This document shows positions 1 through 13,999 of a DNA stretch of 13,999 nucleotides, one piece after another. Both the position numbers and the translations under genes were made by a program. Within the stretch, counting starts at the first letter, position 1. The number at the start of each line of letters is the position of its first letter. The stretch comes from a virus (taxonomy: Duplodnaviria > Heunggongvirae > Uroviricota > Caudoviricetes). The stretch lies in the IMG/VR virus record IMGVR_UViG_2700989510_000001, positions 1 through 13,999 of that record. One strand, written 5' to 3'. Below the pieces are notes generated by a model. The model saw only the letters and a program-made list of their open reading frames with translations. It searched no databases and was not told the origin of the DNA.

Positions 1-156
1 TTACTCCTCAGGTTCGTAAGCTGTGAAGACAGCGACCTCCGTCTGGCCGGTTCGGATTCGTACCTCGCAGAGGTCTTTCCTCGTTACCAGTGCCGTCACA
101 ATGACGGTTAAACAGATGACGATCAGGGCGATTAACATCGCCTTTTGCTGCTTCAT
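1..156 (-). CDS. hok: Hok/Gef family type I toxin, 51 aa
   Basis: Minus-strand translation MKQQKAMLIALIVICLTVIVTALVTRKDLCEVRIRTGQTEVAVFTAYEPEE: one N-terminal TM helix plus the conserved Hok motif (LTRK.LCE..R.G..EVA.F.AYE). AGGAG sits about 9 nt upstream of the ATG at 156; TAA stop at 1-3. The six-frame ORF extends in frame to 213 (70 aa), but the 51-aa form matches Hok family length. Confidence 0.8.
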   Translation of the reverse strand: MKQQKAMLIALIVICLTVIVTALVTRKDLCEVRIRTGQTEVAVFTAYEPEE

Positions 157-402
157 AGCCTGCTTCTCCTTGCCTTTCGGCACGTAAGAGGCTAACCTAC
201 GTTTGTGAAGCATAGATTGGGCCTCAGATTAATGTTAAACGTCTTGCAGGACGCGTAATGTTAACTGGGGCTTTTCTCTATCTGCCTTTTGGTGTTCATG
301 CCTGAGACAGATAGCCTCAAGCACCCGCAGCAATTCTACTTAACTCTCGCTTTACCGCAAACCGTTTTTACCCGATATGGGAATTCCCATATCGTAATGA
401 AT

Positions 403-507
403 TCAGTTCCCTAGTCGATCCATCAAAAACACAACCAGGCAGTAAACGCCCACAACAGCAATAACAGCCAGCGCACCTTCCATTGCCAGTGAAATATCAT
501 CCGACAT
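403..507 (-). CDS. hypothetical small hydrophobic peptide, 34 aa
   Basis: Hand translation of the minus strand gives MSDDISLAMEGALAVIAVVGVYCLVVFLMDRLGN with TGA stop at 403-405. A strong SD (AAAGGAGGGAAT) immediately precedes the ATG at 505-507. Below the 60-aa cutoff of the ORF track. Single predicted TM segment. Confidence 0.35.
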   Translation of the reverse strand: MSDDISLAMEGALAVIAVVGVYCLVVFLMDRLGN

Positions 508-622
508 ATTCCCTCCTTTGGTGTGAATCCCGGCGAACGTTTTTACCCCCACCGACAAATAACATATACTAAAAAATCAATAGCTATAGCAACGCCTGTA
601 ATTGCAAAGGCTTCAGGCCAGA

Positions 623-1336
623 TCATTGGCGCACCTCCTGCGGCGGTTCTGGTAGCGGCATCCAGTCGGTTACATTGCGGCTCTGTGTTTCGAAAAATTC
701 ATCACCATTACGGACTACATCAAAAAACTCACCGTCTCGATATTGCGCATAAAGAACGAATGCGCCATCACATAAAATAATTACGTGCTGACCATCATCC
801 GGCATTCGCTCACTACAGCTTATCCAACCATCCGGAGTTACCGGATAGTTGGTTGACGTTTCCGAGATTTCCCGAAAATTATTGGTTGACGAACCCTTAT
901 TTTCCCGAAAGTTTCCAGCCTGAAGCATGGCGGCGCGGCAGGCGTTCCATATTTCGGCAGCAATATCGCGCTCGCTATCGGTTAATTTGTACGTTGAAAC
1001 ATAGCCAGAGAGCATTTCTACGTTTTCCGGAGTTGCTTCTTCAGGCACTACCGGTGCTGGCTCACGTATTACAGGCTCGCCCATGCGTGATTCTCCCTGC
1101 GCCTCTTTCACCATGTGGTCATTGATTTGCTCCAGTCGCCGAACGTGCTCATCAGCTTCAAGCGCTCGCCGTTTCCAGATGGACAGGTCTTCACGAGCGC
1201 CCTGATATGCGTCACCGTATTCGCCGTTAAATACTGGCGCTGGCGGGGCGATGCGTCCAAGCAACTTATTTACCTCTTTCGCCATCGCGTCATATTTATC
1301 TAAATAGCGATTAGCTTCTAAGCAGACTCGGTGCAT
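623..1336 (-). CDS. prophage protein with C-terminal DUF551-like domain
   Basis: 237-aa ORF. C-terminal region WISCSERMPDDGQHVIILCDGAFVLYAQY...VTDWMPLPEPP resembles the DUF551 signature as I recall it. No convincing SD at the 1336 ATG; an internal ATG (MAKEV, about 1288) is an alternative start. Confidence 0.7.
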   Translation of the reverse strand: MHRVCLEANRYLDKYDAMAKEVNKLLGRIAPPAPVFNGEYGDAYQGAREDLSIWKRRALEADEHVRRLEQINDHMVKEAQGESRMGEPVIREPAPVVPEEATPENVEMLSGYVSTYKLTDSERDIAAEIWNACRAAMLQAGNFRENKGSSTNNFREISETSTNYPVTPDGWISCSERMPDDGQHVIILCDGAFVLYAQYRDGEFFDVVRNGDEFFETQSRNVTDWMPLPEPPQEVRQ

Positions 1337-1536
1337 CTGATCTGAGTTAACTCGTTTAACTGGATCTGCTTCCAGCTATGCCAGTGCAATTTTGAATAAC
1401 TCGCCCTATACCCGTGCCATCCCTGAATTGGGGTAGCATTTCGCAATCGCTATTTTTAATTTGGCTTCTTCGATTAATTTCTCTTTGGTTAATTCAGTCA
1501 CTTTTCATTACCGCCCTTTCGGGCGGCCTCCTGACA

Positions 1537-1749
1537 TTAATCGTTGTGATAACTCATAGCTTCATTTGCAGCATCAACTGGATCAACATCCCACCAGCAA
1601 TAATTTGGGTCGACACCTTCAGGTGTCCACGGCTCTAATTCATTTTTTGCCGCATTCTCGTCGCCAGTAATTTTAAAAATCTGCTCTGAGAACTTTTTCA
1701 CCCACTCGTTATATTTTTCAGCGTTAATAACTTTCTGTGCGTTTGACAT
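1537..1749 (-). CDS. hypothetical prophage protein, 70 aa
   Basis: ORF with ATG at 1747-1749 preceded by GGAGGT at optimal spacing; TAA stop at 1537-1539. Acidic small protein, no recognisable family. Confidence 0.65.
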   Translation of the reverse strand: MSNAQKVINAEKYNEWVKKFSEQIFKITGDENAAKNELEPWTPEGVDPNYCWWDVDPVDAANEAMSYHND

Positions 1750-1797
1750 TGATATACCTCCGGTTAAGGATTAAATTTTTAACAGAGCTAAATTTAA

Positions 1798-2154
1798 TTA
1801 TTCAGTTCTGGATTTTGTCACCCTGCGTATCCGCGCTTTCACGTTACGCTCAATCTGAATTAGCTTTTCTATATTTCTCCGCCTTTCCCGTTCCTCCTGG
1901 CGCAAGATCCTTACATCATCTGCCAGTCTGGTTTCTCTTTTCGCCACAGAGAGCATCCAGTCAAATGGCTCCACAACTGCACCGCAGATTTTACAGCGGA
2001 CCTGACGCTCTTTTTCGTCAACCCGGACAGAGGCGTGATGGCAATATGGTCTTTCCGATGGCTCATAGAGAAAATTAACCTGATTACGTGGGTCATCCTC
2101 TTTTACCGGAAATAAAACGATATTGCTTAACTCATCTTCTGGTTTTATTTCCAT
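1798..2154 (-). CDS. hypothetical protein with putative zinc-ribbon (C-x-H-H ... C-K-I-C)
   Basis: 118-aa ORF. Strong SD (AAAGGAGAGGAGC) directly upstream of the ATG at 2152-2154. Start overlaps the end of the upstream gene by 23 nt. Cys/His cluster PYCHHASVRVDEKERQVRCKICG. Confidence 0.7.
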   Translation of the reverse strand: MEIKPEDELSNIVLFPVKEDDPRNQVNFLYEPSERPYCHHASVRVDEKERQVRCKICGAVVEPFDWMLSVAKRETRLADDVRILRQEERERRRNIEKLIQIERNVKARIRRVTKSRTE

Positions 2155-2851
2155 GCTCCTCTCCTTTGATGCGAATGCCAGCGGCGCGGATTGCAGCGAT
2201 GACTTCAGAAACTTTGTATGCCATTACCGTTTGGTAATCATCGTGAAAATCTGTTCGATGAAGCATGCTGCTACGTTCTGGGAGCGATATTTCCCGTGCT
2301 TCCAGTTCTGCAATGCGCTTCTCTGCGGATTCCAACGCCGCAACCAATTCGTCTACAGTTCCGGCAGCTTGCAGTGCGTAATCGGTAATAGCCATCTCAT
2401 GATCAATTTCAGTACCGTTCTCATTCGTTGAGGTGATAGCAAAATAATCAGAGTCGATTTCGTTATCAGCTAAGTGGCGTAGCGTATCGGCAACAAGCCG
2501 GCCGTTTTCGATTAGCAGCTTCCCTTCCGTAAGCGCAATCTCCTCGTTCTCCTGGTCGCGTGATTTGATGTATTGCTGGTTTCTTTCCCGTTCATCCAGT
2601 AGTGCCAGCGCAACATTTGGATTAAAGGCAGCAATAAATTCAGCGTTTGCGTAAGCCTGAGCATCTGTTTCAACCAGGCAGTTAACATGACATTCTGCAA
2701 TTACGCCACCGGGTTCTCCTTTCCATTTTTGACAAACAAAAACTCCTGTTATATTCCCATGCTGATTGCCCGATGTATGCCCTACGATGTAGCATCCTTT
2801 AGTTGCTTTCTCTGCTGCTTCACGAAGCGCCTCATAGTTAACCTCTCTCAT
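2132..2851 (-). CDS. Ead/Ea22-like prophage protein
   Basis: 239-aa ORF. N-terminus ...YEALREAAEKATKG... resembles lambdoid Ead/Ea22-like early proteins as I recall them. AGGAGGTGG SD upstream of the ATG at 2849-2851. ATGA start/stop overlap with the upstream gene. Confidence 0.75.
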   Translation of the reverse strand: MREVNYEALREAAEKATKGCYIVGHTSGNQHGNITGVFVCQKWKGEPGGVIAECHVNCLVETDAQAYANAEFIAAFNPNVALALLDERERNQQYIKSRDQENEEIALTEGKLLIENGRLVADTLRHLADNEIDSDYFAITSTNENGTEIDHEMAITDYALQAAGTVDELVAALESAEKRIAELEAREISLPERSSMLHRTDFHDDYQTVMAYKVSEVIAAIRAAGIRIKGEEHGNKTRR

Positions 2852-3144
2852 TGAGCCACCTCCTGATAAATCACCGTATGTCCCAGTTTCTCCGCCAGTG
2901 CCAGCTCTGCCTTAGCGCCCGCTGACCGCTGCCAGCCATTCAGCATGTAAATCGCATCCACGCAACGAATCATTGCCATGCAAATATCCATGTAGTGCGG
3001 CTGTGTCAGCCCGTCCGGAAGTACTGCCGGGTTTAAGACTGTATGCCCTTCCCGTTTCAGTTCCTCTTCCGCCTTGTGGAACGCCTCACGGTTGAAATTT
3101 TTATACCCGGTCATCGGACCGGCGATATAAACCCTCACCCTCAC
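2848..3144 (-). CDS. DUF4406-like (nucleoside 2-deoxyribosyltransferase-like fold) protein
   Basis: 98-aa ORF beginning (M)RVRVYIAGPMTGYKNFNREAF, the N-terminal motif I associate with DUF4406. GTG start at 3142-3144 with AGGAGGT 6 nt upstream; GTGA overlap with the upstream stop. Confidence 0.75.
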   Translation of the reverse strand: MRVRVYIAGPMTGYKNFNREAFHKAEEELKREGHTVLNPAVLPDGLTQPHYMDICMAMIRCVDAIYMLNGWQRSAGAKAELALAEKLGHTVIYQEVAQ

Positions 3145-3533
3145 TCCATCACCTCCTGAAAATTACCCCGATAGAACGCCAGCACACGCTGCATAACTTC
3201 GCTCTGGCGGCACTCACGACAAATTATGTTCTGCCGTCTGTTGTAACGACGTATTTCTCCGTCAGGTAACTTTCGAATCAGTGTCGGGTCAGCAGCCTTC
3301 TCCGGTGTCTTACGCCATACGCGATACGCCTGCTCTGATAGAAATACCCCGCAACCAGAGAGCCAGACATCACCACTGGCCGCAAGCGCACCAGATAAAC
3401 GACGAATAGCGGTCTTACTGACACCCGTTTTATCTGCCAGTTGTCGAAAAGTTTCTCGTCCGCTCAGGCGCACGAATTCCACAATGCGCGCCCTCACTTC
3501 TTCCCGCTCTTCTGGTGTAAATACTTTTGCCAT
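3141..3533 (-). CDS. hypothetical protein with probable HTH
   Basis: ORF track gives 3141..3548, but that first codon is TTG. The in-frame ATG at 3531-3533 (MAKVFTPEE...) has GGAGG 5 nt upstream and lies just after the upstream stop (3549-3551). Segment ETFRQLADKTGVSKTAIRRL looks like a helix-turn-helix. Confidence 0.7.
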   Translation of the reverse strand: MAKVFTPEEREEVRARIVEFVRLSGRETFRQLADKTGVSKTAIRRLSGALAASGDVWLSGCGVFLSEQAYRVWRKTPEKAADPTLIRKLPDGEIRRYNRRQNIICRECRQSEVMQRVLAFYRGNFQEVME

Positions 3534-3548
3534 AAGCGCCTCCGGCAA

Positions 3549-4274
3549 TCACTTTTCCGACACAATACGACCGGATGAATCGACAATCTGCCGAACAATA
3601 TCCCGGTGCTTGTTCAGCTCCCGCAGCGCGGCGCAGACACGCTCCCACTTCTGAACCTGACCTTTTGCCCGGCGCAGCTCGCGGTTAGCCACATGCAGCG
3701 ATGGTAAAATCAGACCATCCGGATGTTTTCTGGTGAACAACGGCTGTGACTGCACTGTGACCGCCACACTTTCAGTTTTTATTTCTTCCTGTGTTTCCGC
3801 TTCCCGGACTGGTAACGCAACACCTGTTGGCTGAGGAAAGGCTTTACCATCGGTTTCCACTACGGATGCAGCTTCCGGCTCTGCCGGTAAATCAGCACCC
3901 GGTATGCAGTAACGAAATTTACCGCCCTGATTCACGCGAATCAGACGCCCTTTGCTGATTGCCATGGCCAGCGATGAATTCGCCCGGCGGGAGGTAATCC
4001 CGAACATCAGTGCCAGCTCATCCGCCGTTTGTGGGCCATGTTGTTCAATCGCCTCAGTCAGCATTTTCGCTGTCACTTTCGGTACCGGTGACACCGGTTC
4101 ACTTTCACCAGCCTGAATCAGCCACCACATCGACCCCTTGTTATCCGCTTCACCGCGGCGCTTCAGTTTCCACAGTTCGTTGACCGCATCTTCACGGCTG
4201 ATTCCAAGGCGGGCCGCCACTACCTGTGAAGAGGCTCTTTTCAGTGCTTTCAGTGCGTCAAATACGGTTTCCAT
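3549..4274 (-). CDS. prophage protein with two winged-helix-like segments (DUF1627-like)
   Basis: 241-aa ORF. ATG at 4272-4274 with GGAGGAAA SD. HTH-like segments [25 protein letters not shown] and [29 protein letters not shown]. Confidence 0.75.
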
Positions 4275-4307
4275 TAAAATTTCCTCCGATAAAATCGTTT
4301 CTCAGAT

Positions 4308-4970
4308 TCAAATAAAACCAGCTGCCTTCCGGCGTTCGTATTCCTGTTTCAGCCGTTCAATTGGCGTTGGCCCTTGCGGGTGTTTCGCCCCTTCCAGTTG
4401 TCGTCGCACTGGCGGAACACTCATCCCGTTACCAACATGCTTTGCCCATTTCGTCAGTTGCCGTTCCGCAAGTCGTTTTAACTCACCCTGCGTCATCTGG
4501 CGCTCAATCCCTCTGGTACGCATTTCGAGGCAGATGTGGTACAGCACAGGCTGTGGCCACGGGTATTTATCACTCCCGTCGTATCGCCAGGATTCATTGC
4601 GCCAGCGCCGGTACTCTTCCATCACGGCATCCACCGTAAGACCAAATGGATTTGCCCCACTCTCCGAAATCAGCGCAACAAACTCAGCCAGGTCCGGGGG
4701 CCACGTTTCACCCGCCCGGCAGCGGTCCATGCACTGACGGCAGACCAGACGGATTTGCTGTTCAGTCATCGCACCAATCTGGGCAATCCAGAGCTTCGAA
4801 GGTGCGGCCCCGTTCTTCTGAGTCCAGCGGTTCGAATACACCTCCCCCATAAGCTCCCACAGCTTCCAGGCCGTTTCCGTTGCTGATAAATCCGTTTTCA
4901 CGTTCCCACTGTTCGCGTGCTGCCCGGATTTCCTGAACTGCCCGTGATGCCGTGCCACCTGGTGCTGCAT
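4308..4970 (-). CDS. replication protein P-like (putative DnaB helicase loader)
   Basis: C-terminal half (...YPWPQPVLYHICLEMR...ELKRLAERQL...) parallels lambda P (...YPWKSNAHYWLVTNLY...ELRRKAADEL...) from memory. Start uncertain: the ATG at 4970 (AGGGGG SD) overlaps the upstream gene by 209 nt; an in-frame ATG at 4850 (GGGAG SD) is the alternative. Confidence 0.7.
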   Translation of the reverse strand: MQHQVARHHGQFRKSGQHANSGNVKTDLSATETAWKLWELMGEVYSNRWTQKNGAAPSKLWIAQIGAMTEQQIRLVCRQCMDRCRAGETWPPDLAEFVALISESGANPFGLTVDAVMEEYRRWRNESWRYDGSDKYPWPQPVLYHICLEMRTRGIERQMTQGELKRLAERQLTKWAKHVGNGMSVPPVRRQLEGAKHPQGPTPIERLKQEYERRKAAGFI

Positions 4971-5793
4971 GGCTTACCCCCTTGCTGACTGGTTTTACCT
5001 GTGCCCTGACGTGCTGCACGTGGCGGGCAAATTTCTGCTCCCACTGAACCTGCGTGAAAACCTTCCCTTCCGCCATCCAGTAATCCCGGAATGCGGCAAG
5101 CTCAGCAGGTGTAAATTCCGGCTCAGGCAGAGCCATACCCCACACTGCTGCCCGTTGTCGAAAATCCGGCGACGGCTGCCAGACAGTAGTCATCGAAAAT
5201 TTCCCGATCGGTTCGCTCAGGCCGTCCAGGTATTCAGGTTCGGCTGTCTGCAACGGCGCACCATTCGACTCACTGGTCGGAATACTCTCGCGCGCGTTAT
5301 GTGTGGGGTTTAATTCTGTATCTGTATCTTTATCTGTCGTGACTTGTCGTGACAGATGCGTGACACGTCGTGACTCATCGTGACAATCAGCATTATGTTT
5401 CCGCAGCTTTTCCCGCTCCCGCTGCGCTCTCTTGCGCTCTGCCGGGGATTTTGCCGTTTGCGAAACGTTACCATTGTCCTCTTTCAGCACCTGACGTTTT
5501 TCCCATCCGGAAATAAGGTCACCATCCAGAACCCGCCCCTGCATTGCATGCAAAATTGAATCAATTACGTCTTCCGTCACATCAAGCGCACTTGCTAAAT
5601 CTTCCGTCGTGACATCAATGTGACCACGTAGTGACACGCCGTGACATGTCGTGACATTTCGTGACGCGCTCACCAGAAGATGGATATACACTGCCATCAC
5701 TGTTGCGATTGGCTGTCCTGATACCCTGGCAATCGTTCGCCACTTGGGGTCATTTGGCATGTCATGCCACAATCTGAGCCAGGCATTAGCCAT
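4762..5793 (-). CDS. replication initiation protein (O-like role) with DnaT-like C-terminal domain
   Basis: Segment GKFSMTTVWQPSPDFRQRAAVWGMALPEPEFTPAELAAFRDYWMAEGKVFTQVQWEQKFARHVQ closely parallels the C-terminal domain of E. coli primosomal protein DnaT as I recall it. The ORF track starts at a GTG (5799); the ATG at 5791-5793 has AGAGGTGA SD. The gene contains two iteron arrays. Confidence 0.8.
   Translation of the reverse strand: MANAWLRLWHDMPNDPKWRTIARVSGQPIATVMAVYIHLLVSASRNVTTCHGVSLRGHIDVTTEDLASALDVTEDVIDSILHAMQGRVLDGDLISGWEKRQVLKEDNGNVSQTAKSPAERKRAQREREKLRKHNADCHDESRRVTHLSRQVTTDKDTDTELNPTHNARESIPTSESNGAPLQTAEPEYLDGLSEPIGKFSMTTVWQPSPDFRQRAAVWGMALPEPEFTPAELAAFRDYWMAEGKVFTQVQWEQKFARHVQHVRAQVKPVSKGVSHAAPGGTASRAVQEIRAAREQWERENGFISNGNGLEAVGAYGGGVFEPLDSEERGRTFEALDCPDWCDD
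5312..5386. repeat. iteron array 1 (putative phage origin element): TATCTGT repeats followed by 5 x (T/G)CGTGAC at about 10-bp spacing
   Basis: TCGTGAC at 5337, 5347, (GCGTGAC 5358), 5368, 5378, i.e. one per helical turn, all in the same orientation, preceded by tctgtatctgtatctttatctg. Lies inside the initiator gene. Confidence 0.6.
5605..5667. repeat. iteron array 2 (putative phage origin element): 6 x GTGAC(A) at 10-11 bp spacing
   Basis: GTGAC at 5609, 5620, 5631, 5641, 5651, 5661 with 10-11 bp periodicity, same orientation as array 1, about 270 bp away and inside the same gene. Confidence 0.6.
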
Positions 5794-5861
5794 ACTCACC
5801 TCTTCTGATACCGAACTTTACCCACGAACTTCCGAAAGAAATCCGGTATAAATATTGTTGG

Positions 5862-6287
5862 TCAATGCACAACAACTGCATTACCAGGCTGACCACCACT
5901 GTTAGTCAGGGTGCCCCAGGCGATCGCTACAGCGATAAAATCATCCACATCTTTCACCAGCCGATCCCGTCGTTCGACGATCTCCCGGTAATATTCAGAA
6001 CTGTGACTGCGCATACGGGCCACCAGCAAAGGCGGCATCGCCTTTTCGATCGCCGGTAACAGCGCCTGAATTTTTTCAACCGCATCAGGCGTATCCTTCT
6101 CCACCCAGCGGAAAATTTTCTGGGTATTACGGGCCAGGGCTTCCGGATGGCTGTCGTCGTACAGTTCCGGGAACGTCATCCCAAGTTCGAAATAAGTCCG
6201 GGCTATTTCAGCTGCAGGCACTTTCTCACCATCAGGATATGCCCAGGCATTCATCGCCATGCGGATGTGTTCATGTTTGATTTTCAT
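5862..6287 (-). CDS. CII-position protein, YdaT-like
   Basis: 141-aa ORF starting MKIKHEHI, which I recall as the N-terminus of Rac YdaT-family proteins. ATG at 6285-6287 overlaps the upstream stop (ATGA). Sits between the cro-like gene and the replication initiator, the lambda cII position. Confidence 0.65.
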   Translation of the reverse strand: MKIKHEHIRMAMNAWAYPDGEKVPAAEIARTYFELGMTFPELYDDSHPEALARNTQKIFRWVEKDTPDAVEKIQALLPAIEKAMPPLLVARMRSHSSEYYREIVERRDRLVKDVDDFIAVAIAWGTLTNSGGQPGNAVVVH

Positions 6288-6511
6288 GAATCATTTTTCC
6301 TTTCGTTCGAGGTGTTATCCTTCTTTTTGTAAAGTTCTGGGTTCAACGATAATTTTCCCTTGGAGTATGCAACTGCTTCAGCAGCCCTCCCCTTGGGAAC
6401 TATTTCGCCGGGACGCTTACGCCACATGTATATAGCTTCTCGGGTTACCCCATAAAAATCAGCGACTCTTTGGACAGAACCAAAAAACTGGACAAGTTCA
6501 TCAACTCGCAT
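6284..6511 (-). CDS. Cro-like HTH regulator (YdaS-like)
   Basis: 75-aa ORF with HTH segment VQRVADFYGVTREAIYMWRKR. GGGGGTG SD upstream of the ATG at 6509-6511. Divergent from the cI-like repressor across a 98-bp operator region. Confidence 0.75.
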   Translation of the reverse strand: MRVDELVQFFGSVQRVADFYGVTREAIYMWRKRPGEIVPKGRAAEAVAYSKGKLSLNPELYKKKDNTSNERKNDS

Positions 6512-6609
6512 TTCACCCCCTTAAAACTAAGTATTTTTAGATTAAAGGGTAATTTTTTTTAGGTCAATACAATCTAAAATAATTTATATTCAATTCGCGG
6601 GAGAAAATA
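6512..6609. promoter_or_regulatory. divergent immunity promoter/operator region (pR-like leftward, pRM-like rightward)
   Basis: 98-bp AT-rich intergenic region between divergent cro-like and cI-like genes. Inverted repeat ATTTTTAGATT (6533-6543) / AATCTAAAAT (6571-6580). Leftward candidate promoter TTGACC-17-TAATCT (minus strand; GGTCAA at 6562-6567 on plus). Rightward candidate -10 TATATT at 6585-6590. SD GGGAG before the cI ATG. Confidence 0.5.
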
Positions 6610-7254
6610 ATGGAAAGCCTTGGCATTAGGCTTAAGAAACTCAGAAAAGACAAAGGTCTGACCCAAGTTGAACTTGGCAAGCTTTCTGGCGTAACTGGGG
6701 TAACAATAGGATACTGGGAGAAAGATCTAAACGAACCAGGTAGCAAAGCTCTTAGTAAATTAGCCCTAGCACTAGGCACTACTGAGTCCTATCTCCTGTA
6801 TGGAGTATCATCTCCTGAATCATCCCTTGTGCAGAAAAATCCAGGTACCCAAATCCCATACCTTTCTTGGGGAGAAGCGATTTCTTTCCTAATATTAAAA
6901 GGAGAGAAAACTATGGGAACTGTCGACAGGATCACCACATTCTTTGATGTCAAGGAGGGAGATTTTGCCGTTTCAATGCCTGATGATACTATGCACAATC
7001 CATCAGGGTCCCCAAGCATTCCAGTTGGAGCCACAGTGATCATGAGGCCTGGCGAAAAATATAAAAATGGTAGCATCGTCGCAGTAATAGTCCCAGATCC
7101 ACTCACAAACGAACCATCCATGACTATAAAAAAATTAGTTATTGATGGAAAGCTCGTGTACTTAGCCCCCCTTAACCCACGCTATCAATCATCCTTACTT
7201 ACACCGGAATGTAACATCGTTGCTGTAGCAAAAGGTGTTCAGTTCAGCCTCTAG
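6610..7254 (+). CDS. cI: cI-like prophage repressor: N-terminal HTH_XRE + C-terminal S24 (LexA-like) peptidase domain
   Basis: 214-aa ORF. HTH LTQVELGKLSGVTGVTIGYWE. C-terminal block TIKKLVIDGKLVYLAPLNPRYQ parallels lambda cI [21 protein letters not shown] (catalytic Lys region). Ser-Met in AVSMPDD is the candidate nucleophile. Confidence 0.9.
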   Translation: MESLGIRLKKLRKDKGLTQVELGKLSGVTGVTIGYWEKDLNEPGSKALSKLALALGTTESYLLYGVSSPESSLVQKNPGTQIPYLSWGEAISFLILKGEKTMGTVDRITTFFDVKEGDFAVSMPDDTMHNPSGSPSIPVGATVIMRPGEKYKNGSIVAVIVPDPLTNEPSMTIKKLVIDGKLVYLAPLNPRYQSSLLTPECNIVAVAKGVQFSL

Positions 7255-7278
7255 CTCCCGCTTTGCCCTGTAATCAGA

Positions 7279-7303
7279 GGTCGGCTTTGTCGGCCTTTTA
7301 TCT
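7279..7303 (+). terminator. possible intrinsic terminator after cI
   Basis: GGTCGGC-TTT-GTCGGCC can pair as RNA only with two G-U wobbles, followed by TTTTATCTT. Weak. Confidence 0.3.
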
Positions 7304-7323
7304 TAAAAATATTTACATTCAAC

Positions 7324-7352
7324 TTGACGGCAAAACTAAATATTCTTATATT
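7324..7352 (+). promoter_or_regulatory. candidate sigma70 promoter for the downstream moron
   Basis: TTGACG (7324-7329), 17-nt spacer, TATATT (7347-7352): near-consensus -35/-10 with optimal spacing, between the cI stop and the next rightward genes. Confidence 0.5.
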
Positions 7353-7528
7353 CATTGCAACCCACCCCGCTTCACAGAATGCAGGGCAATACTTCGAGTT
7401 ACCAGGCAGTGGTCAGGGGTTAAGTAGCCAGCCCGAGGCGTAAGAACATGACGGCAGGGTTCAACTTTAATAACTATGCAGCAGGTTTTTGTTCCGCTAC
7501 CCCGGCGTTAAGGGGAAATGAGGTCAGC

Positions 7529-7681
7529 ATGGATACTATCGATCTTGGCAACAACGAATCTCTGGTATGTGGCGTGTTTCCCAATCAGGACGGCACGTTT
7601 ACCGCGATGACGTATACCAGAAGCAAAACGTTTAAAACTGAAGCTGGCGCGCGTCGCTGGTTAGCCAGAAACACTGACTGA
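7529..7681 (+). CDS. small hypothetical protein (50 aa; 77 aa if started at 7448)
   Basis: ORF track gives 7448..7681. The ATG at 7529 has GAGG 5 nt upstream; the 7448 ATG has a poorer SD. Sequence ...GVFPNQDGTFTAMTYTRSKTFKTEAGARRWLARNTD. Stop TGA overlaps the downstream ORF. Confidence 0.5.
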   Translation: MDTIDLGNNESLVCGVFPNQDGTFTAMTYTRSKTFKTEAGARRWLARNTD

Positions 7682-7692
7682 TGAGGTTGACG

Positions 7693-8331
7693 ATGGAATT
7701 TAAAGATTTACCTCCTTCAATCCAGGAGATTGCAGCACACACACTTCGTCATCGTCTGAACGAACTTGAATTGGAATCGGTAACGAAAAAAGACACTGAT
7801 AATATGGCTCGTAATGTGCGCGATGCGTTTACCGGATTGTATTTCTGTGCGTCTATAAATAAACACGACTCAGAGAGTGTGGCAAATAAAATTGCAGAAA
7901 CGACAGCGCAAAACATCAATACGAAACCAACGGAAGAAGAAATTGATCAGTTTGCTCATGATGCTGGTTTAAAAAACAAGAAAGAAAAATCGCCATATGC
8001 GGGGAACATGTTTGTTTATGACAATCTCATCAGAATTCGTGGCGAAATTCCGGCGGAATACCTGGCAAGAGTCCATCAGGCATTGCTTAAAAATTTGGAA
8101 ACAGAATTATTTGATGGCAACACTAACGGTTTCTTCATGGTATCAGGCCTTGAGAAAGACTGGGATGCAGAAAAACGCTGGAATGTTGCTACATGGTTAT
8201 TCAGTAACAGAGCCGCTGCACTGGAAGCTTCGGCATGTATTTGCGGCCTGTTCTTAACAGACCACAAATATAATCTGGATGTGTACAGTTATATTTACGC
8301 TGAACACGGTCCACTCTGGATTGACTGGTAA
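7693..8331 (+). CDS. hypothetical protein, 212 aa, AT-rich moron gene in the rexAB-equivalent position
   Basis: ORF track starts at 7681 (ATG overlapping the upstream TGA); the ATG at 7693 has GAGG 6 nt upstream. AT-rich relative to flanks. No TM segment and no recognisable family. Co-oriented with and downstream of cI. Confidence 0.75.
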   Translation: MEFKDLPPSIQEIAAHTLRHRLNELELESVTKKDTDNMARNVRDAFTGLYFCASINKHDSESVANKIAETTAQNINTKPTEEEIDQFAHDAGLKNKKEKSPYAGNMFVYDNLIRIRGEIPAEYLARVHQALLKNLETELFDGNTNGFFMVSGLEKDWDAEKRWNVATWLFSNRAAALEASACICGLFLTDHKYNLDVYSYIYAEHGPLWIDW

Positions 8332-8541
8332 TTATAAGGAAACACCAGCAGGGCCGCGGCGACCAACAGAACGATTAAAATCAATAATGCCATTATAAAG
8401 GACATTATTTAATTTATCGTCGAATGCTGATTCTGTGAGCCTCAACTCTGAATGAGTTTTTAATAACCCTGATTGCCTGAGTTGATTTACCAGGCATTCA
8501 ATCTGTTTTTCAATAAGCGGATTTCTTTTTTTGTTTGGCAT
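8332..8541 (-). CDS. hypothetical small protein, 69 aa
   Basis: ORF track gives 8332..8553; the second ATG (8539-8541, MPNKKRNPLIEKQ...) is preceded by GGAGGATAAA. Its stop codon directly abuts the stop of the convergent 212-aa gene (TAATTA at 8329-8334). Confidence 0.5.
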   Translation of the reverse strand: MPNKKRNPLIEKQIECLVNQLRQSGLLKTHSELRLTESAFDDKLNNVLYNGIIDFNRSVGRRGPAGVSL

Positions 8542-8940
8542 TTTATCCTCCATTGAGGTTCTGGGTTAAAAATGGAGACCAACACGCTGTCACGTGTGGT
8601 CGTGCGCCGGACACGGATAAGAATCCGGTACTGACAGTTTACTGAAAGGATATTTCCCTGAAAAGTCAGGGCATAACGCGAAAGCGTACGGCGAAGCTCT
8701 TTCCCTTAGAAGGCTTGTCGTTAGATTTCTTCGAACGTGCGCTTCCGGTTGTGGCAATCCGCGAAATGGCGCGGCGGTAAGTATGGCGGGGTTATTCCTT
8801 CCCCATTGAGGACACCGGGTTGTCAGGTTGACCATACGCTTAAGTGACAACCCCGCTGCAACGCCCTCTGTTATCAATTTTCTGGTGACGTTTGGCGGTA
8901 TCAGTTTTACTCCGTGGCTGCTCTGCCGCCCTTTTTAAAG

Positions 8941-9088
8941 TGAATTTTGTGATGCGGTGAATGCGGCTCAGCGCACGCGGAACAGTTAAAACCAAAAACA
9001 GTGTTATGGGTGGATTCTCTGTATCCGGCGTTAATTGTTAACTGGTTAACGTCACCTGGAGGCACCAGGCACCGCATCACAAAATTCA
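8941..9088. repeat. perfect 19-bp inverted repeat pair flanking a 110-bp segment
   Basis: Left arm TGAATTTTGTGATGCGGTG (8941-8959); right arm CACCGCATCACAAAATTCA (9070-9088), its exact reverse complement. The match does not extend on either side. The right arm ends 17 nt before the ATG at 9106. Confidence 0.6.
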
Positions 9089-9105
9089 TTGTTGAGGACG
9101 CGATA

Positions 9106-9294
9106 ATGGAAACGTTATTACCAAACGTTAATACGTCTGAAGGTTGTTTTGATATTGGTGTTCTGCTCAGTAACCGGGAGTTTACTGAAGATGCCATTAA
9201 TATGAGGAAATATGAGCCTTATCTGCTCAATGATAATTCCATACTTTCCCGAATTGCTCTTCTTGAACTTGGTATTTTCGGAGAACGTCAATGA
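9106..9294 (+). CDS. small hypothetical protein, 62 aa (kil position of early-left operon)
   Basis: ATG at 9106 with GAGGA SD (ORF track frame begins at 9001). Stop overlaps the next ATG (ATGA at 9291-9294). First gene after the ORF-poor region and upstream of the exonuclease. Confidence 0.5.
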   Translation: METLLPNVNTSEGCFDIGVLLSNREFTEDAINMRKYEPYLLNDNSILSRIALLELGIFGERQ

Positions 9295-9461
9295 CTTCAG
9301 CATTTGCACTGATGATGACGGTTTTTCTTATAACGGGTGAATCACAGAATGTGATTACCGGAATTTATGCCAGTAAAGAATCCTGCCTCCAGGCAAGAGA
9401 CGAGCAAAAAATTTCTGGTGAATGCCTCCCGGTAAAAAAAAGTATCGCTGTACCTGAATAA
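9291..9461 (+). CDS. small hypothetical protein, 56 aa, hydrophobic N-terminus
   Basis: Hand translation MTSAFALMMTVFLITGESQNVITGIYASKESCLQARDEQKISGECLPVKKSIAVPE, TAA at 9459-9461. Translationally coupled (ATGA) to the upstream ORF. Below the ORF-track size cutoff. Confidence 0.5.
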   Translation: MTSAFALMMTVFLITGESQNVITGIYASKESCLQARDEQKISGECLPVKKSIAVPE

Positions 9462-9572
9462 CGAAACACCGGCTGGATAACCCTCCAGCCATATTAACAC
9501 CATACCAACGGATTAAAAATGCCAGCAATGGCAGGGATTTGTTCACCCTTAAATCTGTAATGAGGTTTATCA

Positions 9573-12032
9573 ATGAGCACTGATAAAGAAGAATTTGCGC
9601 TATATTGCGAAGCAAAAAATGACAAAGTCAGAAAACGTCTGGGAATTAAAGGTGGTTTTTACTGGACTACAGCAAAAAAATTATCTGTTGCCATCTCCCG
9701 CTGCATTACCGCAATGGATGACAACGATTATGATGAAGACGACTTTAAAAAACCCGTTCGCGTCCATTTACCCGTTGTGAATGACCTTCCACCTGAAGGC
9801 GTGTTTGATACCGAATTCTGCAACCGATACGAAAAAGGCGGGGAAGATGGCATTACAATGGTATTTATCGCGCCCTCTCCCTCCGTGCAGGAGAAACCAG
9901 CCAGTACTGACAATACCAACGTCAACGGCGAAGACATGACGGAGATTGAGGAGAATATGCTCCTGCCGGTTTCTGGTCAGGAGCTGCCCATTCGCTGGCT
10001 TGCGCAACACGGCAGCGAAAAACCAGTAACGCACGTTGCACGGGAAGAACTTCAGGCATTACATATAGCACGGGCGGAAGAACTGCCGGCTGTTACTGCC
10101 CTGGCCATTTCCCACAACACAAAGCTGCTCGACCCGCTGGAGATTCGCGACCTTCATAAACTGGCACGCGACACTGACAAAGTTTTCCCTAATCCCGGTA
10201 ATTCAGACCTGGGACTGATAACTGCTTTTTTCGAGGCATACCTGGACGCTGACTACACTGATCGGGGTCTGCTGACAAAAGAGTGGATGAAAGGAAATCG
10301 TGTTTCGCGTATCACCCGTACGGCTTCCGGTGCAAATGCCGGTGGCGGGAACAAAACCGATCGCAATCCGAATTTAGTACACACCTTCGATACGCTGGAT
10401 GTGGAGATTGCAGCAGCCACACTTCCGATGGATTTTAATATTTATGAAATTCCGGGCAGCGTTTATCGTCGCGCAAAAGAAATCGTCCTGAAAAGAGAAA
10501 GTCCGTTCAAAGAATGGTCCGCAGCACTTCGCGCAACCCCGGGTATTCTGGACTATTCCCGCGCCGCTATTTTTGCACTTATCCGGAGCGCTCACCCTGA
10601 GTTTTATCACTACCCGGGACGCCTTCAGGGGTATATCAACGCCTACTTAACGGAGACTGATCACGAGAACCCCAGCAAGGAAACTCTCACTGCTGCACGA
10701 CATACACCGGAAAAAGATATCCTGGAAGAAGTTAACCGCGAACTGGCTGCTAAGCAGGAAACAGAAGAAGAAAATGATGAAGAAAAACCGCAACCATCTT
10801 GCGCAATGGCAGATGAACAGGCAACGGCTGAAACAGTGGAACCGGATGCAACTGAACATCATCAGGACACGCAGCCGCTGGATGCTCAGTCACAGGTAAA
10901 TTCTGTTGATGCGAAATATCAGAAACTGCGGGCAGAACTCCATGAAGCCCGGAAAAACATTCCGCCCCAAAATCCTGTCGATGCAGACAAATTACTGGCT
11001 GCCTCTCGCGGAGAATTTGTTGAAGGGATTAGCGACCCGAATGATCCGAAATGGATTAAGGGGATCCAGACCCGCGATTCTGTGTACCAGAATCAGCCAG
11101 AAACGGAACAGAACGACCAGAAAGCGGAACAGAACAGCCCAAATACGCAACAAAACGAGCCAGAAACGAAACAACCTGAACCAGTAGTGCAACAGGAACC
11201 GGAAAAGATCTGCACCACCTGCGGTCAGACCGGCGGCGGCAACTGCCCTGATTGTGGCGCGGTGATGGGCGACGCAACATACCAGGAAACATTCGATGAC
11301 AAGAACCTGGTTGAAGTTCAGGAAGACGATTCGGAGAAAATGGAAGGCGCTGAACATCCACACAAGGAGAATGCTGGCAGCGCTCAGGACCACGCCAGCG
11401 ATAGTGAAACTGGCGAGACGGCAGATCCCTTAATTACGGTGAACGGTCATCACGTTATCACATCCACCAGCAGGACGTGTGACCATCTAATGATCGACCT
11501 TGAAACCATGGGAAAAAATCCTGATGCCCCGATTATCTCAATAGGTGCAATATTTTTCGATCCGCAAACCGGAGATATGGGACCGGAATTTAGTAAGACT
11601 ATCGATCTGGAAACTGCTGGCGGAGTCATTGATCGGGACACCATTAAATGGTGGCTTAAGCAATCACGCGAAGCGCAATCTGCCATTATGACCGATGAAA
11701 TCCCGTTAGATGATGCACTGTTACAATTGCGGGAATTTATCGACGAAAACTCCGGTGAATTCTTTGTTCAGGTCTGGGGAAATGGAGCCAACTTCGACAA
11801 CACGATTTTGCGCCGTTCATACGAACGGCAGGGGATCCCCTGCCCGTGGCGTTACTACAACGATCGCGATGTGCGCACAATCGTTGAGCTGGGGAAAGCC
11901 ATAGACTTCGATGCCAGAACGGCTATTCCATTCGAAGGTGAGCGCCATAATGCACTTGATGACGCCCGTTACCAGGCAAAATACGTTTCAGTTATCTGGC
12001 AAAAACTGATCCCGAGTCAGGCTGATTCTTAA
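9573..12032 (+). CDS. prophage exonuclease: RecE-like N-terminal region + zinc ribbon + C-terminal DnaQ-like DEDDh 3'-5' exonuclease domain
   Basis: 819-aa ORF with GAGGT SD. N-terminal blocks ([70 protein letters not shown]) match what I recall of the RecE (exodeoxyribonuclease VIII) N-terminal region. [16 protein letters not shown] is a zinc-ribbon-like motif. C-terminus carries DEDDh motifs: MIDLETMG (D-x-E), [12 protein letters not shown] (D), HNALDDARY (H-x3-D). Confidence 0.9.
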
Positions 12033-12042
12033 TGTTCAACTG

Positions 12043-12074
12043 TCGCCGGTTGTGACTGGTATTCTGCAACCGGC
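12043..12074 (+). other. 9-bp-stem hairpin between exonuclease and excisionase genes
   Basis: CGCCGGTTG (12043-12051) / CAACCGGCG (12066-12074), perfect 9-bp inverted repeat with 14-nt loop; no downstream U-tract. Confidence 0.3.
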
Positions 12075-12104
12075 GCTCGTCTGATGTAAGAGATAAAGAA
12101 AGCG

Positions 12105-12356
12105 ATGAGCGAAGTAATCATGATTGTCTCTCCCGGCAAATGGGTATCCGAAGAGCAGTTAATTGCGCTGAAAGGAATAAAAAAAGGTACGTTAAAAAAG
12201 GCCCGGGAAAAATCGTTTATGGAAGGAAGGGAATATAAGCATGTCGCTCATGACGGTATGCCATGGGATAACAGTCCATGCTTTTACAACCTGGAAGAAA
12301 TTGATCGCTGGATTGAGCGCCAGGCATCTGCAAGACCAAGACGTCATCTTGCTTGA
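12105..12356 (+). CDS. xis: excisionase-like protein
   Basis: 83-aa ORF immediately upstream of the integrase on the same strand. Contains a GREY motif reminiscent of lambda Xis (DGREY). Start could also be the ATG at 12120. Confidence 0.65.
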   Translation: MSEVIMIVSPGKWVSEEQLIALKGIKKGTLKKAREKSFMEGREYKHVAHDGMPWDNSPCFYNLEEIDRWIERQASARPRRHLA

Positions 12357-12390
12357 CTAAAAGCAACACGAACCAATGAGAGAAGCTGAA

Positions 12391-13671
12391 ATGAAATATC
12401 CGACAGGCGTGGAAAACCATGGAGGGAAATTACGTATCTGGTTTGTTTATAAAGGTGTAAGAGTCCGGGAAAATCTTGGGGTTCCTGACACAGCAAAAAA
12501 CAGGCGCATTGCAGGTGAGCTACGCGCCTCTGTTTGTTACGCAATAAAAACTGGCGCTTTCGACTATGCAAAACAGTTTCCCGCCTCACACAATCTGGAA
12601 AAATTTGGTGAGGCCCGACAAGATTTAACCATAAAAGAACTGGCTGAAAAATTTCTGGCACTGAAAGAAACTGAAGTCGCAAAAACGTCACTCAACACGT
12701 ACCGTGCCGTCATCAAAAATATTCTGAGCATAATCGGTGAAAAAAATCTTGCATCATCGATTAATAAAGAAAAATTGCTGGCGGTACGTAAAGAGTTACT
12801 GACTGGATACCAGATCCCCAAAAGTAACTATATTGTTACACAACCAGGGAGATCGGCTGTTACCGTAAATAATTACATGACAAATCTTTACGCCGTGTTC
12901 CAGTTTGGTGTTGATAACGGTTATCTGGCAGACAATCCATTTAAGGGGATCTCACCATTAAAGGGGTCGAGAACCATCCCGGATCCACTTTCGCGGGAGG
13001 AGTTTATCCGCCTTATTGACGCGTGCAGAAATCAGCAAGCCAAAAATTTATGGTGTGTTTCCGTTTATACTGGGATTCGCCCTGGTGAACTCTGTGCGCT
13101 TGGATGGGAAGATATAGATCTGAAAAATGGAACAATGATAATCAGAAGAAATCTGGCAAAAGACCGTTTTACAGTACCAAAAACACAGGCGGGAACCAAT
13201 CGTGTGATTCACCTTATTAAGCCCGCAATCGACGCTCTCCGGAGTCAGATGGCACTAACGAGACTGAGCAAAGAGCATATCATCGATGTTCACCTCAGAG
13301 AATTCGGCAGAACAGAGAAACAAAAATGTACCTTTGTTTTTCAACCTGAAGTGTCAGCGAAAGTAAAAAATTATGGTGACCATTTTACCGTTGACTCAAT
13401 AAGGCAGATGTGGGACGCAGCGGTAAAGCGTGCCGGAATCCGCCATCGCAAATCGTATCAGTCGAGACACACTTATGCCTGCTGGTCGTTAACAGCAGGA
13501 GCTAACCCGGCATTCATTGCAAACCAGATGGGCCATGCAGATGCGCAAATGGTGTTTCAGGTGTACGGGAAATGGATGTCAGAAAATAATAATGCGCAGG
13601 TAACGCTGTTAAATACACAGTTAAGCGAGTTTGCCCCAACCATGCCCCATAACGAAGCGATGAAAAGTTAA
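12391..13671 (+). CDS. int: tyrosine site-specific integrase (lambdoid/Rac-type)
   Basis: ORF track starts at 12376; the ATG at 12391 (MKYPTGVENHGGKLRIWF...) has a GAGAAG SD-like element and matches the N-terminus I recall for Rac-type integrases. C-terminal catalytic box ...RHTYACWSLTAGANPAFIANQMGHADAQMVFQVYGKW (R, H-x-x-R, H, Y). Confidence 0.9.
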   Translation: MKYPTGVENHGGKLRIWFVYKGVRVRENLGVPDTAKNRRIAGELRASVCYAIKTGAFDYAKQFPASHNLEKFGEARQDLTIKELAEKFLALKETEVAKTSLNTYRAVIKNILSIIGEKNLASSINKEKLLAVRKELLTGYQIPKSNYIVTQPGRSAVTVNNYMTNLYAVFQFGVDNGYLADNPFKGISPLKGSRTIPDPLSREEFIRLIDACRNQQAKNLWCVSVYTGIRPGELCALGWEDIDLKNGTMIIRRNLAKDRFTVPKTQAGTNRVIHLIKPAIDALRSQMALTRLSKEHIIDVHLREFGRTEKQKCTFVFQPEVSAKVKNYGDHFTVDSIRQMWDAAVKRAGIRHRKSYQSRHTYACWSLTAGANPAFIANQMGHADAQMVFQVYGKWMSENNNAQVTLLNTQLSEFAPTMPHNEAMKS

Positions 13672-13814
13672 TTTTTTATTTATCAATTAGTTAGATTGAA
13701 TGACTCTTGAAATCCATAAATTCAAGCGCAGTGCCCAGCCATCCCGATACTGCTGCTTTCACCAAATCCTTAGTGCTTCTTTCATGTTTTTCTATTGTCA
13801 TAATGGTTATCTCT

Positions 13815-13882
13815 AAAAAAGAGGTAAGAAGCGTACTACTTACTCGCCGTTATTGGTATTATTCAGAAAAAGGTAAGCGTAC
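13815..13882. repeat. direct repeats AAAAAGGTAAG(AA)GCGTAC downstream of int; candidate integrase arm-type sites in the att region
   Basis: aaaaaagaGGTAAGaaGCGTAC (13815-13836) and agaaaaaGGTAAGCGTAC (13865-13882), about 50 bp apart, then a short palindrome GTCTGGTCAGAATCTGAC (13893-13910). Function inferred from position only. Confidence 0.35.
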
Positions 13883-13999
13883 AGCCTGAACCGTCTGGTC
13901 AGAATCTGACGAATTAGACAAAGTGGTGTCCACCAAATAAGTAGTGGGAACCAAAGTGTCAGATATGCAGAAAAATGTGACTCCCGGCAGGCGAAAAGG

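What the first reader, a model, noticed from the sequence alone, without database searches (positions are those of the whole stretch)
1..507. Hok/Gef toxin locus inside the prophage, with an upstream strongly-SD small hydrophobic peptide ORF and no adjacent relBE
The 51-aa Hok-family toxin sits at the window edge. Its reading frame extends in frame upstream to 213 (70 codons), which is unexpected if a Mok-like frame is normally out of frame with hok. Immediately upstream on the same strand (403-507) is a 34-aa single-TM peptide ORF with an excellent SD, not in the ORF track. The 214-400 interval should contain the hok leader and an antisense Sok-like RNA on the plus strand, which I cannot delimit by eye. 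Two small membrane peptides in tandem could both be toxic.
Basis: partly seen in the sequence, partly recalled or inferred. Interest (0 to 1): 0.45.

Follow-up and report, generated by a model that had tools for sequence, protein, structure and literature searches.

The report
Intact prophage hokD toxin–antitoxin locus
This is an ordinary, complete copy of the well-known hok/mok/sok RNA-controlled toxin locus (the uncut form of E. coli K-12 hokD) in a lambda-like prophage, preceded by two small membrane-peptide genes that look real, one with published translation evidence, but have no known function.

Summary
Window 1-156 (-) encodes a 51-aa Hok with the same sequence as K-12 HokD. An in-frame 70-codon mok-type ORF reaches 213. 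The structured hok leader spans 151-326 (Rfam RF01794, 118 bits, full length). A Sok-type antisense RNA is predicted at about 205-281 (+). The 3' fold-back element and terminator lie just left of the window.

K-12 hokD lost this leader to relBE, so "no relBE" marks the intact form. The in-frame mok is not odd. K-12 mokC/hokC are annotated in frame, and only the R1/R100 type is out of frame.

The 34-aa ORF (403-507, -) is real. It is annotated in RefSeq as a hypothetical protein. Its Shine-Dalgarno site is conserved, and pN/pS is below 1 in all pairs but two that lack synonymous differences. A diverged 30-aa relative sits in the same place in other phages. Hücker et al. 2017 list it as ribosome-covered in O157:H7 Sakai (XECs145, RCV 4.35 in LB).

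That active translation, its net acidic charge and the absence of a recognisable antisense RNA argue against a second silent type I toxin. Its function is unknown. It is usually, but not always, linked to hokD. Overall this is a known system with a minor small-protein lead.

The parts
1..156 (-). hok toxin gene (51 aa, protein identical to K-12 HokD); stop codon at 1-3
   Evidence: ORF list. Pfam HOK_GEF E 3e-23. RefSeq hokD WP_000813254.1 in identical genomes. Alignment with K-12 hokD.
1..213 (-). mok-type overlapping reading frame. It has 70 codons and is in frame with hok. ATG at 213-211, with GAGG (225-222) 8 nt upstream.
   Evidence: The ATG aligns with the K-12 mokC ATG. mokC and hokC share a stop codon in the K-12 annotation.
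151..326 (-). Structured 5' leader of hok mRNA, including the Sok target region, the mok SD and start, and the hok SD AAGGAG at 171-166
   Evidence: Rfam RF01794, 118.5 bits, model positions 1-157 of 157. The model lies on the hok sense strand, as it also does in K-12 hokC and R100.
315..328 (-). 5' tac element GCGGGUGCUUGAGG. It pairs with the 3' fbi element CCUCAACGCACCCGC, which lies outside the window.
   Evidence: The minimum-free-energy fold of the full mRNA from an identical genome pairs the two ends, z = -7.5.
333..361 (-). Predicted hok promoter, TTTGCG-17-TAGAAT; transcript start near 326-328
   Evidence: Read from the sequence. The homologous TTGGCG-17-TAGAAT in phage Tritos was picked up by the scanner. 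The block is conserved across all upstream classes.
170..198 (+). Predicted Sok promoter, TTGCCT-17-TAACCT; the -35 hexamer overlaps the hok SD
   Evidence: Read from the sequence. It is placed so that transcription would start at about 205, the position equivalent to the annotated sokC 5' end. It is an inference. The scanner did not list it.
205..281 (+). Predicted Sok-type antisense RNA. It has a single-stranded 5' end over the mok start codon, then a long hairpin and a U-rich tail.
   Evidence: Mapped from the annotated K-12 sokC through alignment A1. Fold -30.2 kcal/mol, z = -4.5. The ends have not been mapped experimentally.
373..394 (.). Perfect 22-bp palindrome CGATATGGGAA/TTCCCATATCG, between the 34-aa ORF stop and the hok -35 hexamer
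   Evidence: It also occurs upstream of hokD in loci that lack the 34-aa ORF (L027 type). Role unknown.
403..507 (-). 34-aa single-TM peptide gene (MSDDISLAMEGALAVIAVVGVYCLVVFLMDRLGN); SD AAGGAGGG at 518-511
   Evidence: RefSeq WP_001278450.1. pN/pS 0.07-0.6 in most pairs. A diverged 30-aa relative occupies the same position in phages Tritos, Evi, mEp460 and HannyBb. RIBOseq entry XECs145 in PMC5597208.
543..626 (-). 27-aa hydrophobic peptide ORF (MIWPEAFAITGVAIAIDFLVYVICRWG); its ATG overlaps the stop of the DUF551 gene (ATGA)
   Evidence: Relatives (MTWPEA...ICRWG) lie directly in front of the hok promoter in other prophages, behind different upstream genes.
623..1336 (-). DUF551 gene, the upstream neighbour in the phage rightward (nin-region) operon
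   Evidence: Pfam DUF551 E 5e-21. RefSeq annotation.

Best explanation
Window 1-361, plus about 95 nt to the left of the window, is a complete hok/mok/sok type I toxin-antitoxin locus of the chromosomal and prophage hokC/hokD type. It is the intact counterpart of the truncated hokD (relF) of the K-12 Qin prophage. It sits in the nin region of a Qin-like lambdoid prophage, between the DUF551 gene and the rem/DUF968/rusA/Q genes, and is transcribed in the same direction as the phage rightward operon.

The mechanism is inferred from the R1 paradigm and rests on the sequence elements found here.
- A constitutive promoter at 333-361 would make a stable hok mRNA. Its 5' tac element pairs with the 3' fbi element, which keeps mok and hok untranslatable.
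- Slow 3' trimming would open the RNA.
- The short Sok RNA (about 205-281, + strand) pairs over the mok start region. This blocks mok translation, and hok translation is coupled to mok. It also triggers decay of the mRNA.
- If Sok supply stops, Hok is made and permeabilises the inner membrane.

Here Mok is simply an N-terminally extended Hok, as in mokC/hokC.

The two upstream ORFs (27 aa at 543-626 and 34 aa at 403-507) are genuine small membrane-protein genes of the prophage with unknown function. They are separate from the hok/sok control circuit because they end upstream of the hok promoter. The 34-aa gene is expressed in lysogens.
For: Hok domain and identity to HokD.

The full-length leader matches the covariance model at twice the gathering score.

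The mok ATG and SD align with K-12 mokC, which is annotated in frame with hokC.

The Sok hairpin with its U tail lies where sokC is annotated.

The fbi element and an intrinsic terminator sit immediately left of the window in genomes identical to the window over window 1-700. The complete 423-nt RNA folds with 5'-3' end pairing, z = -7.5.

K-12 hokD shares sequence with the window only from about 20 nt before the hok ATG onward. Upstream of that it is relE.

Prophage context is shown by Cro, a cI-like repressor, P, DnaT-like, DicB, DicF, xis and int, and by DUF968, RusA and Q downstream.

For the 34-aa ORF:
- The SD is conserved in both diverged classes.
- pN/pS is 0.07-0.6 in most pairs.
- It is present on roughly 1000 or more contigs, always named hypothetical.
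- RIBOseq in Sakai gave translatome RPKM 346, RCV 4.35 and coverage 0.99 in LB.
Against: No transcript ends, toxicity or killing were measured here. The Sok and hok promoters are weak matches to consensus, and the simple scanner did not list them in the window. The fbi element and terminator are not in the window itself.

The RIBOseq signal for XECs145 comes from a strain with several near-identical copies of the region (3-5 places per O157:H7 record), so it cannot be assigned to one copy. The ORF reported there is a longer 54-codon version.

pN/pS rests on few substitutions in a 30-34-codon gene. Two near-identical pairs have no synonymous differences, and the highest finite ratio is 0.84.
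Confidence: 0.85

Rival explanations
1. The 34-aa peptide, and perhaps the 27-aa one, is a second type I-like membrane toxin, so that two or three toxic peptides lie in tandem.
For: It is a short single-TM peptide with a strong SD next to a known toxin. A promoter-like site on the opposite strand (483-510, +) would give an RNA antisense to its SD.
Against: That promoter-like site is one of 4 found against 1.8 expected by chance. I did not find it at the same position in the 30-aa class when reading the sequences. No Rfam family matches there. No toxin or defence-type family matched in Pfam, PHROGs or NCBIfam; PADLOC was not searched.

The peptide has a net acidic charge, with 4 acidic residues and 1 basic.

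It is strongly ribosome-covered in exponentially growing Sakai in LB (RCV 4.35). Type I toxins are normally translationally silent under those conditions.
Confidence: 0.08
2. The small upstream peptides are functional partners of Hok. For example, they could be membrane-level modulators or protectors that keep read-through expression of hok harmless during lytic growth, or enhancers of killing.
For: There is strong physical linkage. In a pattern scan for the peptide family, 95 of 105 loci with enough flank have Hok within 700 nt downstream.

The 27-aa and the 30/34-aa families stay in front of hokD while the genes further upstream change.

Four small hydrophobic ORF types in three unrelated families (27, 30/34 and 59 aa) occupy this position in 49 of 77 leader-bearing loci.
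Against: Linkage in a redundant sample of E. coli prophages may reflect only shared ancestry. 28 of 77 loci have none of these ORFs. About 5 loci carry the 30-aa ORF with no hok and no hok-leader RNA match. The canonical R1, hokC and K-12 systems work without such a peptide. No interaction test was possible.
Confidence: 0.08
3. This hok copy is a dead relic, like hokA, C, D and E of K-12, and no longer functions as a toxin-antitoxin pair.
For: Chromosomal hok loci of K-12 were reported inactive (Pedersen and Gerdes 1999, as cited in PMC5630033). The predicted promoters are imperfect.
Against: None of the K-12 lesions is present. There is no IS element and no relBE replacement. The leader matches the model end to end. 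The tac-fbi pairing, mok SD and ATG, hok SD and Sok hairpin are all intact. The Hok protein is unchanged in hundreds of genomes.
Confidence: 0.1
4. The 34-aa ORF is a chance ORF in an intergenic spacer and is not a gene.
For: It is very short and matches no family. Other frames in the same stretch are also open.
Against: A strong SD at the right spacing is kept in two classes whose DNA has diverged. Synonymous changes exceed non-synonymous ones. About 52% amino-acid identity with the 30-aa class was counted by eye over 29 aligned positions, with the motif YCLxVxLM(D/E)(R/H)L. Ribosome coverage is published, and PGAP annotates the ORF.
Confidence: 0.05

Closest known systems
hokC/mokC/sokC (gef) locus of E. 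coli K-12
   Same: The architecture and homologous sequence are the same. The leader begins GGGUGCUUGAGGCU.UCUGUCUCAGGCAU. mok is in frame with hok, with GAGG 8 nt before the ATG. The antisense RNA starts 9 nt inside mok. Both loci score about 118 bits on RF01794.
   Different: The toxin is the HokD variant. The window carries an 18-nt insertion in the hairpin loop of the Sok target. The location is a prophage nin region and not the nhaA neighbourhood. K-12 hokC has IS186 next to it, and this locus has no IS.
hokD (relF) downstream of relBE in the K-12 cryptic prophage Qin
   Same: The Hok protein, hok SD, 3' UTR, fbi element and terminator are identical. The downstream neighbours are the same (rem-like, DUF968/ydfU, Q). 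The prophage type is the same, with DicF, DicB and ydfA.
   Different: K-12 lacks everything upstream of about 20 nt before the hok ATG. That means no tac element, no mok start, no Sok target and no hok promoter, with relE in their place. The window keeps all of these. In 80 IMG/VR HokD loci, 77 have the leader and 2 have relE.
hok/mok/sok (parB) of plasmids R1 and R100
   Same: The set of elements is the same: Hok, a 70-codon mok, a structured leader matching RF01794, tac-fbi end pairing and an antisense Sok.
   Different: In R100, mok (410-622) is out of frame with hok (468-626). Here and in mokC it is in frame. The toxin sequence is diverged, and the replicon is a conjugative plasmid and not a prophage.
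XECs145, a 'novel small gene' of E. coli O157:H7 Sakai (Hücker et al. 2017, PMC5597208)
   Same: The published peptide ends with the exact 34-aa sequence of window 403-507. [quoted passage not shown]
   Different: It was reported as a 54-codon ORF from an upstream alternative start. The SD-preceded ATG gives 34 aa. No function was assigned.

Membership tests
[quoted passage not shown] | A toxin ORF of about 50 aa with the Hok/Gef domain | tested here: met
   PF01848 E 3e-23, covering profile positions 1-42 of 42. PHROG 251 E 8e-33.
[quoted passage not shown] | A structured hok mRNA leader upstream of hok | tested here: met
   RF01794 at 118.5 bits against a gathering score of 59, model positions 1-157 of 157, at 151-326 (-).
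[quoted passage not shown] | An overlapping mok reading frame that starts upstream of hok, has its own SD and is read across the hok start | tested here: met
   ORF 1-213 (-), with GAGG 8 nt before the ATG. It is positionally homologous to the annotated K-12 mokC. Translational coupling itself was not testable.
[quoted passage not shown] | A cis-encoded antisense Sok RNA over the mok start region, with its own promoter and terminator | tested here: inconclusive
   The hairpin plus U tail (z = -4.5) and a TTGCCT-17-TAACCT promoter lie at the position of the annotated sokC. However, the scanner does not list the promoter, and no transcript data exist for this locus.
[quoted passage not shown] | A 3' fold-back (fbi) element that pairs with the 5' tac element, followed by a terminator | tested here: met
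   These lie outside the window. In L002, which is identical to the window over 1-700, CCTCAACGCACCCGC and a terminator follow hok. The minimum-free-energy fold pairs the two ends.
[quoted passage not shown] | Hok kills when Sok is depleted (post-segregational killing or membrane damage) | not testable with these tools
   This needs experiments.
relBE-hokD operon arrangement of K-12 Qin | relE lies immediately upstream of hokD, and the hok leader is absent | tested here: not met
   The alignment shows that homology to K-12 stops about 20 nt before the hok ATG, and the window has the leader at that point. There is no relE in the flank.
Type I toxin (for the 34-aa ORF at 403-507) | A small hydrophobic membrane peptide | tested here: met
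   The sequence has one hydrophobic stretch (ALAVIAVVGVYCLVVFL). PMC5597208 predicts an inner-membrane location.
Type I toxin (for the 34-aa ORF at 403-507) | A cognate antisense or trans RNA antitoxin | tested here: inconclusive
   There is only a chance-level promoter-like site at 483-510 (+). No Rfam match was found.
Type I toxin (for the 34-aa ORF at 403-507) | Translation is kept off during normal growth | tested here: not met
   Published RIBOseq gives RCV 4.35 with coverage 0.99 in LB, and RCV 1.14 in BHI.
Type I toxin (for the 34-aa ORF at 403-507) | Toxicity on expression | not testable with these tools
   This needs inducible expression.

The most novel reading that the evidence does not exclude
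The small membrane peptides kept directly in front of hokD (the 27-aa ...ICRWG family and the 30/34-aa ...YCLxVxLM(D/E)(R/H)L family) might be functional partners of the Hok module and not just neighbours. They could, for instance, tune or neutralise Hok in the membrane while the phage transcribes through the locus during lytic growth. That would add a protein layer to a system thought to be controlled only by RNA.
Probability: 0.07. Interest if true: 0.6.

Novelty: already known. Interest (0 to 1): 0.22.

Why it matters
The result mostly tidies up the finding. This stretch is the uncut form of hokD, with all regulatory parts present. That explains why K-12 hokD looks orphaned behind relBE, and it removes the supposed anomalies of the in-frame mok and the missing relBE.

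Two practical points follow.
- The Rfam 'sok' model reports the hok sense strand, so the true Sok lies on the opposite strand inside the hit.
- Hok enrichment in prophages is already documented (bioRxiv 10.1101/2025.08.07.668861).

One open item remains. A narrow, translated family of small membrane peptides sits almost always just upstream of hokD and has no known role. It is a cheap target for small-protein work in EHEC prophages.

Tried and rejected
- **Family searches on the small ORFs.** Pfam, PHROGs and NCBIfam gave nothing significant for the 34-, 30-, 27- and 59-aa ORFs.
- I replaced them with an exhaustive phmmer run, which found only 7 near-identical clusters, and an IUPAC DNA pattern scan.
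- **Literature search by identifier.** Searching for the peptide sequence, WP_001278450 and the UniProt id found no paper. The hit came from the supplements of PMC5597208.
- **Spurious cluster mates.** One exact-match cluster look-up returned DUF551 proteins for the 27-aa peptide and xanthine dehydrogenase proteins for the 34-aa peptide. Inspection of the DUF551 sequences showed they do not contain the 27-aa peptide, so I ignored these mates.
- **Antisense promoter for the 34-aa ORF.** I considered one at 483-510 (+). I rejected it as evidence because the scan is at chance level and the site is not positionally conserved in the 30-aa class.
- **The palindrome as a terminator.** I considered the 22-bp palindrome as an intrinsic terminator. 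No U tract follows it on either strand, so this is not supported.
- **Alternative toxin downstream of the hok-less 30-aa ORF.** I looked in L145 and found no Rfam hit and no Hok-like ORF.

Full report
**What is in the sequence**

The - strand of window 1-213 carries a 70-codon ORF. Its last 51 codons (156-1) are a Hok toxin, matching Pfam HOK_GEF at E 3e-23 and PHROG 251 'MokW-like host killing' at E 8e-33. Identical DNA over window 1-700 occurs in E. coli genomes, where PGAP names the gene hokD (WP_000813254.1). About 660 of 5426 complete genomes hold at least 80% of that stretch.

A gathering-threshold Rfam scan gives a full-length match of RF01794 at 151-326 on the - strand. It scores 118.5 bits against a gathering score of 59 and covers model positions 1-157 of 157, ending at the hok AUG.

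The model is named 'sok', but it describes the hok sense strand. In K-12 it hits 902-1054 (-) of locus L003, whereas the annotated sokC lies at 953-1011 (+). In R100 it also hits the hok strand. The hit is therefore the hok mRNA leader, and the real Sok must lie inside it on the + strand.

**Anatomy of the locus**

I aligned the window locus, extended leftwards using the identical genome FORC_042 (L002), with K-12 hokC/mokC/sokC and K-12 relE-hokD. The alignment shows the following.

- The leader, from GGGTGCTTGAGG onward, is homologous to the hokC leader.
- The ATG at 213-211 aligns with the mokC ATG. Both have GAGG 8 nt upstream.
- K-12 hokD matches the window only from about 20 nt before the hok ATG, through the coding region and the 3' UTR. 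Upstream of that point K-12 carries relE.

Transferring the annotated sokC ends through this alignment places Sok at about 205-281 (+). That stretch folds into a long hairpin with a U-rich tail and a free 5' end over the mok start (-30.2 kcal/mol, z = -4.5).

Reading the sequence gives two promoters. TTGCCT-17-TAACCT (170-198, +) is placed to start Sok at about 205. TTTGCG-17-TAGAAT (361-333, -) is placed to start hok mRNA at about 326-328. The homologous hok promoter in phage Tritos (TTGGCG-17-TAGAAT) passes the scanner. The window versions do not pass it, so both are inferences.

The fold-back element and terminator are not in the window. In L002 the hok stop is followed by CCTCAACGCACCCGC, which is complementary to the 5' GCGGGTGCTTGAGG, and by a terminator hairpin with a T run. 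The 423-nt RNA folds with the two ends paired (-176 kcal/mol, z = -7.5). Every sequence element that defines a hok/mok/sok locus is therefore present and unbroken.

**The two supposed anomalies**

First, the in-frame mok. In R100, which is the R1 type, the 70-codon mok (410-622) is out of frame with hok (468-626).

In K-12, however, mokC (16751-16960) and hokC (16751-16903) share a stop codon and so are in frame. An IncFII plasmid variant is also in frame. The in-frame state is the normal one for the subfamily to which this locus belongs.

Second, the missing relBE. The K-12 relBE-hokD junction is the derived state, which lost the leader. Among 80 IMG/VR loci encoding the identical HokD, 77 keep the leader and 2 have relE in its place. 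PMC5630033 cites Pedersen and Gerdes 1999 for K-12 hokD being inactive.

**Genomic context**

The window is a Qin-like lambdoid prophage.

- Integrase, excisionase, an exonuclease VIII-like ORF, DicB, DicF RNA (8880-8931) and a ydfA-like ORF lie on the + strand.
- A cI-like repressor is at 6610-7254.
- On the - strand lie Cro, a YdaT-domain ORF, DnaT-like and P-like replication genes, DUF1627, DUF977, DUF4406, Ead/Ea22 and DUF551.
- Beyond the left edge come a rem-like ORF, DUF968, RusA and Q. This is the same order as rem-ydfU-Q next to K-12 hokD.

Enrichment of hok in prophages is already published (bioRxiv 10.1101/2025.08.07.668861).

**The small upstream ORFs**

The 34-aa ORF (403-507, -) starts at an ATG preceded by AAGGAGGG. 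RefSeq annotates it as hypothetical protein WP_001278450.1. It occurs on roughly a thousand or more contigs, always unnamed.

An exhaustive phmmer search of 1.84 billion representative proteins found only 7 clusters, all near-identical. The family is therefore very narrow.

tblastn against phages found a diverged 30-aa relative, (M)VLVLKCALAIAAVMAIYCLAVVLMDRLSD, translated from a GTG start. It has its own AGGAGG and lies directly upstream of the hokD promoter in phages Tritos, Evi, mEp460 and HannyBb, although the genes further upstream differ.

The two classes share about 52% identity over 29 positions, which I counted by eye. They differ by many synonymous changes. Nei-Gojobori pN/pS is 0.07-0.6 in most pairs. 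Two near-identical pairs have no synonymous differences, and the highest finite ratio is 0.84. The counts are small.

The exact peptide ends entry XECs145 of Hücker et al. 2017 (PMC5597208). That entry reports:

| Condition | Transcriptome RPKM | Translatome RPKM | RCV | Coverage |
|---|---|---|---|---|
| LB | 79 | 346 | 4.35 | 0.99 |
| BHI | not recorded here | not recorded here | 1.14 | not recorded here |

[quoted passage not shown] One caveat applies. O157:H7 genomes hold 3-5 copies of this region, so the reads are not copy-specific.

Three points speak against a classical silent type I toxin. It is actively translated in healthy cultures. It has 4 acidic residues and 1 basic. It lacks any supported antisense RNA, with only a chance-level promoter-like site at 483-510 (+). 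Toxicity itself remains untested.

A second ORF of 27 aa (543-626, -) overlaps the DUF551 stop codon by ATGA. Relatives (MTWPEA...ICRWG) abut the hok promoter in other prophages, behind different upstream genes.

**Linkage to hok**

In the 77 leader-bearing IMG/VR loci, the upstream 650 nt holds the following:

| Upstream small ORF(s) | Loci |
|---|---|
| 27-aa family only | 16 |
| 59-aa two-helix ORF | 15 |
| 30-aa ORF | 10 |
| 27 + 34 aa (the window's arrangement) | 7 |
| 27 + 30 aa | 1 |
| None of these | 28 |

A DNA pattern scan for the 30/34-aa family found Hok within 700 nt downstream in 95 of 105 loci with enough flank. About 5 loci carry the 30-aa ORF with no hok and no hok-leader RNA. 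The peptide gene and hok are therefore usually neighbours but can be separated. The sample is redundant, so shared ancestry is the simplest explanation.

In the window, the 34-aa ORF and a perfect 22-bp palindrome (373-394) lie between two copies of CGTTTTTACCC (363-373 and 538-548; 0.01 expected by chance). In loci such as L012, the 27-aa ORF runs straight into the single copy of that motif and then the hok promoter. The roughly 175-bp segment therefore looks like an insertion or a short-homology recombination product.

**Verdict**

The thing observed is a known system in its intact form. The two 'unexpected' features are normal for this subfamily.

The one item not yet explained in the literature I could search is the role of the small membrane peptides in front of hokD. 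I rate that a modest lead, not a discovery.

Noticed in passing
window 373-394: A perfect 22-bp palindrome, CGATATGGGAATTCCCATATCG, centred on an EcoRI site. It starts 8 nt after the 34-aa ORF stop and lies about 47-68 nt upstream of the predicted hok transcript start. No T run follows on either strand. It also occurs in front of hokD where the 34-aa ORF is absent (L027 type), and in a diverged form in L015. Its role (operator, insulator or RNA hairpin) is unknown.
   Followed up: partly
window 363-373 and 538-548: The 11-nt direct repeat CGTTTTTACCC brackets the segment that holds the 34-aa ORF and the palindrome. Loci such as L012 have one copy, with the 27-aa ORF abutting the hok promoter. 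The roughly 175-bp segment therefore looks inserted or recombined in.
   Followed up: partly
window 543-626 (-): A 27-aa hydrophobic ORF whose ATG overlaps the DUF551 stop (ATGA). A conserved family (M.WPEA...ICRWG) lies just upstream of hokD behind different genes. A few copies carry early stops or frameshifts (L037, L078, L085).
   Followed up: partly
L011 1560-1870 (IMG/VR): In 15 of 80 HokD loci, a different 59-aa ORF with two hydrophobic stretches (MKNALQFLFVAFWLF...CIEYWR) sits 89 nt upstream of the hok transcript start. It has no PHROG match.
   Followed up: no
window 151-326; L003 902-1054; L091 294-470: Rfam RF01794, labelled 'sok antitoxin', matches the hok sense strand (the leader up to the hok AUG) in the window, in K-12 hokC and in R100. 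The annotated sokC lies on the opposite strand inside the hit.
   Followed up: yes
window 15-18 (-: TACG, Tyr47 codon of hok): The Tyr codon near the Hok C-terminus is TAC followed by G, which is the TadA A-to-I editing motif. PMC5630033 reports that editing recodes Tyr to Cys in the hokC, hokD and hokE mRNAs.
   Followed up: partly
window 8880-8931 (+) and 9001-9294 (+): A DicF sRNA (Rfam RF00039, 75 bits) is followed by a DicB-domain ORF. The leftward operon of this prophage is therefore of the Qin dicBF type.
   Followed up: partly
window 235-252 (loop of the Sok/hok hairpin): An 18-nt insertion relative to K-12 hokC (hok sense ACGCGTCCTGCAAGACGT). It forms its own small stem at the tip of the Sok terminator hairpin.
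   Followed up: no
window 9573-12032 (+): An 819-aa ORF that combines an exonuclease VIII (RecE-like) N-terminal region with a C-terminal Rv2179c-like 3'-5' exoribonuclease domain.
   Followed up: no
window 5862-6287 (-): A 141-aa ORF in the cII position, just downstream of cro, carries a YdaT_toxin domain (Pfam E 7e-10).
   Followed up: no
L145 5121-5234 (IMG/VR): The 30-aa ...YCLAVVLMERLSD ORF occurs without any hok locus downstream. A converging 120-aa gene follows instead. This shows that the peptide gene can exist apart from hok.
   Followed up: partly

Follow-up and report, generated by a model that had tools for sequence, protein, structure and literature searches.

What reaction might be carried out by the small DUF4406 protein encoded in the early region of a lambdoid prophage, between a winged-HTH gene and an Ead/Ea22-like gene? 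We addressed this question for a gene in the first 13,999 nucleotides of the IMG/VR virus record IMGVR_UViG_2700989510_000001 (herein the window), using its sequence, its relatives and a structural model. The gene and its translation signals are as follows.

2848..3144, minus strand: DUF4406 gene, 98 amino acids, GTG start, TGA stop (ORF list; Pfam PF14359)
3141..3144, minus strand: GTGA overlap of the DUF4406 start codon with the DUF977 stop codon (sequence reading)
2848..2851, minus strand: ATGA overlap of the Ead/Ea22 start codon with the DUF4406 stop codon, TGA (sequence reading)
3152..3157, minus strand: AGGAGG ribosome-binding site 7 nt upstream of the DUF4406 GTG (sequence reading)
2859..2864, minus strand: AGGAGG ribosome-binding site 7 nt upstream of the Ead/Ea22 ATG (sequence reading)

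DUF4406 Is a Functional Gene of the Rightward Early Operon

The 98-codon minus-strand reading frame, with its GTGA and ATGA overlaps, is present exactly as a preliminary description of this DNA reported it, and the encoded protein contains the YIAGPMTG...NFNREAF motif quoted there (VYIAGPMTGYKNFNREAF). The RefSeq gene model in the annotation of Escherichia coli RM12579 is identical (297 nt, with a 4-nt overlap with DUF977). Because of this identical model and a dN/dS of 0.03 to 0.18 against 60 distinct homologous genes, which indicates purifying selection, the reading frame is a real, functional gene and not a chance one. Each AGGAGG lies within the last codons (Q-E-V) of the gene upstream of it, DUF977 in one case and DUF4406 in the other; both ends of DUF4406 thus combine the two marks of translational coupling, a start/stop overlap and a Shine-Dalgarno sequence inside the upstream gene. 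From the GTGA overlap and its AGGAGG we infer that translation of DUF4406 is coupled to that of the preceding DUF977. The surrounding genes are listed below.

6610-7254, plus strand: cI-like repressor
6284-6511, minus strand: Cro
4308..5799, minus strand: replication module (Pfam matches)
4762-5799, minus strand: O-like protein with a DnaT domain (Pfam)
4308-4970, minus strand: lambda P-like protein (Pfam)
3549..4274, minus strand: DUF1627 gene, immediately following the P-like replication gene (Pfam E=2.1e-81)
3141..3533, minus strand: DUF977 winged-HTH gene, the upstream neighbour, in the ren position (Pfam E=5.4e-41; phrog_142; 130-aa RefSeq model)
2132..2851, minus strand: Ead/Ea22-like gene, the downstream neighbour (Pfam PF13935, E=4e-31)

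Along one strand the gene order is cro, ydaT-like, O-like, P-like, DUF1627, DUF977 and DUF4406, followed by Ead/Ea22. The replication module, with its O-like and P-like genes, therefore places DUF4406 in the PR operon: the gene belongs to the rightward early operon of a Rac/lambdoid prophage and follows the replication genes there. What had been called an accessory operon is indeed an operon, more exactly the PR delayed-early operon, in which the gene occupies the ren/nin position beyond the replication genes. Judging from this position, PR would drive delayed-early transcription of DUF4406, right after that of the replication genes. A scan for promoters and terminators around DUF4406 and between the operon genes yielded nothing above the shuffled expectation. 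The PHROG label of the DUF977 neighbour is "Ren-like exclusion protein" (phrog_142). A start for DUF977 at TTG 3548 was considered less likely than the ATG at 3533, which gives the 130 residues of the RefSeq model; with the ATG start DUF1627 is not overlapped, and DUF977 begins 15 nt after it.

The DUF1627-DUF977-DUF4406-Ead block was found in 483 complete E. coli genomes. Neighbor variability and dN/dS were derived from a scan of IMG/VR loci that gave only close enterobacterial relatives; the genes next to 79 close DUF4406 homologs group into 7 clusters on the upstream side and 15 on the downstream side. As its neighbors vary to this extent, the DUF4406 protein would act alone. No partner gene is conserved at the loci of these close homologs, and the enterobacterial DUF4406 loci, including the window, contain no pyrophosphohydrolase partner.

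The Protein Belongs to a Large and Conserved Family

The protein matches Pfam DUF4406 (PF14359) across positions 2 through 91 of the 91-position profile (E=3e-38; 130.6 bits, cut-off 22) and PHROG 355, named "nucleoside 2-deoxyribosyltransferase" (E=2.8e-48). All eight residues that are invariant in DUF4406 (G9, F22, P39, P43, Y51, S74, G76 and E80), each occurring at 98 to 100% among 146 representatives, are found in it. The PF05014 model gave no match to the protein at E<=0.01, and its scores against DUF4406 homologs reach only 20 to 25 bits, below the cut-off of 28.8 (sub-threshold matches to N15 gp57 and Leona gp53). Searches with the PADLOC and NCBIfam models gave no match to the protein.

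The window gene is a common, already catalogued and annotated member of DUF4406. Of 5426 complete E. coli genomes, 1217 (about a fifth) contain it, and RefSeq names it "DUF4406 domain-containing protein" there; the best nucleotide match in these genomes is 98.7%, and the closest database clusters are 91 to 98% identical in protein. As another copy of so widely annotated a gene, it adds little by itself. WP_001266130.1 (E. coli O55:H7 RM12579) and the product of phage N15 gene 57 are fellow PF14359 members with no substantive difference. At least 703 of 50,697 phage records contain a relative, N15 gene 57 being one, and clustering at 50% identity divides the family into 18,014 clusters. The 36 longest close representatives were checked for fusions, and none has a second Pfam domain; their extensions are probably start-codon or gene-calling artifacts or unknown sequence. 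A literature search returned no functional study and no biochemical or genetic datum for any DUF4406 protein, and a preprint on Vibrio phage co-evolution does not mention DUF4406.

The Model Has a Minimal N-Deoxyribosyltransferase Fold

An AlphaFold (AF2) model of the protein (pLDDT 90.9) shows four successive β-α units. Foldseek searches of the PDB with this model returned nucleoside 2-deoxyribosyltransferases (NDTs; 2a0k and 8pqt), DNPH1 (9da6 and 8qhr) and MilB/BcmB as top matches, with TMq values of 0.63 to 0.79 and a probability of up to 1.0; for 2a0k, 8pqt, 9da6 and 4ohb the probability is 1.00 and TMq 0.7 to 0.79. The corresponding TMt is only about 0.5, and the protein stops after β4. 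The DUF4406 family profile matches the Trypanosoma brucei NDT 2A0K (E=1.3e-4) and also Leishmania mexicana 6QAI. A diverse family profile was needed to reach 2A0K; PDB sequence searches with the single protein or a shallow alignment gave spurious matches only. The model, the Foldseek matches and the match to 2A0K bear out the NDT-like family and fold that the preliminary description had assigned, and as modeled the protein is a minimal version of the N-deoxyribosyltransferase-superfamily fold, with four β-α units in 98 residues.

The profile match spans residues 10 through 108 of the 161-residue 2A0K chain, so that the C-terminal ∼50 residues (about one third) have no counterpart. In published structures of NDTs and DNPH1 this C-terminal α/β region completes the active site of the neighboring subunit, to which it contributes base- or phosphate-binding residues. 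Because these elements are missing, the active site of the DUF4406 protein may be incomplete or differently built.

The Predicted Active Site Keeps the Catalytic Glutamate

Candidate active-site residues were located by alignment with 2A0K and with DmtZ, a phage-encoded NDT-superfamily enzyme of Z-genome actinophages (Gordonia phage Ghobes gp53, AOE44404.1; PMC12884076). This mapping relies on weak sequence-profile alignments (2A0K, E=1.3e-4; DmtZ, E=0.09) and not on residue-level structural superposition; conservation is counted among DUF4406 representatives at 50% identity (140 to 146 per position).

2905..2907, minus strand: Glu80 codon, predicted catalytic nucleophile, aligned to the catalytic Glu of 2A0K and Glu103 of DmtZ
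2923..2925, minus strand: Ser74 codon, at the site of the 5'-OH-binding Asp of NDTs (Ser98 in DNPH1), aligned to the Asp in 2A0K
2980..2982, minus strand: Cys55 codon, at the site of the superfamily triad Asp/Asn, aligned to the Asn of 2A0K and Asn77 of DmtZ
3028..3030, minus strand: Pro39 codon, in LNPA after β2, aligned to the Pro of LIP in 2A0K
3127..3129, minus strand: Tyr6 codon, triad tyrosine in the β1 motif YIAGP, aligned to the Tyr of KIYIAGP in 2A0K

Absence of catalytic residues had been named as grounds for giving up an enzymatic role; the key residue is there. Glu80 closes the motif S74-A-G-A-K-A-E80 at the N terminus of the helix after β3, the nucleophile position of the superfamily, and is Glu in 138 of 140 representatives; position 6 is Tyr in 120 of 140 and Phe in 19. 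Ser74 is invariant (141 of 141), Gly76 is kept in 139 of 141, Pro39 in 144 of 146, and Tyr51 is near-invariant across more than 140 divergent representatives. The triad Asp/Asn on the helix before β3 was not found in the protein, which has Cys55 instead; among 146 representatives this position is Cys in 99, Asp in 20 and Thr in 10, and Ala, Gly and Ser also occur. Asp53 (in YMD) was considered as the triad aspartate and rejected, being kept in only 65 of 146 representatives; both alignments put the triad position at Cys55. For the superfamily, the β1 Tyr rather than Phe has been described as the deoxyribose-selecting state, a noncharged residue replacing the 5'-OH-binding Asp/Asn as a mark of dNMP-specific enzymes, and the Pro after β2 as a conserved, "water-excluding" feature of transferases, although the effect of P57A in DmtZ was modest (PMC12884076). 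Pro39 thus counts against a pure hydrolase, an argument softened by the modest P57A effect.

Comparison with characterized enzymes yields a mixed picture. The NDTs (PF05014; T. brucei 2A0K, L. mexicana 6QAI, C. thermalis 8PQT) are the best structural and profile matches and share the YIAGP β1 motif, the catalytic Glu and the Pro after β2; however, they are about 150 to 160 residues long, against 98, and have the 5'-OH-binding Asp and the triad Asp/Asn where the window protein has Ser74 and Cys55. DNPH1/Rcl (PDB 8QHR and 4FYH), a 2'-deoxynucleoside 5'-phosphate N-hydrolase, is alike in fold (TMq 0.69 to 0.74), in its β1 Tyr and in an S-x-G-x-x-x-E motif with the Ser on the 5'-phosphate side (S98-L-G-V-G-Y-E104, within PSLGVGYE). 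It differs in being ∼45 residues longer, in using Ser128 of the partner subunit, and in having Asp80 at the position of Cys55 and Glu55-His56 after β2 in place of Asn38-Pro39. Identity between the two proteins is 17 to 22%, and hhalign produced no usable alignment of the DUF4406 family with human DNPH1 (probability 0.4%, E=0.15). MilB/BcmB (PDB 4JEM and 4JEN), N-glycosidases of CMP and hydroxymethyl-CMP, resemble the protein in fold (TMq 0.63 to 0.79), act on nucleotide monophosphates and have a Glu nucleophile; they are longer, come from antibiotic biosynthesis clusters, and are ribo-specific, the β1 Tyr being replaced by Phe (PMC12884076), where the window protein has Tyr6.

DmtZ and DUF4406 both mix hydrolase-like (uncharged 5'-phosphate pocket) with transferase-like (Pro) features, and each is fused to or adjoins a dNTP (pyro)phosphohydrolase, in the case of DUF4406 in phages other than that of the window. 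In a local alignment E103 and N77 of DmtZ stand opposite E80 and C55, with an hhalign E of 0.09 that is not significant. DmtZ has 161 residues, including Trp124, which serves as a lid on the partner subunit, and falls outside every Pfam model, whereas the window protein has 98 residues and belongs to PF14359. DmtZ serves 2-aminoadenine genomes; this prophage contains no purZ.

A Candidate Enzyme of Deoxynucleotide Monophosphates

Links to dNTP pyrophosphohydrolases come from more distant relatives. Mycobacteriophage NihilNomen gp166 is a fusion of DUF4406 with a PRA-PH/MazG-like domain; in mycobacteriophage DrDrey, gp111 (DUF4406) adjoins gp112, a PF04447 dATP/dGTP pyrophosphohydrolase; and BFVD relatives with 32 to 41% identity bear a "dATP/dGTP diphosphohydrolase N-terminal domain". 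DUF4406 also forms one half of PHROGs 12019 and 15484 ("MazG-like pyrophosphatase" and "hydrolase"). True fusions were seen only in more distant actinophage members of the family. dNTP pyrophosphohydrolases yield dNMPs, not nucleosides. Biochemical work on phage DmtZ, where a DutZ-DmtZ fusion occurs, has validated the same logic (PMC12884076).

By analogy with these enzymes, our preferred reading, to which we give about an even chance, is that the gene product is a stand-alone, minimal superfamily member acting as a 2'-deoxynucleoside-5'-monophosphate N-glycosidase or deoxyribose-5-phosphate transferase. Glu80, oriented by Tyr6, would attack C1' of a 2'-deoxyribonucleotide, expelling the base and forming a covalent deoxyribosyl-enzyme intermediate; this would be resolved by water, as in a DNPH1-like N-glycosidase, or by another base, as in a deoxyribose-5-phosphate transferase like phage DmtZ. 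A 5'-monophosphate seems a likelier substrate than a nucleoside because the invariant, uncharged Ser74 replaces the 5'-OH-binding Asp and because of the pyrophosphohydrolase links. Of the nucleosides or nucleotides proposed earlier as substrates, the evidence thus favors nucleotides, as dNMPs, and points away from nucleosides. Catalysis, substrate class and biological role are all deduced here from comparison; the activity may serve to trim or rebalance the deoxynucleotide pool during phage replication. To our knowledge, no requirement for an activity of this kind has been described for a lambdoid phage with canonical DNA.

A genuine nucleoside 2-deoxyribosyltransferase (EC 2.4.2.6), swapping bases between free deoxynucleosides in salvage, is what PHROG and many GenBank annotations imply. 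The shared fold, with NDTs as the best PDB matches, the profile matches to 2A0K and 6QAI, the alignment of Pro39 with the transferase-type Pro and the sub-threshold PF05014 matches of N15 gp57 and Leona gp53 agree with it. The protein itself nevertheless lacks a PF05014 match, has invariant Ser74 for the 5'-OH-binding Asp, and is missing the C-terminal region that holds the partner subunit's base-binding residues, and the fused or adjoining pyrophosphohydrolases make dNMPs rather than nucleosides; we consider this assignment unlikely. The label "nucleoside 2-deoxyribosyltransferase-like" therefore holds for the fold and not for a canonical NDT, given also Cys55. The loss of the triad Asp/Asn and of the C-terminal third that elsewhere completes the active site would suit a noncatalytic nucleotide-binding protein, a sponge or regulator that kept the fold and lost turnover. 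Yet Glu80, Ser74, Gly76 and Tyr51 are near-invariant in more than 140 representatives, as expected of an active site, and the Glu is not obviously needed for binding alone, which makes such a protein distinctly improbable.

Early expression, small size, a mosaic "cassette" with variable neighbors and wide spread among unrelated phages are typical of anti-defense genes, and the fold is common to TIR domains (Foldseek also matched 7xoz) and to an NDT-like retron effector that depletes adenine derivatives. The protein might on these grounds be a counter-defense enzyme that destroys a nucleotide-derived immune signal or toxic nucleotide, or hydrolyzes NAD-type compounds as the NDT-like effector of retron Ec86 does. 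Against this, none of the defense-related PADLOC models matched, the literature search gave no link, the fusions point to housekeeping-type dNTP catabolism, and the very high conservation and low dN/dS are unlike many fast-evolving anti-defense proteins; we think a counter-defense role quite unlikely. Candidate targets for such an enzyme would be ADP-ribose-type signals or a modified dNTP or dNMP. A DNA or RNA N-glycosidase acting on polymeric nucleic acid, possibly tied to adjoining DNA methyltransferases, seems highly improbable. DUF4406 does adjoin a DNA methyltransferase gene in N15 (gene 57/58) and in Pseudomonas phage Touem01 (gp3/gp4), Dam lies immediately upstream of it in three IMG/VR loci, and the missing C-terminal lid could open the pocket to a larger substrate. 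The 98-residue, single-domain protein has no evident DNA-binding surface or domain, however; no characterized superfamily member among the Foldseek matches acts on polymers, and methyltransferases are common in these regions, so that their adjacency may be chance. The DNA modification and counter-defense roles raised in the preliminary description remain conjectural and draw no support from PADLOC, partner genes or the literature.

The interest of the dNMP N-glycosidase or transferase reading lies in the family, which is large, is under strong purifying selection and keeps the glutamate predicted for covalent catalysis. It offers a clear hypothesis that is cheap to test, a dNMP N-glycosidase or deoxyribose-5-phosphate transferase that acts after dNTP pyrophosphohydrolases. 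If this is correct, phages with ordinary DNA would routinely reshape deoxynucleotide pools, by the very chemistry lately described in 2-aminoadenine phages. An unlikely but broader version is that DUF4406 as a whole forms a very large class of minimal, lid-free deoxyribose-5-phosphate transferases or dNMP N-glycosidases, with Cys, Asp or Thr for the Asp/Asn, by which temperate phages with canonical DNA remove or convert one deoxynucleotide in early replication. For such a class the target could be, for example, a noncanonical or host-defense-generated dNMP, and DUF4406 would be a widespread relative of the Z-genome DmtZ.

DUF4406 Is a Translationally Overlapping Gene with Matching Junctions

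The gene and the ribosome-binding sites at its two ends lie as follows:

2848-3144, minus strand: DUF4406 ORF, 98 codons, GTG start
3157-3152, minus strand: AGGAGG, 7 nt before the DUF4406 start
2864-2859, minus strand: AGGAGG, 7 nt before the start of the downstream Ead/Ea22-like gene

The ORF and its overlaps with both neighbors, proposed in the preliminary description, were borne out by reading the sequence. Positions 3144 through 3141 (minus strand) are GTGA, so the GTG start overlaps the TGA of the gene upstream; 2851 through 2848 are ATGA, so the ATG of the downstream gene overlaps the DUF4406 TGA. Pfam also agrees with the neighbors suggested there: DUF977, a winged-HTH protein with the PHROG label "Ren-like," lies directly upstream, preceded by DUF1627, and an Ead/Ea22-like gene lies downstream. 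The DUF977 start is most likely the ATG at 3533, matching the RefSeq model, which leaves a short gap after DUF1627 and no overlap between the two. The sequence CAGGAGGTG is common to both DUF4406 junctions (2852 through 2867 and 3145 through 3160, minus strand); it contains the AGGAGG ribosome-binding site and at both codes for Q-E-V close to the C terminus of the upstream protein. It resembles a reusable boundary sequence between modules and could favor cassette exchange.

DUF4406 is a real and common gene. Its dN/dS is 0.03 to 0.18 in comparisons with 60 distinct homologs drawn from IMG/VR contigs, and the 297-nt gene occurs, at ≥80% nucleotide identity and in up to four copies, in 1217 of 5426 complete Escherichia coli genomes ("DUF4406 domain-containing protein" is the RefSeq name among the matches listed), 483 E. 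coli genomes carrying the complete DUF1627-DUF977-DUF4406-Ead block. Database relatives of the protein are up to 98% identical. Of 50,697 phage records, at least 703 carry relatives, with hosts in the Proteobacteria and Actinobacteria and with gene 57 of phage N15 among them; an exhaustive HMM search gave 18,014 clusters at 50% identity. Across 79 loci with close homologs, 7 unrelated clusters are represented by the upstream gene (DUF977, another HTH protein, DnaB, Dam, and others) and 15 by the downstream gene, so that DUF4406 behaves like an independent cassette, tied to no particular partner gene.

DUF4406 Occupies the ren/nin Position of a Rac/Lambdoid Prophage

The window spans the left half of a Rac/lambdoid prophage, whose early control genes are arranged as follows:

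6610-7254, plus strand: cI-like S24 repressor
6284-6511, minus strand: Cro
5862-6287, minus strand: YdaT_toxin-family gene (E = 7e-10), in the cII position, right behind cro

DUF1391, DicF RNA, an ExoVIII-like exonuclease, excisionase, and integrase are also on the plus strand. The minus strand runs through Cro, YdaT-like, O-like with a DnaT domain, lambda-P-like, DUF1627, DUF977, DUF4406, Ead/Ea22, a zinc-ribbon protein, two small proteins, and hok/sok; by this order DUF4406 is a PR-operon gene in the ren/nin position, right after the replication genes. A promoter and terminator scan between DUF4406 and the replication genes gave no signal above shuffled expectation. We infer delayed-early expression solely from operon position.

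The YdaT_toxin-family gene in the cII position is an arrangement as in Rac-like prophages. The P-like ORF, as mechanically listed from the ATG at 4970, shares 209 nt (4762-4970, minus strand) with the O-like gene. Since its Pfam match does not set in before residue 58, translation probably begins at a more downstream codon.

The Protein Retains the Predicted Nucleophile of the NDT Fold

Judged from its sequence, the protein is a bona fide PF14359 member; the whole-domain Pfam match has E = 3e-38 (130.6 bits, cut-off 22), and PHROG 355, "nucleoside 2-deoxyribosyltransferase," is matched as well. A confident AlphaFold2 model built from a 40-sequence alignment (pLDDT 90.9, pTM 0.85) has four β-α units. 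Foldseek against the PDB retrieves nucleoside 2-deoxyribosyltransferases (NDTs), the 2'-deoxynucleoside 5'-phosphate N-hydrolase DNPH1, and the CMP N-glycosidases MilB and BcmB (probability 1.0, TMq 0.63-0.79, 15-25% identity), and a diverse family profile matches the Trypanosoma brucei NDT 2A0K by sequence alone (E = 1.3e-4). In the profile alignment Y6 pairs with the β1 Tyr of 2A0K, P39 with the Pro after β2, C55 with the triad Asn, S74 with the 5'-OH-binding Asp, and E80 with the catalytic Glu; a weak hhalign alignment to DmtZ, a characterised NDT-superfamily enzyme of Z-genome actinophages, gives the same pairing at two of these positions (E80/E103 and C55/N77).

Conservation was counted over 146 DUF4406 representatives at ≤50% identity. 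Ser is found at S74 in 141/141, Gly at G9 in 140/140, Phe at F22 in 143/143, Glu at E80 in 138/140, and Tyr at Y51 and Pro at P39 each in 144/146. At position 6, 120 have Tyr and 19 have Phe; at position 55, 99 have Cys and 20 have Asp. The counts and alignments together indicate that the predicted nucleophile E80 and its tyrosine Y6 are retained. The canonical triad Asp/Asn is not kept; D53, at first sight the triad Asp, was ruled out, being kept in just 65 of 146. In published NDT and DNPH1 structures a C-terminal segment completes the active site of the partner subunit. The last ~50 residues of classical NDTs are absent here, and DUF4406 thus differs from those enzymes in both the triad Asp/Asn and the partner-subunit segment. 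With these two defining features lacking, the protein, predicted to work like an NDT or DNPH1, should be filed neither as an NDT nor as a DNPH1 orthologue.

A 2'-Deoxynucleoside 5'-Monophosphate Is the Proposed Substrate

The S-x-G-x-x-x-E motif of the protein corresponds to S98...E104 of DNPH1, whose sequence was checked. The DmtZ study takes a small, uncharged residue replacing the 5'-OH-binding Asp/Asn as the mark of enzymes that accept a 5'-phosphate, and the β1 Tyr as excluding ribose (PMC12884076). The domain is fused to a PRA-PH/MazG-like pyrophosphohydrolase in Mycobacterium phage NihilNomen gp166 (L008 1480-2226) and to a "dATP/dGTP diphosphohydrolase N-terminal domain" in BFVD relatives; in DrDrey (gp111/gp112, L009 1441-2132) a PF04447 dATP/dGTP pyrophosphohydrolase gene follows directly. 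This "Rosetta-stone" evidence points to a tie with enzymes producing dNMP from dNTP. For DmtZ and its pyrophosphohydrolase partner DutZ, separate or fused, biochemical work has shown that dATP is passed on to dAMP, which then yields adenine or, through base transfer, dZMP (PMC12884076). From the motif, these links, and the DutZ-DmtZ arrangement, we therefore propose a 2'-deoxynucleoside 5'-monophosphate as substrate. Glu80 would form a covalent deoxyribosyl-5-phosphate intermediate, to be resolved by water or another base. Pro39, a conserved residue of transferase type, would leave base transfer open; P57A in DmtZ had a small effect (PMC12884076). In a lambdoid phage with canonical DNA, the simplest reading of the benefit would be pool balancing or removal of unwanted dNMP during replication. 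That the protein is an active N-glycosidic-bond enzyme appears probable; that it is an enzyme acting on dNMP we put at roughly an even chance.

The interpretation in the preliminary description is thus supported in part: its fold assignment stands, on Foldseek, a nucleophile is present, on E80 conservation, and "nucleoside" should read "nucleotide." A true nucleoside deoxyribosyltransferase is unlikely given Ser74, the missing C terminus, and the lack of a PF05014 match. The DNA-modification and counter-defence roles it considered conceivable are unsupported. Cassette-like behavior and early expression, as inferred from position, would fit an enzyme acting on a nucleotide-derived signal or NAD in counter-defence, but neither PADLOC nor the literature searched yielded a link and conservation is unusually high, making this quite unlikely. 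Near-invariance of Glu80 renders a non-catalytic nucleotide binder very doubtful.

The sole hint of a glycosylase acting on DNA, a highly improbable reading, is that DUF4406 repeatedly lies next to DNA methyltransferase genes. DUF4406 abuts or overlaps a C5-cytosine DNA methyltransferase gene in N15 (genes 57/58, L010 2995-4303), a putative DNA methylase gene in Pseudomonas phage Touem01 (gp3/gp4, L007 905-2559), and a Dam gene at three IMG/VR loci (for example, L077 1965-2504). Such proximity may reflect a functional connection or have arisen by chance within early regions.

A literature search found no paper characterising DUF4406. The gene itself was already annotated, and PHROGs and GenBank notes already assign it to its superfamily; what is new here is limited to the interpretation of individual residues and the connection with dNTP pyrophosphohydrolases. 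The target is an ordinary, very common prophage gene, of an enzyme family that is uncharacterised but tractable. GenBank product names of actinophage DUF4406 genes are inconsistent (hydrolase, MazG-like pyrophosphatase, deoxycytidylate deaminase, glycosyltransferase, CMP hydrolase).

Other Elements in the Window

1-213, minus strand: hok/gef-family toxin ORF (Pfam HOK_GEF, E = 3e-23)
151-326, minus-strand entry: sok antisense RNA (Rfam RF01794, 118.5 bits)
8880-8931, plus strand: DicF small RNA (Rfam RF00039, 75 bits, full length)
9573-12032, plus strand: 819-aa exonuclease protein

The hok/sok pair (1-326) is a type I toxin-antitoxin system at the distal end of the nin-like region, and DicF lies on the PL side, an arrangement shared with Qin/Rac-type prophages. 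The 819-aa protein joins an N-terminal exodeoxyribonuclease VIII domain (E = 5e-34) to a C-terminal Rv2179c-like 3'-5' exoribonuclease domain (E = 2e-67), the latter replacing the usual RecE nuclease domain.

Follow-up and report, generated by a model that had tools for sequence, protein, structure and literature searches.

In phage lambda the gene for the helicase loader P (family PF06992) comes straight after that for the replication initiator O, whose coding sequence carries iterons, whose origin-binding N-terminal part is modular and whose C-terminal part travels with P. On DnaB, the lasso of the lambda loader is ordered and bound in one of five loader copies. Lambda P is divided into domain I (residues 1-29, the N-terminal lasso), domain II (about residues 30-119), domain III (residues 120-192) and domain IV (residues 193-233) (PMC12661323), and deleting its residues 9-86 abolishes replication as well as P toxicity (PMC3640518). 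A longer initiator, O', in which the O frame is continued across the 5' part of gene P, goes back to Yates et al. (1977, cited in PMC3640518) and is presented, in the passage of PMC3640518 that deals with it, as a minor product of UGA read-through. A second arrangement is that of phiV10 and O157 typing phage 10, in which genes labelled 'dnaT' and 'replication protein P' pair a DnaT domain with a P protein. The locus considered here, in an E. coli prophage, has the lambda-like order of an initiator with candidate iterons inside its gene and then directly a P-family loader (PF06992, with a fold match to 9oa1), has the same modular initiator whose C-terminal part travels with P, and shows the DnaT-domain/P pairing of phiV10; it differs from lambda in the extent and phase of the junction, the overlap of O and P being 4 nt with P in +2 in lambda and 209 nt with P in +1 here.

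The window, the whole stretch of 13,999 nt that was analysed, carries all of its replication genes on the minus strand. The elements of the junction are the following.

4762 to 5793, minus strand: coding sequence of the O-like replication initiator, 343 aa (open reading frame and translation, PHROG replication-initiation families, RefSeq WP_033810287.1)
4308 to 4970, minus strand: coding sequence of the P-like helicase loader in its long form, 220 aa, with ATG 4970-4968 as the best-supported start
4977 to 4983, minus strand: Shine-Dalgarno sequence AAGGGGG of the P-like gene, inside the O linker codons K-G-V, duplex energy -11.8 kcal/mol
4848 to 4850, minus strand: in-frame ATG M41 of the loader, a nearly invariant Met with a moderate Shine-Dalgarno sequence, 89-nt overlap, possible secondary start
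4767 to 4769, minus strand: in-frame ATG M68 of the loader, ATGACTGA, 8-nt overlap, the RefSeq/PGAP start (153-aa product), not supported
4872 to 4970, minus strand: part A of the overlap, encoding in the O frame the linker and the conserved helix SRAVQEIRAAREQWER (O residues 282-299), constraint in the O frame
4762 to 4871, minus strand: P-frame reading of part B of the overlap, codons 34-70 (AWKLWELMGEVYSNRWTQKNGAAPSKLWIAQIG), helices one to three of domain II, constraint in the P frame
4762 to 4871, minus strand: part B of the overlap in the O frame, a Gly-rich, acidic, low-confidence tail ending LDCPDWCDD, kept open and acidic

The initiator begins at the ATG at 5793 (the listed GTG is at 5799) and ends with the TGA at 4764-4762, both frames are open from 4970 to 4762, and the P frame is +1 relative to O. 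An earlier note on this DNA had given the overlap as 209 nt for a start at 4970 and as about 90 nt for one at 4850, figures that stand (the latter is exactly 89 nt), and had called the length unusual, as it is beside the 4 nt of lambda; the third in-frame ATG, at 4769 (ATGACTGA), was absent from it. That note left two readings side by side, a real overlap or a true start further downstream. The conservation of loader residues 34-67, the Shine-Dalgarno sequence and ATG at 4970, the loss of the 4769 codon in 9 of 29 loci and a fold that needs the upstream helices all favour the real overlap and disfavour the downstream start. On the sequence comparisons and structural models set out below, it is highly probable that this lambda-type O/P module is truly dual-coding over about 209 nt, with the loader starting at ATG 4970.

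The initiator can be divided into an N-terminal DNA-binding part of the 'replisome organizer' type, a DnaT-like ssDNA-binding domain and a tail of 78 aa, with these further features.

5002 to 5211, minus strand: DnaT-like ssDNA-binding domain of O, residues 195-264 (Pfam PF17948, NCBIfam, PDB, model)
5293 to 5310, minus strand: conserved junction NPTHNA, at which varied N-terminal initiator domains are joined to a constant DnaT-like domain, tail and P (alignment)
5606 to 5656, minus strand: first iteron cluster within O, (T)GTCAC(G) five times at intervals of 10-11 nt, candidate origin
5336 to 5385, minus strand: second iteron cluster within O, again (T)GTCAC(G) five times at intervals of 10-11 nt

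The Pfam profile PF17948 matches O residues 199-265 with 62.6 bits against a cut-off of 25, the PDB DnaT chains 6AEP and 4OU6 match O at E values of 1e-20 to 2e-19, and the model of O, in which this domain has a pLDDT of 85-92 (AF2), superposes on 4OU6, the complex of DnaT(84-153) with ssDNA, at an RMSD of 0.8 A and 58% identity. By profile, PDB match and superposition, then, O contains the three-helix ssDNA-binding domain of DnaT. The earlier note had recognised the domain and called it C-terminal; the domain is confirmed, and its position is not the extreme C-terminus, which is occupied by the tail of 78 aa. The likeness does not extend to full-length DnaT, for which NCBIfam NF002770 reaches 94.4 bits against a cut-off of 201 and covers only model positions 82-156 of 179, and membership of the lambda O family is not indicated, DnaT being the sole Pfam family found in O at E <= 0.01. 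The other matches of O, in PHROG, are to 'replication initiation protein', 'primosomal protein' and DnaD-like families.

Upstream of NPTHNA the relatives carry quite different N-terminal domains in the alignment (replisome-organizer type, DUF1376, a T5orf172 insert and another HTH), and megablast matches fall into two groups, covering query positions 2-536 and 518/539-1601, which split at this same junction. Sites of the form GTCACGNC number 6 where 1.3 are expected (pattern search) and all lie within O, where the two repeat clusters mark a candidate origin.

The tail that follows the DnaT-like domain is the part of the initiator that overlaps P. Its motif S.AVQQIRAAREQWER ... G..GG.L.EPLD.EERG.T..LD..D..DD is conserved in the alignment and is found even in loci whose initiator has no DnaT-like middle domain, and the tail and P therefore travel together. 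In the AF2 model the O linker that carries the Shine-Dalgarno sequence and ATG of P has a pLDDT below 50, helix 282-299 about 60 and the rest low values, so that the tail resembles a helix with a flexible, acidic and Gly-rich end behind it. A protein-database search with the 79-aa tail alone returned only short E. coli fragments, uninformative as to architecture. A coupling device in the mRNA structure at the P start was rejected, RNA folding of 4925-5035 giving nothing unusual (z = -0.19 against shuffles).

On the loader side, the Pfam profile PF06992 scores 58.3 bits, above its cut-off of 26, with P residues 58-187 aligned to positions 31-161 of 162, which places the protein in the lambda P family by profile, and PHROG 109, 'P-like helicase loader', matches residues 11-220 at an E value of 7.7e-63. 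An AF2 model built on a 58-sequence alignment (mean pLDDT 72.5) predicts disorder over residues 1-27, helices at 27-45, 47-53, 59-66, 70-85 and 94-103 at a pLDDT of about 85, a second helical domain made of helices 113-180, and a terminal helix at 203-216, which is the four-part architecture of lambda P with its N-terminal lasso, domain II, domain III and C-terminal lasso helix. The best Foldseek matches in the PDB are the lambda P chains of 9oa1, the DnaB-P complex (E 7e-5 over 199-215 columns), at a TM of only 0.41-0.48 because the domains are flexible; the lambda-P-like character that the earlier note had assigned to the loader is thus borne out in both family and fold. Sequence comparison picks up likeness to lambda P from residue 70 on and not before it, P 70-189 aligning with lambda P 82-202 in the sequence profile, and from this alignment and the domain limits of lambda P it follows that the overlap would encode the loader lasso together with helices one to three of domain II. 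Within P residues 1-67 lie the peptide stretches SGQHANSGNVK and LWELMGEVYSNR.

The loader is annotated at some four or more lengths in database entries for relatives (about 220, 180, 153 and 140 aa), and annotators therefore disagree on where it starts. The window stretch is 100% identical to the chromosome of E. coli O111:H8, in which PGAP names the two products 'DnaT-like ssDNA-binding domain-containing protein' and 'replication protein P' and begins P at ATG 4769, giving 153 aa; the annotation of phage Rac-SA53 likewise has P at the equivalent of the 4769 start, with an 8-nt overlap. M41 is the start in many NCBI annotations of about 180 aa and in PHROG 33198. Against these annotations stands the comparison of 38 loci retrieved by the P protein, one genome per species. 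In 30 of them, which come from Escherichia, Citrobacter, Enterobacter, Klebsiella, Salmonella, Pectobacterium, Serratia, Rouxiella, Erwinia and Limnobaculum, the initiator frame closes 149-224 nt (mostly 209-215) past the first P-frame ATG, with P always +1, and junctions of <=17 nt occur in the set only with lambda-like P genes (L041-L044). Two Vibrio phage loci have overlaps of 212 and 194 nt in the same +1 phase and a similar initiator tail, and the two frames are thus open in one phase in diverged homologues. The earlier note had asked whether homologues consistently start downstream of 4762; in these 30 loci they do not.

Initiation signals for the loader are conserved inside the initiator gene across these loci. 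A Shine-Dalgarno sequence of the GGAGG type lies 5-8 nt 5' of the first P ATG in nearly all of them, and four loci have no other ATG, GTG or TTG ahead of the conserved Trp motif. Calculated as the energy of the duplex with the 16S 3' end (background -2.5 kcal/mol, 5th percentile -6.6), the mean is -9.5 kcal/mol at the ATG equivalent to 4970, -5.5 at M41 and -2.5, equal to background, at M68. The M68 column is without a start codon in 9 of 29 loci, where Leu, Phe or Cys is encoded, and the M41 column is CTG in one. The long-form alignment places residues 34-67 (AWKLWELMGEVYSNRWTQKNGAAPSKLWIAQIG) among the best conserved of P, with W38, W49, K52, N53, G54, P57 and W61 invariant, whereas residues 1-33 are variable and M68 is often Leu; A34, W35 and W38, all conserved, lie 5' of M41, and helix 27-45 spans it. 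By tblastn, P residues 17-220 align with the P protein of the phiV10 type, encoded by a gene that shares only 4 nt with its DnaT-like neighbour. The exact start rests on the conservation of the Shine-Dalgarno sequence and ATG, because openness of the P frame over codons 1-33 is not significant given the O protein (open in 12-97% of randomisations) and amino-acid constraint was not found for P residues 2-33 (26% identity, O-phase diversity pattern).

Two other starts have to be weighed against ATG 4970. The RefSeq model would have a 153-aa loader begin at ATG 4769, translationally coupled to the O stop through ATGACTGA, with the openness upstream incidental. It is the PGAP annotation of an identical genome and that of Rac-SA53, it has the kind of ATGA-type junction that is the norm and is exemplified by lambda O/P, and the profile against PDB lambda P aligns from residue 70 only; yet the 34 residues upstream are conserved like the rest of P and with P-frame codon periodicity, a confidently predicted domain would lose three of its five helices, the M68 column and its background-level Shine-Dalgarno energy speak against initiation there, and orphan P genes (see below) begin 5' of the conserved Trp motif. 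This start is judged very improbable. A start at ATG 4850, giving a 180-aa protein with an 89-nt overlap, whether as the sole start or for a second isoform that lacks the N-terminal segment, is unlikely. In its favour, M41 is nearly invariant, the W38-E39 codons provide its moderate Shine-Dalgarno sequence, many annotations begin there, and P residues 1-33 are unconstrained. Conservation of A34, W35 and W38 upstream, a helix that runs across M41, the CTG in one locus, an orphan gene that begins 9 residues before the Trp motif and the far stronger conserved signals at the 4970 position all count against it, although use of ATG 4970 and ATG 4850 together could yield a pair of loader isoforms, of which only the longer would have the N-terminal lasso. 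With ATG 4970 as the preferred start, the reference annotation probably sets the beginning of the loader too far downstream and so describes a truncated product. This truncation is systematic and is newly recognised here.

How selection is divided between the two frames was approached in several ways. Nei-Gojobori estimates are saturated over all loci (pS about 0.75), leaving eight moderately diverged pairs as usable, and phase-diversity, simulation and SNP analyses were therefore added. The pN/pS of P residues 34-69 does not stand out from the rest of the protein, at 0.41 against 0.39-0.41 over all loci and 0.08 against 0.07-0.09 in the eight closer pairs, while the O frame in part B has a pS of 0.27 against 0.74 (all loci) and 0.044 against 0.37 (close pairs), with pN/pS >1. 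Such a collapsed O-frame pS is the signature of a dominant second frame. Diversity by codon phase is O-like over the first ~100 nt of the overlap (O1/O2/O3 = 0.47/0.38/0.59) and P-like over the last ~109 nt (P1/P2/P3 = 0.33/0.26/0.50), and SNPs in 46 haplotypes of close relatives from IMG/VR, counted in the order P1/O2, P2/O3, P3/O1, are distributed as 1, 8 and 5 in the first part, 1, 2 and 11 in the second, and 12, 9 and 61 where P stands alone. Constraint passes from the O frame to the P frame midway through the overlap.

The second half of the initiator tail is nevertheless not a simple shadow of the loader. With the P protein held fixed and synonymous codons redrawn from the genes' own usage, few of the simulated O frames, 0.5-12% per locus, reached the observed length before a stop, and the simulated overlaps had medians of 14-119 nt; since the loci share ancestry, these per-locus probabilities cannot simply be multiplied. 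In 29 of 29 loci the acidity of the last 36 O residues exceeds the simulated level. K52 and Q51 of P favour G-ending codons, which yield Glu-Glu in O, where pooled usage favours AAA over AAG. Third positions of P are less diverse in the overlap than elsewhere (0.50 against 0.62, p=0.0045), but without the Trp and Met columns the drop is marginal (p=0.04), which leaves only weak sequence-specific selection on the end of the O tail; much of what looks conserved in that part comes with P as a by-product. In two Erwinia chromosomes an orphan P lies beside host genes, without an initiator, and has kept the conserved N-terminal P residues; these genes begin 5' of the conserved Trp motif, that of locus L038 at 9 residues before it, and in L038 the former O frame now holds several stops. 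Each frame is thus under selection beyond the demands of the other, with sequence-specific constraint on the last 36 O residues weak.

These observations also bear on two further explanations of the overlap. If both frames are translated, the last ~36 initiator residues may be a functionless passenger, tolerated as disordered, with only the loader mattering there, an account that would agree with the collapsed O-frame pS and a pN/pS >1, with the low pLDDT and with a P3 constraint that is marginal once Trp and Met columns are set aside. It does not sit well with an O stop found at one place in about 30 lineages where random closure would come at a median of 14-119 nt, with acidity above expectation in every locus, with Glu-Glu maintained against the pooled preference for AAA, or with the stops that appear in the O frame once O is lost, and a mere passenger is accordingly judged improbable. 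The overlap might instead reflect a +1 frameshift, programmed or arising in sequencing, that gives an O-P fusion protein. Fusions do exist (PHROG 15931, of 482 positions, and proteins P0172 and P0197), and there is a G5 run at 4845-4849. They form singleton or two-member clusters, however, and their junctions differ, one being a 1-nt deletion in the G5 run and another a deletion between GTGGGA repeats; programmed frameshifting was rejected, the fusion frames being rare indel or deletion variants, and the conserved Shine-Dalgarno sequence and ATG speak for independent initiation. A sequencing error, which the earlier note had suggested checking for, is excluded because the overlap recurs in one phase across genera, and the same two-frame arrangement is present in a complete genome. 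A frameshift of either kind is given almost no credence.

The explanation preferred here remains dual coding with the loader started at ATG 4970. The 220-aa loader would be initiated from its own Shine-Dalgarno sequence, buried in the linker codons of the initiator, and would have the layout of lambda P, its N-terminal segment disordered and followed by two helical domains and a helix at the C-terminus. The initiator, read one base out of phase through the overlap, would end at 4762 and so gain a conserved helix and a flexible Gly-rich acidic tail. The first ~100 nt would be shaped mainly by the initiator helix, leaving the loader N-terminus free to vary there, and the last ~109 nt mainly by the first folded helices of the loader, with the initiator tail held open and acidic through synonymous sites of the loader. 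The initiator may bind the GTCAC(G) iterons inside its own gene, and the loader may bring host DnaB to it. The tail and the loader would then form one co-inherited specificity unit that is swapped among origin-binding N-terminal domains. A more tentative proposal, which on balance is doubted, is that the same ~200 bases encode both mutually recognising surfaces, the helix and acidic tail of the initiator and the N-terminal segment and first domain of the loader; if true, the overlap would weld the initiator-loader interface into a unit safe from being split by recombination, and free exchange at NPTHNA would be left to the origin-binding N-terminal domain.

Of 5426 complete E. coli genomes, 2184 share some part of the query module and 658 have at least 80% of it; modules related to it are present in many prophages of Enterobacterales and in phages of Vibrio. 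The hybrid replication module proposed in the earlier note is real as a pairing and not unusual: the combination of DnaT domain and P is widespread, and PGAP and PHROGs already have names for it. What appears to be new, from the comparison of loci, is a conserved, ancient dual-coding junction with a hand-off between frames; no prior description of conserved O/P dual coding was found in the literature searched, which was not exhaustive. The loader in the RefSeq record that is identical to the window is without the N-terminal segment and half of a folded domain, a region to which lambda P residues 9-86, whose deletion abolishes replication and toxicity, correspond. Correction of the start matters for structural and functional work on the loader and for prophage annotation generally. 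The junction also offers a clean, ancient case of two cooperating replication proteins that share DNA in two frames. A minus-strand T to C change at 4969 converts P Met1 to Thr and leaves O unchanged, and a minus-strand G to T change at 4833 converts O Glu321 to a stop and leaves P unchanged, both checked on the sequence; since each knockout is silent in the other frame, the roles of the acidic tail and of the loader N-terminus are directly testable.

Set beside the known systems, the locus is like none of them in full. The iterons of lambda lie inside O, and candidate ones inside the O gene here; the initiator here has a DnaT-like ssDNA-binding domain and no Pfam match to the lambda O family. 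The O' extension of lambda, in whose O frame the next stops come at codons 36 and 63 (checked on the sequence), is in the other phase and basic, whereas the extension here is constitutive, with no stop to be read through, runs for 69 codons, is acidic and is conserved across genera; homology of the two extensions was rejected on the grounds of phase and charge, and lambda O' is therefore an analogue, not a homologue. In phiV10 the N-terminal region of P aligns with residues 17-67 here despite the 4-nt overlap, and the initiator ends about 25 residues past the DnaT-like domain, with neither the helix nor the acidic tail. Lack of overlap is thereby suggested as the ancestral state, which would make the P frame the older one in the second half, the overlap having probably arisen by extension of the initiator frame over a pre-existing 5' region of the loader. 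E. coli DnaT has in residues 84-153 an ssDNA-binding domain about 58% identical to O 195-264, but its N-terminal domain has no counterpart in O, where the shared domain sits in a phage origin-binding protein. Viral overprinting pairs likewise show two frames, alternating constraint and a presumably younger frame that is disordered and compositionally biased; in such pairs a new accessory gene is embedded in another, whereas the overlap here joins the ends of consecutive, cooperating replication genes.

In the alignment of initiator relatives (A3) one conserved junction links the same DnaT-like domain, tail and lambda-P-like helicase loader gene (P) to no fewer than four unrelated N-terminal domains: a replisome organizer, DUF1376, DUF1376 carrying a T5orf172 insert, and another HTH type. 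The junction is an apparent hot spot for recombination. The initiator gene also contains two five-copy repeat clusters about 270 nt apart, which are candidates for an origin with iterons; the clusters are coding, and the initiator protein therefore carries repeated 'VT/SR/CH' motifs. These features and the gene downstream of P are located in the window as follows.

5606-5656, minus strand: GTCAC(G) repeat cluster, five copies with 10-11 nt spacing, in the initiator gene
5336-5385, minus strand: GTCAC(G) repeat cluster, five copies with 10-11 nt spacing, in the initiator gene
5293-5310: NPTHNA junction, conserved in relatives (alignment A3)
3549-4274, minus strand: DUF1627 gene, 3' of P, 726 nt counted from the first ATG

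In the O111:H8 record (L001, 7577-8347), which is identical in other respects, the DUF1627 gene is annotated at 771 nt rather than 726 nt, a discrepancy that reflects either the choice of start codon or an indel difference.

Among relatives of the initiator-P region (window 4308-5793) fusion ORFs are rare, represented by proteins P0172, P0197, P0106 and P0032, and they account for PHROG 15931, a family of 482 positions. In the O-P fusions the two frames are joined either by loss of 1 nt from the G5 run at 4845-4849 or by a deletion whose ends lie in GTGGGA repeats; a DUF1376-DnaT-P fusion and a DUF1627-P fusion occur as well. Two Erwinia chromosomes carry P-like genes.

L031 2426-3052: orphan P-like gene, intact, no initiator upstream
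L038 2474-3043: orphan P-like gene, intact, no initiator upstream

Both adjoin host genes (a TtcA-like gene and a PTS transporter), and in both the former initiator-tail frame can still be recognised, interrupted by stops in L038; the two genes represent remnants of prophages or, alternatively, domesticated loaders. In Leclercia adecarboxylata (L037, 2476-2690) the P frame passes after about 44 codons into the initiator-tail frame (MQEF...WQVMGGNILEPVDAEEWGRTFGALDSPDRFDD*), and this copy looks frameshifted and is probably dead.

In the Vibrio phages D62 and 199E37-1 (L003, L004) the P frame homologous to the query overlaps the initiator gene by about 200 nt, and the GenBank start of the P-like gene lies 122 nt past the initiator stop in one and at the equivalent of M41 (the in-frame ATG at 4850) in the other. 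The same truncation by annotation is likely in more than 100 Vibrio phage records. The module in PP818812.1 (Actinobacillus phage vB_Apl-pPE4, hit H2), whose recorded host is Actinobacillus pleuropneumoniae, and that of the E. coli prophage are 87% identical in nucleotide sequence, which may call for some caution about the assigned host or about how pure the isolate was.

In lambda itself the O frame (L045, 1087-1275) is open for 34 codons beyond its UGA, or for 61 given read-through of the following stop as well, and encodes an extension rich in Arg, Ser and Thr, in agreement with the old report of O', a longer O form made by read-through of that codon (Yates et al. 1977, as cited in PMC3640518).

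Follow-up and report, generated by a model that had tools for sequence, protein, structure and literature searches.

A probable replication origin of a Rac-like lambdoid prophage: two iteron arrays within the coding sequence of its initiator

The location of a replication origin inside the gene of its own initiator is a known principle. In lambda, the origin lies in the middle of gene O and consists of four iterons (six in the Stx phages), followed by an AT-rich tract (PMC7466680). The SPP1 protein gp38 binds the direct repeats of oriL inside gene 38, beside an AT-rich unwinding element (PMC6316719), and ORF13 of TP901-1 and Rep2009 of Tuc2009 bind direct repeats in their own genes (PMC8965321).

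Here we analyze a stretch of 13,999 nucleotides of viral DNA (hereafter, the window; Caudoviricetes, IMG/VR record IMGVR_UViG_2700989510_000001, positions 1 to 13,999), in which a preliminary description made from the letters alone had proposed that iterons in a replication initiator gene form a putative lambda-like origin. That proposal is supported by selection at the level of the DNA, by the conserved positions of the arrays, by the co-variation of their units, by an AT-rich tract at one array, and by a P-type loader gene. Taken together, the evidence indicates that this locus is probably the replication origin of a lambdoid (Rac-like) prophage, situated, as lambda ori is, inside the coding sequence of the initiator. 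By sequence comparison, it most likely works as lambda ori does, but outside the O family. A literature search found no published description of this origin and no experiments on the family; the Eru paper on non-lambdoid Stx phages makes no mention of iterons, a replication origin, DnaT, repeats, YdaT or a replisome organizer.

Two arrays and an AT-rich tract in the initiator gene

The locus comprises the following features, given in window coordinates.

4308-4769, - strand: lambda-P-type helicase-loader gene (Pfam PF06992, E 1e-15; PHROG 109 'P-like helicase loader'); start as given by RefSeq in the matching prophage
4762-5793, - strand: initiator gene, 343 aa (ORF and translation, Pfam, PHROG, AlphaFold2, Foldseek), which houses both arrays, the inverted unit and the AT-rich tract
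4999-5199, - strand: DnaT-like ssDNA-binding domain, aa 199-265 (Pfam DnaT, E 2.9e-17), an exchangeable C-terminal module in common with Rac YdaU
5310-5337, - strand: AT- and purine-rich (GATAMA)n tract, ACAGATAAAGATACAGATACAGAATTAA in gene sense, encoding DKDTDTELN
5337-5385, - strand: array B (array 1 of the preliminary description), five GTCACG units at gene nt 410, 420, 430, 441 and 451; aa 137-152
5389-5445, - strand: basic helix coding region, aa 117-135, AERKRAQREREKLRKHN, just upstream of array B; candidate iteron-specificity determinant
5576-5580, - strand: single inverted unit, GTGAC in gene sense, 33 nt past the last unit of array A
5608-5666, - strand: array A (array 2 of the preliminary description), six GTCAC(G) units at gene nt 129, 139, 149, 159, 170 and 181; aa 43-62

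Both arrays are present as the preliminary description had read them. On the + strand, its five (T/G)CGTGAC units about 10 bp apart occupy 5338-5384, with CGTGAC starting at 5338, 5348, 5359, 5369 and 5379 (spacing 10, 11, 10 and 10) and T or G before each copy; its six GTGAC units 10-11 bp apart occupy 5609-5665, starting at 5609, 5620, 5631, 5641, 5651 and 5661 (spacing 11, 11, 10, 10 and 10). The distance of about 270 bp between arrays of one orientation also holds, since the two first units are 271 bp apart and all array units point the same way on one strand. Likewise, the TATCTGT repeats noted before array B are the + strand of the tract (TTAATTCTGTATCTGTATCTTTATCTGT, 5310-5337), in which Tandem Repeats Finder reports a period of 6 at 5315-5337. 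In gene sense the order is the reverse of the earlier numbering, i.e., array A (codons 43-62) precedes array B (codons 137-152). The proposed helical phasing stands inside each array, where the spacing is 10-11 bp, but not between the arrays: a constant inter-array phase was sought across the relatives and none was found, the distances from last unit to last unit being 249, 258, 267, 270, 308 and 339 nt.

Simulated sequences do not attain such clustering. Across 3000 simulations of the window under a first-order Markov model, no more than 4 GTGAC copies fell within 60 nt on one strand, whereas 6 are observed; for a cluster of any 5-mer, the maximum in 300 simulations was 5, and the window holds two such clusters (same strand, 60 nt or less). 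Of the ten CGTGAC copies that the 14-kb window contains, nine fall in the segment 5338-5665, all on one strand. A prophage that matches the 601-bp core (5250-5850) with 100% identity has no further cluster of units in its remaining 50 kb. The locus itself has no DnaA box, a point against an origin, and promoter and terminator signals there do not exceed background. The single inverted unit recurs at the same offset in about 21 of the 25 genes with GTCACG-class arrays, where it is encoded as D-V-T with a Val codon that is always GTG.

The region is the early region of a Rac-like lambdoid prophage. A gene for a CI-like repressor (HTH and S24 peptidase, 6610-7254, + strand), which from its S24 domain appears to be SOS-cleavable, is followed on the - strand by the genes for Cro (6284-6511), YdaT (5862-6287), the initiator and the P-like protein, the last of which is the immediate downstream neighbor of the initiator gene and overlaps its end. 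Genes for DUF1627, DUF977, Ead/Ea22 and DUF551 proteins are also found in the window, and the opposite flank carries an ExoVIII-like gene, Xis and Int. The initiator protein matches PHROG 'replication initiation protein' families; together with its DnaT domain, these matches confirm the earlier statement that the arrays are embedded in an initiator coding sequence, both lying inside the ORF at 4762-5793 (- strand).

To describe the protein, we built an AlphaFold2 model from 74 homologues. The model predicts a confident, helical, winged-helix-like N-domain (aa 1-100) that includes a beta-hairpin of lower confidence (aa 47-56), then the basic helix (aa 117-135), a disordered linker (approximately aa 137-190) and the DnaT domain. 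In this model, array A encodes the hairpin loop of the N-domain and array B the start of the linker, both of which are low-confidence or disordered segments; thus, the arrays appear to be sited where the protein would tolerate a sequence imposed by the DNA. Foldseek matches the DnaT structures 4ou6 and 6aeq at 52-59% identity. The protein is not a full-length equivalent of DnaT, as NCBIfam PRK02854 scores 94 bits versus a cut-off of 201 and the C-terminal ssDNA-binding domain alone matches. The N-domain alone has no Pfam match when E values of up to 10 are allowed, and NCBIfam and the sequences of the PDB likewise yielded no significant family or structure for it; the winged-helix matches returned by Foldseek are all non-significant. 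PF09681 gives below-threshold matches to 8 of 30 family N-domains (best E 0.0018) and none to the protein of the window, which does match PHROG 10469 'DnaD-like helicase loader' (E 7e-8); several homologues carry the RefSeq name 'phage replisome organizer'. By these sequence matches, the N-domain would be at most a distant relative of PF09681.

Comparison with described origins

The closest likeness is to the O genes of lambda and the Stx phages. As in these, the origin (here putative) lies in the initiator ORF; in the direction of transcription the iterons precede an AT-rich tract, whose sense strand is rich in A and purines and which encodes a K/D/T-rich linker (PMC7466680). Also in common are specificity in the N-terminal half (a candidate assignment in our case), an exchangeable C-terminal half, and a mosaic joint at the origin. 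The number of iterons changes in frame in both systems, two extra iterons amounting to 13 aa in the Stx phages (PMC7466680) and to 7 aa here. A P-type loader gene lies downstream, as it does in lambda. Unlike that of lambda, however, this initiator has no Phage_rep_O match, the DnaT domain being its only Pfam match. Its units are direct, with a 6-bp core every 10-11 bp, whereas the lambda sites are approximately 19 bp long and internally symmetric. In place of the one cluster of lambda, there are two arrays (6 and 5 units) 230 bp apart, one of them in the region that codes for the DNA-binding domain. The preliminary description had called two arrays unusual relative to lambda, rightly so, since in lambda and in TP901-1 there is a single cluster, located in the linker.

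The replisome organizers of Gram-positive phages (TP901-1 ORF13, Tuc2009 Rep2009, r1t ORF11 and SPP1 gp38) resemble this initiator in that direct repeats lie in their own gene, beside AT-rich DNA, although the binding of the initiator is in our case inferred (PMC8965321, PMC6316719). The differences are that the hosts here are Gram-negative, that the C-terminal partners are a DnaT-like domain and P, and that the TP901-1 gene, whose sequence we checked, has a single mid-gene repeat cluster with a period of 15 nt and none in the N-domain.

In iteron plasmids (P1 incC/incA, F incB/incC and RK2), direct repeats beside a DNA unwinding element are bound by the plasmid's own winged-helix initiator, and a second, separate iteron set modulates initiation. 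By analogy, we hypothesize that array A might have a plasmid-like control role. The plasmid iterons differ in that they are 17-22 bp long, lie outside the rep ORF and are read by Rep_3-type proteins, whereas those described here have a 6-bp core, lie inside the ORF and accompany an unrelated initiator that has no Rep_3 or RepA match in Pfam.

Lastly, the YdaU/YdaV module of Rac has the same C-terminal half (DnaT-like), the AT-rich tract and the downstream loader gene, at about 88% DNA identity. In contrast to the family described here, Rac YdaU has an N-terminal half of the DUF1376 type and no GTCACG arrays; instead, TGTTCAAACA/TGTTTGAACA repeats lie beside its tract. We found no described match for the combination of a bipartite layout, one array inside the part that encodes the putative DNA-binding domain, direct units of 6 bp, and a concerted switching of unit class.

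Conservation of the layout across the family

The two-array layout is common to about 200 related loci in Proteobacteria and Acidobacteria. Scanning a single genome of each species yielded 63 loci, which belong to Gamma-, Beta- and Alphaproteobacteria, Acidobacteria and one Gemmataceae MAG. Three scans of viral contigs added about 240 loci; the first returned only near-identical E. coli copies, which we used for copy-number variation and not for diversity, and the later ones used divergent queries. Over the N-terminal 130 aa, proteins from Klebsiella, Enterobacter, Citrobacter, Bordetella, Chromobacterium, Neopusillimonas and Pseudomonas are 60-65% identical. The region is carried by 1802 of 5426 complete E. 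coli genomes, and the N-domain by 24 of 50,697 phage records, none of which is a classical model phage. A small plasmid with the initiator gene as its sole replicon was sought and not found, the 11 matching plasmid records being mostly large or mis-assigned. If our reading is correct, the origin and recognition units would be known for a module that prophages carry in about one third of complete E. coli genomes, O157:H7 included.

A search blind to the motif, for 5-mers that recur at a spacing of 9-12 nt, finds arrays at the same two gene positions in most genes of the family. The unit itself varies by subfamily, namely GTCACG (the class of the window), GTAACG, (C)GAACGC, GTGACGC and a mixed GTNACG group, with an ACG core common to all classes. 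One and the same unit is found in hosts as distant as Entomomonas, Bordetella and Pseudothauera, and units differ within the Enterobacterales, where Escherichia has GTCACG and Enterobacter and Pantoea have GTAACG-type units. Among 140 unique N-domains, 124 genes have both arrays, and in 123 of these the class of array A is that of array B; the lone exception, L064, has both unit types inside array A. Gene conversion between the arrays, and not a shared binder alone, could have aided this agreement.

The two arrays differ in how regularly they occur. Array B is nearly universal in the family, with 2-7 units. Array A has 0-6 units, and their number shifts in frame by whole units, in steps of 21 nt (7 aa). 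L041, L049 and L058 lack it, the array B of L041 being enlarged to 7 units, and in L059 it is displaced; five further loci (L033, L039, L046, L053 and L055) have weak arrays or none. Because some relatives lack array A, we treat it as auxiliary and regard array B as the core.

Array B is also the array that adjoins the AT-rich tract. In 24 of the 25 GTCACG-class genes, GATAAAGATAAAGA-like hexamer repeats begin 4 nt past the last B unit (gtcacGACAGATAAAGATA and gtcacGCTAGATAAAGATA are examples), and they are kept even in Pseudothauera, at a GC content of 0.68. Over the 40 nt past array B in 47 genes, the mean AT content is 67%, versus 45% for the genes, and 73% of sense-strand bases are purines. 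In the window, the GC reading of the tract (0.375) is the equal-lowest of the 4700-6000 profile, tied with three other readings of that profile. E. coli prophage copies whose N-domains are 96-100% identical have anywhere from 1 to 9 hexamers. Extra B units are on the upstream side, and the junction of the last unit with the tract is thus fixed. We propose that the tract is a DNA unwinding element. The earlier suggestion that the two arrays might bracket the unwinding region is not supported, because the AT-rich tract is found on the far side of array B and not between the arrays, where the DNA codes for the conserved N-domain and is about 50% GC.

The gene is modular. In megablast comparisons with phage genomes, it falls into two parts with a boundary at 5315-5335, which places a mosaic joint at the tract: the C-terminal half and the tract match Rac-SA53 ydaU/ydaV and relatives at 87-89%, and for the N-terminal half, both arrays included, the matches are to other phages, at 82-84%. 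In three E. coli loci (L005-L007), the N-terminal half and the arrays are fused to a different C-terminal half, which has no Pfam match and is followed by DUF977 and no P gene; this form has 4 units in array A versus 6 (21 nt and 7 aa less) and an unchanged distance between the arrays. In distant loci the neighbors vary as well, e.g., DUF7694 and DUF6475, as read from low-GC examples only, high-GC ORF calls being spurious. The N-terminal part is thus the only constant partner of the arrays, which makes the initiator the most economical candidate for their binder; on these comparisons, it very likely binds them.

Origin function and alternative explanations

The arrays might have arisen as a neutral by-product, through replication slippage or as an amino-acid repeat in tolerant loops, with no function in cis. 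That the modeled protein segments encoded by both arrays appear flexible would suit such an origin, as does the microsatellite-like behavior of the adjoining (GATAMA)n tract. However, the period of 10-11 nt places the units in three frames, in which TGT-CAC is read as C-H, TCA-CGN as S-R and GTC-ACN as V-T, and the resulting peptides (SRNVT..RGH..VT and CHDESRRVT) appear as 'invariant' columns in protein alignments. A peptide repeat does not have this form, and the reading of units in all three frames rules it out. We also resampled synonymous codons in 45 family genes over their first 174 codons, using the codon usage of each gene outside its arrays, with host GC contents from 0.42 to 0.68. 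Against an expectation of 79 units, 328 were observed; in 30 of the 45 genes no resample reached the observed count, in 8 more P was 0.002, and the largest P was 0.094. This comparison shows that the constraint acts on the DNA, units being retained far above the requirement of the protein, and it leads us to reject both a protein repeat and neutral slippage as the source of the arrays. The units furthermore persist across phyla despite saturated synonymous divergence. A neutral origin is accordingly hardly credible, and the conservation pattern makes it almost certain that the arrays are selected cis elements. Residues that look invariant in these proteins (SRNVT, RGH and CHDESRNVT) are dictated by a signal in the DNA that runs through all three frames, a clear case of overlapping codes that bears on the interpretation of protein conservation and on the design of synonymous recoding of phage genomes.

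Given selection on the DNA, the units could still be read by some other factor, such as a host protein, a terminase small subunit at a pac-like site, a repressor or YdaT, their location in the initiator gene being a coincidence. Phased short repeats are known from packaging and partition sites too, and the winged-helix part of the initiator does not follow the unit class. Against a host factor stand the occurrence of one unit in hosts as far apart as those named above and that of different units within one order. Neighboring phage genes and the C-terminal half vary, whereas the arrays keep the N-terminal part and the basic helix as partners. We regard this explanation as very improbable. Somewhat less remote, though still unlikely, is that the initiator does bind the arrays but uses them mainly as autoregulatory operators or roadblocks, or for copy control by 'handcuffing' as in iteron plasmids, while initiation takes place elsewhere. 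Array A is just 129 nt into the ORF, where a bound protein could obstruct transcription or translation; second iteron sets serve control in iteron plasmids (P1 incA and F incC); and the absence of array A from some relatives fits a non-essential, regulatory role for it. Yet a conserved AT-rich tract accompanies array B throughout, at a fixed distance, and this is the anatomy of an origin and not of an operator; the prophage, moreover, has no other cluster of units. A regulatory role of array A is compatible with origin function and not opposed to it.

The comparative evidence thus weighs toward the arrays forming the origin, which we consider likely; the identity of the binder, the site of melting, the loading of the helicase and the role of array A are inferred. 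In the mechanism that we propose, transcription from a promoter on the cro side would yield the initiator, whose N-terminal part (the winged-helix-like domain and the basic helix) would bind the 6-bp GTCACG units. As the units recur every 10-11 bp, the bound protomers would be aligned on one face of the helix, in a nucleoprotein complex resembling the O-some. Array B (5 units) and the (GATAMA)n tract would constitute the core origin, with the duplex opening at the tract, and the exchangeable DnaT-like ssDNA-binding C-terminal domain would, together with the neighboring P-type loader, recruit host DnaB. Array A (6 units, 230 bp upstream) would act as an auxiliary set, most likely by cooperative binding or looping, and it may also permit feedback of the initiator on its own gene.

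After mitomycin C treatment of O157 Sakai, amplification was seen in Sp5, Sp13 and Sp15 only, and lambdoid prophages with lambda-type loaders, Sp15 excepted, did not amplify (PMC2669165). These data may count against the origin reading, for as many of the Sakai prophages as carry this initiator. Several of those prophages have non-inducible repressors.

As to which part of the initiator distinguishes the unit classes, the winged-helix part, compared with the hairpin masked, does not separate them: identity is 0.60-0.68 between classes and 0.58-0.74 within. Winged-helix parts that are 86-90% identical occur with different units, in one set with GAACGC (L041), GTGACGC (L186) and GTAACG (L187), and in a second with GTCACG (L049) and GAACGC (L057). 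The basic helix does follow the unit class, if imperfectly: ERKRxQRE accompanies GTCACG in 70 of 73 cases and ERAKAWRE accompanies GAACGC in 34 of 46, and in basic helices of the form R.+.[FY]RE, F or Y goes with GTAACG and GTGACG. From its sequence, L049 looks like a natural recombinant, combining a winged helix of the GAACGC lineage with a GTCACG-type basic helix, a GTCACG array B and a decayed array A. We hypothesize that the basic helix may be the specificity element, and put this no more strongly in view of its physical linkage to array B, which confounds the correlation, and of the phylogenetic structure of the sample. A self-referential code, in which the hairpin peptide encoded by array A would itself be the specificity element, was considered but not adopted as the simplest reading, since members that lack array A have V, T or H after the conserved RG, in no consistent relation to their B unit.

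A bolder interpretation, which we hold only tentatively and consider rather doubtful, is that these loci represent a distinct and very widespread class of origin, in which a 6-bp iteron 'code' (GTCACG, GTAACG, GTGACGC and GAACGC) is read mainly by the basic helix and not by the winged helix, and in which array A is a built-in element for copy control or autoregulation. If this were true, plasmid-like control logic would reside inside a phage initiator gene, and L041/L186/L187 and L049/L057 would be ready-made natural specificity-swap sets. The family is widespread, and the concerted switching of unit class in its two arrays offers a natural, tractable system for the evolution of initiator-origin specificity; the unit classes give predicted incompatibility and immunity groups among co-resident prophages.

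An inverted unit beside array A

The initiator gene (4762-5793, minus strand) holds, besides its iteron arrays, the following element:

5576-5580 (nt 214-218 of the gene), one isolated unit, inverted relative to those of the arrays, with GTGAC on the sense strand of the gene

This unit lies 33 nt beyond the last unit of array A, the iterons in the N-domain coding region, and encodes D-V-T, with GTG as the valine codon in every case. Because the same offset is kept in about 21 of the 25 genes of the GTCACG iteron class, the inverted unit is probably also under selection at the DNA level.

Variation among related initiator genes

Iteron class was compared with protein identity in two sets of loci: L041, L186 and L187 (Acidobacteria-type), and L049 with L057. 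Within each set the winged-helix parts are 86-90% identical and the iteron classes are unlike; the basic helices also differ, one of their positions being occupied by W, F, Y or Q. Locus L049 appears to be a recombinant whose array A has decayed.

The (GATAMA)n tract (window 5310-5337) behaves as an in-frame hexamer microsatellite among loci L072-L151. Copies with 96-100% identical N-domains have from 1 to 9 hexamers, and these differences alter the DK/DT dipeptide run of the linker.

Rac YdaU and fused relatives

The ydaU gene of Escherichia phage Rac-SA53 (L071) has its C-terminal half and an AT tract in common with the window gene, but its N-terminal half is of the DUF1376 type, unlike that of the window gene. 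In place of the GTCACG units, the AT tract has a different element next to it:

L071 locus 2150-2230, inverted pair TGTTCAAACA / TGTTTGAACA, adjoining the AT tract of ydaU

In Rac, this pair may correspond to the iterons. In L054 (a Serratia MAG) and L065 (Pantoea sp.), the family N-domain is joined to a candidate nuclease part; on visual inspection of YVYxV...GIS.NPWAR, this part resembles a GIY-YIG nuclease. In these two loci CTACGTA-type repeats occupy the position of array B, i.e., the iterons of the linker, and the GATAMA tract is absent.

The loader gene and the rest of the window

Two further features of the window are:

4762-4769, minus strand, 8-nt overlap of the start of the P-type helicase-loader gene with the end of the initiator gene
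11088-11174, tandem repeat AGCCAGAAACGGAACAAAACG, period 21/42 nt, about 3.8 copies, within an ExoVIII-like gene

The overlap, for which the loader start was taken from the RefSeq call in the matching prophage, suggests translational coupling of the two genes. Over 5250-5850 the window matches E. coli 2014C-3051 (L001) at 100%. Because its left genes (DUF551, Ead/Ea22, DUF4406; 1-4300) disagree with the annotation of the L001 prophage at equivalent offsets, we conclude that the window is from a mosaic relative and not from the L001 prophage itself. The AGCCAGAAACGGAACAAAACG repeat is a coding repeat inside the 819-aa ExoVIII-like gene (9573-12032).

Follow-up and report, generated by a model that had tools for sequence, protein, structure and literature searches.

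A three-dyad repressor/cro gap is very probably the right operator of a P22 immC-type immunity switch in a lambdoid prophage

INTRODUCTION

The c2 repressor of phage P22 binds 18-bp sites, the two half-sites of which lie one helical turn apart (PMC5175364). Its consensus operator, ATTTAAGATATCTTAAAT, is made up of TTAAG half-sites at that distance, and the central 4 bp are not contacted (PMC5175364). A change to C at position 3, the DNA9T(3C) substitution, lowers binding of the wild-type P22 repressor to non-specific levels (PMC4267663). A second well-described switch is that of CP-933P, a prophage of Escherichia coli O157:H7 that encodes PaaR2, YdaS, and YdaT. There, a 97-bp promoter/operator fragment lies between the CI and Cro analogues (PMC8630535, PMC9986795). 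The repeated operators, four 18-bp palindromes with the consensus GTTTAGTAA, overlap the divergent promoters PR and PRM, and a second set of operators is found at a PL. The YdaT site of this prophage, OM, was footprinted at the cro/ydaT junction (PMC9986795).

The locus described here lies in a stretch of 13,999 nucleotides (positions 1 to 13,999 of the IMG/VR virus record IMGVR_UViG_2700989510_000001), the whole of which is called the window below. The original prediction placed an immunity switch in a short gap between a cI-like and a cro-like gene and read two AT-rich inverted repeats in it as the half-sites of one operator. We find that the gap is very probably the right operator (OR) of a P22 immC-type lambdoid prophage immunity switch, and we give a corrected map of its operators (OR1 to OR3, OL1, and OL2) and probable promoters for an immunity type present in 474 of 5,426 complete E. 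coli genomes.

RESULTS

Gene content around the gap

The genes and transcript signals around the gap are the following.

6284 to 6511, minus strand: cro-like gene, 75 aa (Pfam P22_Cro, E 2.6e-9)
6610 to 7254, plus strand: cI/c2-like repressor gene, 214 aa (HTH_3, E 6.8e-12; Peptidase_S24, E 1.1e-10)
5862 to 6287, minus strand: ydaT-family gene, functional analogue of cII (Pfam YdaT_toxin, E 7e-10; PHROG 163, CII-like activator, E 1e-45)
6599 to 6603, plus strand: Shine-Dalgarno sequence GGGAG of the repressor gene, read from the sequence and kept in the E. coli alignment
7276 to 7298, plus strand: hairpin and U-run, terminator of the repressor transcript (RNA fold -12.4 kcal/mol, z -2.2)

The gap between the minus-strand ORF at 6284-6511 and the plus-strand ORF at 6610-7254 is 6512-6609, exactly the 98 bp that had been predicted, and the Pfam matches and ORF coordinates bear out its description as the region of a lambdoid prophage from which the divergent repressor and cro genes are controlled. 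The closest solved structure to the 75-aa protein is N15 Cro (2hin), and the protein belongs to PHROG 409, transcriptional regulator. For the 214-aa repressor, the closest solved structure is the N-terminal domain of P22 c2 (E 9e-7), and the full protein is about 30% identical to the repressors of P22, 434, and phage 21. Past cro, the gene order is the YdaT-family gene, a DnaT-domain replication initiator, and a homologue of lambda P. On the other side, the stem of the terminator behind the repressor gene is conserved, with compensatory changes visible in the alignment of E. coli relatives, and 3′ of it lies an early-left operon of the Qin type, consisting of DUF1391/ydfA, the DicF small RNA, dicB, an 819-aa exonuclease gene, xis, and int. 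The DicF antisense RNA was located at 8880-8931 on the plus strand (Rfam RF00039, 75 bits), within the operon of the PL-like promoter described below, and dicB is annotated downstream of DicF in a near-identical O111:H8 prophage. A sok antitoxin RNA (151-326, minus strand; Rfam RF01794, 118.5 bits) implies that the window has a toxin-antitoxin locus of the hok/sok type at its left end.

The immunity module is 99.8% identical to that of an E. coli O111:H8 prophage integrated beside ompW, and versions that are 87 to 91% identical occur in the 474 complete E. coli genomes mentioned above (about 9%), including O157:H7, O26, and O111 strains. In a megablast search against phage genomes, only two records covered the module, at 84% identity; the comparisons therefore drew on the genomes of E. 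coli and of GTDB and on contigs of IMG/VR.

The long inverted repeat

The 98-bp gap has an A+T content of 74%. The inverted repeats about 27 bp apart on which attention had been focused are indeed present in it, ATTTTTAGATT at 6533-6543 and AATCTAAAAT at 6571-6580. Complementarity between the two is inexact (ATTTTTAGATT reads AATCTAAAAAT when reverse complemented); the perfect arms are 9 bp long, TTTTAGATT (6535-6543) and AATCTAAAA (6571-6579), with 27 nt between them. When mismatches are allowed, the arms grow to 23 nt with 74% complementarity. Exact inverted repeats of 9 bp or more turned up in 11.6% of 5,000 dinucleotide-preserving shuffles of the gap. By itself, the long repeat is therefore not beyond chance and has little weight, and it was rejected as a stand-alone signal. 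The count of repeated 7-mers in the gap was likewise uninformative.

Three local dyads in the gap and two beyond the repressor gene

Further inspection showed that the gap contains three local, imperfect 18-bp dyads with a 14-bp core of the form CTAA-N6-TTAG. These sites, together with two more that lie downstream of the repressor gene, are listed below; being dyads, they are given without a strand, and mismatches refer to the core.

6525 to 6542: OR1, AACTAAGTATTTTTAGAT; core 6527-6540, CTAAGTATTTTTAG, no mismatch
6547 to 6564: OR2, GGGTAATTTTTTTTAGGT; core 6549-6562, GTAATTTTTTTTAG, one mismatch; abuts the PR -35 hexamer
6572 to 6589: OR3, ATCTAAAATAATTTATAT; core 6574-6587, CTAAAATAATTTAT, one mismatch; contains the predicted PRM -10 hexamer
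7301 to 7318: OL2, TCTTAAAAATATTTACAT; core 7303-7316, two mismatches; degenerate in the window
7334 to 7351: OL1, AACTAAATATTCTTATAT; core 7336-7349, one mismatch; in the spacer and -10 hexamer of PL

Within each OR dyad the centers of the half-sites are 10 bp apart, a spacing that would suit an HTH dimer, and the centers of successive dyads are 22 and 25 bp apart. The two repeats seen at first fall into this scheme, ATTTTTAGATT as the right half of OR1 and AATCTAAAAT as the left half of OR3, with OR2 between them. Hence, the repeats do belong to operators, but each is half of a separate local dyad and not one of two half-sites of the same operator, and the earlier reading had missed OR2 and the downstream OL cluster. 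The window's own version of the operator is roughly CTAAA-N4-TTTAG. OR2, OR3, and especially OL2 are degenerate in the window; the E. coli relatives match better at OL2 (TTAAATTAATTTAG) and OL1 (CTAAATACTTTTAG).

Three CTAA-N6-TTAG dyads with at most one mismatch were reached in 0 of 20,000 shuffles of the gap, a statistic that is post hoc in that the pattern had been read off 6512-6609 itself. Because of this, the real test of the dyads is their recurrence in unrelated loci. A semi-independent test inside the window was provided by a weight matrix built from the three OR sites alone and run over both strands of all 13,999 bases: the fourth and fifth best matches were at 7336-7352 and 7300-7316. 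These two flank TTGACG-17-TATATT, the best sigma-70 match near the repressor gene, and OL1, OL2, and this PL-like promoter are placed where the OL/PL of a lambdoid phage is expected. The sixth best match, ATAATTAAATTTAGCTC at 1785-1801 on the minus strand (score 13.9), occupies an AT-rich interval that separates two ORFs on the minus strand; it is probably a chance match, and it could be an extra repressor site.

Predicted promoters

As the original prediction had proposed, the gap contains candidate divergent promoters along with operators, and this is supported at the level of the sequence. The assignments are as follows.

6562 to 6567, minus strand: predicted PR -35 hexamer TTGACC (GGTCAA on the plus strand)
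6539 to 6544, minus strand: predicted PR -10 hexamer TAATCT, after a 17-nt spacer
6575 to 6580, plus strand: predicted PRM -10 hexamer TAAAAT, from its positional identity with the annotated P22 PRM -10
7324 to 7352, plus strand: PL-like promoter, TTGACG (7324-7329)-17-TATATT (7347-7352), 10 of 12 consensus positions matched

Leftward transcription from PR is predicted to begin some 20 nt ahead of the cro ATG, near 6532, so that OR1 would overlap both the -10 hexamer and the start. The hexamers are weak: TAATCT matches at three of six positions, and its counterpart in relatives reads TAGAAT, TAGTAT, or TAATAT. At the -35 position, GGTCAA hardly varies within the family. For PRM, a weak -35 hexamer, ATTTTT, was found at 6552-6557, and the predicted start is near 6587 or near 6597. 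TAAAAT at 6575-6580 is favored as the PRM -10 over the alternative TATATT at 6585-6590 because of the comparison with the annotated P22 PRM and because core positions 2 to 7 read TAARAT in O3, and in O3 only, in all 22 family representatives. Two other candidates were discarded. One, TACAAT at 6568-6573, was considered as the PRM -10, and relatives have TGCAAT there; the other, a plus-strand scan match (TTTATA-17-AATAAT, 6583-6611), has a -10 hexamer that overlaps the ATG, and its start would fall inside the gene. The PL-like promoter is 90 bp downstream of the repressor gene, at the head of the ydfA(DUF1391)-dicF-dicB-exonuclease-xis-int operon, and transcription from it is predicted to begin near 7359.

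Recurrence of the dyads in relatives

The core bases TAA/TTAG show essentially no variation across the 43 distinct variants of E. coli, and the common polymorphisms (6545, 6547, 6549, 6569, and 6594) are in spacers. At this level, the block as a whole is no better conserved than its surroundings: 20% of the columns are variable from OR1 to OR3, compared to 19 to 22% in the flanking coding sequence.

More distant relatives were found in prophages of Arsenophonus, Phlomobacter, and Xenorhabdus, whose repressors are 45 to 53% identical to that of the window and have the recognition helix GV[TS]GVT[IV]GYWEKDLNEP. In three of the four prophages from these other genera, there are three dyads upstream, at spacings of 24 and 25 bp, and one or two downstream; the Phlomobacter prophage has two upstream and none downstream. 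A good example of the local symmetry is O1 of Xenorhabdus, ATCTAAACAAACTTAGAT, a near-perfect palindrome. A scan of IMG/VR added 80 loci with 50 distinct upstream regions, encoding repressors down to 31% identity with the helix V[ST][GD]VT[IV]GYWE. All 50 of these regions contain two or three dyads within 140 bp, at offsets of about -87, -63, and -38; as the loci were fetched by their recognition-helix peptide patterns, this is a co-occurrence in a biased sample that tests sensitivity, not specificity. In ten divergent loci that were inspected singly, one to three further dyads lie about 650 to 730 bp (up to about 830 bp) past the gene start, spaced 33 to 35 bp where they are paired. The consensus operator of the family is ATCTAAG-N4-CTTAGAT. 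By comparison, 26 control loci with other recognition helices, mostly non-phage Firmicutes regulators with upstream A+T contents of up to 0.85, gave one dyad match in total. No CTAA-N6-TTAG dyad was found in the upstream region of phage Tritos or in 2 kb of the P22 immunity region. The dyads thus co-occur with the helix V[ST][GD]VT[IV]GYWE in the relatives. A literature search for the operator strings and CTTAGAT returned no relevant paper. A repressor 93% identical to that of the window is also encoded on a 1.8-kb contig (JAIHTM010000357.1) of a metagenome-assembled genome labeled Collinsella sp. (Actinomycetota), where it is most likely a binning contaminant.

Two other readings of the gap can be set against these data. 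In one, ATTTTTAGATT and AATCTAAAAT would be the half-sites of a single long operator, bridged over about 36 bp by a repressor dimer or tetramer. This would fit the perfect 9-bp inverted repeat and the invariance of both arms in the E. coli variants. However, a repeat of at least that length arises in 11.6% of shuffles of so AT-rich a gap, each arm can pair with a closer sequence at a distance of 10 bp (CTAAG in OR1 and TTTAT in OR3), and a third dyad sits between the arms. It is the local pairing that all relatives keep, the Xenorhabdus palindrome among them, and the closest solved homologue, P22 c2, uses 18-bp sites (PMC5175364). We consider a single long operator very unlikely.

Equally unlikely is the view that the gap holds no specific operator, that its repeats are by-products of AT-rich divergent promoters, and that regulation takes place elsewhere. 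The base composition, the non-significant long repeat, the resemblance of the half-site TTAGAT to a -10 hexamer, and an E. coli-level conservation no higher than that of the coding flanks all agree with it, but other results speak against it: none of the 20,000 shuffles had three dyads in 98 bp, the same motif appears again at a second promoter (OL/PL), it recurs at conserved offsets in same-helix relatives with 31 to 53% protein identity, and AT-rich controls are nearly free of it. The interpretation of the gap as a three-site OR accords with the features of a P22 immC-type switch found here, namely divergent genes for an HTH and S24 repressor and a small Cro, three intergenic dyads that, as judged from the sequence, overlap the divergent promoters, and further copies of these operators clustered at OL/PL.

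Comparison with P22, CP-933P, and lambda

The predicted promoter and operator positions agree nearly to the base with those annotated for P22 immC. Both loci have a divergent HTH and S24 repressor gene and a cro gene of the P22_Cro family, and in both, three 18-bp dyads lie in a gap of 80 to 98 bp, spaced by 23 and 24 bp in P22 and by 22 and 25 bp in the window. The PR -35 hexamer, TTGACT in P22 and TTGACC (6567 to 6562) in the window, abuts OR2 in each; the last bases of the annotated P22 OR2 overlap it, and the position of the window's OR2 matches. The PR -10 hexamer (TAATCT, 6544 to 6539, in the window) overlaps the inner edge of OR1 in both, the PRM -10 hexamer is in the left half of OR3 (TAAGAT in P22 and TAAAAT at 6575-6580 in the window), the PRM -35 is inside OR2, and OL1 lies between the -35 and -10 hexamers of PL. 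The predicted PR and PRM starts are about 55 bp apart, compared to about 53 bp in P22.

Differences from P22 are also apparent. There are two OL sites in the window compared to three in P22. The repressor mRNA would carry a leader of about 13 to 23 nt with a Shine-Dalgarno sequence, whereas in P22 the annotated PRM start precedes the c2 start codon by 4 nt. YdaT takes the place of C1 as the cII analogue, a Qin-type early-left operon (ydfA-dicF-dicB) that of gene 24, and the S24 cleavage site and nucleophile of the repressor are non-canonical, unlike those of P22.

The difference that bears on specificity is small. The P22 operator, ATTTAAG-N4-CTTAAAT, and the family operator, ATCTAAG-N4-CTTAGAT, differ at one contacted base per half-site (T3 to C and A16 to G), a base at which the P22 repressor has already been shown to discriminate. 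The T at position 3 that marks the P22 immunity group is replaced by C, or by G at the symmetric position, in the sites of the OR gap and in OL1, or these are non-P22 in other ways; a match to TTAA-N6-TTAA with one mismatch is reached by the degenerate OL2 (7303-7316) alone. The pair of 18-mers that would embody the proposed single-base immunity difference is ATCTAAGATATCTTAGAT and the P22 consensus. On the protein side, residues Q21, V33, W38, E39, and E44 of c2 are kept in the window repressor; in the recognition helix, S31, N32, S36, and Q37 of the P22 group are aligned with T, G, G, and Y, respectively (S31T, N32G, S36G, and Q37Y), and beyond the helix there is N46G. Since C at position 3 was reported to reduce P22 repressor binding to the non-specific level, the immunity of this prophage presumably differs from that of P22.

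In CP-933P, the short gap, the operators overlapping PR and PRM, and the second operator set at a PL are all as in the window, but the operators themselves differ from the window dyads: GTTTAGTAA, with at most one mismatch allowed, is absent from 6512-6609 and 7255-7447. In addition, the Cro analogue of CP-933P was described with an HTH_Xre motif, compared to P22_Cro in the window, and its repressor gene heads a toxin-antitoxin operon, whereas that of the window ends in a terminator. The comparison with known immunity groups that had been proposed thus matched neither the P22 operator nor the CP-933P consensus, and together with the altered recognition helix it supports the view that the operator marks a distinct immunity specificity.

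Phage lambda resembles the window in general logic, with a three-part OR flanked by the divergent genes for repressor and Cro, an OL cluster at the early-left promoter, and an HTH and S24-fold repressor. It differs in that its operator sequence is unrelated, its Cro belongs to a different fold family, its operator sites are 17 bp long compared to the 18-bp ATCTAAG-type dyads, and its promoter starts are about 82 bp apart compared to the predicted 55 bp or so. The switch is of ordinary textbook design, most like P22 immC, and adds a presumably new immunity specificity to a familiar class. Its conceptual value is modest; of side interest are the single base that separates its operator from that of P22 and the departure of the S24 site from the canonical form.

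The S24 domain and release of the switch

In the alignment, the repressor of the window departs from the features of SOS self-cleavage, an Ala-Gly bond and a Ser/Lys dyad. In the window clade, Ala-Ile aligns with Ala111-Gly112 of lambda cI, and Thr (in DDTM) aligns with the nucleophile Ser149; the Lys (K192) is kept. In related clades the pair is Ala-Met, Ala-Lys, or Val-Lys, each with Thr, and in Xenorhabdus it is Ala-Leu combined with Ser. All of the canonical features (VQ-AG, G[DK]SM, and Lys) are retained in more distant relatives that share the recognition helix. The replacement of Ala-Gly and Ser by Ala-Ile and Thr suggests that RecA-dependent self-cleavage has been lost in the window clade.

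These data bear on a modified form of the preferred explanation, in which the dyads are real but the switch is released unlike those of lambda and P22, by an antirepressor or other trans factor, or the prophage is non-inducible. We give this an even chance. In its favor are the Ala-Ile and Thr (DDTM) of the window clade beside the canonical distant relatives; on the other hand, Thr could conceivably serve as the nucleophile, and the linker alignment could be shifted. Another route of release also finds no counterpart in the window, which covers only part of the prophage: no antirepressor gene was found in it, and LexA boxes (CTGT-N8-ACAG, at most one mismatch) gave two matches compared to a shuffle mean of 3.8, both inside long coding ORFs and none in the control regions.

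A broader, tentative proposal, which we hold to be possible but rather less than probable, is that the repressors of this family vary naturally from c2 in specificity (ATCTAAG for ATTTAAG, and T-G-V-T-I-G-Y for S-N-V-A-I-S-Q with the valine kept) and include an E. coli/EHEC clade without self-cleavage. If so, a new immunity group would have arisen in nature by a one-base-pair switch in the recognition code of an HTH protein, and a lineage in about 9% of complete E. coli genomes, O157:H7 included, would silence DicF and DicB behind a repressor that SOS does not cleave. Such a repressor would have to be inactivated by some other route.

Proposed operation of the switch

In the mechanism that we propose, dimers of the 214-aa repressor would bind the dyads through the recognition helix TGVTIGYWE. 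With OR1 and OR2 occupied, leftward PR (TTGACC-17-TAATCT) would be covered, and cro, ydaT, and the replication genes would be silent; repressor at OR2 may activate PRM. OR3 would be filled by excess repressor or by Cro, and because it contains the rightward PRM -10 hexamer, its occupancy would shut off the repressor gene. At OL1 and OL2, the same repressor would occlude PL and keep the ydfA-dicF-dicB-exo-xis-int operon silent, so that it presumably guards an operon encoding the cell division inhibitors DicF and DicB.

Repressor synthesis after infection is probably started by YdaT, which, like cII, is encoded downstream of cro. The candidate site for it is near the cro/ydaT junction, the same junction at which the OM site of CP-933P was footprinted (PMC9986795).

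6277 to 6294, no strand: candidate YdaT (cII analogue) site, TTGATTTTCATGAATCAT, one mismatch to TTGATT-N6-AATCAA

Judged by its motif and position, TTGATTTTCATGAATCAT likely marks the equivalent of PRE, from which repressor synthesis would be established.

Within the DnaT-domain replication-initiator ORF (4762-5799, minus strand), there are six exact CGTGACA repeats in two clusters (5348-5385 and 5608-5656). The heptamer has seven copies in the whole window compared to a mean of 1.55 in whole-window shuffles, none of which reached seven, and the clusters look like origin iterons such as those in the lambda O gene.

Follow-up and report, generated by a model that had tools for sequence, protein, structure and literature searches.

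What is the role of a 69-aa gene that is read against an early phage operon, and whose stop codon directly abuts that of the operon gene next to it? The question is raised by a 13,999-nt stretch of DNA (hereafter the window; positions 1 to 13,999 of IMG/VR record IMGVR_UViG_2700989510_000001), which is filled by a lambdoid prophage situated beside ompW. The features of the locus are summarized in Table 1. A preliminary description of this DNA had placed the stop codons of the plus-strand 212-aa gene and the minus-strand 69-aa gene at 8329-8331 and 8332-8334, and both the coordinates and the sequence agree with this. The same limits are given to both genes by NCBI PGAP in an E. coli O111:H8 genome of identical sequence (WP_000394548.1 and WP_001133037.1). 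Zero spacing between the genes was found in 144 of the 147 IMG/VR locus records that contain both, as well as in L018 and L019, where the hexamer TAATTA is also present, while in P2-like relatives the two coding sequences do not abut and overlap by 11 or 53 nt. No terminator was predicted at the junction on either the plus or the minus strand. Because the stops abut, the geometry forces the transcripts to overlap, each ending inside the other gene. This 3' overlap had been proposed earlier and is further substantiated by the Salmonella P2-like loci, where in seven of seven distinct cases the small gene has a hairpin resembling an intrinsic terminator, ~50 nt inside the partner coding sequence; U.G/C-G variation in this hairpin pairs only on the strand of the small gene. 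Abutting stops are in themselves not exceptional, those of lambda sieB and N being arranged likewise.

Table 1. Features of the convergent gene pair and its surroundings (positions in the window).
Feature	Position	Strand	Comment
sok	151-326		Toxin-antitoxin locus; elsewhere than the pair
Repressor gene	6610-7254		HTH_3 and Peptidase_S24
Promoter-like TTGACG-17-TATATT	7324-7352	+	10/12; between repressor gene and ydfA
ydfA	7529-7681	+	DUF1391
212-aa gene	7693-8331	+	ORF 7681-8331; annotated start 7693; stop TAA 8329-8331
N-terminal 'MEFKDLP' helical domain, residues 1-75	7693-7917	+	Shuffled module; found with other C-termini or stand-alone
C-terminal domain, ~115 residues	7975-8328	+	Strand-strand-helix-strand-strand-helix-strand; travels with the 69-aa gene
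TAATTA	8329-8334	both	Abutting stops of the two convergent genes, spacer 0; junction TGG TAA/TTA TAA
69-aa gene	8332-8541	-	ORF 8553-8332; start 8541; stop is complement of 8332-8334
Conserved 5' proximal region of 69-aa gene	8542-8632	-	Hairpin CCGGA..TCCGG, second hairpin and Shine-Dalgarno hairpin; from alignments
Shine-Dalgarno GGAGGA	8551-8546	-	5 nt before ATG 8541-8539
Weak promoter candidate TTTTCA-17-TAAACT	8664-8636	-	By eye; 8/12, below scan threshold
DicF precursor leader	8600-8879	+	Alignment with K-12 Qin
DicF sRNA	8880-8931	+	Rfam RF00039, 75 bits, E = 2.2e-15
DicF terminator	8914-8929	+	

The convergent pair belongs to the early-left 'dicB' operon and is flanked by ydfA and the precursor of the DicF sRNA; DicB, exonuclease, xis and int were also identified among the prophage genes. 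In E. coli K-12, ydfABC and dicF are read from dicBp as one transcript that is repressed by DicA, and RNase III yields a 190-nt form of DicF (PMC10448788). The plus-strand operon of the window is the one known as dicBF in the K-12 prophage Qin (ydfABC-dicF-dicB-ydfD), with ydfA, a DicF leader with a putative RNase III stem, DicF, dicB and a ydfD-like gene. Qin differs in that it is without a reverse gene and, according to the alignment, has ydfB-ydfC at the site of the 212-aa/69-aa cassette. The long stem in the DicF leader (8672-8689/8737-8753) was aligned in 44 distinct versions, and its G.U pattern fits the plus strand. It is likely the RNase III site, because the start of the 190-nt DicF (8931-190+1 = 8742) falls within it. 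At a permissive threshold, DicF was the single Rfam family found in the region 8300-9000. The promoter-like sequence upstream of ydfA is the probable early-left (dicBp/pL-type) promoter for ydfA, the 212-aa gene, dicF and dicB, and it follows from the layout that the operon promoter, which K-12 Qin keeps repressed during lysogeny, must transcribe the antisense strand of the 69-aa gene in order to reach dicF and dicB. A reverse gene is not mentioned in the dicBF papers that were consulted. HnrS is located in late-gene regions (HnrS paper), and the Pas sRNA paper does not name dicF, dicB or ydfA.

The 69-aa protein matches the phrog_4274 HMM over its entire length (E = 1.2e-51), its residues 1-69 covering profile positions 1-69 of 69. 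The same HMM also matches the remote members P0160, P0161 and P0166. Full-length homologues were found in E. coli, E. albertii and Salmonella, and proteins of 64-80 aa with 44-55% identity and the same motifs occur in different phages. Length and C-terminus are kept down to 44% identity, and dN/dS for the ORF was 0.09-0.37 in every unsaturated pairwise comparison. Because of this conservation the ORF is more than a chance occurrence, and comparative sequence evidence establishes it as a genuine protein-coding gene of a small family (phrog_4274) in temperate enterobacterial phages. Since selection acts at the protein level, the same comparisons indicate that it is not merely an antisense RNA. 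The AF2 model (pLDDT 58, thus of low confidence) predicts helices at residues 8-24 and 42-58, which are followed by a conserved basic tail, GRRGPAG..L. By inspection, the protein is hydrophilic and net basic and is without the hydrophobic stretch of a small membrane toxin of the hok-sok type. The homology searches that had been proposed for this protein yielded phrog_4274 and its homologues, and for neither protein did a fold or family match point to an activity. Neither had a match in Pfam (including hits up to E<=10), in NCBIfam or in PADLOC; among the Salmonella homologues, some partners have an HTH, and nothing else was matched. When alignments of the small protein and of the C-domain were used as profiles against PDB sequences, no hit had an E value below 0.4, and Foldseek with the large-protein model gave nothing at E<=0.001 against PDB and BFVD. 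Neither the protein accessions, the PHROGs nor the name 'Ybl81', carried by the 212-aa protein, was mentioned in the literature.

The 212-aa protein matches phrog_2151 over its full length (E = 1.8e-147), and its AF2 model (pLDDT 65, thus of moderate confidence at best) is helical in the N-terminal half and alpha/beta in the C-terminal half. The N-terminal domain varies independently of the C-terminal domain (C-domain); four other PHROGs match it, the matches being restricted to residues 1-50/75, and L007 and L019 encode it as a gene by itself. The C-domain in turn forms a stand-alone 126-aa ORF in L019, and a stand-alone form is also found in L020. BLASTP with the C-domain detected the Salmonella partners (7e-15 and 5e-14), which match phrog_2151 only at profile positions ~71-195, corresponding to the C-domain. 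Some of the partners carry a Cro/C1 HTH together with a match to a 'CII-like regulator' PHROG; the partner in the window is without the HTH. When one genome per species was scanned with the C-domain profile, no relative was found.

Comparison of the loci shows, at the level of sequence, that the 69-aa gene is the reverse half of an accessory cassette (~7975-8598) whose other half is the C-domain of the 212-aa protein, the two being co-inherited. The right-hand boundary, at ~8598, is given by the alignment with K-12 Qin. Identity of the small protein tracks that of the C-domain (100/97-100, 75-85/83-86, 79/77 and 36-41/44-54%), while the N-terminal domain recombines freely and its identity does not co-vary with that of the small protein. 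Breakpoints between the N- and C-domains were common in the sampled loci, and none was seen between the small gene and the C-domain. The convergent pair is kept even at 31-41%/44-54% protein identity, where synonymous sites are saturated, in three N-terminal contexts as well as in the stand-alone form. Two separate counts, one for the small gene (80% or more of it present) and one for the C-domain, each gave 597 of 5426 complete E. coli genomes, including O157:H7, O111, O145 and O103 strains. About one in nine of these genomes thus has the cassette, which lies inside the operon for the cell-division inhibitors DicF and DicB. In Salmonella, prophages with a P2-type immunity region also have the pair, positioned after cox in all seven distinct loci.

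Also as described earlier, the 69-aa ORF is preceded by a strong Shine-Dalgarno sequence, GGAGGA, 5 nt before the ATG. The surrounding motif, ATGGAG(G/A), is kept throughout the loci, even where the reverse gene is a different one. An upstream in-frame ATG (8553) was rejected as the coding start; the Salmonella homologues have stops after the same ATGGAG, or it is out of frame. The Shine-Dalgarno sequence can pair with CTCCAT (8578-8573) in a stem that is kept between loci while the loop varies. This hairpin is only partly supported by folding, being in the MFE structure and absent from the centroid. On the minus strand the conserved 5' proximal region folds with -30.4 kcal/mol (z = -2.9). A conserved ~280-nt element further upstream was discarded as a possible 5' leader of the small gene, since it corresponds to the DicF precursor and the wobble pairs of its long stem fit the plus strand.

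From dicB to int every annotated gene is oriented opposite to the 69-aa gene, leaving ~5 kb upstream on its strand without a co-oriented gene. Judging from this layout, the 69-aa gene must therefore use a promoter of its own, firing against the operon. A promoter scan of the window gave no convincing sigma-70 site for it, the sole nearby consensus match being one that would start the RNA downstream of the ATG; a weak candidate was found by eye (Table 1), and L011 has a promoter-like site ~95 nt upstream of the small gene. If true, a promoter directed against the dicB operon would mean that toxic prophage genes are subject to a further, unrecognised level of control. No minus-strand terminator was detected by a scan of 7200-8331, nor was one found for the small gene in the group of loci to which the window belongs.

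This layout is a pattern already known from lambda sieB and N. SieB, encoded by lambda and Rac, is a superinfection-exclusion protein expressed in the prophage from a gene reversed in the pL operon. As in lambda, where sieB ends at 35036 and N at 35037, the window has within its early-left operon a reverse gene that converges on a gene of that operon, with abutting stops (8331 and 8332). In L012, the homologue of the small gene occupies the sieB position and is convergent with an N-like gene. By layout, the 69-aa gene would, like sieB, be expressed while the operon is repressed. The proteins themselves differ. SieB has ~184 aa and a hydrophobic N-terminal stretch, whereas the 69-aa protein is soluble-looking, has two predicted helices and is unrelated in sequence or family; the PF14163 (SieB) HMM matches lambda SieB with E = 1e-29 and leaves the 69-aa protein unmatched even at E<=10, so that position and orientation alone are alike. 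In addition, SieB is not known to be tied to one particular domain of the protein encoded opposite it, whereas here the C-domain of the neighbour travels along.

On present evidence the 69-aa gene is uncharacterised and accessory, has a layout with a precedent in lambda sieB and N, and is most likely a prophage-state gene whose expression would exclude that of its partner in the early operon. While the prophage is repressed, the small protein would be made; upon induction, strong transcription of the operon would produce the large protein and silence the small gene through collision and antisense pairing, and expression of the two genes would be mutually exclusive. By analogy with lambda sieB, which is set against N in identical geometry, the two products probably belong together as cognates, one being a prophage-state factor and the other its early-expressed partner or antagonist. 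The explanation as a whole, namely a real gene, forming the reverse half of a cassette, with mutually exclusive expression and a cognate product, is the one we tentatively prefer. If the two products are indeed cognate, this convergent, mutually exclusive design would join the known prophage pairings of a lysogen-state function with an early-lytic partner. A further-reaching version, which we consider rather unlikely, is an undescribed two-protein system in which the 69-aa protein, produced in the prophage state only, would serve in exclusion, abortive infection or host modulation, the early C-domain protein would neutralise it at lytic onset, and head-on transcription would act as the switch. 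Were this version true, such cognate pairs would have a hotspot in the slot that separates ydfA from the DicF precursor, where no fewer than three other reverse genes are found beside other variable C-termini.

It is possible, if somewhat doubtful, that the 69-aa gene is instead an independent, sieB-like 'moron' in the reverse-gene slot, functionally unlinked to the 212-aa protein, and that the adjacency and the abutting stops reflect only tight packing and a shared position between two recombination joints. In the Rac-like loci L011 and L012 the small gene is present and the C-domain absent, the gene in L012 being the one in the sieB position. Conversely, a clean 162-bp deletion in L092, L096 and L100 removes the small gene and leaves an intact 211-aa large gene (proteins P0088 and P0099). 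Unrelated reverse genes, encoding proteins of 61 aa (phrog_10133, L003), 104 aa (phrog_8894, L004) and 211 aa (L096), are found in the same slot beside other forward genes. The conserved adjacency could in part be plain synteny, because the Salmonella prophages share leader and exonuclease genes with the operon of the window and the operon arms are thus partly syntenic. On the other hand, mere packing fits poorly with the lack of a breakpoint between the small gene and the C-domain in the sampled loci, unlike at the joint of the N- and C-domains, with a pair that stays adjacent and convergent at the greatest divergence and in all its N-terminal contexts, and with counts of 597 versus 597 genomes. 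The partnership with the neighbour suggested in the preliminary description therefore stands as far as the co-varying identities with the C-domain go, but is not an obligatory one, as each gene is also found alone. The Salmonella genes downstream of the pair had no Pfam match and were for that reason not accepted as DicB or YdfD.

Several features of the cassette are moron-like: its presence or absence between otherwise collinear prophages, as seen with ydfB-ydfC in Qin, the alternative genes in the slot, its separate orientation and putative promoter, and a modest difference in G+C content (0.39-0.43 versus 0.45-0.53 in the flanks). A classical moron is flanked by its own promoter and its own terminator. 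Here, by contrast, the window shows no terminator belonging to the small gene, its promoter is a weak candidate only, and the exchanged unit is a gene plus half of its neighbour and not a single gene. The 212-aa gene, which had initially been taken for the moron, is an in-operon gene without promoter or terminator of its own; if the label fits either gene, it is the reverse-oriented one.

A role primarily at the RNA level, with the peptide secondary, appears improbable. The RNA would either act as an antisense on the 3' end of the large-gene mRNA, in the manner of OOP, or limit read-through to dicF and dicB, which are toxic. Lambda OOP RNA is convergent with cII and overlaps the 3' end of its mRNA, which leads to RNase III-dependent decay. 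The small unit here would similarly have its 3' end within the 3' end of an early-operon gene, and in the P2-like relatives its terminator lies inside the partner coding region, which would give a duplex of ~85 nt or more. The P2-like partner directly follows cox and sometimes bears the Cro/C1 HTH and the match to the 'CII-like regulator' PHROG; this position after cox is that of cII in phage 186. The overlap itself is imposed by the geometry, and the operon RNA is already a substrate of RNase III and RNase E (PMC10448788). Unlike OOP, however, which is non-coding, the 69-aa unit encodes a protein whose frame is under purifying selection and whose sequence, length and C-terminal motif are conserved, and antisense action alone does not account for this. 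The overlap of the coding sequences also varies in length (0, 11 or 53 nt), the partner in the window is without an HTH, and the window group has no detectable terminator that would define an antisense RNA. RNA-level and protein roles are not mutually exclusive. The small gene was also considered as the head of a repressor-establishment transcript (lambda pRE/186 pE type) and rejected as a general account, since in the window it is oriented against the repressor gene. Such a reading does fit the P2-like loci, in which the small gene is directed toward C and int.

A toxin-antitoxin addiction module, with the C-domain as toxin and the 69-aa protein as antitoxin, is highly unlikely. A two-gene cassette inherited as a unit, a small basic helical protein encoded beside a larger alpha/beta domain, and the other toxin-antitoxin loci of these prophages (sok in the window and relBE in L003 and L004) would all suit such a module. 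The genes are, however, convergent and do not form the co-directional, co-transcribed and autoregulated operon of type II systems, and no toxin-antitoxin or defence model in Pfam, NCBIfam or PADLOC matched. Moreover, the common deletion variant keeps the putative toxin intact with the putative antitoxin deleted, and the small gene is also found alone in the Rac-like loci.

Finally, an over-annotated chance ORF lying antisense to an untranslated stretch of the operon might seem conceivable in a window with 109 ORFs of at least 40 aa, where an antisense ORF of this length is by itself unremarkable, and for a protein with no Pfam or NCBIfam family and a low-confidence model, but it is effectively refuted by the low dN/dS, the homologues with the same motifs in different phages, the conserved Shine-Dalgarno sequence and the dedicated terminator in relatives.

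The 212-aa and 69-aa genes converge on a stop-stop junction reading TAA/TTA, and PGAP annotation of an identical E. coli O111:H8 chromosome gives both genes (WP_000394548.1 and WP_001133037.1) identical limits. Read against the window sequence and these limits, the preliminary description was correct in all details, namely the coordinates, the convergent orientation, the abutting stops and the GGAGGA motif. The 69-aa ORF is a real and conserved gene of phages, and an ORF arising by chance is excluded. Its product matches phrog_4274 over the full length (E=1.2e-51), and homologues of 69 aa were found in E. coli, E. albertii and Salmonella. Exhaustive and profile searches revealed further relatives of 64-80 aa with 44-55% identity, the common motifs being KQIEC..QL..SGLLK, KL, GI..FN and a C-terminal GRRGPAG..L. 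Among 12 homologues, dN/dS (Nei-Gojobori) was 0.09-0.37 wherever synonymous sites were unsaturated. The upstream in-frame ATG (8553) was rejected as coding start; the equivalent ATGGAG of the Salmonella versions lies in another frame or runs into stops, yet is kept as a ribosome-binding motif. No match indicating function came from Pfam, NCBIfam or PADLOC, and neither protein is mentioned in any paper found. A low-confidence model predicts two helices and a basic tail for the 69-aa protein; PDB sequence profile searches gave no match.

Features of the convergent gene pair, its operon and related loci (window coordinates unless a locus, L, from another prophage is named)
Feature	Position	Strand	Remark
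LexA-family repressor gene (HTH_3 + Peptidase_S24)	6610-7254	+	
Promoter-like site	7324-7352	+	
ydfA (DUF1391)	7529-7681	+	5' of 212-aa gene
Large-gene ORF	7681-8331	+	annotated start 7693, giving 212 aa; stop TAA 8329-8331
N-terminal 'MEFKDLP' helical domain of 212-aa protein	7693-7917	+	shuffled module
Small-gene ORF	8553-8332	-	start 8541, giving 69 aa; stop is complement of 8332-8334
Shine-Dalgarno-type GGAGGA of 69-aa gene	8551-8546	-	five bases 5' of start 8541
DicF precursor leader	8600-8879	+	upstream element
DicF sRNA	8880-8931	+	Rfam, 75 bits; 3' of 212-aa gene
ydfD-like DUF1482 gene	9291-9480	+	after dicB; frameshifted according to annotation of identical O111:H8 genome
819-aa exonuclease gene	9573-12032	+	Exonuc_VIII N-terminal region and Rv2179c-like 3'-5' exoribonuclease domain in one protein
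61-aa reverse gene (phrog_10133)	L003 2327-2512	-	O157:H7 DEC4E
104-aa reverse ORF (phrog_8894)	L004 2202-2516	-	STEC2017-197; without PGAP annotation; 77-nt overlap with forward neighbour
211-aa reverse gene with CxxC motifs	L096 3526-4161	-	upstream of dicF
Intrinsic-terminator-like hairpin	about 50-85 nt after small-gene stop; L005, L007, L009, L013, L014, L016, L017	small gene's strand	

The 212-aa protein (phrog_2151) is bipartite. Its residues 1-75 have matches in four further PHROGs. Residues ~95-212 are predicted, in an AF2 model of moderate confidence, to form an alpha/beta domain (strand-strand-helix-strand-strand-helix-strand), and the phrog_2151 family shows several alternative N-terminal versions on nearly identical C-terminal halves. 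The 'MEFKDLP' N-domain was seen joined to unrelated C-termini of at least four kinds (phrog_1363, 9419, 6937 and 33007), and in Salmonella a 65-aa gene lying downstream of the cassette consists of it alone (N-domain sites at L007 3656-3853 and L019 3476-3835). The remote Salmonella homologues of the small protein come from prophages whose immunity region is of the P2 type (int-C-cox). In each of the seven distinct P2-like loci examined, the small gene converges on the gene after cox. This post-cox gene has only the C-terminal domain in common with the 212-aa protein (BLASTP 7e-15 and 5e-14; 32-39% identity), to which its phrog_2151 matches are restricted; the N-terminal part differs and includes a Cro/C1 HTH in the 286-307-aa versions. 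A third Salmonella context (L019 and L020) has the C-domain as a stand-alone 126-aa ORF abutting the small gene at TAATTA; the 'MEFKDLP' N-domain has a gene of its own, on the opposite side. Across all loci the identities of C-domain and small protein co-vary (100/97-100, 75-85/83-86, 79/77 and 36-41/44-54%), whereas that of the N-domain is independent of them (47 to 100%, or domain absent); the inherited unit is therefore the C-domain plus the small gene, not the two annotated genes. The small gene and its neighbour's C-domain are regarded as established to form a conserved convergent cassette. At least 80% of the small gene was found in 597 complete E. coli genomes, and at least 80% of the C-domain region, counted separately, in 597.

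Each gene also occurs alone. In two Rac-like prophages the small gene is present but no C-domain is, the gene being convergent with an N-like antiterminator gene in L012 and followed by a second reverse gene in L011. Conversely, the 211-aa large gene is intact in L092, L096 and L100, but bases 8378-8539 are missing from the small gene; within the DicF leader these loci have acquired another reverse gene, also of 211 aa. Proteins of this deletion variant are common in the database (P0088, P0099). The interpretation first put forward, of antisense cross-regulation or a counter-acting partner, is supported in part, since the partnership is favoured by co-inheritance with the C-domain and weakened by these solo variants. 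A cognate functional pair is somewhat more likely than plain linkage, because breakpoints flank both sides of the two genes and none falls between them. The solo variants keep the question uncertain, and plain linkage, with which they agree, is somewhat less likely given the absence of an internal breakpoint. They also show that neither gene strictly depends on its neighbour, and this speaks against a toxin-antitoxin pair of the classical type. With the small ORF under selection at the protein level, a role confined to RNA is unlikely to be the full explanation.

The plus-strand operon of the window, whose lambdoid prophage is integrated next to ompW, is the dicBF operon of the Qin prophage, known from K-12. 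[quoted passage not shown] Alignment with Qin showed homology through ydfA, resuming at ~8598, with ydfB-ydfC replaced by the 212-aa and 69-aa genes; DicF is followed on the plus strand by dicB, the frameshifted ydfD-like gene, the 819-aa exonuclease, xis and int. The Salmonella loci encode the exonuclease parts in two neighbouring genes, one of ~190 aa and one of 608-790 aa. The DicF leader contains a 17-bp stem (8672-8689 with 8737-8753) enclosing the expected 5' end of the 190-nt DicF species made by RNase III in K-12 (PMC10448788), and in 44 distinct versions the replacement of G.U by A-U or C-G is consistent with the plus strand. It was surprising to find the leader, including this stem, kept almost base-for-base in Salmonella P2-like prophages (L005 and L009, about 3670-3990), where Rfam did not find DicF. 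A promoter-like TTAACA-16-GAGAAT on the minus strand between dicF and dicB (9014-9041) would, if active, give an RNA antisense to DicF and the whole leader, heading toward the 69-aa gene.

At the small-gene position, further dicF loci of E. coli prophages carry different reverse genes; those of 61 and 104 aa start from the same conserved ATGGAGGATAAAATG, and each adjoins a forward gene that shares the N-domain but not the C-terminus. From the small-gene start to ~8632 there are two stable hairpins, the second with one covarying pair (CCCGAC/GTCGGG versus CCCAAC/GTTGGG), and a third with invariant stem and variable loop, able to pair CTCCAT with the ribosome-binding ATGGAG. The arms of these hairpins are palindromic, so that either strand may be the functional one.

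The stop-stop gap is 0 in the window, L018 and L019, as in 144 of the 147 IMG/VR locus records that contain both genes; the P2-like loci show a coding overlap of 11 or 53 nt. There, a strong terminator-like hairpin, TG(T/C)GGGCAGGATAAATCTTGCCCGCA then TTTCATATTT, follows ~50 nt past the small-gene stop (7/7 distinct loci), within the stretch of the convergent partner's CDS encoding KYEMRARFILP, and its U.G to C-G variation preserves pairing on the small gene's strand only. This strand-specific hairpin gives direct evidence, at the sequence level, for the small gene being a transcription unit of its own whose RNA overlaps the partner's 3' end, and it supports the earlier claim of 3'-overlapping convergent transcripts. 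No such hairpin was detected in the window group, where the RNA 3' end may be set by Rho or lie farther on. As all annotated genes for ~5 kb upstream are oppositely oriented, the 69-aa gene probably has its own promoter. Its position between ydfA and dicF means that the operon must transcribe its antisense to reach dicF and dicB; this layout suggests that the two RNAs overlap and that expression of the 69-aa gene is inverse to that of the operon. The gene would be on in the repressed prophage and, after induction, suppressed by head-on transcription and antisense pairing.

In lambda (J02459), the plus-strand ORF 34482-35036 encodes SieB (PF14163, E=1e-29) and N lies on the minus strand (35037-35438), convergent with sieB and with abutting stops, as in the window pair. 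A reverse gene pressed on an early-left operon gene is therefore a known lambdoid pattern. SieB is expressed from the prophage. The 69-aa gene is uncharacterised, but its arrangement is of a known kind and, on present evidence, not surprising.

In the P2-like prophages of Salmonella, a C4 antisense RNA (Rfam RF01695, 74-77 bits; minus strand, L005 1657-1744 and L007 1929-2016) lies farther along the same early operon, beside Phage_ASH and Derepression-family genes. At the left end of the window, a sok antitoxin RNA (151-326, minus strand; Rfam RF01794, 118 bits) indicates a hok/sok-type type I toxin-antitoxin locus in the same prophage.

Follow-up and report, generated by a model that had tools for sequence, protein, structure and literature searches.

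Does a long noncoding interval of an early-left operon control transcription as DNA, does it act as RNA, and is it new? Positions 8542-9105 of the window (the entire 13,999-nt stretch of phage DNA analyzed here) contain a perfect 19-nt inverted repeat, and the initial annotation proposed either an early-left control region or a structured RNA. The striking feature is genuine, yet it is already explained: it is a known dicF locus. On sequence comparison, 8542-9105 is very probably the long untranslated center of an early-left operon, of dicBF type, in a lambdoid prophage. We put the probability of the complete reading, a DicF locus together with its RNase III processing hairpins, at about 0.88. 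The conspicuous noncoding feature would then be a textbook DicF locus with processing signals, and no new explanation is needed for it.

Identity of the Locus

EHEC chromosomes that have an annotated dicB next to ompW matched the window at 99.9% identity; judged by sequence, the window is a PPompW-type lambdoid prophage of EHEC. The segment 8603-9106 aligned without large gaps with the ydfC-dicF-dicB spacer of the K-12 prophage Qin, with ∼97% identity past the junction and a mean column identity of 92% across the entire 630-column alignment. Homology with K-12 and other dicF loci begins only at ∼8603, and the left edge (8554-8600) is non-conserved. Among dicF loci, the noncoding modules are 97-99% conserved, as against 88-89% for the neighboring dicB.

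Qin and the window have the same order of elements, namely repressor, promoter, DUF1391 (ydfA), long UTR, dicF, hairpin, dicB, DUF1482 (ydfD), exonuclease, and int. The hairpin of Qin is that of the window save for two C-to-U changes, each of which yields a G·U pair. The repressors differ, the window encoding a 214-aa HTH+S24 protein (LexA family, cleavable) and Qin the 135-aa DicA, and in place of ydfB and ydfC the window has a 212-aa ORF and an opposite-strand 69-aa gene. Unlike Qin, the window prophage lies at ompW; it has xis, int, and genes for replication and seems for the most part intact. Genes for cI-like and Cro-like proteins are found upstream of DicF in the window.

The first gene past the hairpin is dicB (9106-9294, plus strand; SD GAGG at 9094-9097), which codes for a cell-division inhibitor of 62 aa. 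Pfam family PF05358 matched it at full length (9106-9291, 125 bits), and the 99.9% identical RefSeq record likewise has dicB annotated. The dicB start is 175 nt downstream of DicF and 16 nt past the closing stem described below.

DicF and the Modules Upstream of It

DicF, an inhibitor of cell division when expressed in K-12, was among the first bacterial sRNAs described. The suspicion that the interval holds a structured noncoding RNA was well placed, because an Rfam search found the DicF gene, overlooked in the initial annotation, at 8879-8931 on the plus strand (53-nt form). The covariance model RF00039 matched 8880-8931 completely (model positions 1-52) with a score of 75 bits against a gathering threshold of 48 (E = 2e-15). 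The sequence is identical to K-12 dicF at 52 of 53 nt, the single change being A to G at nt 39. In a thermodynamic prediction with RNAduplex, the DicF/ftsZ duplex had an energy of −38.5 kcal/mol, with the same pairing and energy as K-12 DicF; nt 39 is unpaired in the predicted duplex, so the change leaves it unaltered. The intrinsic terminator of DicF (8894-8936, plus strand), assigned from the Rfam consensus structure and a terminator scan, consists of a stem (8894-8900/8924-8930) with an inner stem (8902-8905/8917-8920), followed by C and UUUUU at 8931-8936. The traits that mark a member of the DicF family are thus present: a 3′ stem-loop with a U tract, and a place in a dicB-type operon in the immunity-left region of a lambdoid prophage. 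A 9-nt complementarity between the 5′ seed of DicF (8884-8892) and 9048-9056 was rejected as being at about chance level in 900 nt.

The terminator is functional in K-12, where it gives rise to 53-nt DicF and to a transcript ending at dicF (PMC10448788, PMC5069750, PMC9438474). The 53-nt form arises by termination at this site, and RNase III produces a 72-nt DicF (PMC5069750, PMC9438474). A 190-nt species is also RNase III-dependent (PMC10448788); the same paper names a cleavage at “position 813/814” in a numbering of its own, which is not reconcilable with window coordinates. EHEC strains have several dicF copies, which affect virulence gene expression (PMC7873438).

Two leader hairpins (8606-8669, plus strand), seen in the RNAalifold consensus of 13 relatives, mark the start of the conserved dicF module. 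Hairpin 1 is GCCGGA/TCCGGT at 8606-8629 and hairpin 2 is CTGAC...GTCAG at 8631-8670. The CCGGA/TCCGG repeat noted previously is indeed present, but at 8607-8611/8624-8628 rather than near 8608-8632. The leader-hairpin segment is 91-99% conserved among dicF loci, and part of it (8570-8642) also stands alone in Stx phages. A consensus fold predicted a long imperfect hairpin next (8672-8753, plus strand), which pairs 8672-8696 with 8730-8753 and has a variable tip. RNase III is predicted to cut this hairpin, and the 190-nt precursor of DicF would then begin at ∼8742-8747; counted from the 3′ end of DicF, 190 nt reach back into the 3′ strand of the stem, which is why the cut is placed there.

Between this hairpin and DicF is a three-hairpin 5′ domain (8759-8853, plus strand) made up of Pa (8759-8774), Pb (8787-8805), and Pc (8817-8853), with a possible pseudoknot between 8781-8786 and 8832-8837 in the model. 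The domain is 97-99% conserved among dicF loci, although no Rfam family matched 8759-8853. At least 120 IMG/VR contigs share the loop motif of this domain, and the domain precedes many different seed-plus-terminator variants. Pb pairing is maintained with at least six different stem sequences, and Pc and the pseudoknot each show compensatory changes in P1/P7. For the Pc helix (8817-8825/8845-8853), four covarying pairs were found against 1.1 expected (5 of 500 shuffles), which is modest support. Run on the 8729-8868 alignment, RNAalifold put the pairing of the third hairpin in a shifted register. The P1/P7 changes are compatible with both Pc alternatives, and the changes in two further copies (L147 and L229) cleanly with neither; the pairing retained here is the perfect 9-bp helix 8817-8825/8845-8853. 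The initially suggested stem between GCGGGGTT and AACCCCGC (8786-8793 with 8849-8856) did not survive comparison: the first element begins at 8786, not 8785 (8786-8793 instead of 8785-8792), and the pairing is lost in homologs, which keep the local hairpins 8787-8791/8801-8805 and 8817-8825/8845-8853 instead. A global fold of 8595-8940 was discarded because it was weak (z = −2.3) and disrupted the DicF terminator.

The 19-nt Repeats Close a Covarying RNA Domain

The repeat TGAATTTTGTGATGCGGTG occupies 8941-8959, and 110 nt separate it from its exact reverse complement (9070-9088). The inverted repeat is as exact as first reported and far beyond chance: allowing up to three mismatches, the 19-mer has only these two sites in the window, while shuffled sequences had a mean of 0.01 matches and none of 200 reached two. 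In RNA the helix lengthens to 20-21 pairs (G8940·U9089 and A8939-U9090). A 20-bp stem (8940-8959/9070-9089) closes a branched domain of 150 nt (8940-9089, plus strand) with internal hairpins at 8963-8978, 9011-9037, and 9039-9053. The GTTAAC-TGG-TTAAC sequence forms the tip of the internal hairpin 9011-9020/9028-9037, which itself covaries. Fold prediction and covariance search, the checks suggested at the outset, both returned structure, with a minimum free energy for the domain of −66 kcal/mol (z = −4.9) and Rfam matches above threshold for RF00039 and below it for RF02076.

RNAalifold on 13 close relatives detected nearly no covariation because these are 98% identical, and distant copies were then gathered by motif search. 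Covariation of the closing domain was measured on 20 distinct homologs, with 500 shuffles and slid controls for comparison. Across the 20 homologs 98.3% of cells were paired, whereas slid controls paired just 33-43%. Compensatory changes on both sides were observed for nine pairs versus 2.1 ± 1.1 in shuffles, none of the 500 being as high. G·U cells numbered 94 and A·C cells 6 in the homologs, showing that the plus strand is the strand selected as RNA. An A·C mismatch in the stem results from one substitution in two relatives (L098 and L104). The 19-mers pair as RNA, on the plus strand. The proposal that they are arms of a long RNA hairpin in an early-left leader is thereby upheld, the leader being part of the dicBF operon transcript.

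The stem provides 20 consecutive pairs, kept in homologs, and so has the ∼20 bp of near-uninterrupted double-stranded RNA characteristic of RNase III substrates. Cut positions in the window were computed from the K-12 RNA sizes. The 3′ end of a 72-nt DicF falls at 8950 (8879 + 71), which is nucleotide 10 of the left arm. By analogy with K-12, the 150-nt domain is likely to be the RNase III site for this 3′ end (∼8950), and in the model it is likely also to be the site for the 5′ end of dicB mRNA, predicted at ∼9081.

It had been recognized from the start that the 19-mer might prove to be a common genome-wide repeat unrelated to the prophage. The hairpin is common (85% of complete E. coli genomes have it, the median being two copies), but its neighbors in the loci examined are phage genes (dicB, kil, and tciA/terB). 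No annotation lies underneath the hairpin matches in 12 records sampled across the ranking.

Coding Potential and Early-left Control Signals

The description of the interval as GC-rich and ORF-poor was accurate: GC content is 0.51-0.52 over 8550-9000 and 0.37-0.43 on either side, and the plus strand has no ORF of at least 40 aa in 8332-9001. The best candidate for a pL-type promoter in 6400-9400, a dicBp analogue, was found at 7324-7352 on the plus strand (TTGACG-17-TATATT, 10 of 12 matches), directly downstream of the HTH+S24 repressor gene (6610-7254) and ∼1.2 kb upstream of the interval. Operator-like repeats at 7300-7321 and 7333-7354 overlap this promoter and resemble the repeats of the cro-cI spacer (6523-6592). 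From its sequence, the genuine early-left control region appears to be 7300-7354, which combines the features of oL and pL, and its promoter presumably drives this dicBF copy. A sigma-70-like scan detected no plus-strand promoter-like site in 8542-9105. The promoter-like site at the left edge of the interval (8540-8569; TTAACC-18-TAAAAT, 9 of 12 matches) is on the minus strand and is that of the 69-aa gene (8332-8541). Because this opposite-strand gene lies between the promoter 7324-7352 and dicF, collision or antisense transcription could lower read-through from pL.

Three readings of the interval that differ in kind from a DicF locus can be weighed against these data. That it is a minus-strand protein gene has virtually no chance of being correct. 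ORFs of 95 or 96 aa do exist (8590-8877 and 8907-9197), and a “hypothetical protein” is annotated over homologous DNA in some phage records. However, the initial judgment that these ORFs are noncoding is borne out, as both lack Pfam matches, 1-nt indels or stop codons interrupt or truncate the frames in 6 and 5, respectively, of 13 close relatives, variation is concentrated at hairpin tips and not at third codon positions, and RefSeq calls no CDS in the interval in the 99.9% identical genome. It is scarcely more credible that the 19-mers are paired operators of the cI-like repressor, an oL supporting DNA looping around a pL within the interval, as was first suggested. The suggestion drew on the position of the repeats and on their being a perfect palindrome pair as DNA, but the operator-like repeats common to the cro-cI spacer and the best promoter are at 7300-7354, by the repressor gene, and the interval offers no plus-strand promoter. 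The 19-mer has no further copies in the window at up to three mismatches, the cro-cI spacer included, and therefore does not belong to the shared operator-like repeats. Moreover, the same hairpin is present in prophages with other repressors, such as DicA in Qin, and across the family its interior is conserved but its arms range in length from 4 to 28 pairs. Arm substitutions allow G·U pairing on just one of the strands (94 versus 6 cells), a signature of RNA and not of DNA binding.

A nutL- or put-type antitermination RNA allowing read-through of the DicF terminator into dicB, exonuclease, xis, and int is improbable as well. Such an element would suit an early-left operon that has genes beyond an intrinsic terminator and no evident N-like protein, and in the window as in P1/P7, the three-hairpin domain always has an intrinsic terminator directly after it. 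Against this, no boxA-like site was found in or near the interval (the window matches are just 750, 1301, and 2006, a chance frequency), there is no likeness to the curated antitermination RNAs of Rfam, and the terminator works in K-12. The 19-nt repeat cannot act on the DicF terminator because it lies downstream of it. The earlier placement of nutL in the interval fails for related reasons: such a site would consist of boxA and a boxB hairpin downstream of pL and be served by an N-type gene, but no boxA-like match lies in or near the interval, and neither DUF1391 nor the 212-aa protein, the plus-strand ORFs downstream of the promoter, gave a Pfam match to an N-type antiterminator.

Relationship of the 150-nt Domain to STnc100

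STnc100 (RF02076) is a prophage-associated enterobacterial sRNA with no function assigned in Rfam. The RF02076 model matched the 150-nt domain over model positions 1-206 with a score of 37.7 bits, below the gathering score of 47 (E = 5e-7), and the K-12, P1, P7, Shigella-phage, and Klebsiella-phage copies scored 33-43 bits, all sub-threshold. By sequence, the domain can be described as a sub-threshold relative of STnc100. Like STnc100, it is closed by a stem that ends in GGUG/CACC; GAAU comes next, followed by a first hairpin, a middle part that varies, and, adjoining the closing stem, a last hairpin (CCNGG-AGGCA-CCNGG); GGUGAAU and the 22-nt core TCACCNGGAGGCACCNGGCACC are common to both. It differs in its first hairpin (GCGGC.../...GC-CGC, as opposed to CCCCC/GGGGG) and in the closing stem, which is 20-28 bp in the dicF-type domain and mostly 6-9 bp in STnc100. 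In the wider family (82 distinct copies), most closing stems measure 6-10 bp, whereas copies directly after a DicF-like terminator have 21-28 pairs. The sole exception is L125, with 10 pairs by the two-interruption helix measure, yet 97% paired in the alignment. A long stem (20 bp or more) is found only in copies that follow a DicF-like terminator.

The full-length match to RF02076 and the shared 22-nt core and GGUGAAU motif raise the question of whether the 150-nt domain could be a trans-acting sRNA of the STnc100 family in its own right, expressed from a separate gene that has a promoter and terminator of its own. This is improbable, given a score of 37.7 against 47 and an unfavorable setting. 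The domain has an sRNA terminator on one side and a coding gene on the other; no plus-strand promoter-like site was found in 8936-9070 or ahead of the domain, and no terminator after it, dicB beginning 16 nt past the stem. Typical STnc100 copies, by contrast, have the 6-9-bp stem and are often followed by their own terminator hairpin.

In another possible role, 8940-9089 would be chiefly a cis-acting switch for the translation or stability of dicB, a toxic gene, with an extension of the helix hiding the SD in unprocessed RNA and RNase III freeing it. SD accessibility was computed for four loci, namely the window, K-12, a kil-linked copy (L010), and L052. In the full-length RNA of the window and K-12, the SD GAGG pairs with the C/U tract past the DicF terminator with a probability of 0.7-0.96, and after a simulated cut it is almost unpaired (≤0.03 for three of four nt). 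Sub-threshold STnc100-like domains are also located 16-40 nt upstream of division-inhibitor genes in unrelated phages, these genes being dicB, kil, and tciA/terB, inhibitors by annotation or homology. However, the kil-linked copy has no SD pairing and L052 has it only in part, the dicB AUG becomes paired after the simulated cut, and the result comes from four loci and hinges on the thermodynamic model and the assumed cut position. We consider such a switch doubtful as the chief function. A translational switch could operate in addition to the processing role.

Proposed Processing Pathway

For the DicF locus with RNase III processing hairpins, we propose the following sequence of events. For the RNA sizes and the need for RNase III and RNase E we draw on K-12 experiments, transferred on the basis of 97-98% identity, and the exact cut positions and the dicB mRNA 5′ end given for this copy are estimates by analogy. 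Transcription would start at the repressor-controlled promoter (7324-7352) and proceed rightward through the interval. RNase III would cut the hairpin 8672-8753, giving a precursor of ∼190 nt that comprises the three-hairpin domain 8759-8853 and DicF, and RNase E cleavage at ∼8878/8879 would produce the mature DicF 5′ end. The 3′ end could then be formed by either of two routes. RNA polymerase stopping at the terminator 8894-8936 would yield the 53-nt DicF. On read-through, the 19-nt repeats would form the 20-bp helix 8940-8959/9070-9089 that closes the 150-nt domain, and an RNase III cut in this helix would yield the 72-nt DicF with its 3′ end at ∼8950. With the usual 2-nt stagger, the same cleavage would release a separate dicB mRNA starting at ∼9081, 25 nt ahead of the dicB ATG. 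DicF (8879-8931) is a repressor of ftsZ and other mRNAs, acting through base pairing.

Intercistronic RNase III processing sites are found in phage early mRNAs, including T7 R0.3-R1.3 and the lambda N-leader and sib sites. As in these, the helix of the window is ∼20 bp, forms only in polycistronic read-through RNA, and lies between two functional units, such that host RNase III would split the transcript into RNAs whose ends derive from the hairpin. The sequences are unrelated, however, and the helix in the window closes a large, conserved, branched domain, not just a bulged hairpin of simple form, its cleavage being predicted.

Possible Portable Modules in the dicF UTR

The modular architecture is a modest residual novelty of a locus that is otherwise already known. 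Phages P1 and P7 have a three-hairpin domain homologous to 8759-8853 (79-82% identity) that is likewise followed by an intrinsic terminator. It is situated ∼50 nt downstream of the C1-controlled promoter Pban, with the rest of the ban operon beyond the terminator; in P1 (NC_005856) this leader of the ban operon is annotated as a “dicF-like region”. An STnc100-like domain occurs further on, just upstream of tciA/terB. Unlike the window, P1 has no DicF seed, no Rfam DicF match, and tRNA genes between the two modules, and its STnc100-like domain is closed by a stem of just 9 bp.

We tentatively suggest, at less than even odds, that the dicF UTR is assembled from portable, undescribed RNA modules, a three-hairpin scaffold and an STnc100-related leader. 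The pseudoknotted three-hairpin domain may be a constant scaffold placed before at least 16 “seed plus terminator” cassettes in lambdoid phages and P1/P7, in which case DicF would be one member of a variable-seed family of phage sRNAs. The STnc100-related domain may be a conserved leader directly upstream of division-inhibitor-type genes (dicB, kil, and tciA/terB), with the closing stem lengthened to an RNase III site specifically where separation from an upstream sRNA is needed. Either module could have a specific activity in the control of termination, RNase access, or translation. The comparison joins the dicF-dicB RNase III hairpin, the orphan family STnc100, and the P1 “dicF-like region”, which are separate in the searchable literature. 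Were the modular reading true, new phage sRNAs could be found via the constant flanks, and STnc100 would have a testable function.

Identity of the Locus

A scan of the whole window against Rfam at curated thresholds returned two matches, sok at 151-326 and DicF at 8880-8931 (+), the latter with 75 bits against a threshold of 48. The ORF starting at 9106 (+) matched DicB in Pfam over its full length (125 bits). The 1.1 kb of DNA around the 19-nt inverted repeat is 99.8-99.9% identical to O111:H8, O103:H2, and O145:H28 chromosomes, where the region is a prophage adjoining ompW, and phage records named "PPompW" contain the same DNA. The gene order in these chromosomes is Cro-like, LexA-family repressor, DUF1391, hypothetical, hypothetical (opposite strand), a stretch with no annotation, dicB, DUF1482, exonuclease, xis, and int. 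From about 8603 to 9106 the sequence aligns with the ydfC-dicF-dicB spacer of the Escherichia coli K-12 prophage Qin with just three gaps of 1-2 nt, and only 8554-8600 of the interval 8542-9105 is not common to K-12. The dicBF operon is described as carrying dicF within an extended untranslated region (PMC5069750). On the basis of the DicF and DicB matches, the near-identical ompW prophages, and the Qin alignment, the interval is, as judged by sequence comparison, this untranslated region. The Rfam/Infernal search proposed in the initial annotation thus bore out its suggestion of a structured non-coding RNA here. The ftsZ complementarity of DicF is predicted to be intact in this copy. The feature in the interval is not new: the description of DicF dates from 1989-1990, and multiple dicF copies are documented in EHEC (PMC7873438).

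Direct inspection of 8300-9400 confirmed the perfect inverted repeat, with the 19-mer TGAATTTTGTGATGCGGTG at 8941-8959 and, after a spacer of 110 nt, its exact reverse complement at 9070-9088. No further copy was found in the window at up to three mismatches, and dinucleotide shuffles averaged 0.01 matches to the 19-mer. The interval is GC-richer than its surroundings, as first observed (0.51-0.52 over 8550-9000 versus 0.37-0.43 on either flank). The sequence GCGGGGTT is present, although its correct position is 8786-8793, one base from that first assigned, and its proposed pairing with 8849-8856 is not kept by homologues.

The sok antitoxin RNA match (RF01794, 118.5 bits, threshold 59) is on the minus strand and overlaps the start of a 70-aa ORF at 1-213 (-); this arrangement, at the window's left end, resembles a hok/sok-type toxin-antitoxin locus. 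A 69-aa gene at 8332-8541 (-), which belongs to PHROG 4274 and has no Pfam match, sits between the pL-type promoter and dicF, inside the early-left operon, and takes the place of Qin ydfB/ydfC. The promoter scan placed a promoter-like site for this gene at 8569-8540 (-), in the part 8554-8600 not shared with K-12; transcription of the gene would meet the DicF precursor transcript head-on. The ORF after dicB (9291-9461 (+), 56 aa) encodes a DUF1482, ydfD-like lysis protein. This gene is recorded as "frameshifted" in a near-identical RefSeq record and so may be in decay, with dicF and dicB retained.

Position of the Early-left Control Region

The initial annotation had considered the interval as the site of pL/oL and nutL, with the 19-mers as paired operators. 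A scan for sigma-70-type promoters found no plus strand promoter-like site within 8542-9105; its top match in 6400-9400 was TTGACG-17-TATATT at 7324-7352 (+). This site corresponds to dicBp, which lies upstream of ydfA and is the sole promoter found for DicF in K-12 (PMC10448788). It is overlapped by repeats at 7300-7321 and 7333-7354 that resemble those of the cro-cI spacer at 6523-6592, and is preceded by a hairpin and T run at 7279-7298, read by eye and not listed by the automated scan, that looks like the terminator of the repressor gene. No boxA-like sequence was found near the interval. Beyond the promoter lie two plus strand ORFs, one for DUF1391 and one for a 212-aa protein that has no match in Pfam, and neither matched an N-type antiterminator. 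A position for pL/oL and nutL within the interval is therefore unsupported, and the absence of both boxA and N matches contradicts the nut site reading. The lack of a plus strand promoter-like site likewise contradicts a free-standing sRNA gene. A protein-coding function fares no better. There is no plus strand ORF of at least 40 aa between 8332 and 9001, and both minus-strand ORFs lack Pfam matches and are broken by single-base indels or stop codons in 6/13 and 5/13 close relatives, in agreement with the original view that no convincing ORF is present.

The 19-nt Repeat as an RNA Helix

Folded as RNA, 8935-9110 is predicted to form a 20-bp stem (8940-8959 with 9070-9089) enclosing three to four small hairpins, with an energy of -66 kcal/mol (z = -4.9). 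The K-12 copy has one C-to-T change per arm, each yielding a G·U pair in plus strand RNA. Distant copies were gathered via the core TCACCNGGAGGCACCNGGCACC from at least 120 IMG/VR contigs, plus phage records. When 20 distinct copies were aligned, 98.3% of cells were paired, a share that fell to 33-43% when the partners were slid by 1-3 columns. In nine pairs both sides had changed, compared with 2.1 ± 1.1 such pairs in shuffles (0/500 as high). The outer stem holds five of these, with examples GUGAAU/AUUCAC to GCGAAU/AUUCGC and GAUG/CAUC to GGUG/CACC. The pairs comprised 94 G·U cells versus 6 A·C cells, pointing to selection on the plus strand transcript and not on a DNA palindrome. This RNA signature and the cro-cI-like repeats at 7300-7354 contradict the operator reading. 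As judged by covariation, the repeat is an RNA helix on the plus strand, the long hairpin that had been proposed as one of its possible roles.

The hairpin was found in 4630/5426 complete E. coli genomes, and no annotated feature underlies it in 12 records sampled across the ranking, an omission worth correcting in annotation pipelines. Nine nucleotides of the DicF 5' seed region (GGTGACGTT, 8884-8892) are perfectly complementary to the conserved core of the hairpin domain (AACGTCACC, 9048-9056). Such pairing might hide the seed before the RNA is processed, but a match of nine nucleotides is close to the chance expectation for 900 nt.

Processing of the Transcript

For K-12, secondary sources citing Faubladier et al. 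1990 and a 2023 primary study (PMC10448788) report that the DicF 5' end is an RNase E product, that the 53-nt DicF is made by termination and a 72-nt form by RNase III (PMC5069750, PMC9438474), and that RNase III also makes the 5' end of a 190-nt species (PMC10448788). In this copy, 190 nt upstream of the DicF 3' end is 8742-8747, a position in the 3' half of a long stem predicted to pair 8672-8696 with 8730-8753. From the 5' end at 8879, 72 nt, the length of the RNase III-dependent form, leads to 8950, which is nucleotide ten of the left arm. RNase III double cuts usually have a 2-nt stagger, and a second cut would then leave dicB mRNA beginning at about 9081. We infer these exact cut positions by analogy with K-12. 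Just 4 nt separate the DicF terminator U tract from the left arm, so that only read-through RNA could form the helix.

The account of the interval with the best support is the biogenesis pathway published for DicF, transferred to this copy. The pL-type transcript would stop at the DicF terminator or read through, RNase III would cleave both long helices, RNase E would cleave at the DicF 5' end, and the released DicF would act on ftsZ and other mRNAs. An effect of the hairpin on dicB translation is possible. Computation for four loci gave a mixed outcome, with the dicB SD occluded in dicB-linked copies but the SD not occluded in the kil-linked copy. It is speculation that the three-hairpin domain upstream of DicF (8759-8853) is an antitermination element, a role that its position fits but nothing else supports.

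Relationship to STnc100

At relaxed thresholds 8929-9138 matched the whole STnc100 model (RF02076) with 37.7 bits (E = 5e-7), below the threshold of 47. Sub-threshold matches also occur just upstream of dicB in K-12, of kil in Shigella phage 75/02 Stx and phage vB_Apl-pPE4, of tciA/terB in P1/P7, and, in a Klebsiella phage, of an ORF that has no annotation. In a set of 82 distinct copies, anchored on GGUG...CACC, uninterrupted pairs of the closing helix averaged 8.6 versus 6.4 with shuffled partners (maximum 7.0 over 200 shuffles), and pairs 5-9 covary. Closing helices of at least 21 pairs were found only in copies after a DicF-like terminator, all but one of which had 21-28 pairs; the exception, copy L125, has 10 pairs by the two-interruption measure, yet is 97% paired in the 20-copy alignment. 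By these comparisons the perfect 19-mer is a lengthened version of the family-wide closing stem, which would make it a plausible RNase III substrate.

The STnc100-type core motif is present in three copies per contig in L012 and L067 and in two in L018, L022, L037, L058, L078, and L084, spaced by a few hundred bases to 3-4 kb. In the ban operon leader of P7 (L004), the STnc100-like domain is closely preceded by a tRNA-Sec-like match at 2304-2388 (RF01852, 46.6 bits versus a threshold of 47) that the record does not annotate.

The Upstream Three-hairpin Domain

The segment 8761-8875 is 97-99% conserved across dicF loci versus 88-89% for dicB, and also stands alone in other phages. In P1/P7 the C1-controlled Pban promoter lies ~50 nt upstream of it and an intrinsic terminator comes after it; in the P1 record the name "dicF-like region" is given to a stretch (68791-68892) that overlaps it. 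The predicted plus strand structure comprises hairpin Pa (8759-8774), which is supported, Pb (8787-8805), which stays paired across six or more different stem sequences, Pc (8817-8825 with 8845-8853), in which P1/P7 show a compensated pair, and a six-pair pseudoknot (GUAUGG 8781-8786 with CCAUAC 8832-8837) compensated in P1 (GCAUGG/CCAUGC). With sequences this similar, statistical support for the 5' domain structure is modest. The domain is not covered by any Rfam family. Its loop motif (8826-8848) was found in at least 120 IMG/VR contigs, followed by at least 16 different combinations of single-stranded stretch and terminator hairpin, the commonest being DicF. This suggests a variable-seed phage sRNA family behind one conserved three-hairpin domain. 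The searchable literature yielded neither a connection of the dicF-dicB hairpin with STnc100 nor the view that the 5' domain is a constant scaffold in front of variable seeds, and DicF is absent from a 2026 preprint on STnc100 relatives; as the key 1990 and 1994 papers lay outside that search, we do not claim either as new.

Examples of seed-plus-terminator variants are contigs L128 (1576-1690), L143, L151, L158, L199, and L147, in which a different 5' seed is joined to a DicF-like 3' half; in L021 the DicF seed is joined to a different terminator hairpin. Actinobacillus phage vB_Apl-pPE4 (L126, PP818812.1) has at 1600-1790 a tandem duplication of a DicF-like cassette (seed, terminator, and start of the hairpin arm). 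Its entire immunity region (DicA, YdaT, Kil, and exonuclease VIII) shares 82-87% identity with E. coli prophage DNA, an oddity given that the recorded host of this phage belongs to the Pasteurellaceae. The first leader hairpin region, 8570-8642, is another portable non-coding piece, occurring alone at 81-93% identity, away from dicF, in Stx phages such as phiP27, P13374, TL-2011c, and phi191.

Follow-up and report, generated by a model that had tools for sequence, protein, structure and literature searches.

The window analyzed here, a stretch of 13,999 nucleotides at its full length, carries part of a Qin/Tritos-type lambdoid prophage, and the features relevant to this study are listed in Table 1. 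The gene for an 819-aa protein is the single recombination-type gene of this prophage and the last gene of the early-left (dicB) operon ahead of xis and int. Its ORF begins with an ATG, 8 nt downstream of a GAGG. We found no promoter-like site between positions 9461 and 9573, directly 5' of the gene, and reading the sequence in front of a possible internal start at M640, before the exonuclease domain, revealed no convincing Shine-Dalgarno sequence. By analogy with the lambdoid architecture, the CI-like repressor encoded upstream should hold the operon off in the lysogen. A part of int (positions 12512-12963) shares 95% DNA identity with intQ of Escherichia coli K-12. In the Qin prophage of K-12, pseudogenes occupy the slot corresponding to that of the 819-aa gene; ydfE of Qin was considered as a homologue and rejected, being an unrelated sequence that shares the slot.

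Table 1. Coordinates of the features in the window (13,999 nt) that bear on the 819-aa gene.
Feature	Position	Strand	Basis or remark
P22_Cro-family gene, divergent	6284-6511	-	Pfam
CI-like repressor gene (HTH and S24 peptidase)	6610..7254	+	Pfam
Upstream part of the early-left (dicB-type) operon	7324..9461	+	Gene order as in phage Tritos
Promoter-like site	7324-7352		Within 7324..9461
DUF1391 gene, then 216-aa phrog_2151 gene	within 7324..9461	+	
DicF sRNA	8880-8931		Within 7324..9461
dicB	9106-9294		Within 7324..9461
ydfD-like gene	9291-9461		Within 7324..9461
819-aa gene, RecE-family N-terminal module and DEDDh exonuclease (predicted 3'-5')	9573..12032	+	ORF, translation, domain matches
Folded N-terminal module (~aa 5-400), homologous to the RecE N-terminal region	9585..10772	+	Includes the PF06630 match
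Acidic Q/E/P-rich linker (aa 401-637)	10773..11483	+	Predicted mostly disordered; common to RecE
CxxC-x7-CxxC zinc-ribbon-like motif (aa 547-561)	11211..11255	+	Sequence; conserved in K-12 RecE
Chi site GCTGGTGG, in the junction of ~50 nt that links the RecE-homologous sequence (ending at 11434) to the DEDDh domain	11464..11471	-	
DEDDh (DnaQ-fold) exonuclease domain (aa 638-819)	11484..12029	+	PF16473, T4 DexA match, conserved catalytic columns
Excisionase gene xis, directly 3' of the 819-aa gene	12105..12356	+	PF06806, E 1.6e-31
Tyrosine integrase gene int	12376..13671	+	PF12167 and PF00589

The 819-aa protein consists of two modules, namely a folded N-terminal module of the RecE type (~400 aa) with a disordered acidic linker, and then a DEDDh domain of the DexA/Rv2179c type. 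The first-pass annotation, made from the sequence alone, had read the ORF as a chimera with a RecE-like front and a DEDDh back, and the domain matches confirmed this. Residues 1-622 aligned with positions 1-603 of the 877 positions in the NCBIfam RecE equivalog profile (NF007259), with a score of 1001.2 bits that lies below the curated cut-off of 1269 and thus leaves the protein outside the RecE equivalog. Together with a BLASTP match to K-12 RecE (58% identity; residues 58 to ~622 against RecE residues 50 to ~592), this alignment bears out the claim that the N-terminal two thirds are RecE-like. Residues 57-189 (positions 9741-10139) matched Pfam PF06630 (Exonuc_VIII) with an E value of 5.2e-34. 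The similarity to RecE ends at '...ETGE(T/V)ADP', immediately ahead of the RecE nuclease domain. A confident fold was predicted for the N-terminal module (~aa 5-400), for which we found neither a fold match nor a relative among the solved structures.

The linker is predicted to be disordered over much of its length (pLDDT below 50 over residues 402-442, 496-543 and 568-632 in the AF2 model), and the corresponding DNA shares 81% identity with recE of the Rac prophage over positions 10760-11434. The region around the four-cysteine motif has pLDDT values of ~65-73 and is flanked by an acidic, Q/E/P-rich segment. Only 7 of 79 family representatives possess the motif. The earlier annotation was right on the presence of a zinc-ribbon-like motif and an acidic linker, but not in treating them as separators of the two parts. 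As both are also found in K-12 RecE, they belong to the RecE-derived part and are inherited features rather than products of the fusion. The Chi site at the junction recurs upstream of the DEDDh domain in all 51 unique fusion genes (see below), as well as in phage Tritos.

The C-terminal domain was assigned by several approaches. Residues 638-809 matched Pfam PF16473 (Rv2179c-like) almost over its entire length (profile positions 2-177 of 177) with an E value of 2e-67 and 226.7 bits, against a gathering cut-off of 27. T4 DexA was the only PDB sequence match to the domain, and it was also the top match of Foldseek, followed by RNase T, a DnaQ domain and Orn/REXO2 (probability 1.0 for DexA, RNase T, the DnaQ domain and Orn). 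The AF2 model has high pLDDT over residues 638-812. A PDB profile search that started from our alignment A1 was set aside as circular, since A1 contains DexA. In the alignment with T4 DexA, D642, E644, D742, H792 and D797 correspond to D7, E9, D119, H186 and D191, and these columns are invariant or nearly so among the relatives. The four acidic catalytic residues and the H-x4-D motif are therefore complete, and MIDLETMG, which had been picked out as the D-x-E motif, supplies the first two of the five residues. Conversely, the protein had no match to the PDDEXK families in Pfam, and RecE residues 601-866, used as a tblastn query, matched none of the DEDDh-type loci. Pfam, the PDB match, the alignment and Foldseek thus agree with the initial proposal that the protein ends in a DEDDh exonuclease rather than in the PD-(D/E)xK nuclease of RecE. 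Judging from these sequence comparisons, the position of the PD-(D/E)xK 5'-3' nuclease in RecE is taken by the DEDDh domain in the 819-aa protein. A 3'-5' polarity and DNA as the substrate are predictions from relatives sharing ~27% identity.

As for the substrate, the same data invite a reading in which the protein is a 3'-5' exoribonuclease similar to Rv2179c or RNase T. Its substrates, to be trimmed or turned over, might be transcripts of the phage or the host, sRNAs (the co-transcribed DicF, for instance) or nucleotide second messengers. The best Pfam family is titled 'Rv2179c-like 3'-5' exoribonuclease', RNase T, oligoribonuclease and REXO2 are among the structural neighbours, and DicF is encoded in the same operon. 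Many copies of the protein have been named '3'-5' exoribonuclease' by NCBI, but this label comes from the title of the Pfam family and not from a test. In addition, the nearest relative with both a solved structure and a known activity is DexA, which is a 3'-5' DNase (PMC12153337), and the domain takes the place of a DNA nuclease exactly at the domain boundary of RecE with the RecE N-terminal module kept, in a gene that sits in the Rec-module or int-proximal slot. We thus consider an RNA substrate unlikely.

The fusion is a common, conserved and already annotated architecture, and not peculiar to the window. Thousands of E. coli genomes contain near-identical DNA, and 2531 E. coli genomes show the adjacency 'exonuclease | excisionase' with at least 80% query coverage. 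Chromosomal genes of E. coli with 99.6% identity to the fusion gene are annotated as 'exonuclease' or '3'-5' exonuclease'. We collected 56 intact ORFs of ~804-820 aa, 51 of which are unique, and the median dN/dS was 0.13 and 0.10 for the N-terminal module and the DEDDh domain, respectively, and 0.35 for the linker between them; both modules are under purifying selection. The fusion is present in 14 distinct clusters at 50% identity. The DEDDh domain also exists as a stand-alone protein of 180-190 aa, which is common in enterobacterial prophages. Regarding the RecE-type N-terminal module, we recognized three forms, one followed by the RecE nuclease, another followed by the DEDDh domain and the third alone.

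These figures bear on the idea that the gene is a decaying relic, an accidental fusion left after illegitimate recombination stripped a RecET module of its nuclease domain and recT. The window does lie in a prophage, Qin of K-12 has pseudogenes in the corresponding slot, and hybrid or truncated forms of the gene exist (e.g., P0072, L009 and L044). Nevertheless, the full-length ORFs stay intact and both modules have dN/dS values of 0.10-0.13, none of the five catalytic residues is lost, the fusion recurs across the 14 clusters, and the gene resides in phage Tritos (a complete genome record) besides the thousands of E. coli genomes. We therefore strongly disfavour this idea and regard it as scarcely credible.

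The first-pass annotation had further stated that no annealase gene precedes xis and int, and that the locus is unlikely to be a canonical Red/RecET module. The ORFs of the window had no annealase match in Pfam or PHROGs, and no match to RecT, Bet, Erf or Sak4 seeds in tblastn, in agreement with the former statement. The latter was strengthened by a census based on 80 loci from viral contigs and on a search of 50%-identity representatives (a census of genomes by peptide patterns, which are very specific, gave 7 loci). In all eight loci with the RecE nuclease, recT was adjacent and immediately downstream, while it was adjacent in none of the 68 DEDDh-type loci. A tblastn search with eight seed proteins, for which the positive controls worked, detected none of RecT (two types), Bet, Erf, Sak4, Gam, Abc2 and SSB-2 in the 68 DEDDh-type loci, the window and the complete genome of Tritos (E ≤ 0.01).

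A module type of this kind has already been described. In a 2025 survey of lambdoid phages published in Genome Research, Tritos was taken as the prototype for modules that are rich in Chi and have a nuclease but lack an annealase (PMC12315714); the type is defined by the presence of a nuclease, the absence of an annealase (SAP), anti-RecBCD protein and SSB, and richness in Chi (PMC12315714). In the 14-kb window, a nuclease gene was present, and genes for SAP, anti-RecBCD protein and SSB were not found. Chi sites were abundant and strand-biased as in the Tritos type, with three sites, all on the minus strand, over the 14 kb for which the enrichment was measured (0.28 expected; none of 200 shuffles reached three). 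The minus strand of the window corresponds to the top strand in the conventional orientation of the lambdoid map. Tritos has nine Chi sites on the top strand and two on the bottom strand. For lambdoid phages lacking a Rec module, the use of RecBCD and Chi has been proposed, and DnaQ-like nucleases have been found in lambdoid Rec modules and near int (PMC12315714).

The architecture, the intact catalytic residues, the purifying selection, the consistent absence of annealase and anti-RecBCD genes and the Chi enrichment are results of the present analysis. Beyond them, the reading that we favour, at about even chances, is that the fusion protein works on DNA 3' ends in the lytic cycle, as an exonuclease independent of an annealase, in a phage that relies on RecBCD and Chi of the host. 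After induction, the protein, like T4 DexA, would digest DNA starting at 3' ends, would not take part in single-strand annealing of the Red/RecET type, and would serve phage DNA replication or recombination dependent on RecBCD-Chi and RecA of the host; the trimming of 3' tails, for example, could turn the ends into RecBCD substrates. A role in promoting recombination is not obvious, because DnaQ-type 3'-5' exonucleases usually inhibit homologous recombination (PMC12315714). Isolated DnaQ-type genes near int were not counted as members of Rec modules in the survey (PMC12315714).

The homology to DexA could also be taken to mean that the protein is a nucleotide scavenger, which degrades fragments of the host chromosomal DNA to feed phage replication after induction, scavenging of host DNA being among the two roles classically ascribed to T4 DexA (PMC12153337). 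Early expression, expected from an operon of the PL type, would suit such a role. On the other hand, no endonuclease partner was visible in the window, and it is not evident why a plain scavenger should need a conserved RecE-type module of 400 aa. Temperate lambdoid phages are not known to degrade the host chromosome. We regard scavenging as very improbable.

Defence is another role known in the DexA family, to which the C-terminal domain belongs. EcD ('HREX'), a DexA homologue of E. coli, gives protection against T4 and cleaves DNA containing 5hmC, and DexA homologues are abundant in Escherichia (PMC12153337); with the stand-alone versions of the domain being common in enterobacterial prophages, one may suppose that the fusion protein, as a prophage nuclease for defence or superinfection exclusion, likewise degrades incoming 5hmC DNA of T-even phages and spares the host DNA. 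We examined whether the C-terminal domain is EcD itself and rejected it: the cloning primers of EcD encode the termini 'MIDTET...' and '...TIPETY' against 'MIDLETMG...IPSQADS' in the fusion protein, and the signature residues do not match. W152 and D169 of DexA, which reportedly recognize 5hmC, align with Y762 and A776 in A1, a weak negative given the uncertain alignment around D169, and D90 of the DexA tetramer, which is Ala in EcD, is kept as D714. Moreover, the gene belongs to a repressed early-left operon. The first-pass annotation had suggested processing or anti-defence as possible roles. The evidence leans to the processing of DNA ends and away from defence, as the gene has no promoter-like site of its own and none of the known defence families was matched in a PADLOC scan. 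We consequently see only a small chance for defence.

Our literature searches found no functional work on the RecE-N::DEDDh fusion. The first ~600 residues of RecE have carried the label of 'unknown function' for decades, although it is the full-length protein that makes linear-linear recombineering possible (PMC11611040). What the present analysis adds is that this region folds confidently in prediction, has no relative among solved structures, is under purifying selection and recurs in three forms. The module may well give the fusion protein the same targeting or assembly function as in RecE. In a broader version, which we find doubtful, this region of RecE would act as an autonomous adaptor with a new fold and bring an attached or adjacent nuclease to one shared target (DNA ends, for example, or a recombination or replication factor of the host), and the DEDDh form would represent a phage recombination strategy free of an annealase. 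Such an adaptor would work with a PD-(D/E)xK nuclease plus RecT, with a lone DEDDh domain or, next to Gam-Bet-Exo, with none, and in its DEDDh form a phage 3'-5' exonuclease would ready DNA ends for RecBCD-Chi-RecA of the host.

The fusion gene can be regarded as a natural experiment, in which the N-terminal module is conserved under selection with a nuclease of the opposite predicted polarity behind it and with no annealase; the function of the module is thus amenable to domain swaps and partner pull-downs. The protein is a candidate for the sole phage-encoded activity on DNA ends in the Chi-rich, Gam-less lambdoid phages that are proposed to rely on RecBCD. The database name 'exodeoxyribonuclease VIII', borne by thousands of entries, is misleading.

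Among the named systems, Rv2179c of Mycobacterium tuberculosis is the namesake of PF16473 and hence a member of the same Pfam family as the C-terminal domain, and was reportedly described as a cellular exoribonuclease in 2014. It was not among the PDB sequence matches to the DEDDh domain at E ≤ 0.01. Escherichia phage Eeyore and Citrobacter phage phiNP possess stand-alone DEDDh genes by xis/int, either the last or the second to last before int, and their products are 55-58% identical to the domain but are proteins of 157-190 aa without the RecE-type N-terminal module. EcD of E. coli, active against T4, is likewise a DEDDh member of the DexA-like family (PMC12153337, NAR 2025), but differs in being apparently stand-alone and, by its cloning primers, in sequence; the signatures reported for its 5hmC recognition and its dimer state have no match in the fusion protein. 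T4 DexA (PDB 8KEL/8KEN) has the same DEDDh fold and catalytic residues as the domain of the fusion protein. The two share only ~27% identity, the insertions of DexA are missing from the fusion domain, and the equivalents of W152 and D169 differ. Furthermore, DexA is a stand-alone protein of 227 aa in a lytic phage, whereas the domain studied here is the C-terminal part of a protein of 819 aa encoded by a temperate phage.

RecE of the Rac prophage in K-12 shares a homologous N-terminal region with the fusion protein (58-63% identity over ~560-620 aa), including PF06630, the acidic linker and the four cysteines, and the fusion gene occupies the equivalent lambdoid early-left position upstream of xis and int. 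The PD-(D/E)xK domain of RecE (~600-866) is, however, missing from the fusion protein with the DEDDh domain in its place, no recT lies 3' of the gene, and the predicted polarity is the opposite. The related systems also include the module of phage Tritos; the main text of the survey does not describe its nuclease as a RecE-N::DnaQ fusion (PMC12315714). Tritos carries the fusion gene, and its protein differs from that of the window in the N-terminal ~245 aa, while the C-terminal domain is 100% identical and the order dicF, dicB, ydfD, exo, xis and int is the same as in the window.

The first-pass annotation read the N-terminal two thirds of the 819-aa fusion protein as RecE-like, and the profile searches agreed: positions 1-603 of 877 in the NCBIfam RecE equivalog aligned with aa 1-622 (1001 bits, under the equivalog cut-off of 1269 bits), and aa 58 to ~622 shared 58% identity with K-12 RecE in BLASTP. 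The similarity to K-12 RecE stopped at '...SDETGE(T/V)ADP', just ahead of the RecE nuclease domain. In nucleotide comparisons, only 9911-10364 and 10760-11434 were homologous to Rac recE. In Pfam, aa 57-189 matched PF06630 (Exonuc_VIII; E 5e-34) and aa 638-809 matched PF16473 (Rv2179c-like 3'-5' exoribonuclease domain; E 2e-67). The C-terminus is thus a DEDDh exonuclease domain and not the RecE nuclease, as had been proposed; D642 and E644 (within the motif MIDLETMG), D742, H792 and D797 aligned with the catalytic D7/E9/D119/H186/D191 of T4 DexA. The zinc-ribbon-like motif and acidic linker noted between the two parts are present, as a Cys4 motif (aa 547-561) and an acidic Q/E/P-rich segment, but both already occur in K-12 RecE. 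As the Cys4 motif was found in only 7 of 79 family representatives, we regard it as a variable feature of the linker.

In the AlphaFold2 predictions, aa ~5-400 were confidently folded (pLDDT mostly >90; mean 89.1 for a model of aa 1-405), the linker (aa 402-632) was largely disordered, and the DEDDh domain was well predicted. The best Foldseek match of the C-terminal domain was T4 DexA (E 5e-8), ahead of RNase T, a DnaQ domain and Orn/REXO2, and DexA was the sole PDB match by sequence. This nearest characterised relative is a 3'-5' DNase (PMC12153337); that the fusion protein degrades RNA as an exoribonuclease, or serves as a nucleotide scavenger, is less likely than the role at DNA 3' ends discussed below.

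The window covers the immunity and early genes of a lambdoid prophage resembling Qin and Rac. Beyond Cro lie a YdaT-like gene and genes for replication, and the + strand carries a dicB-type early-left operon comprising a DUF1391 gene, the 216-aa gene, DicF, dicB, the ydfD-like gene, the exonuclease gene, xis and int, in this order. In EHEC chromosomes, near-identical copies adjoin rspB, the integration site of Qin. No promoter-like site was found directly upstream of the exonuclease gene; judging from the lambdoid architecture, this gene most likely shares the transcript of the operon and its repression in the lysogen.

Features of the immunity region and the early-left operon
Feature	Position	Strand	Remarks
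CI-like repressor gene	6610-7254		faces divergent Cro gene
216-aa gene	7681-8331	+	phrog_2151
DicF sRNA	8880-8931	+	Rfam RF00039, 75 bits; inside Qin-type dicB operon
dicB	9106-9294		dicB operon
ydfD-like gene	9291-9461		dicB operon; exonuclease gene next
Fusion exonuclease gene	9573-12032	+	819 aa; ATG start; GAGG 8 nt upstream

The 216-aa protein had no Pfam match, and its first ~75 residues matched the N-termini of five different PHROGs, suggesting a common N-terminal module on variable C-termini. Between its gene and DicF, a 73-aa ORF (8332-8553, -; phrog_4274, E 1e-51) lies antisense within the operon, and an EHEC record bears a homologous 'hypothetical protein' in the same place (L001 10761-10970). 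At the window's start (1-326, -) is a hok/sok-type toxin-antitoxin locus, in which the sok antitoxin RNA (151-326; Rfam RF01794, 118 bits) sits beside a 70-aa ORF (1-213); the K-12 Qin hokD region is 99.4% identical to window 1-170.

The absence of an annealase gene before xis-int, the second point of the first-pass annotation, was borne out, as no ORF in the window matched annealase families in Pfam or PHROGs. Among 87 loci collected with relatives of the RecE N-terminal region, 68 encode a DEDDh-type domain (MIDLETM-type motif). In these 68 loci (733 kb), the window and the complete genome of the lambdoid phage Tritos, tblastn at E ≤ 0.01, with all positive controls scoring, gave no match to RecT (two types), lambda Bet, P22 Erf or HK620 Sak4, nor to lambda Gam, P22 Abc2 or HK620 SSB-2. 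In contrast, wherever the N-terminal region was followed by a RecE-type nuclease (8 of 8 loci), recT came immediately downstream. Thus, the missing annealase is a trait of the DEDDh architecture and not a deletion peculiar to the window, and a canonical Red/RecET module is, as suspected, unlikely. The stretch of the DEDDh domain and xis matched 4107 of 5426 complete E. coli genomes, and was covered to at least 80% in 2531 of them, where it is annotated as 'exonuclease' and 'excisionase'.

When aa 1-618 were searched against 1.84 billion representative proteins, 268 clusters were obtained at E ≤ 1e-3, and 79 of their representatives had 450 aa or more. BLASTP found a RecE-type nuclease in 20 of these, a DEDDh domain in 14, a match to RecT in one and neither nuclease in 44; Pfam scans detected a PDDEXK domain in two of these 44 and no further Pfam domain in the other 42. 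One locus (L020, 7001-10773) encodes an N-only form, a 676-aa ORF with only PF06630, directly upstream of gam-bet-exo, and another (L085, 7001-11207) an 835-aa N-region protein followed by a separate 223-aa PDDEXK (DUF3799) ORF and a 350-aa RecT. From these arrangements, the N-terminal module has at least three different partners. All forms part ways within ~5 residues after '...ETGE.A', and this indicates a common recombination breakpoint. Among 56 intact fusion genes (51 unique sequences), median dN/dS was 0.13 over aa 5-400 and 0.10 over the DEDDh domain, with a higher value (0.35) in the linker. Both modules are therefore maintained by selection, contradicting the less likely idea that the fusion is an inert relic.

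Stand-alone DEDDh genes were found just before xis/int in two unrelated temperate phages, Eeyore (L006 5998-6570, 190 aa) and Citrobacter phage phiNP (L007 5998-6471, 157 aa), their products being 55-58% identical to the DEDDh domain of the fusion; the int-proximal position is kept even without a RecE-type module. In K-12 Qin, the slot held here by the exonuclease contains an unrelated ydfE pseudogene (L004 20079-20999). In some E. coli proteins (P0072, P0059 and P0087), a YdfE-like N-terminus precedes the C-terminal half of the DEDDh domain; these proteins probably arose as hybrids by deletion, in which case there would be prophages with ydfE-like and exonuclease genes in tandem.

Three Chi sites (GCTGGTGG) occur in the window, all on the - strand (1591-1598, 6020-6027 and 11464-11471), against 0.28 expected, and none of 200 shuffles reached three. 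The last lies within the ~50 nt that join the RecE-derived part to the DEDDh domain, and was present in all 51 unique fusion genes and in Tritos, whose genome has 9 sites on the top strand and 2 on the bottom strand. Considering the repressed early-left position, the replacement of a DNA nuclease precisely at the domain boundary of RecE, the selection on the RecE module, the lack of an annealase or RecBCD inhibitor, and the Chi enrichment, the fusion protein is most likely an exonuclease that would act on DNA 3' ends during lytic growth, independently of an annealase, in a phage reliant on the host RecBCD-Chi-RecA pathway. Given the end requirements of RecBCD, it might trim 3' tails and thereby enable RecBCD to load.

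A defence nuclease was also considered, as EcD, an E. coli homologue of DexA, restricts T4 through the cleavage of 5hmC DNA (PMC12153337). This reading is less likely than a lytic 3'-end exonuclease: the reported 5hmC-recognition residues (DexA W152/D169) align with Y762/A776 of the fusion, in an alignment that is uncertain near D169, the reported dimer-state signature is not matched (D714 is retained), and PADLOC gave no match to known defence families. The domain is not EcD itself, whose cloning primers encode a different sequence.

The fusion gene is not new, being common, annotated and of a module type described in 2025; the protein appears thousands of times in public databases as 'exonuclease', '3'-5' exoribonuclease' or 'exodeoxyribonuclease VIII', and we found no functional study of it in the literature. 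Its remaining value is what it tells about the RecE N-terminal region, described as of unknown function (PMC11611040). This region has the properties of a portable module, folded and under selection, that occurs alone or with nucleases of predicted opposite polarity, and its long-unknown function is therefore within experimental reach. RecE-related proteins without a nuclease domain are also on record, as are sporadic DnaQ-type genes 'very near int' and lambdoid Rec modules that contain DnaQ-like 3'-5' nucleases (PMC12315714). The same study takes Tritos as prototype for a type of lambdoid Rec module with a nuclease and abundant Chi sites but no annealase, anti-RecBCD protein or SSB (PMC12315714, Genome Res 2025). 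Tritos carries the same gene in the same gene order, with a 100% identical C-terminal domain, and the window fits this Rec-module class.

Follow-up and report, generated by a model that had tools for sequence, protein, structure and literature searches.

Sequence downstream of a lambdoid prophage integrase gene is very probably a composite of a ydfJ attachment site, host DNA and an ISEc8 end

Where does a prophage end, and which of the sequences past its integrase gene are bound by the integrase, when the assembled DNA stops shortly after that gene? This question is raised by positions 13672-13999 of a 13,999-nucleotide stretch of viral DNA, referred to here as the window, which corresponds to positions 1 to 13,999 of the IMG/VR record IMGVR_UViG_2700989510_000001. 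The final prophage gene in the window encodes the integrase, as the original prediction from the letters had it, and it is preceded by a gene for a putative excisionase:

12105..12356, plus strand: excisionase of 83 aa, matching the Pfam family DUF1233 (putative excisionase, E=1.6e-31)
12376..13671, plus strand: tyrosine integrase of 431 aa with an arm-binding domain at its N terminus; last prophage gene

The integrase matches the Pfam domains Arm-DNA-bind_2 over residues 9-71 (E=6.7e-24) and Phage_integrase over residues 206-397 (E=5e-19), and genes collinear with that of the excisionase are annotated 'excisionase family protein' in two of the loci compared (L003 and L004). At the DNA level, int is 99.7% identical to its counterparts in the ydfJ prophages of STEC O145:H28, O111:H11 and O103:H2, and identity is about 93% with K-12 intQ and with the integrase gene of phage mEp460_ev081. 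The window as a whole is the early-left arm of a lambdoid prophage, with hokD, ea22-like genes, a replication/immunity segment, dicB, ydfD, a RecE-like exonuclease gene, xis and int, and is collinear with the nleC-carrying ydfJ prophage of O145:H28 strain RM12761 at 98.8-99.6% identity, except for 3973-7341. In this exceptional replication/immunity segment only 369 bp (5925-6293) match RM12761, at 90%, an arrangement typical of lambdoid mosaic replacement. At the other end of the arm, positions 1-213 (minus strand) appear to start inside a hokD/mokD-type type I toxin locus, judging from collinearity with the annotated hokD of L004 (470-625). The exonuclease encoded upstream of xis (9573-12032, plus strand, 819 aa) has part of the Exonuc_VIII (RecE) N-terminal domain at residues 57-189 and, towards its C terminus, an Rv2179c-like 3'-5' exoribonuclease domain at residues 638-809, and its RefSeq labels vary between 'exonuclease', '3'-5' exonuclease' and 'RecE family'.

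When positions 13400-13999 were aligned by megablast against 5,426 complete E. coli genomes, the region fell into three parts with sharp breakpoints. Matches to the 3' end of int reach approximately 13724, matches annotated as ydfJ and rspB run from 13706-13709 to 13872, and from 13872-13873 to 13999 the matches are to IS66-like elements and ISEc8, many of which are plasmid-borne. In the phage records mEp460_ev081, HannyBb, Tritos, PhiR42_1 and the Stx2a phage series, the match stops at 13721-13724. These breakpoints, and those of a separate first alignment, agree with a four-way comparison of attachment sites, in which attB was taken from strain 675SK2, attP from phage mEp460_ev081, one junction from the window, and the far junction from the near-identical prophage of O145:H28 RM12761. 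Positions 13672-13999 are very probably a composite of three unrelated pieces of DNA, namely a phage P' arm with its core, host chromosome, and ISEc8. The first piece (13672-13719) belongs to a lambdoid prophage integrated in E. coli ydfJ and comprises the core and short P' arm of its attachment site. The second (13720-13872) is ordinary host chromosome, in which, from right to left on the minus strand, the rspB end is followed by a 57-bp spacer and then by the ydfJ start. The third (13873-13999) is the left tip of an ISEc8 element inserted by transposition in the last rspB codons. No observation spoke against the junction, the host assignment or that of the insertion sequence. The junction, the target gene ydfJ and the insertion sequence are all already described.

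The attachment site was delimited by the four-way comparison as follows:

13709-13719: perfect 11-bp core, GAAATCCATAA
13706-13724: imperfect att of 18/19 bp, CTTGAAATCCATAAATTCA

The attB site of 675SK2 reads AACTG-GAAATCCATAA-ATTCAAGCG, and the attP site of the sequenced phage mEp460_ev081 reads CTCTT-GAAATCCATAA-TTCACAGGT. To the left of the core, the window follows the attP of mEp460_ev081 and the int-DinI junction of O157, and to the right of the core it follows the intact ydfJ of 675SK2. The window junction is the int-proximal one, of the form P'-O-B' (attL in the lambda convention). The reciprocal pattern (BOP) is found at the far junction of the RM12761 prophage, 47.7 kb away, adjoining an N-terminally truncated ydfJ and a DinI-like gene. 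With one mismatch and one indel allowed, the shared att amounts to 18 bp in attP and 19 bp in attB. Read from these alignments, the crossover between phage and host is at the perfect 11-bp core, and the prophage ends 38 bp past the int stop codon, inside ydfJ. Strand exchange by the integrase would have taken place within or beside the 11-bp identity, in ydfJ codons 28-31 (FMDF), and integration would have left the first 31 codons of ydfJ adjoining int. The predicted att sequences are CTCTTGAAATCCATAATTCAC for attP and AACTGGAAATCCATAAATTCAAG for attB. That the prophage end and its attachment core lie within the last 300 bp of the window had been anticipated, and this is borne out by the four-way comparison; the check proposed at the time, an alignment to a prophage-free strain, located the junction when 675SK2 served as the reference. 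The T-rich tract reported after int is likewise present, as a T/A-rich stretch downstream of the stop codon (13669-13671).

Attachment sites of this kind are known from published work. For prophages at ydfJ, an '18- or 19-bp att sequence' was defined by Nakamura et al. 2021 (PMC8112680), who obtained attP from PCR, used a prophage-free ydfJ as attB, and noted that K-12 also carries a phage there; an attP PCR product was reported in the same study for the PPydfJ of O26:H11 strain 11368. A search of the whole window recovered no tRNA, and the integrase is thus not of the tRNA-targeting type. Inspection by eye revealed nothing convincing in the way of core-type inverted repeats flanking GAAATCCATAA. 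Scanned for terminators and promoters, positions 13500-13999 gave no terminator downstream of int and one weak promoter-like match, at the expected background rate. In the chromosome of O157:H7 strain 6535NalR, an attP-type junction consisting of a truncated int, the core and a DinI-like gene is present (L002, 3721-4692), a sign that prophages at ydfJ are in tandem or clustered there, an arrangement that has been described for O157:H7 (PMC8112680). In the same locus, an ISEc8 copy lies in an IS256-family transposase gene, 1.2 kb from the attP-type junction.

To the right of the core, the window carries the following host features:

13691..13801, minus strand: truncated ydfJ', in which codons 1-31 of the gene for the MFS transporter YdfJ run into 5 codons of phage origin and a stop
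13802..13858, no strand assigned: rspB-ydfJ spacer (57 bp), matching prophage-free 675SK2 base for base
13859..13872, minus strand: rspB 3' end, with the ...FSE codons and the stop (13859-13861), severed from the rest of the gene by the insertion sequence

The host target gene had been considered unidentifiable from this fragment, yet the minus strand of the window carries a readable, truncated 5' fragment of ydfJ. The ATG of ydfJ is at 13801 and the gene reads leftwards, with the host 5' end occupying 13801 to 13709 on the minus strand. Translation of ydfJ' gives MTIEKHERSTKDLVKAAVSGWLGTALEFMDF followed by KSHSI and the stop, and intact YdfJ, which begins MTIEKHERSTKDLVKAAVSGWLGTALEFMDFQLYSLGAALVF, is identical through residue 31 and then continues QLYSLGAALVF. 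For rspB, the intact translation ends ...KVLLTFSE, of which the window keeps FSE and the stop codon. In 675SK2, which has no prophage at this site, the genes are arranged rspA-rspB-ydfJ-ydfI and, in the orientation of the window, all lie on the minus strand; the rspB-ydfJ spacer is 57 bp. As for other signals in this interval, an inverted repeat across the ydfJ start (13775-13791/13816-13832) was considered as an RNA structure and rejected, the spacer RNA fold having z=-0.75, and a terminator scan found no terminator-like site in the 13802-13858 spacer.

Read on the minus strand, the att core (13709-13719) encodes FMDF of YdfJ, part of an EFMDF stretch close to where the first transmembrane segment starts. 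Related transporters of the MHS family have E-(W/F)-(F/Y)-D-F at the position of the YdfJ EFMDF. With its core in this stretch, the phage targets a conserved coding motif, and the reading frame is not restored upon integration.

The ydfJ-like segment might instead be a phage-borne copy, either a moron or captured host DNA, with the true prophage end lying past the window. The window does stop in a repeat element, such that the far side cannot be read directly; against this, closely related lysogens run on from the segment into rspB, rspA, ynfA and ynf genes, the other 424 ydfJ codons are found at the opposite prophage end, beside ydfI, and positions 13725-13872 are absent from phage genomes. 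A phage-borne copy is regarded as scarcely credible.

The third piece of the region is the insertion sequence, whose features in the window are:

13873..13999, plus strand: left end of ISEc8 (IS66 family), with the terminal inverted repeat starting GTAAGCGTACAGC at 13873
13898-13910: palindrome in ISEc8, GTCAGAATCTGAC
13965: tnpA start codon, at IS position 93, the window stopping inside the element
13865..13872: predicted 8-bp target-site duplication, AGAAAAAG, deduced from the L002 and L003 copies, the right end of this copy lying outside the window

Elements of the IS66 family, including ISEc8, have terminal inverted repeats beginning GTAAGCG, generate an 8-bp target-site duplication, and encode tnpA, tnpB and a transposase. 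The family features used here were taken in part from the annotated loci examined; nothing useful was found in the literature for the IS66 GTAAGCG terminus. Compared with ISEc8/IS66-like left ends from many chromosomes and plasmids, the end in the window shows 98.5-100% identity, and compared with the annotated L002 copy, 99.2%. Its first 11 tnpA codons, the only ones in the window, encode MQKNVTPGRRK, as in the annotated TnpA, and the tnpA-tnpB-transposase gene set is annotated in both L002 and L003. The L003 copy, in strain CFIAFB20190167, is 2442 bp long, has the ends GTAAGCGTAC...GTACGCTTAC and is flanked by an 8-bp duplication of GTAAGACT, and the L002 copy, in O157:H7, is flanked by an 8-bp duplication of GACATCAG. 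By analogy, the right end of the copy in the window is predicted to read ...GTACGCTTAC followed by AGAAAAAGTGAGTAAGACTTTGC.

The exact rspB::ISEc8 junction of the window was found in 0 of the 5,426 complete E. coli genomes and rests on one assembly. The only complete genome that covers the junction, that of CFIAFB20190167, has ISEc8 in the same orientation and 11 bp deeper in rspB. At other places, the alignment of some IS copies extends a few bases past the IS end, as is expected by chance with approximately 14,700 places. The end of the contig at 13999, 127 bp into a multicopy insertion sequence, suggests a short-read assembly that was broken in a repeat, and the position of the contig end is probably explained by the tendency of assemblers to break in IS copies.

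How, then, are the repeats and the palindrome that were noticed downstream of int to be understood? The three strings are as follows:

13815-13836: first repeat, reading AAAAAAGAGGTAAGAAGCGTAC
13865-13882: second repeat, reading AGAAAAAGGTAAGCGTAC
13893-13910: palindrome, reading GTCTGGTCAGAATCTGAC

The original prediction took the two repeats for arm-type sites and the palindrome for a core-type site, with the prophage reaching to about 13910. The strings do exist at these coordinates, and an integrase with an arm-binding domain is expected to have arm-type sites near att; it is the assignment of the strings as integrase sites that fails. The first repeat lies in the rspB-ydfJ intergenic DNA of the host. 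The attP-type loci against which it was compared were drawn from IMG/VR contigs, the phage record and the O157 tandem-prophage junction, and comprise 17 loci with 8 distinct sequences, 7 of which are alignable by length. The first repeat is missing from 17 of these 17 loci and is found in the prophage-free locus L001, so that the supposed conservation of the repeats with the integrase is contradicted by observation. Its motif, GGTAAGNNGCGTAC, occurs in L001 and, in the lysogens L003 and L004, only in the host DNA beside the prophage, and in none of the 17 attP-type loci. The second repeat runs from the last rspB codons 10 bp into the left terminal repeat of ISEc8, its first half being the predicted target duplication AGAAAAAG. 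As for the palindrome, the true symmetry is confined to GTCAGA-A-TCTGAC (13898-13910), with arms of only 6 bp, which corresponds to IS positions 26-38 and is located inside ISEc8.

The resemblance between the two repeats is itself limited. They have in common only AGGTAAG and (G)CGTAC, which are split by a 3-nt indel and not by a 2-nt one, and the A-runs upstream of the two repeats are out of register in the alignment. An ungapped repeat search of 13500-13999 recovered no family containing the two repeats; within these 500 bp it did list several chance pairs as good as theirs or better. Their score on gapped self-alignment is 18, and a direct repeat scoring at least 18 occurred in 54% of 200 dinucleotide-preserving shuffles of 13672-13999; the best self-alignment in this region scores 21, a value reached by 12% of the 200 shuffles. 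The similarity of the two repeats is no more than chance. The direct repeats are a chance resemblance between a host spacer and the joint of a target duplication with an IS terminal repeat, and the palindrome is internal IS sequence. Added to this are the attP homology of phages, which stops at 13721-13724, the contiguity of 13706-13872 as host sequence in prophage-free strains, and the occurrence of the second repeat and the palindrome, as parts of ISEc8, at thousands of unrelated places including plasmids. A role for these strings as arm-type and core-type sites retains next to no probability and, on the sequences compared, is already refuted by the four-way comparison.

A different reason for the resemblance can be envisaged, in which the similarity of the host spacer word GGTAAGAAGCGTAC (13823-13836) to the ISEc8 end GTAAGCGTAC is not due to chance, and reflects either an old IS66-family relic or a preference of the element for end-like targets. 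Two ISEc8 insertions occurred independently in the last rspB codons (window 13862-13873; L003 5465-5492 and 7919-7934), which could represent a local hot spot or a coincidence. The two insertions, in the window strain and in CFIAFB20190167, have the same orientation and are 11 bp apart, no other complete genome has ISEc8 in the last rspB codons, and the CFIAFB20190167 target GTAAGACT resembles the IS end GTAAGCGT. In addition, both insertions are at or beside the host word GTAAGACT, 37-50 bp from the host word GGTAAGAAGCGTAC, and both of these words resemble the IS end GTAAGCGTAC. If ISEc8 were drawn to sequences like its own termini, the direct repeat would be a footprint of such end-mimic target choice, an idea that must be considered improbable. 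Set against it are the small number of events, which is only two, and a similarity score equalled in more than half of the shuffles described above. Moreover, strains that lack the insertion sequence at this position conserve the spacer motif as part of their host DNA, and the third ISEc8 copy examined has the unrelated target GACATCAG. A relic or a target preference is thus held to be doubtful, and chance is the preferred explanation of the resemblance.

If the repeats are host and IS sequence, where might the arm-type sites be? An integrase with an Arm-DNA-bind_2 domain is expected to have arm-type sites, which are necessarily in phage DNA. The following candidates were found in and around the P' arm, and at the opposite end of the prophage:

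13632-13638 and 13643-13649, plus strand: candidate P'-arm arm-type Int sites, two copies of TGCCCCA, 11 bp start to start, in the 3' coding end of int
13681..13693, plus strand: candidate IHF-consensus site, TATCAATTAGTTA (consensus WATCAANNNNTTR), between the candidate arm sites and the core
Outside the window, at the far prophage end: candidate P-arm tandem-pair segment, TGTCCCATATATGCCCCA

Among the 7 distinct attP variants that could be aligned, the longest invariant block on the int side is TAAGCGAGTTTGCCCCAACCATGCCCCATAAC, at -87 to -55 from the core, and it holds both copies of TGCCCCA. In the P arm, the invariant block TGTCCCATATATGCCCC (+130 to +147) is present in every attP examined and is the longest in an otherwise diverged arm, the homology between the two P-arm types stopping just past it. 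Both invariant blocks contain two copies of TG(C/T)CCCA that are 11 bp apart and in the same orientation, and these tandem pairs do not vary among 7-8 attP variants. The motif TGYCCCA occurs 5 times in the 14-kb window, 2 of the occurrences being those at 13632-13649. The IHF consensus has a single match over both strands of the whole window, 0.85 matches being expected by chance, and its consensus positions are kept in the diverged attP sites (TATCAAATAGTTG and TATCAAATGGTTA), with the N positions varying. Such a pattern is suggestive of a P' arm in which a putative IHF site at 13681-13693 and TGCCCCA arm sites inside int are paired with a tandem pair in the P arm. This proposal is favoured by a narrow margin only, because the P' copies are also under coding constraint: they encode FAPTMPH, and their invariance could reflect constraint on the protein and not Int binding. 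The attP variants examined are all fairly close relatives, which limits the depth of the footprinting. Between the core and the TGYCCCA pair of the P arm, GTTTTTTCA occurs twice as an invariant block, at +19 to +27 and +58 to +70 (for instance at approximately 16350-16400 of L006, outside the window), and these blocks are possible candidates for sites of excisionase or of an accessory protein.

For the annotation of this record, the consequence is a boundary at 13709-13719, ydfJ as the target, and assignment of the last 127 bp to ISEc8. Without this correction, host and IS sequence would be miscounted as phage regulatory DNA, with small practical consequences. In the strain itself, ydfJ is split, and rspB is parted from its last codons by the insertion sequence. 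Mildly new is the proposed attP architecture for the widespread phages that integrate at ydfJ and carry T3SS effectors such as nleC in STEC, in which the arm-type sites would be TGYCCCA and one pair of them would lie within the int frame.

Comparison with known systems places the three pieces in context. Over the last 127 bp, the window and annotated left ends of ISEc8 are 99-100% identical, and related copies are 2442 bp long with 8-bp target duplications; the window has only the first 127 bp of the element. The prophage shares its integration site and core with the PPydfJ prophages of STEC/EPEC and with the cryptic Qin prophage of K-12, and also their order dicB-ydfD-recE-like exonuclease-xis-int-(ydfJ')-rspB, and the length of the att agrees with the published 18-19 bp for PPydfJ (PMC8112680). 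As in the window, rspB comes directly after the integrase gene in K-12 derivatives, where this gene (intQ of Qin) is truncated by IS2. The window differs from the RM12761 ydfJ prophage in its replication/immunity segment (3973-7341), and the strain differs from the complete genomes in having ISEc8 in the adjacent rspB, at a position seen in 0 of 5,426.

The junction can also be set beside that of phage lambda, in whose attP the core is followed by the H' IHF site and by the arm sites P'1-P'3. Like the lambda attL (B-O-P'), the window has an int-proximal junction together with an integrase that has a separate arm-binding domain. The core of the window is unrelated in sequence to that of lambda and lies inside a protein-coding gene, whereas the lambda site is between gal and bio. 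Unlike in lambda, the core follows the int stop codon after only 37 bp, which would put the candidate arm sites inside the int frame, and there are two candidate P' copies, not three. As proposed from the sequence, the succession of core, IHF site and tandem arm sites spaced by about 11 bp would nonetheless mirror the O-H'-P'1-3 arrangement of lambda.
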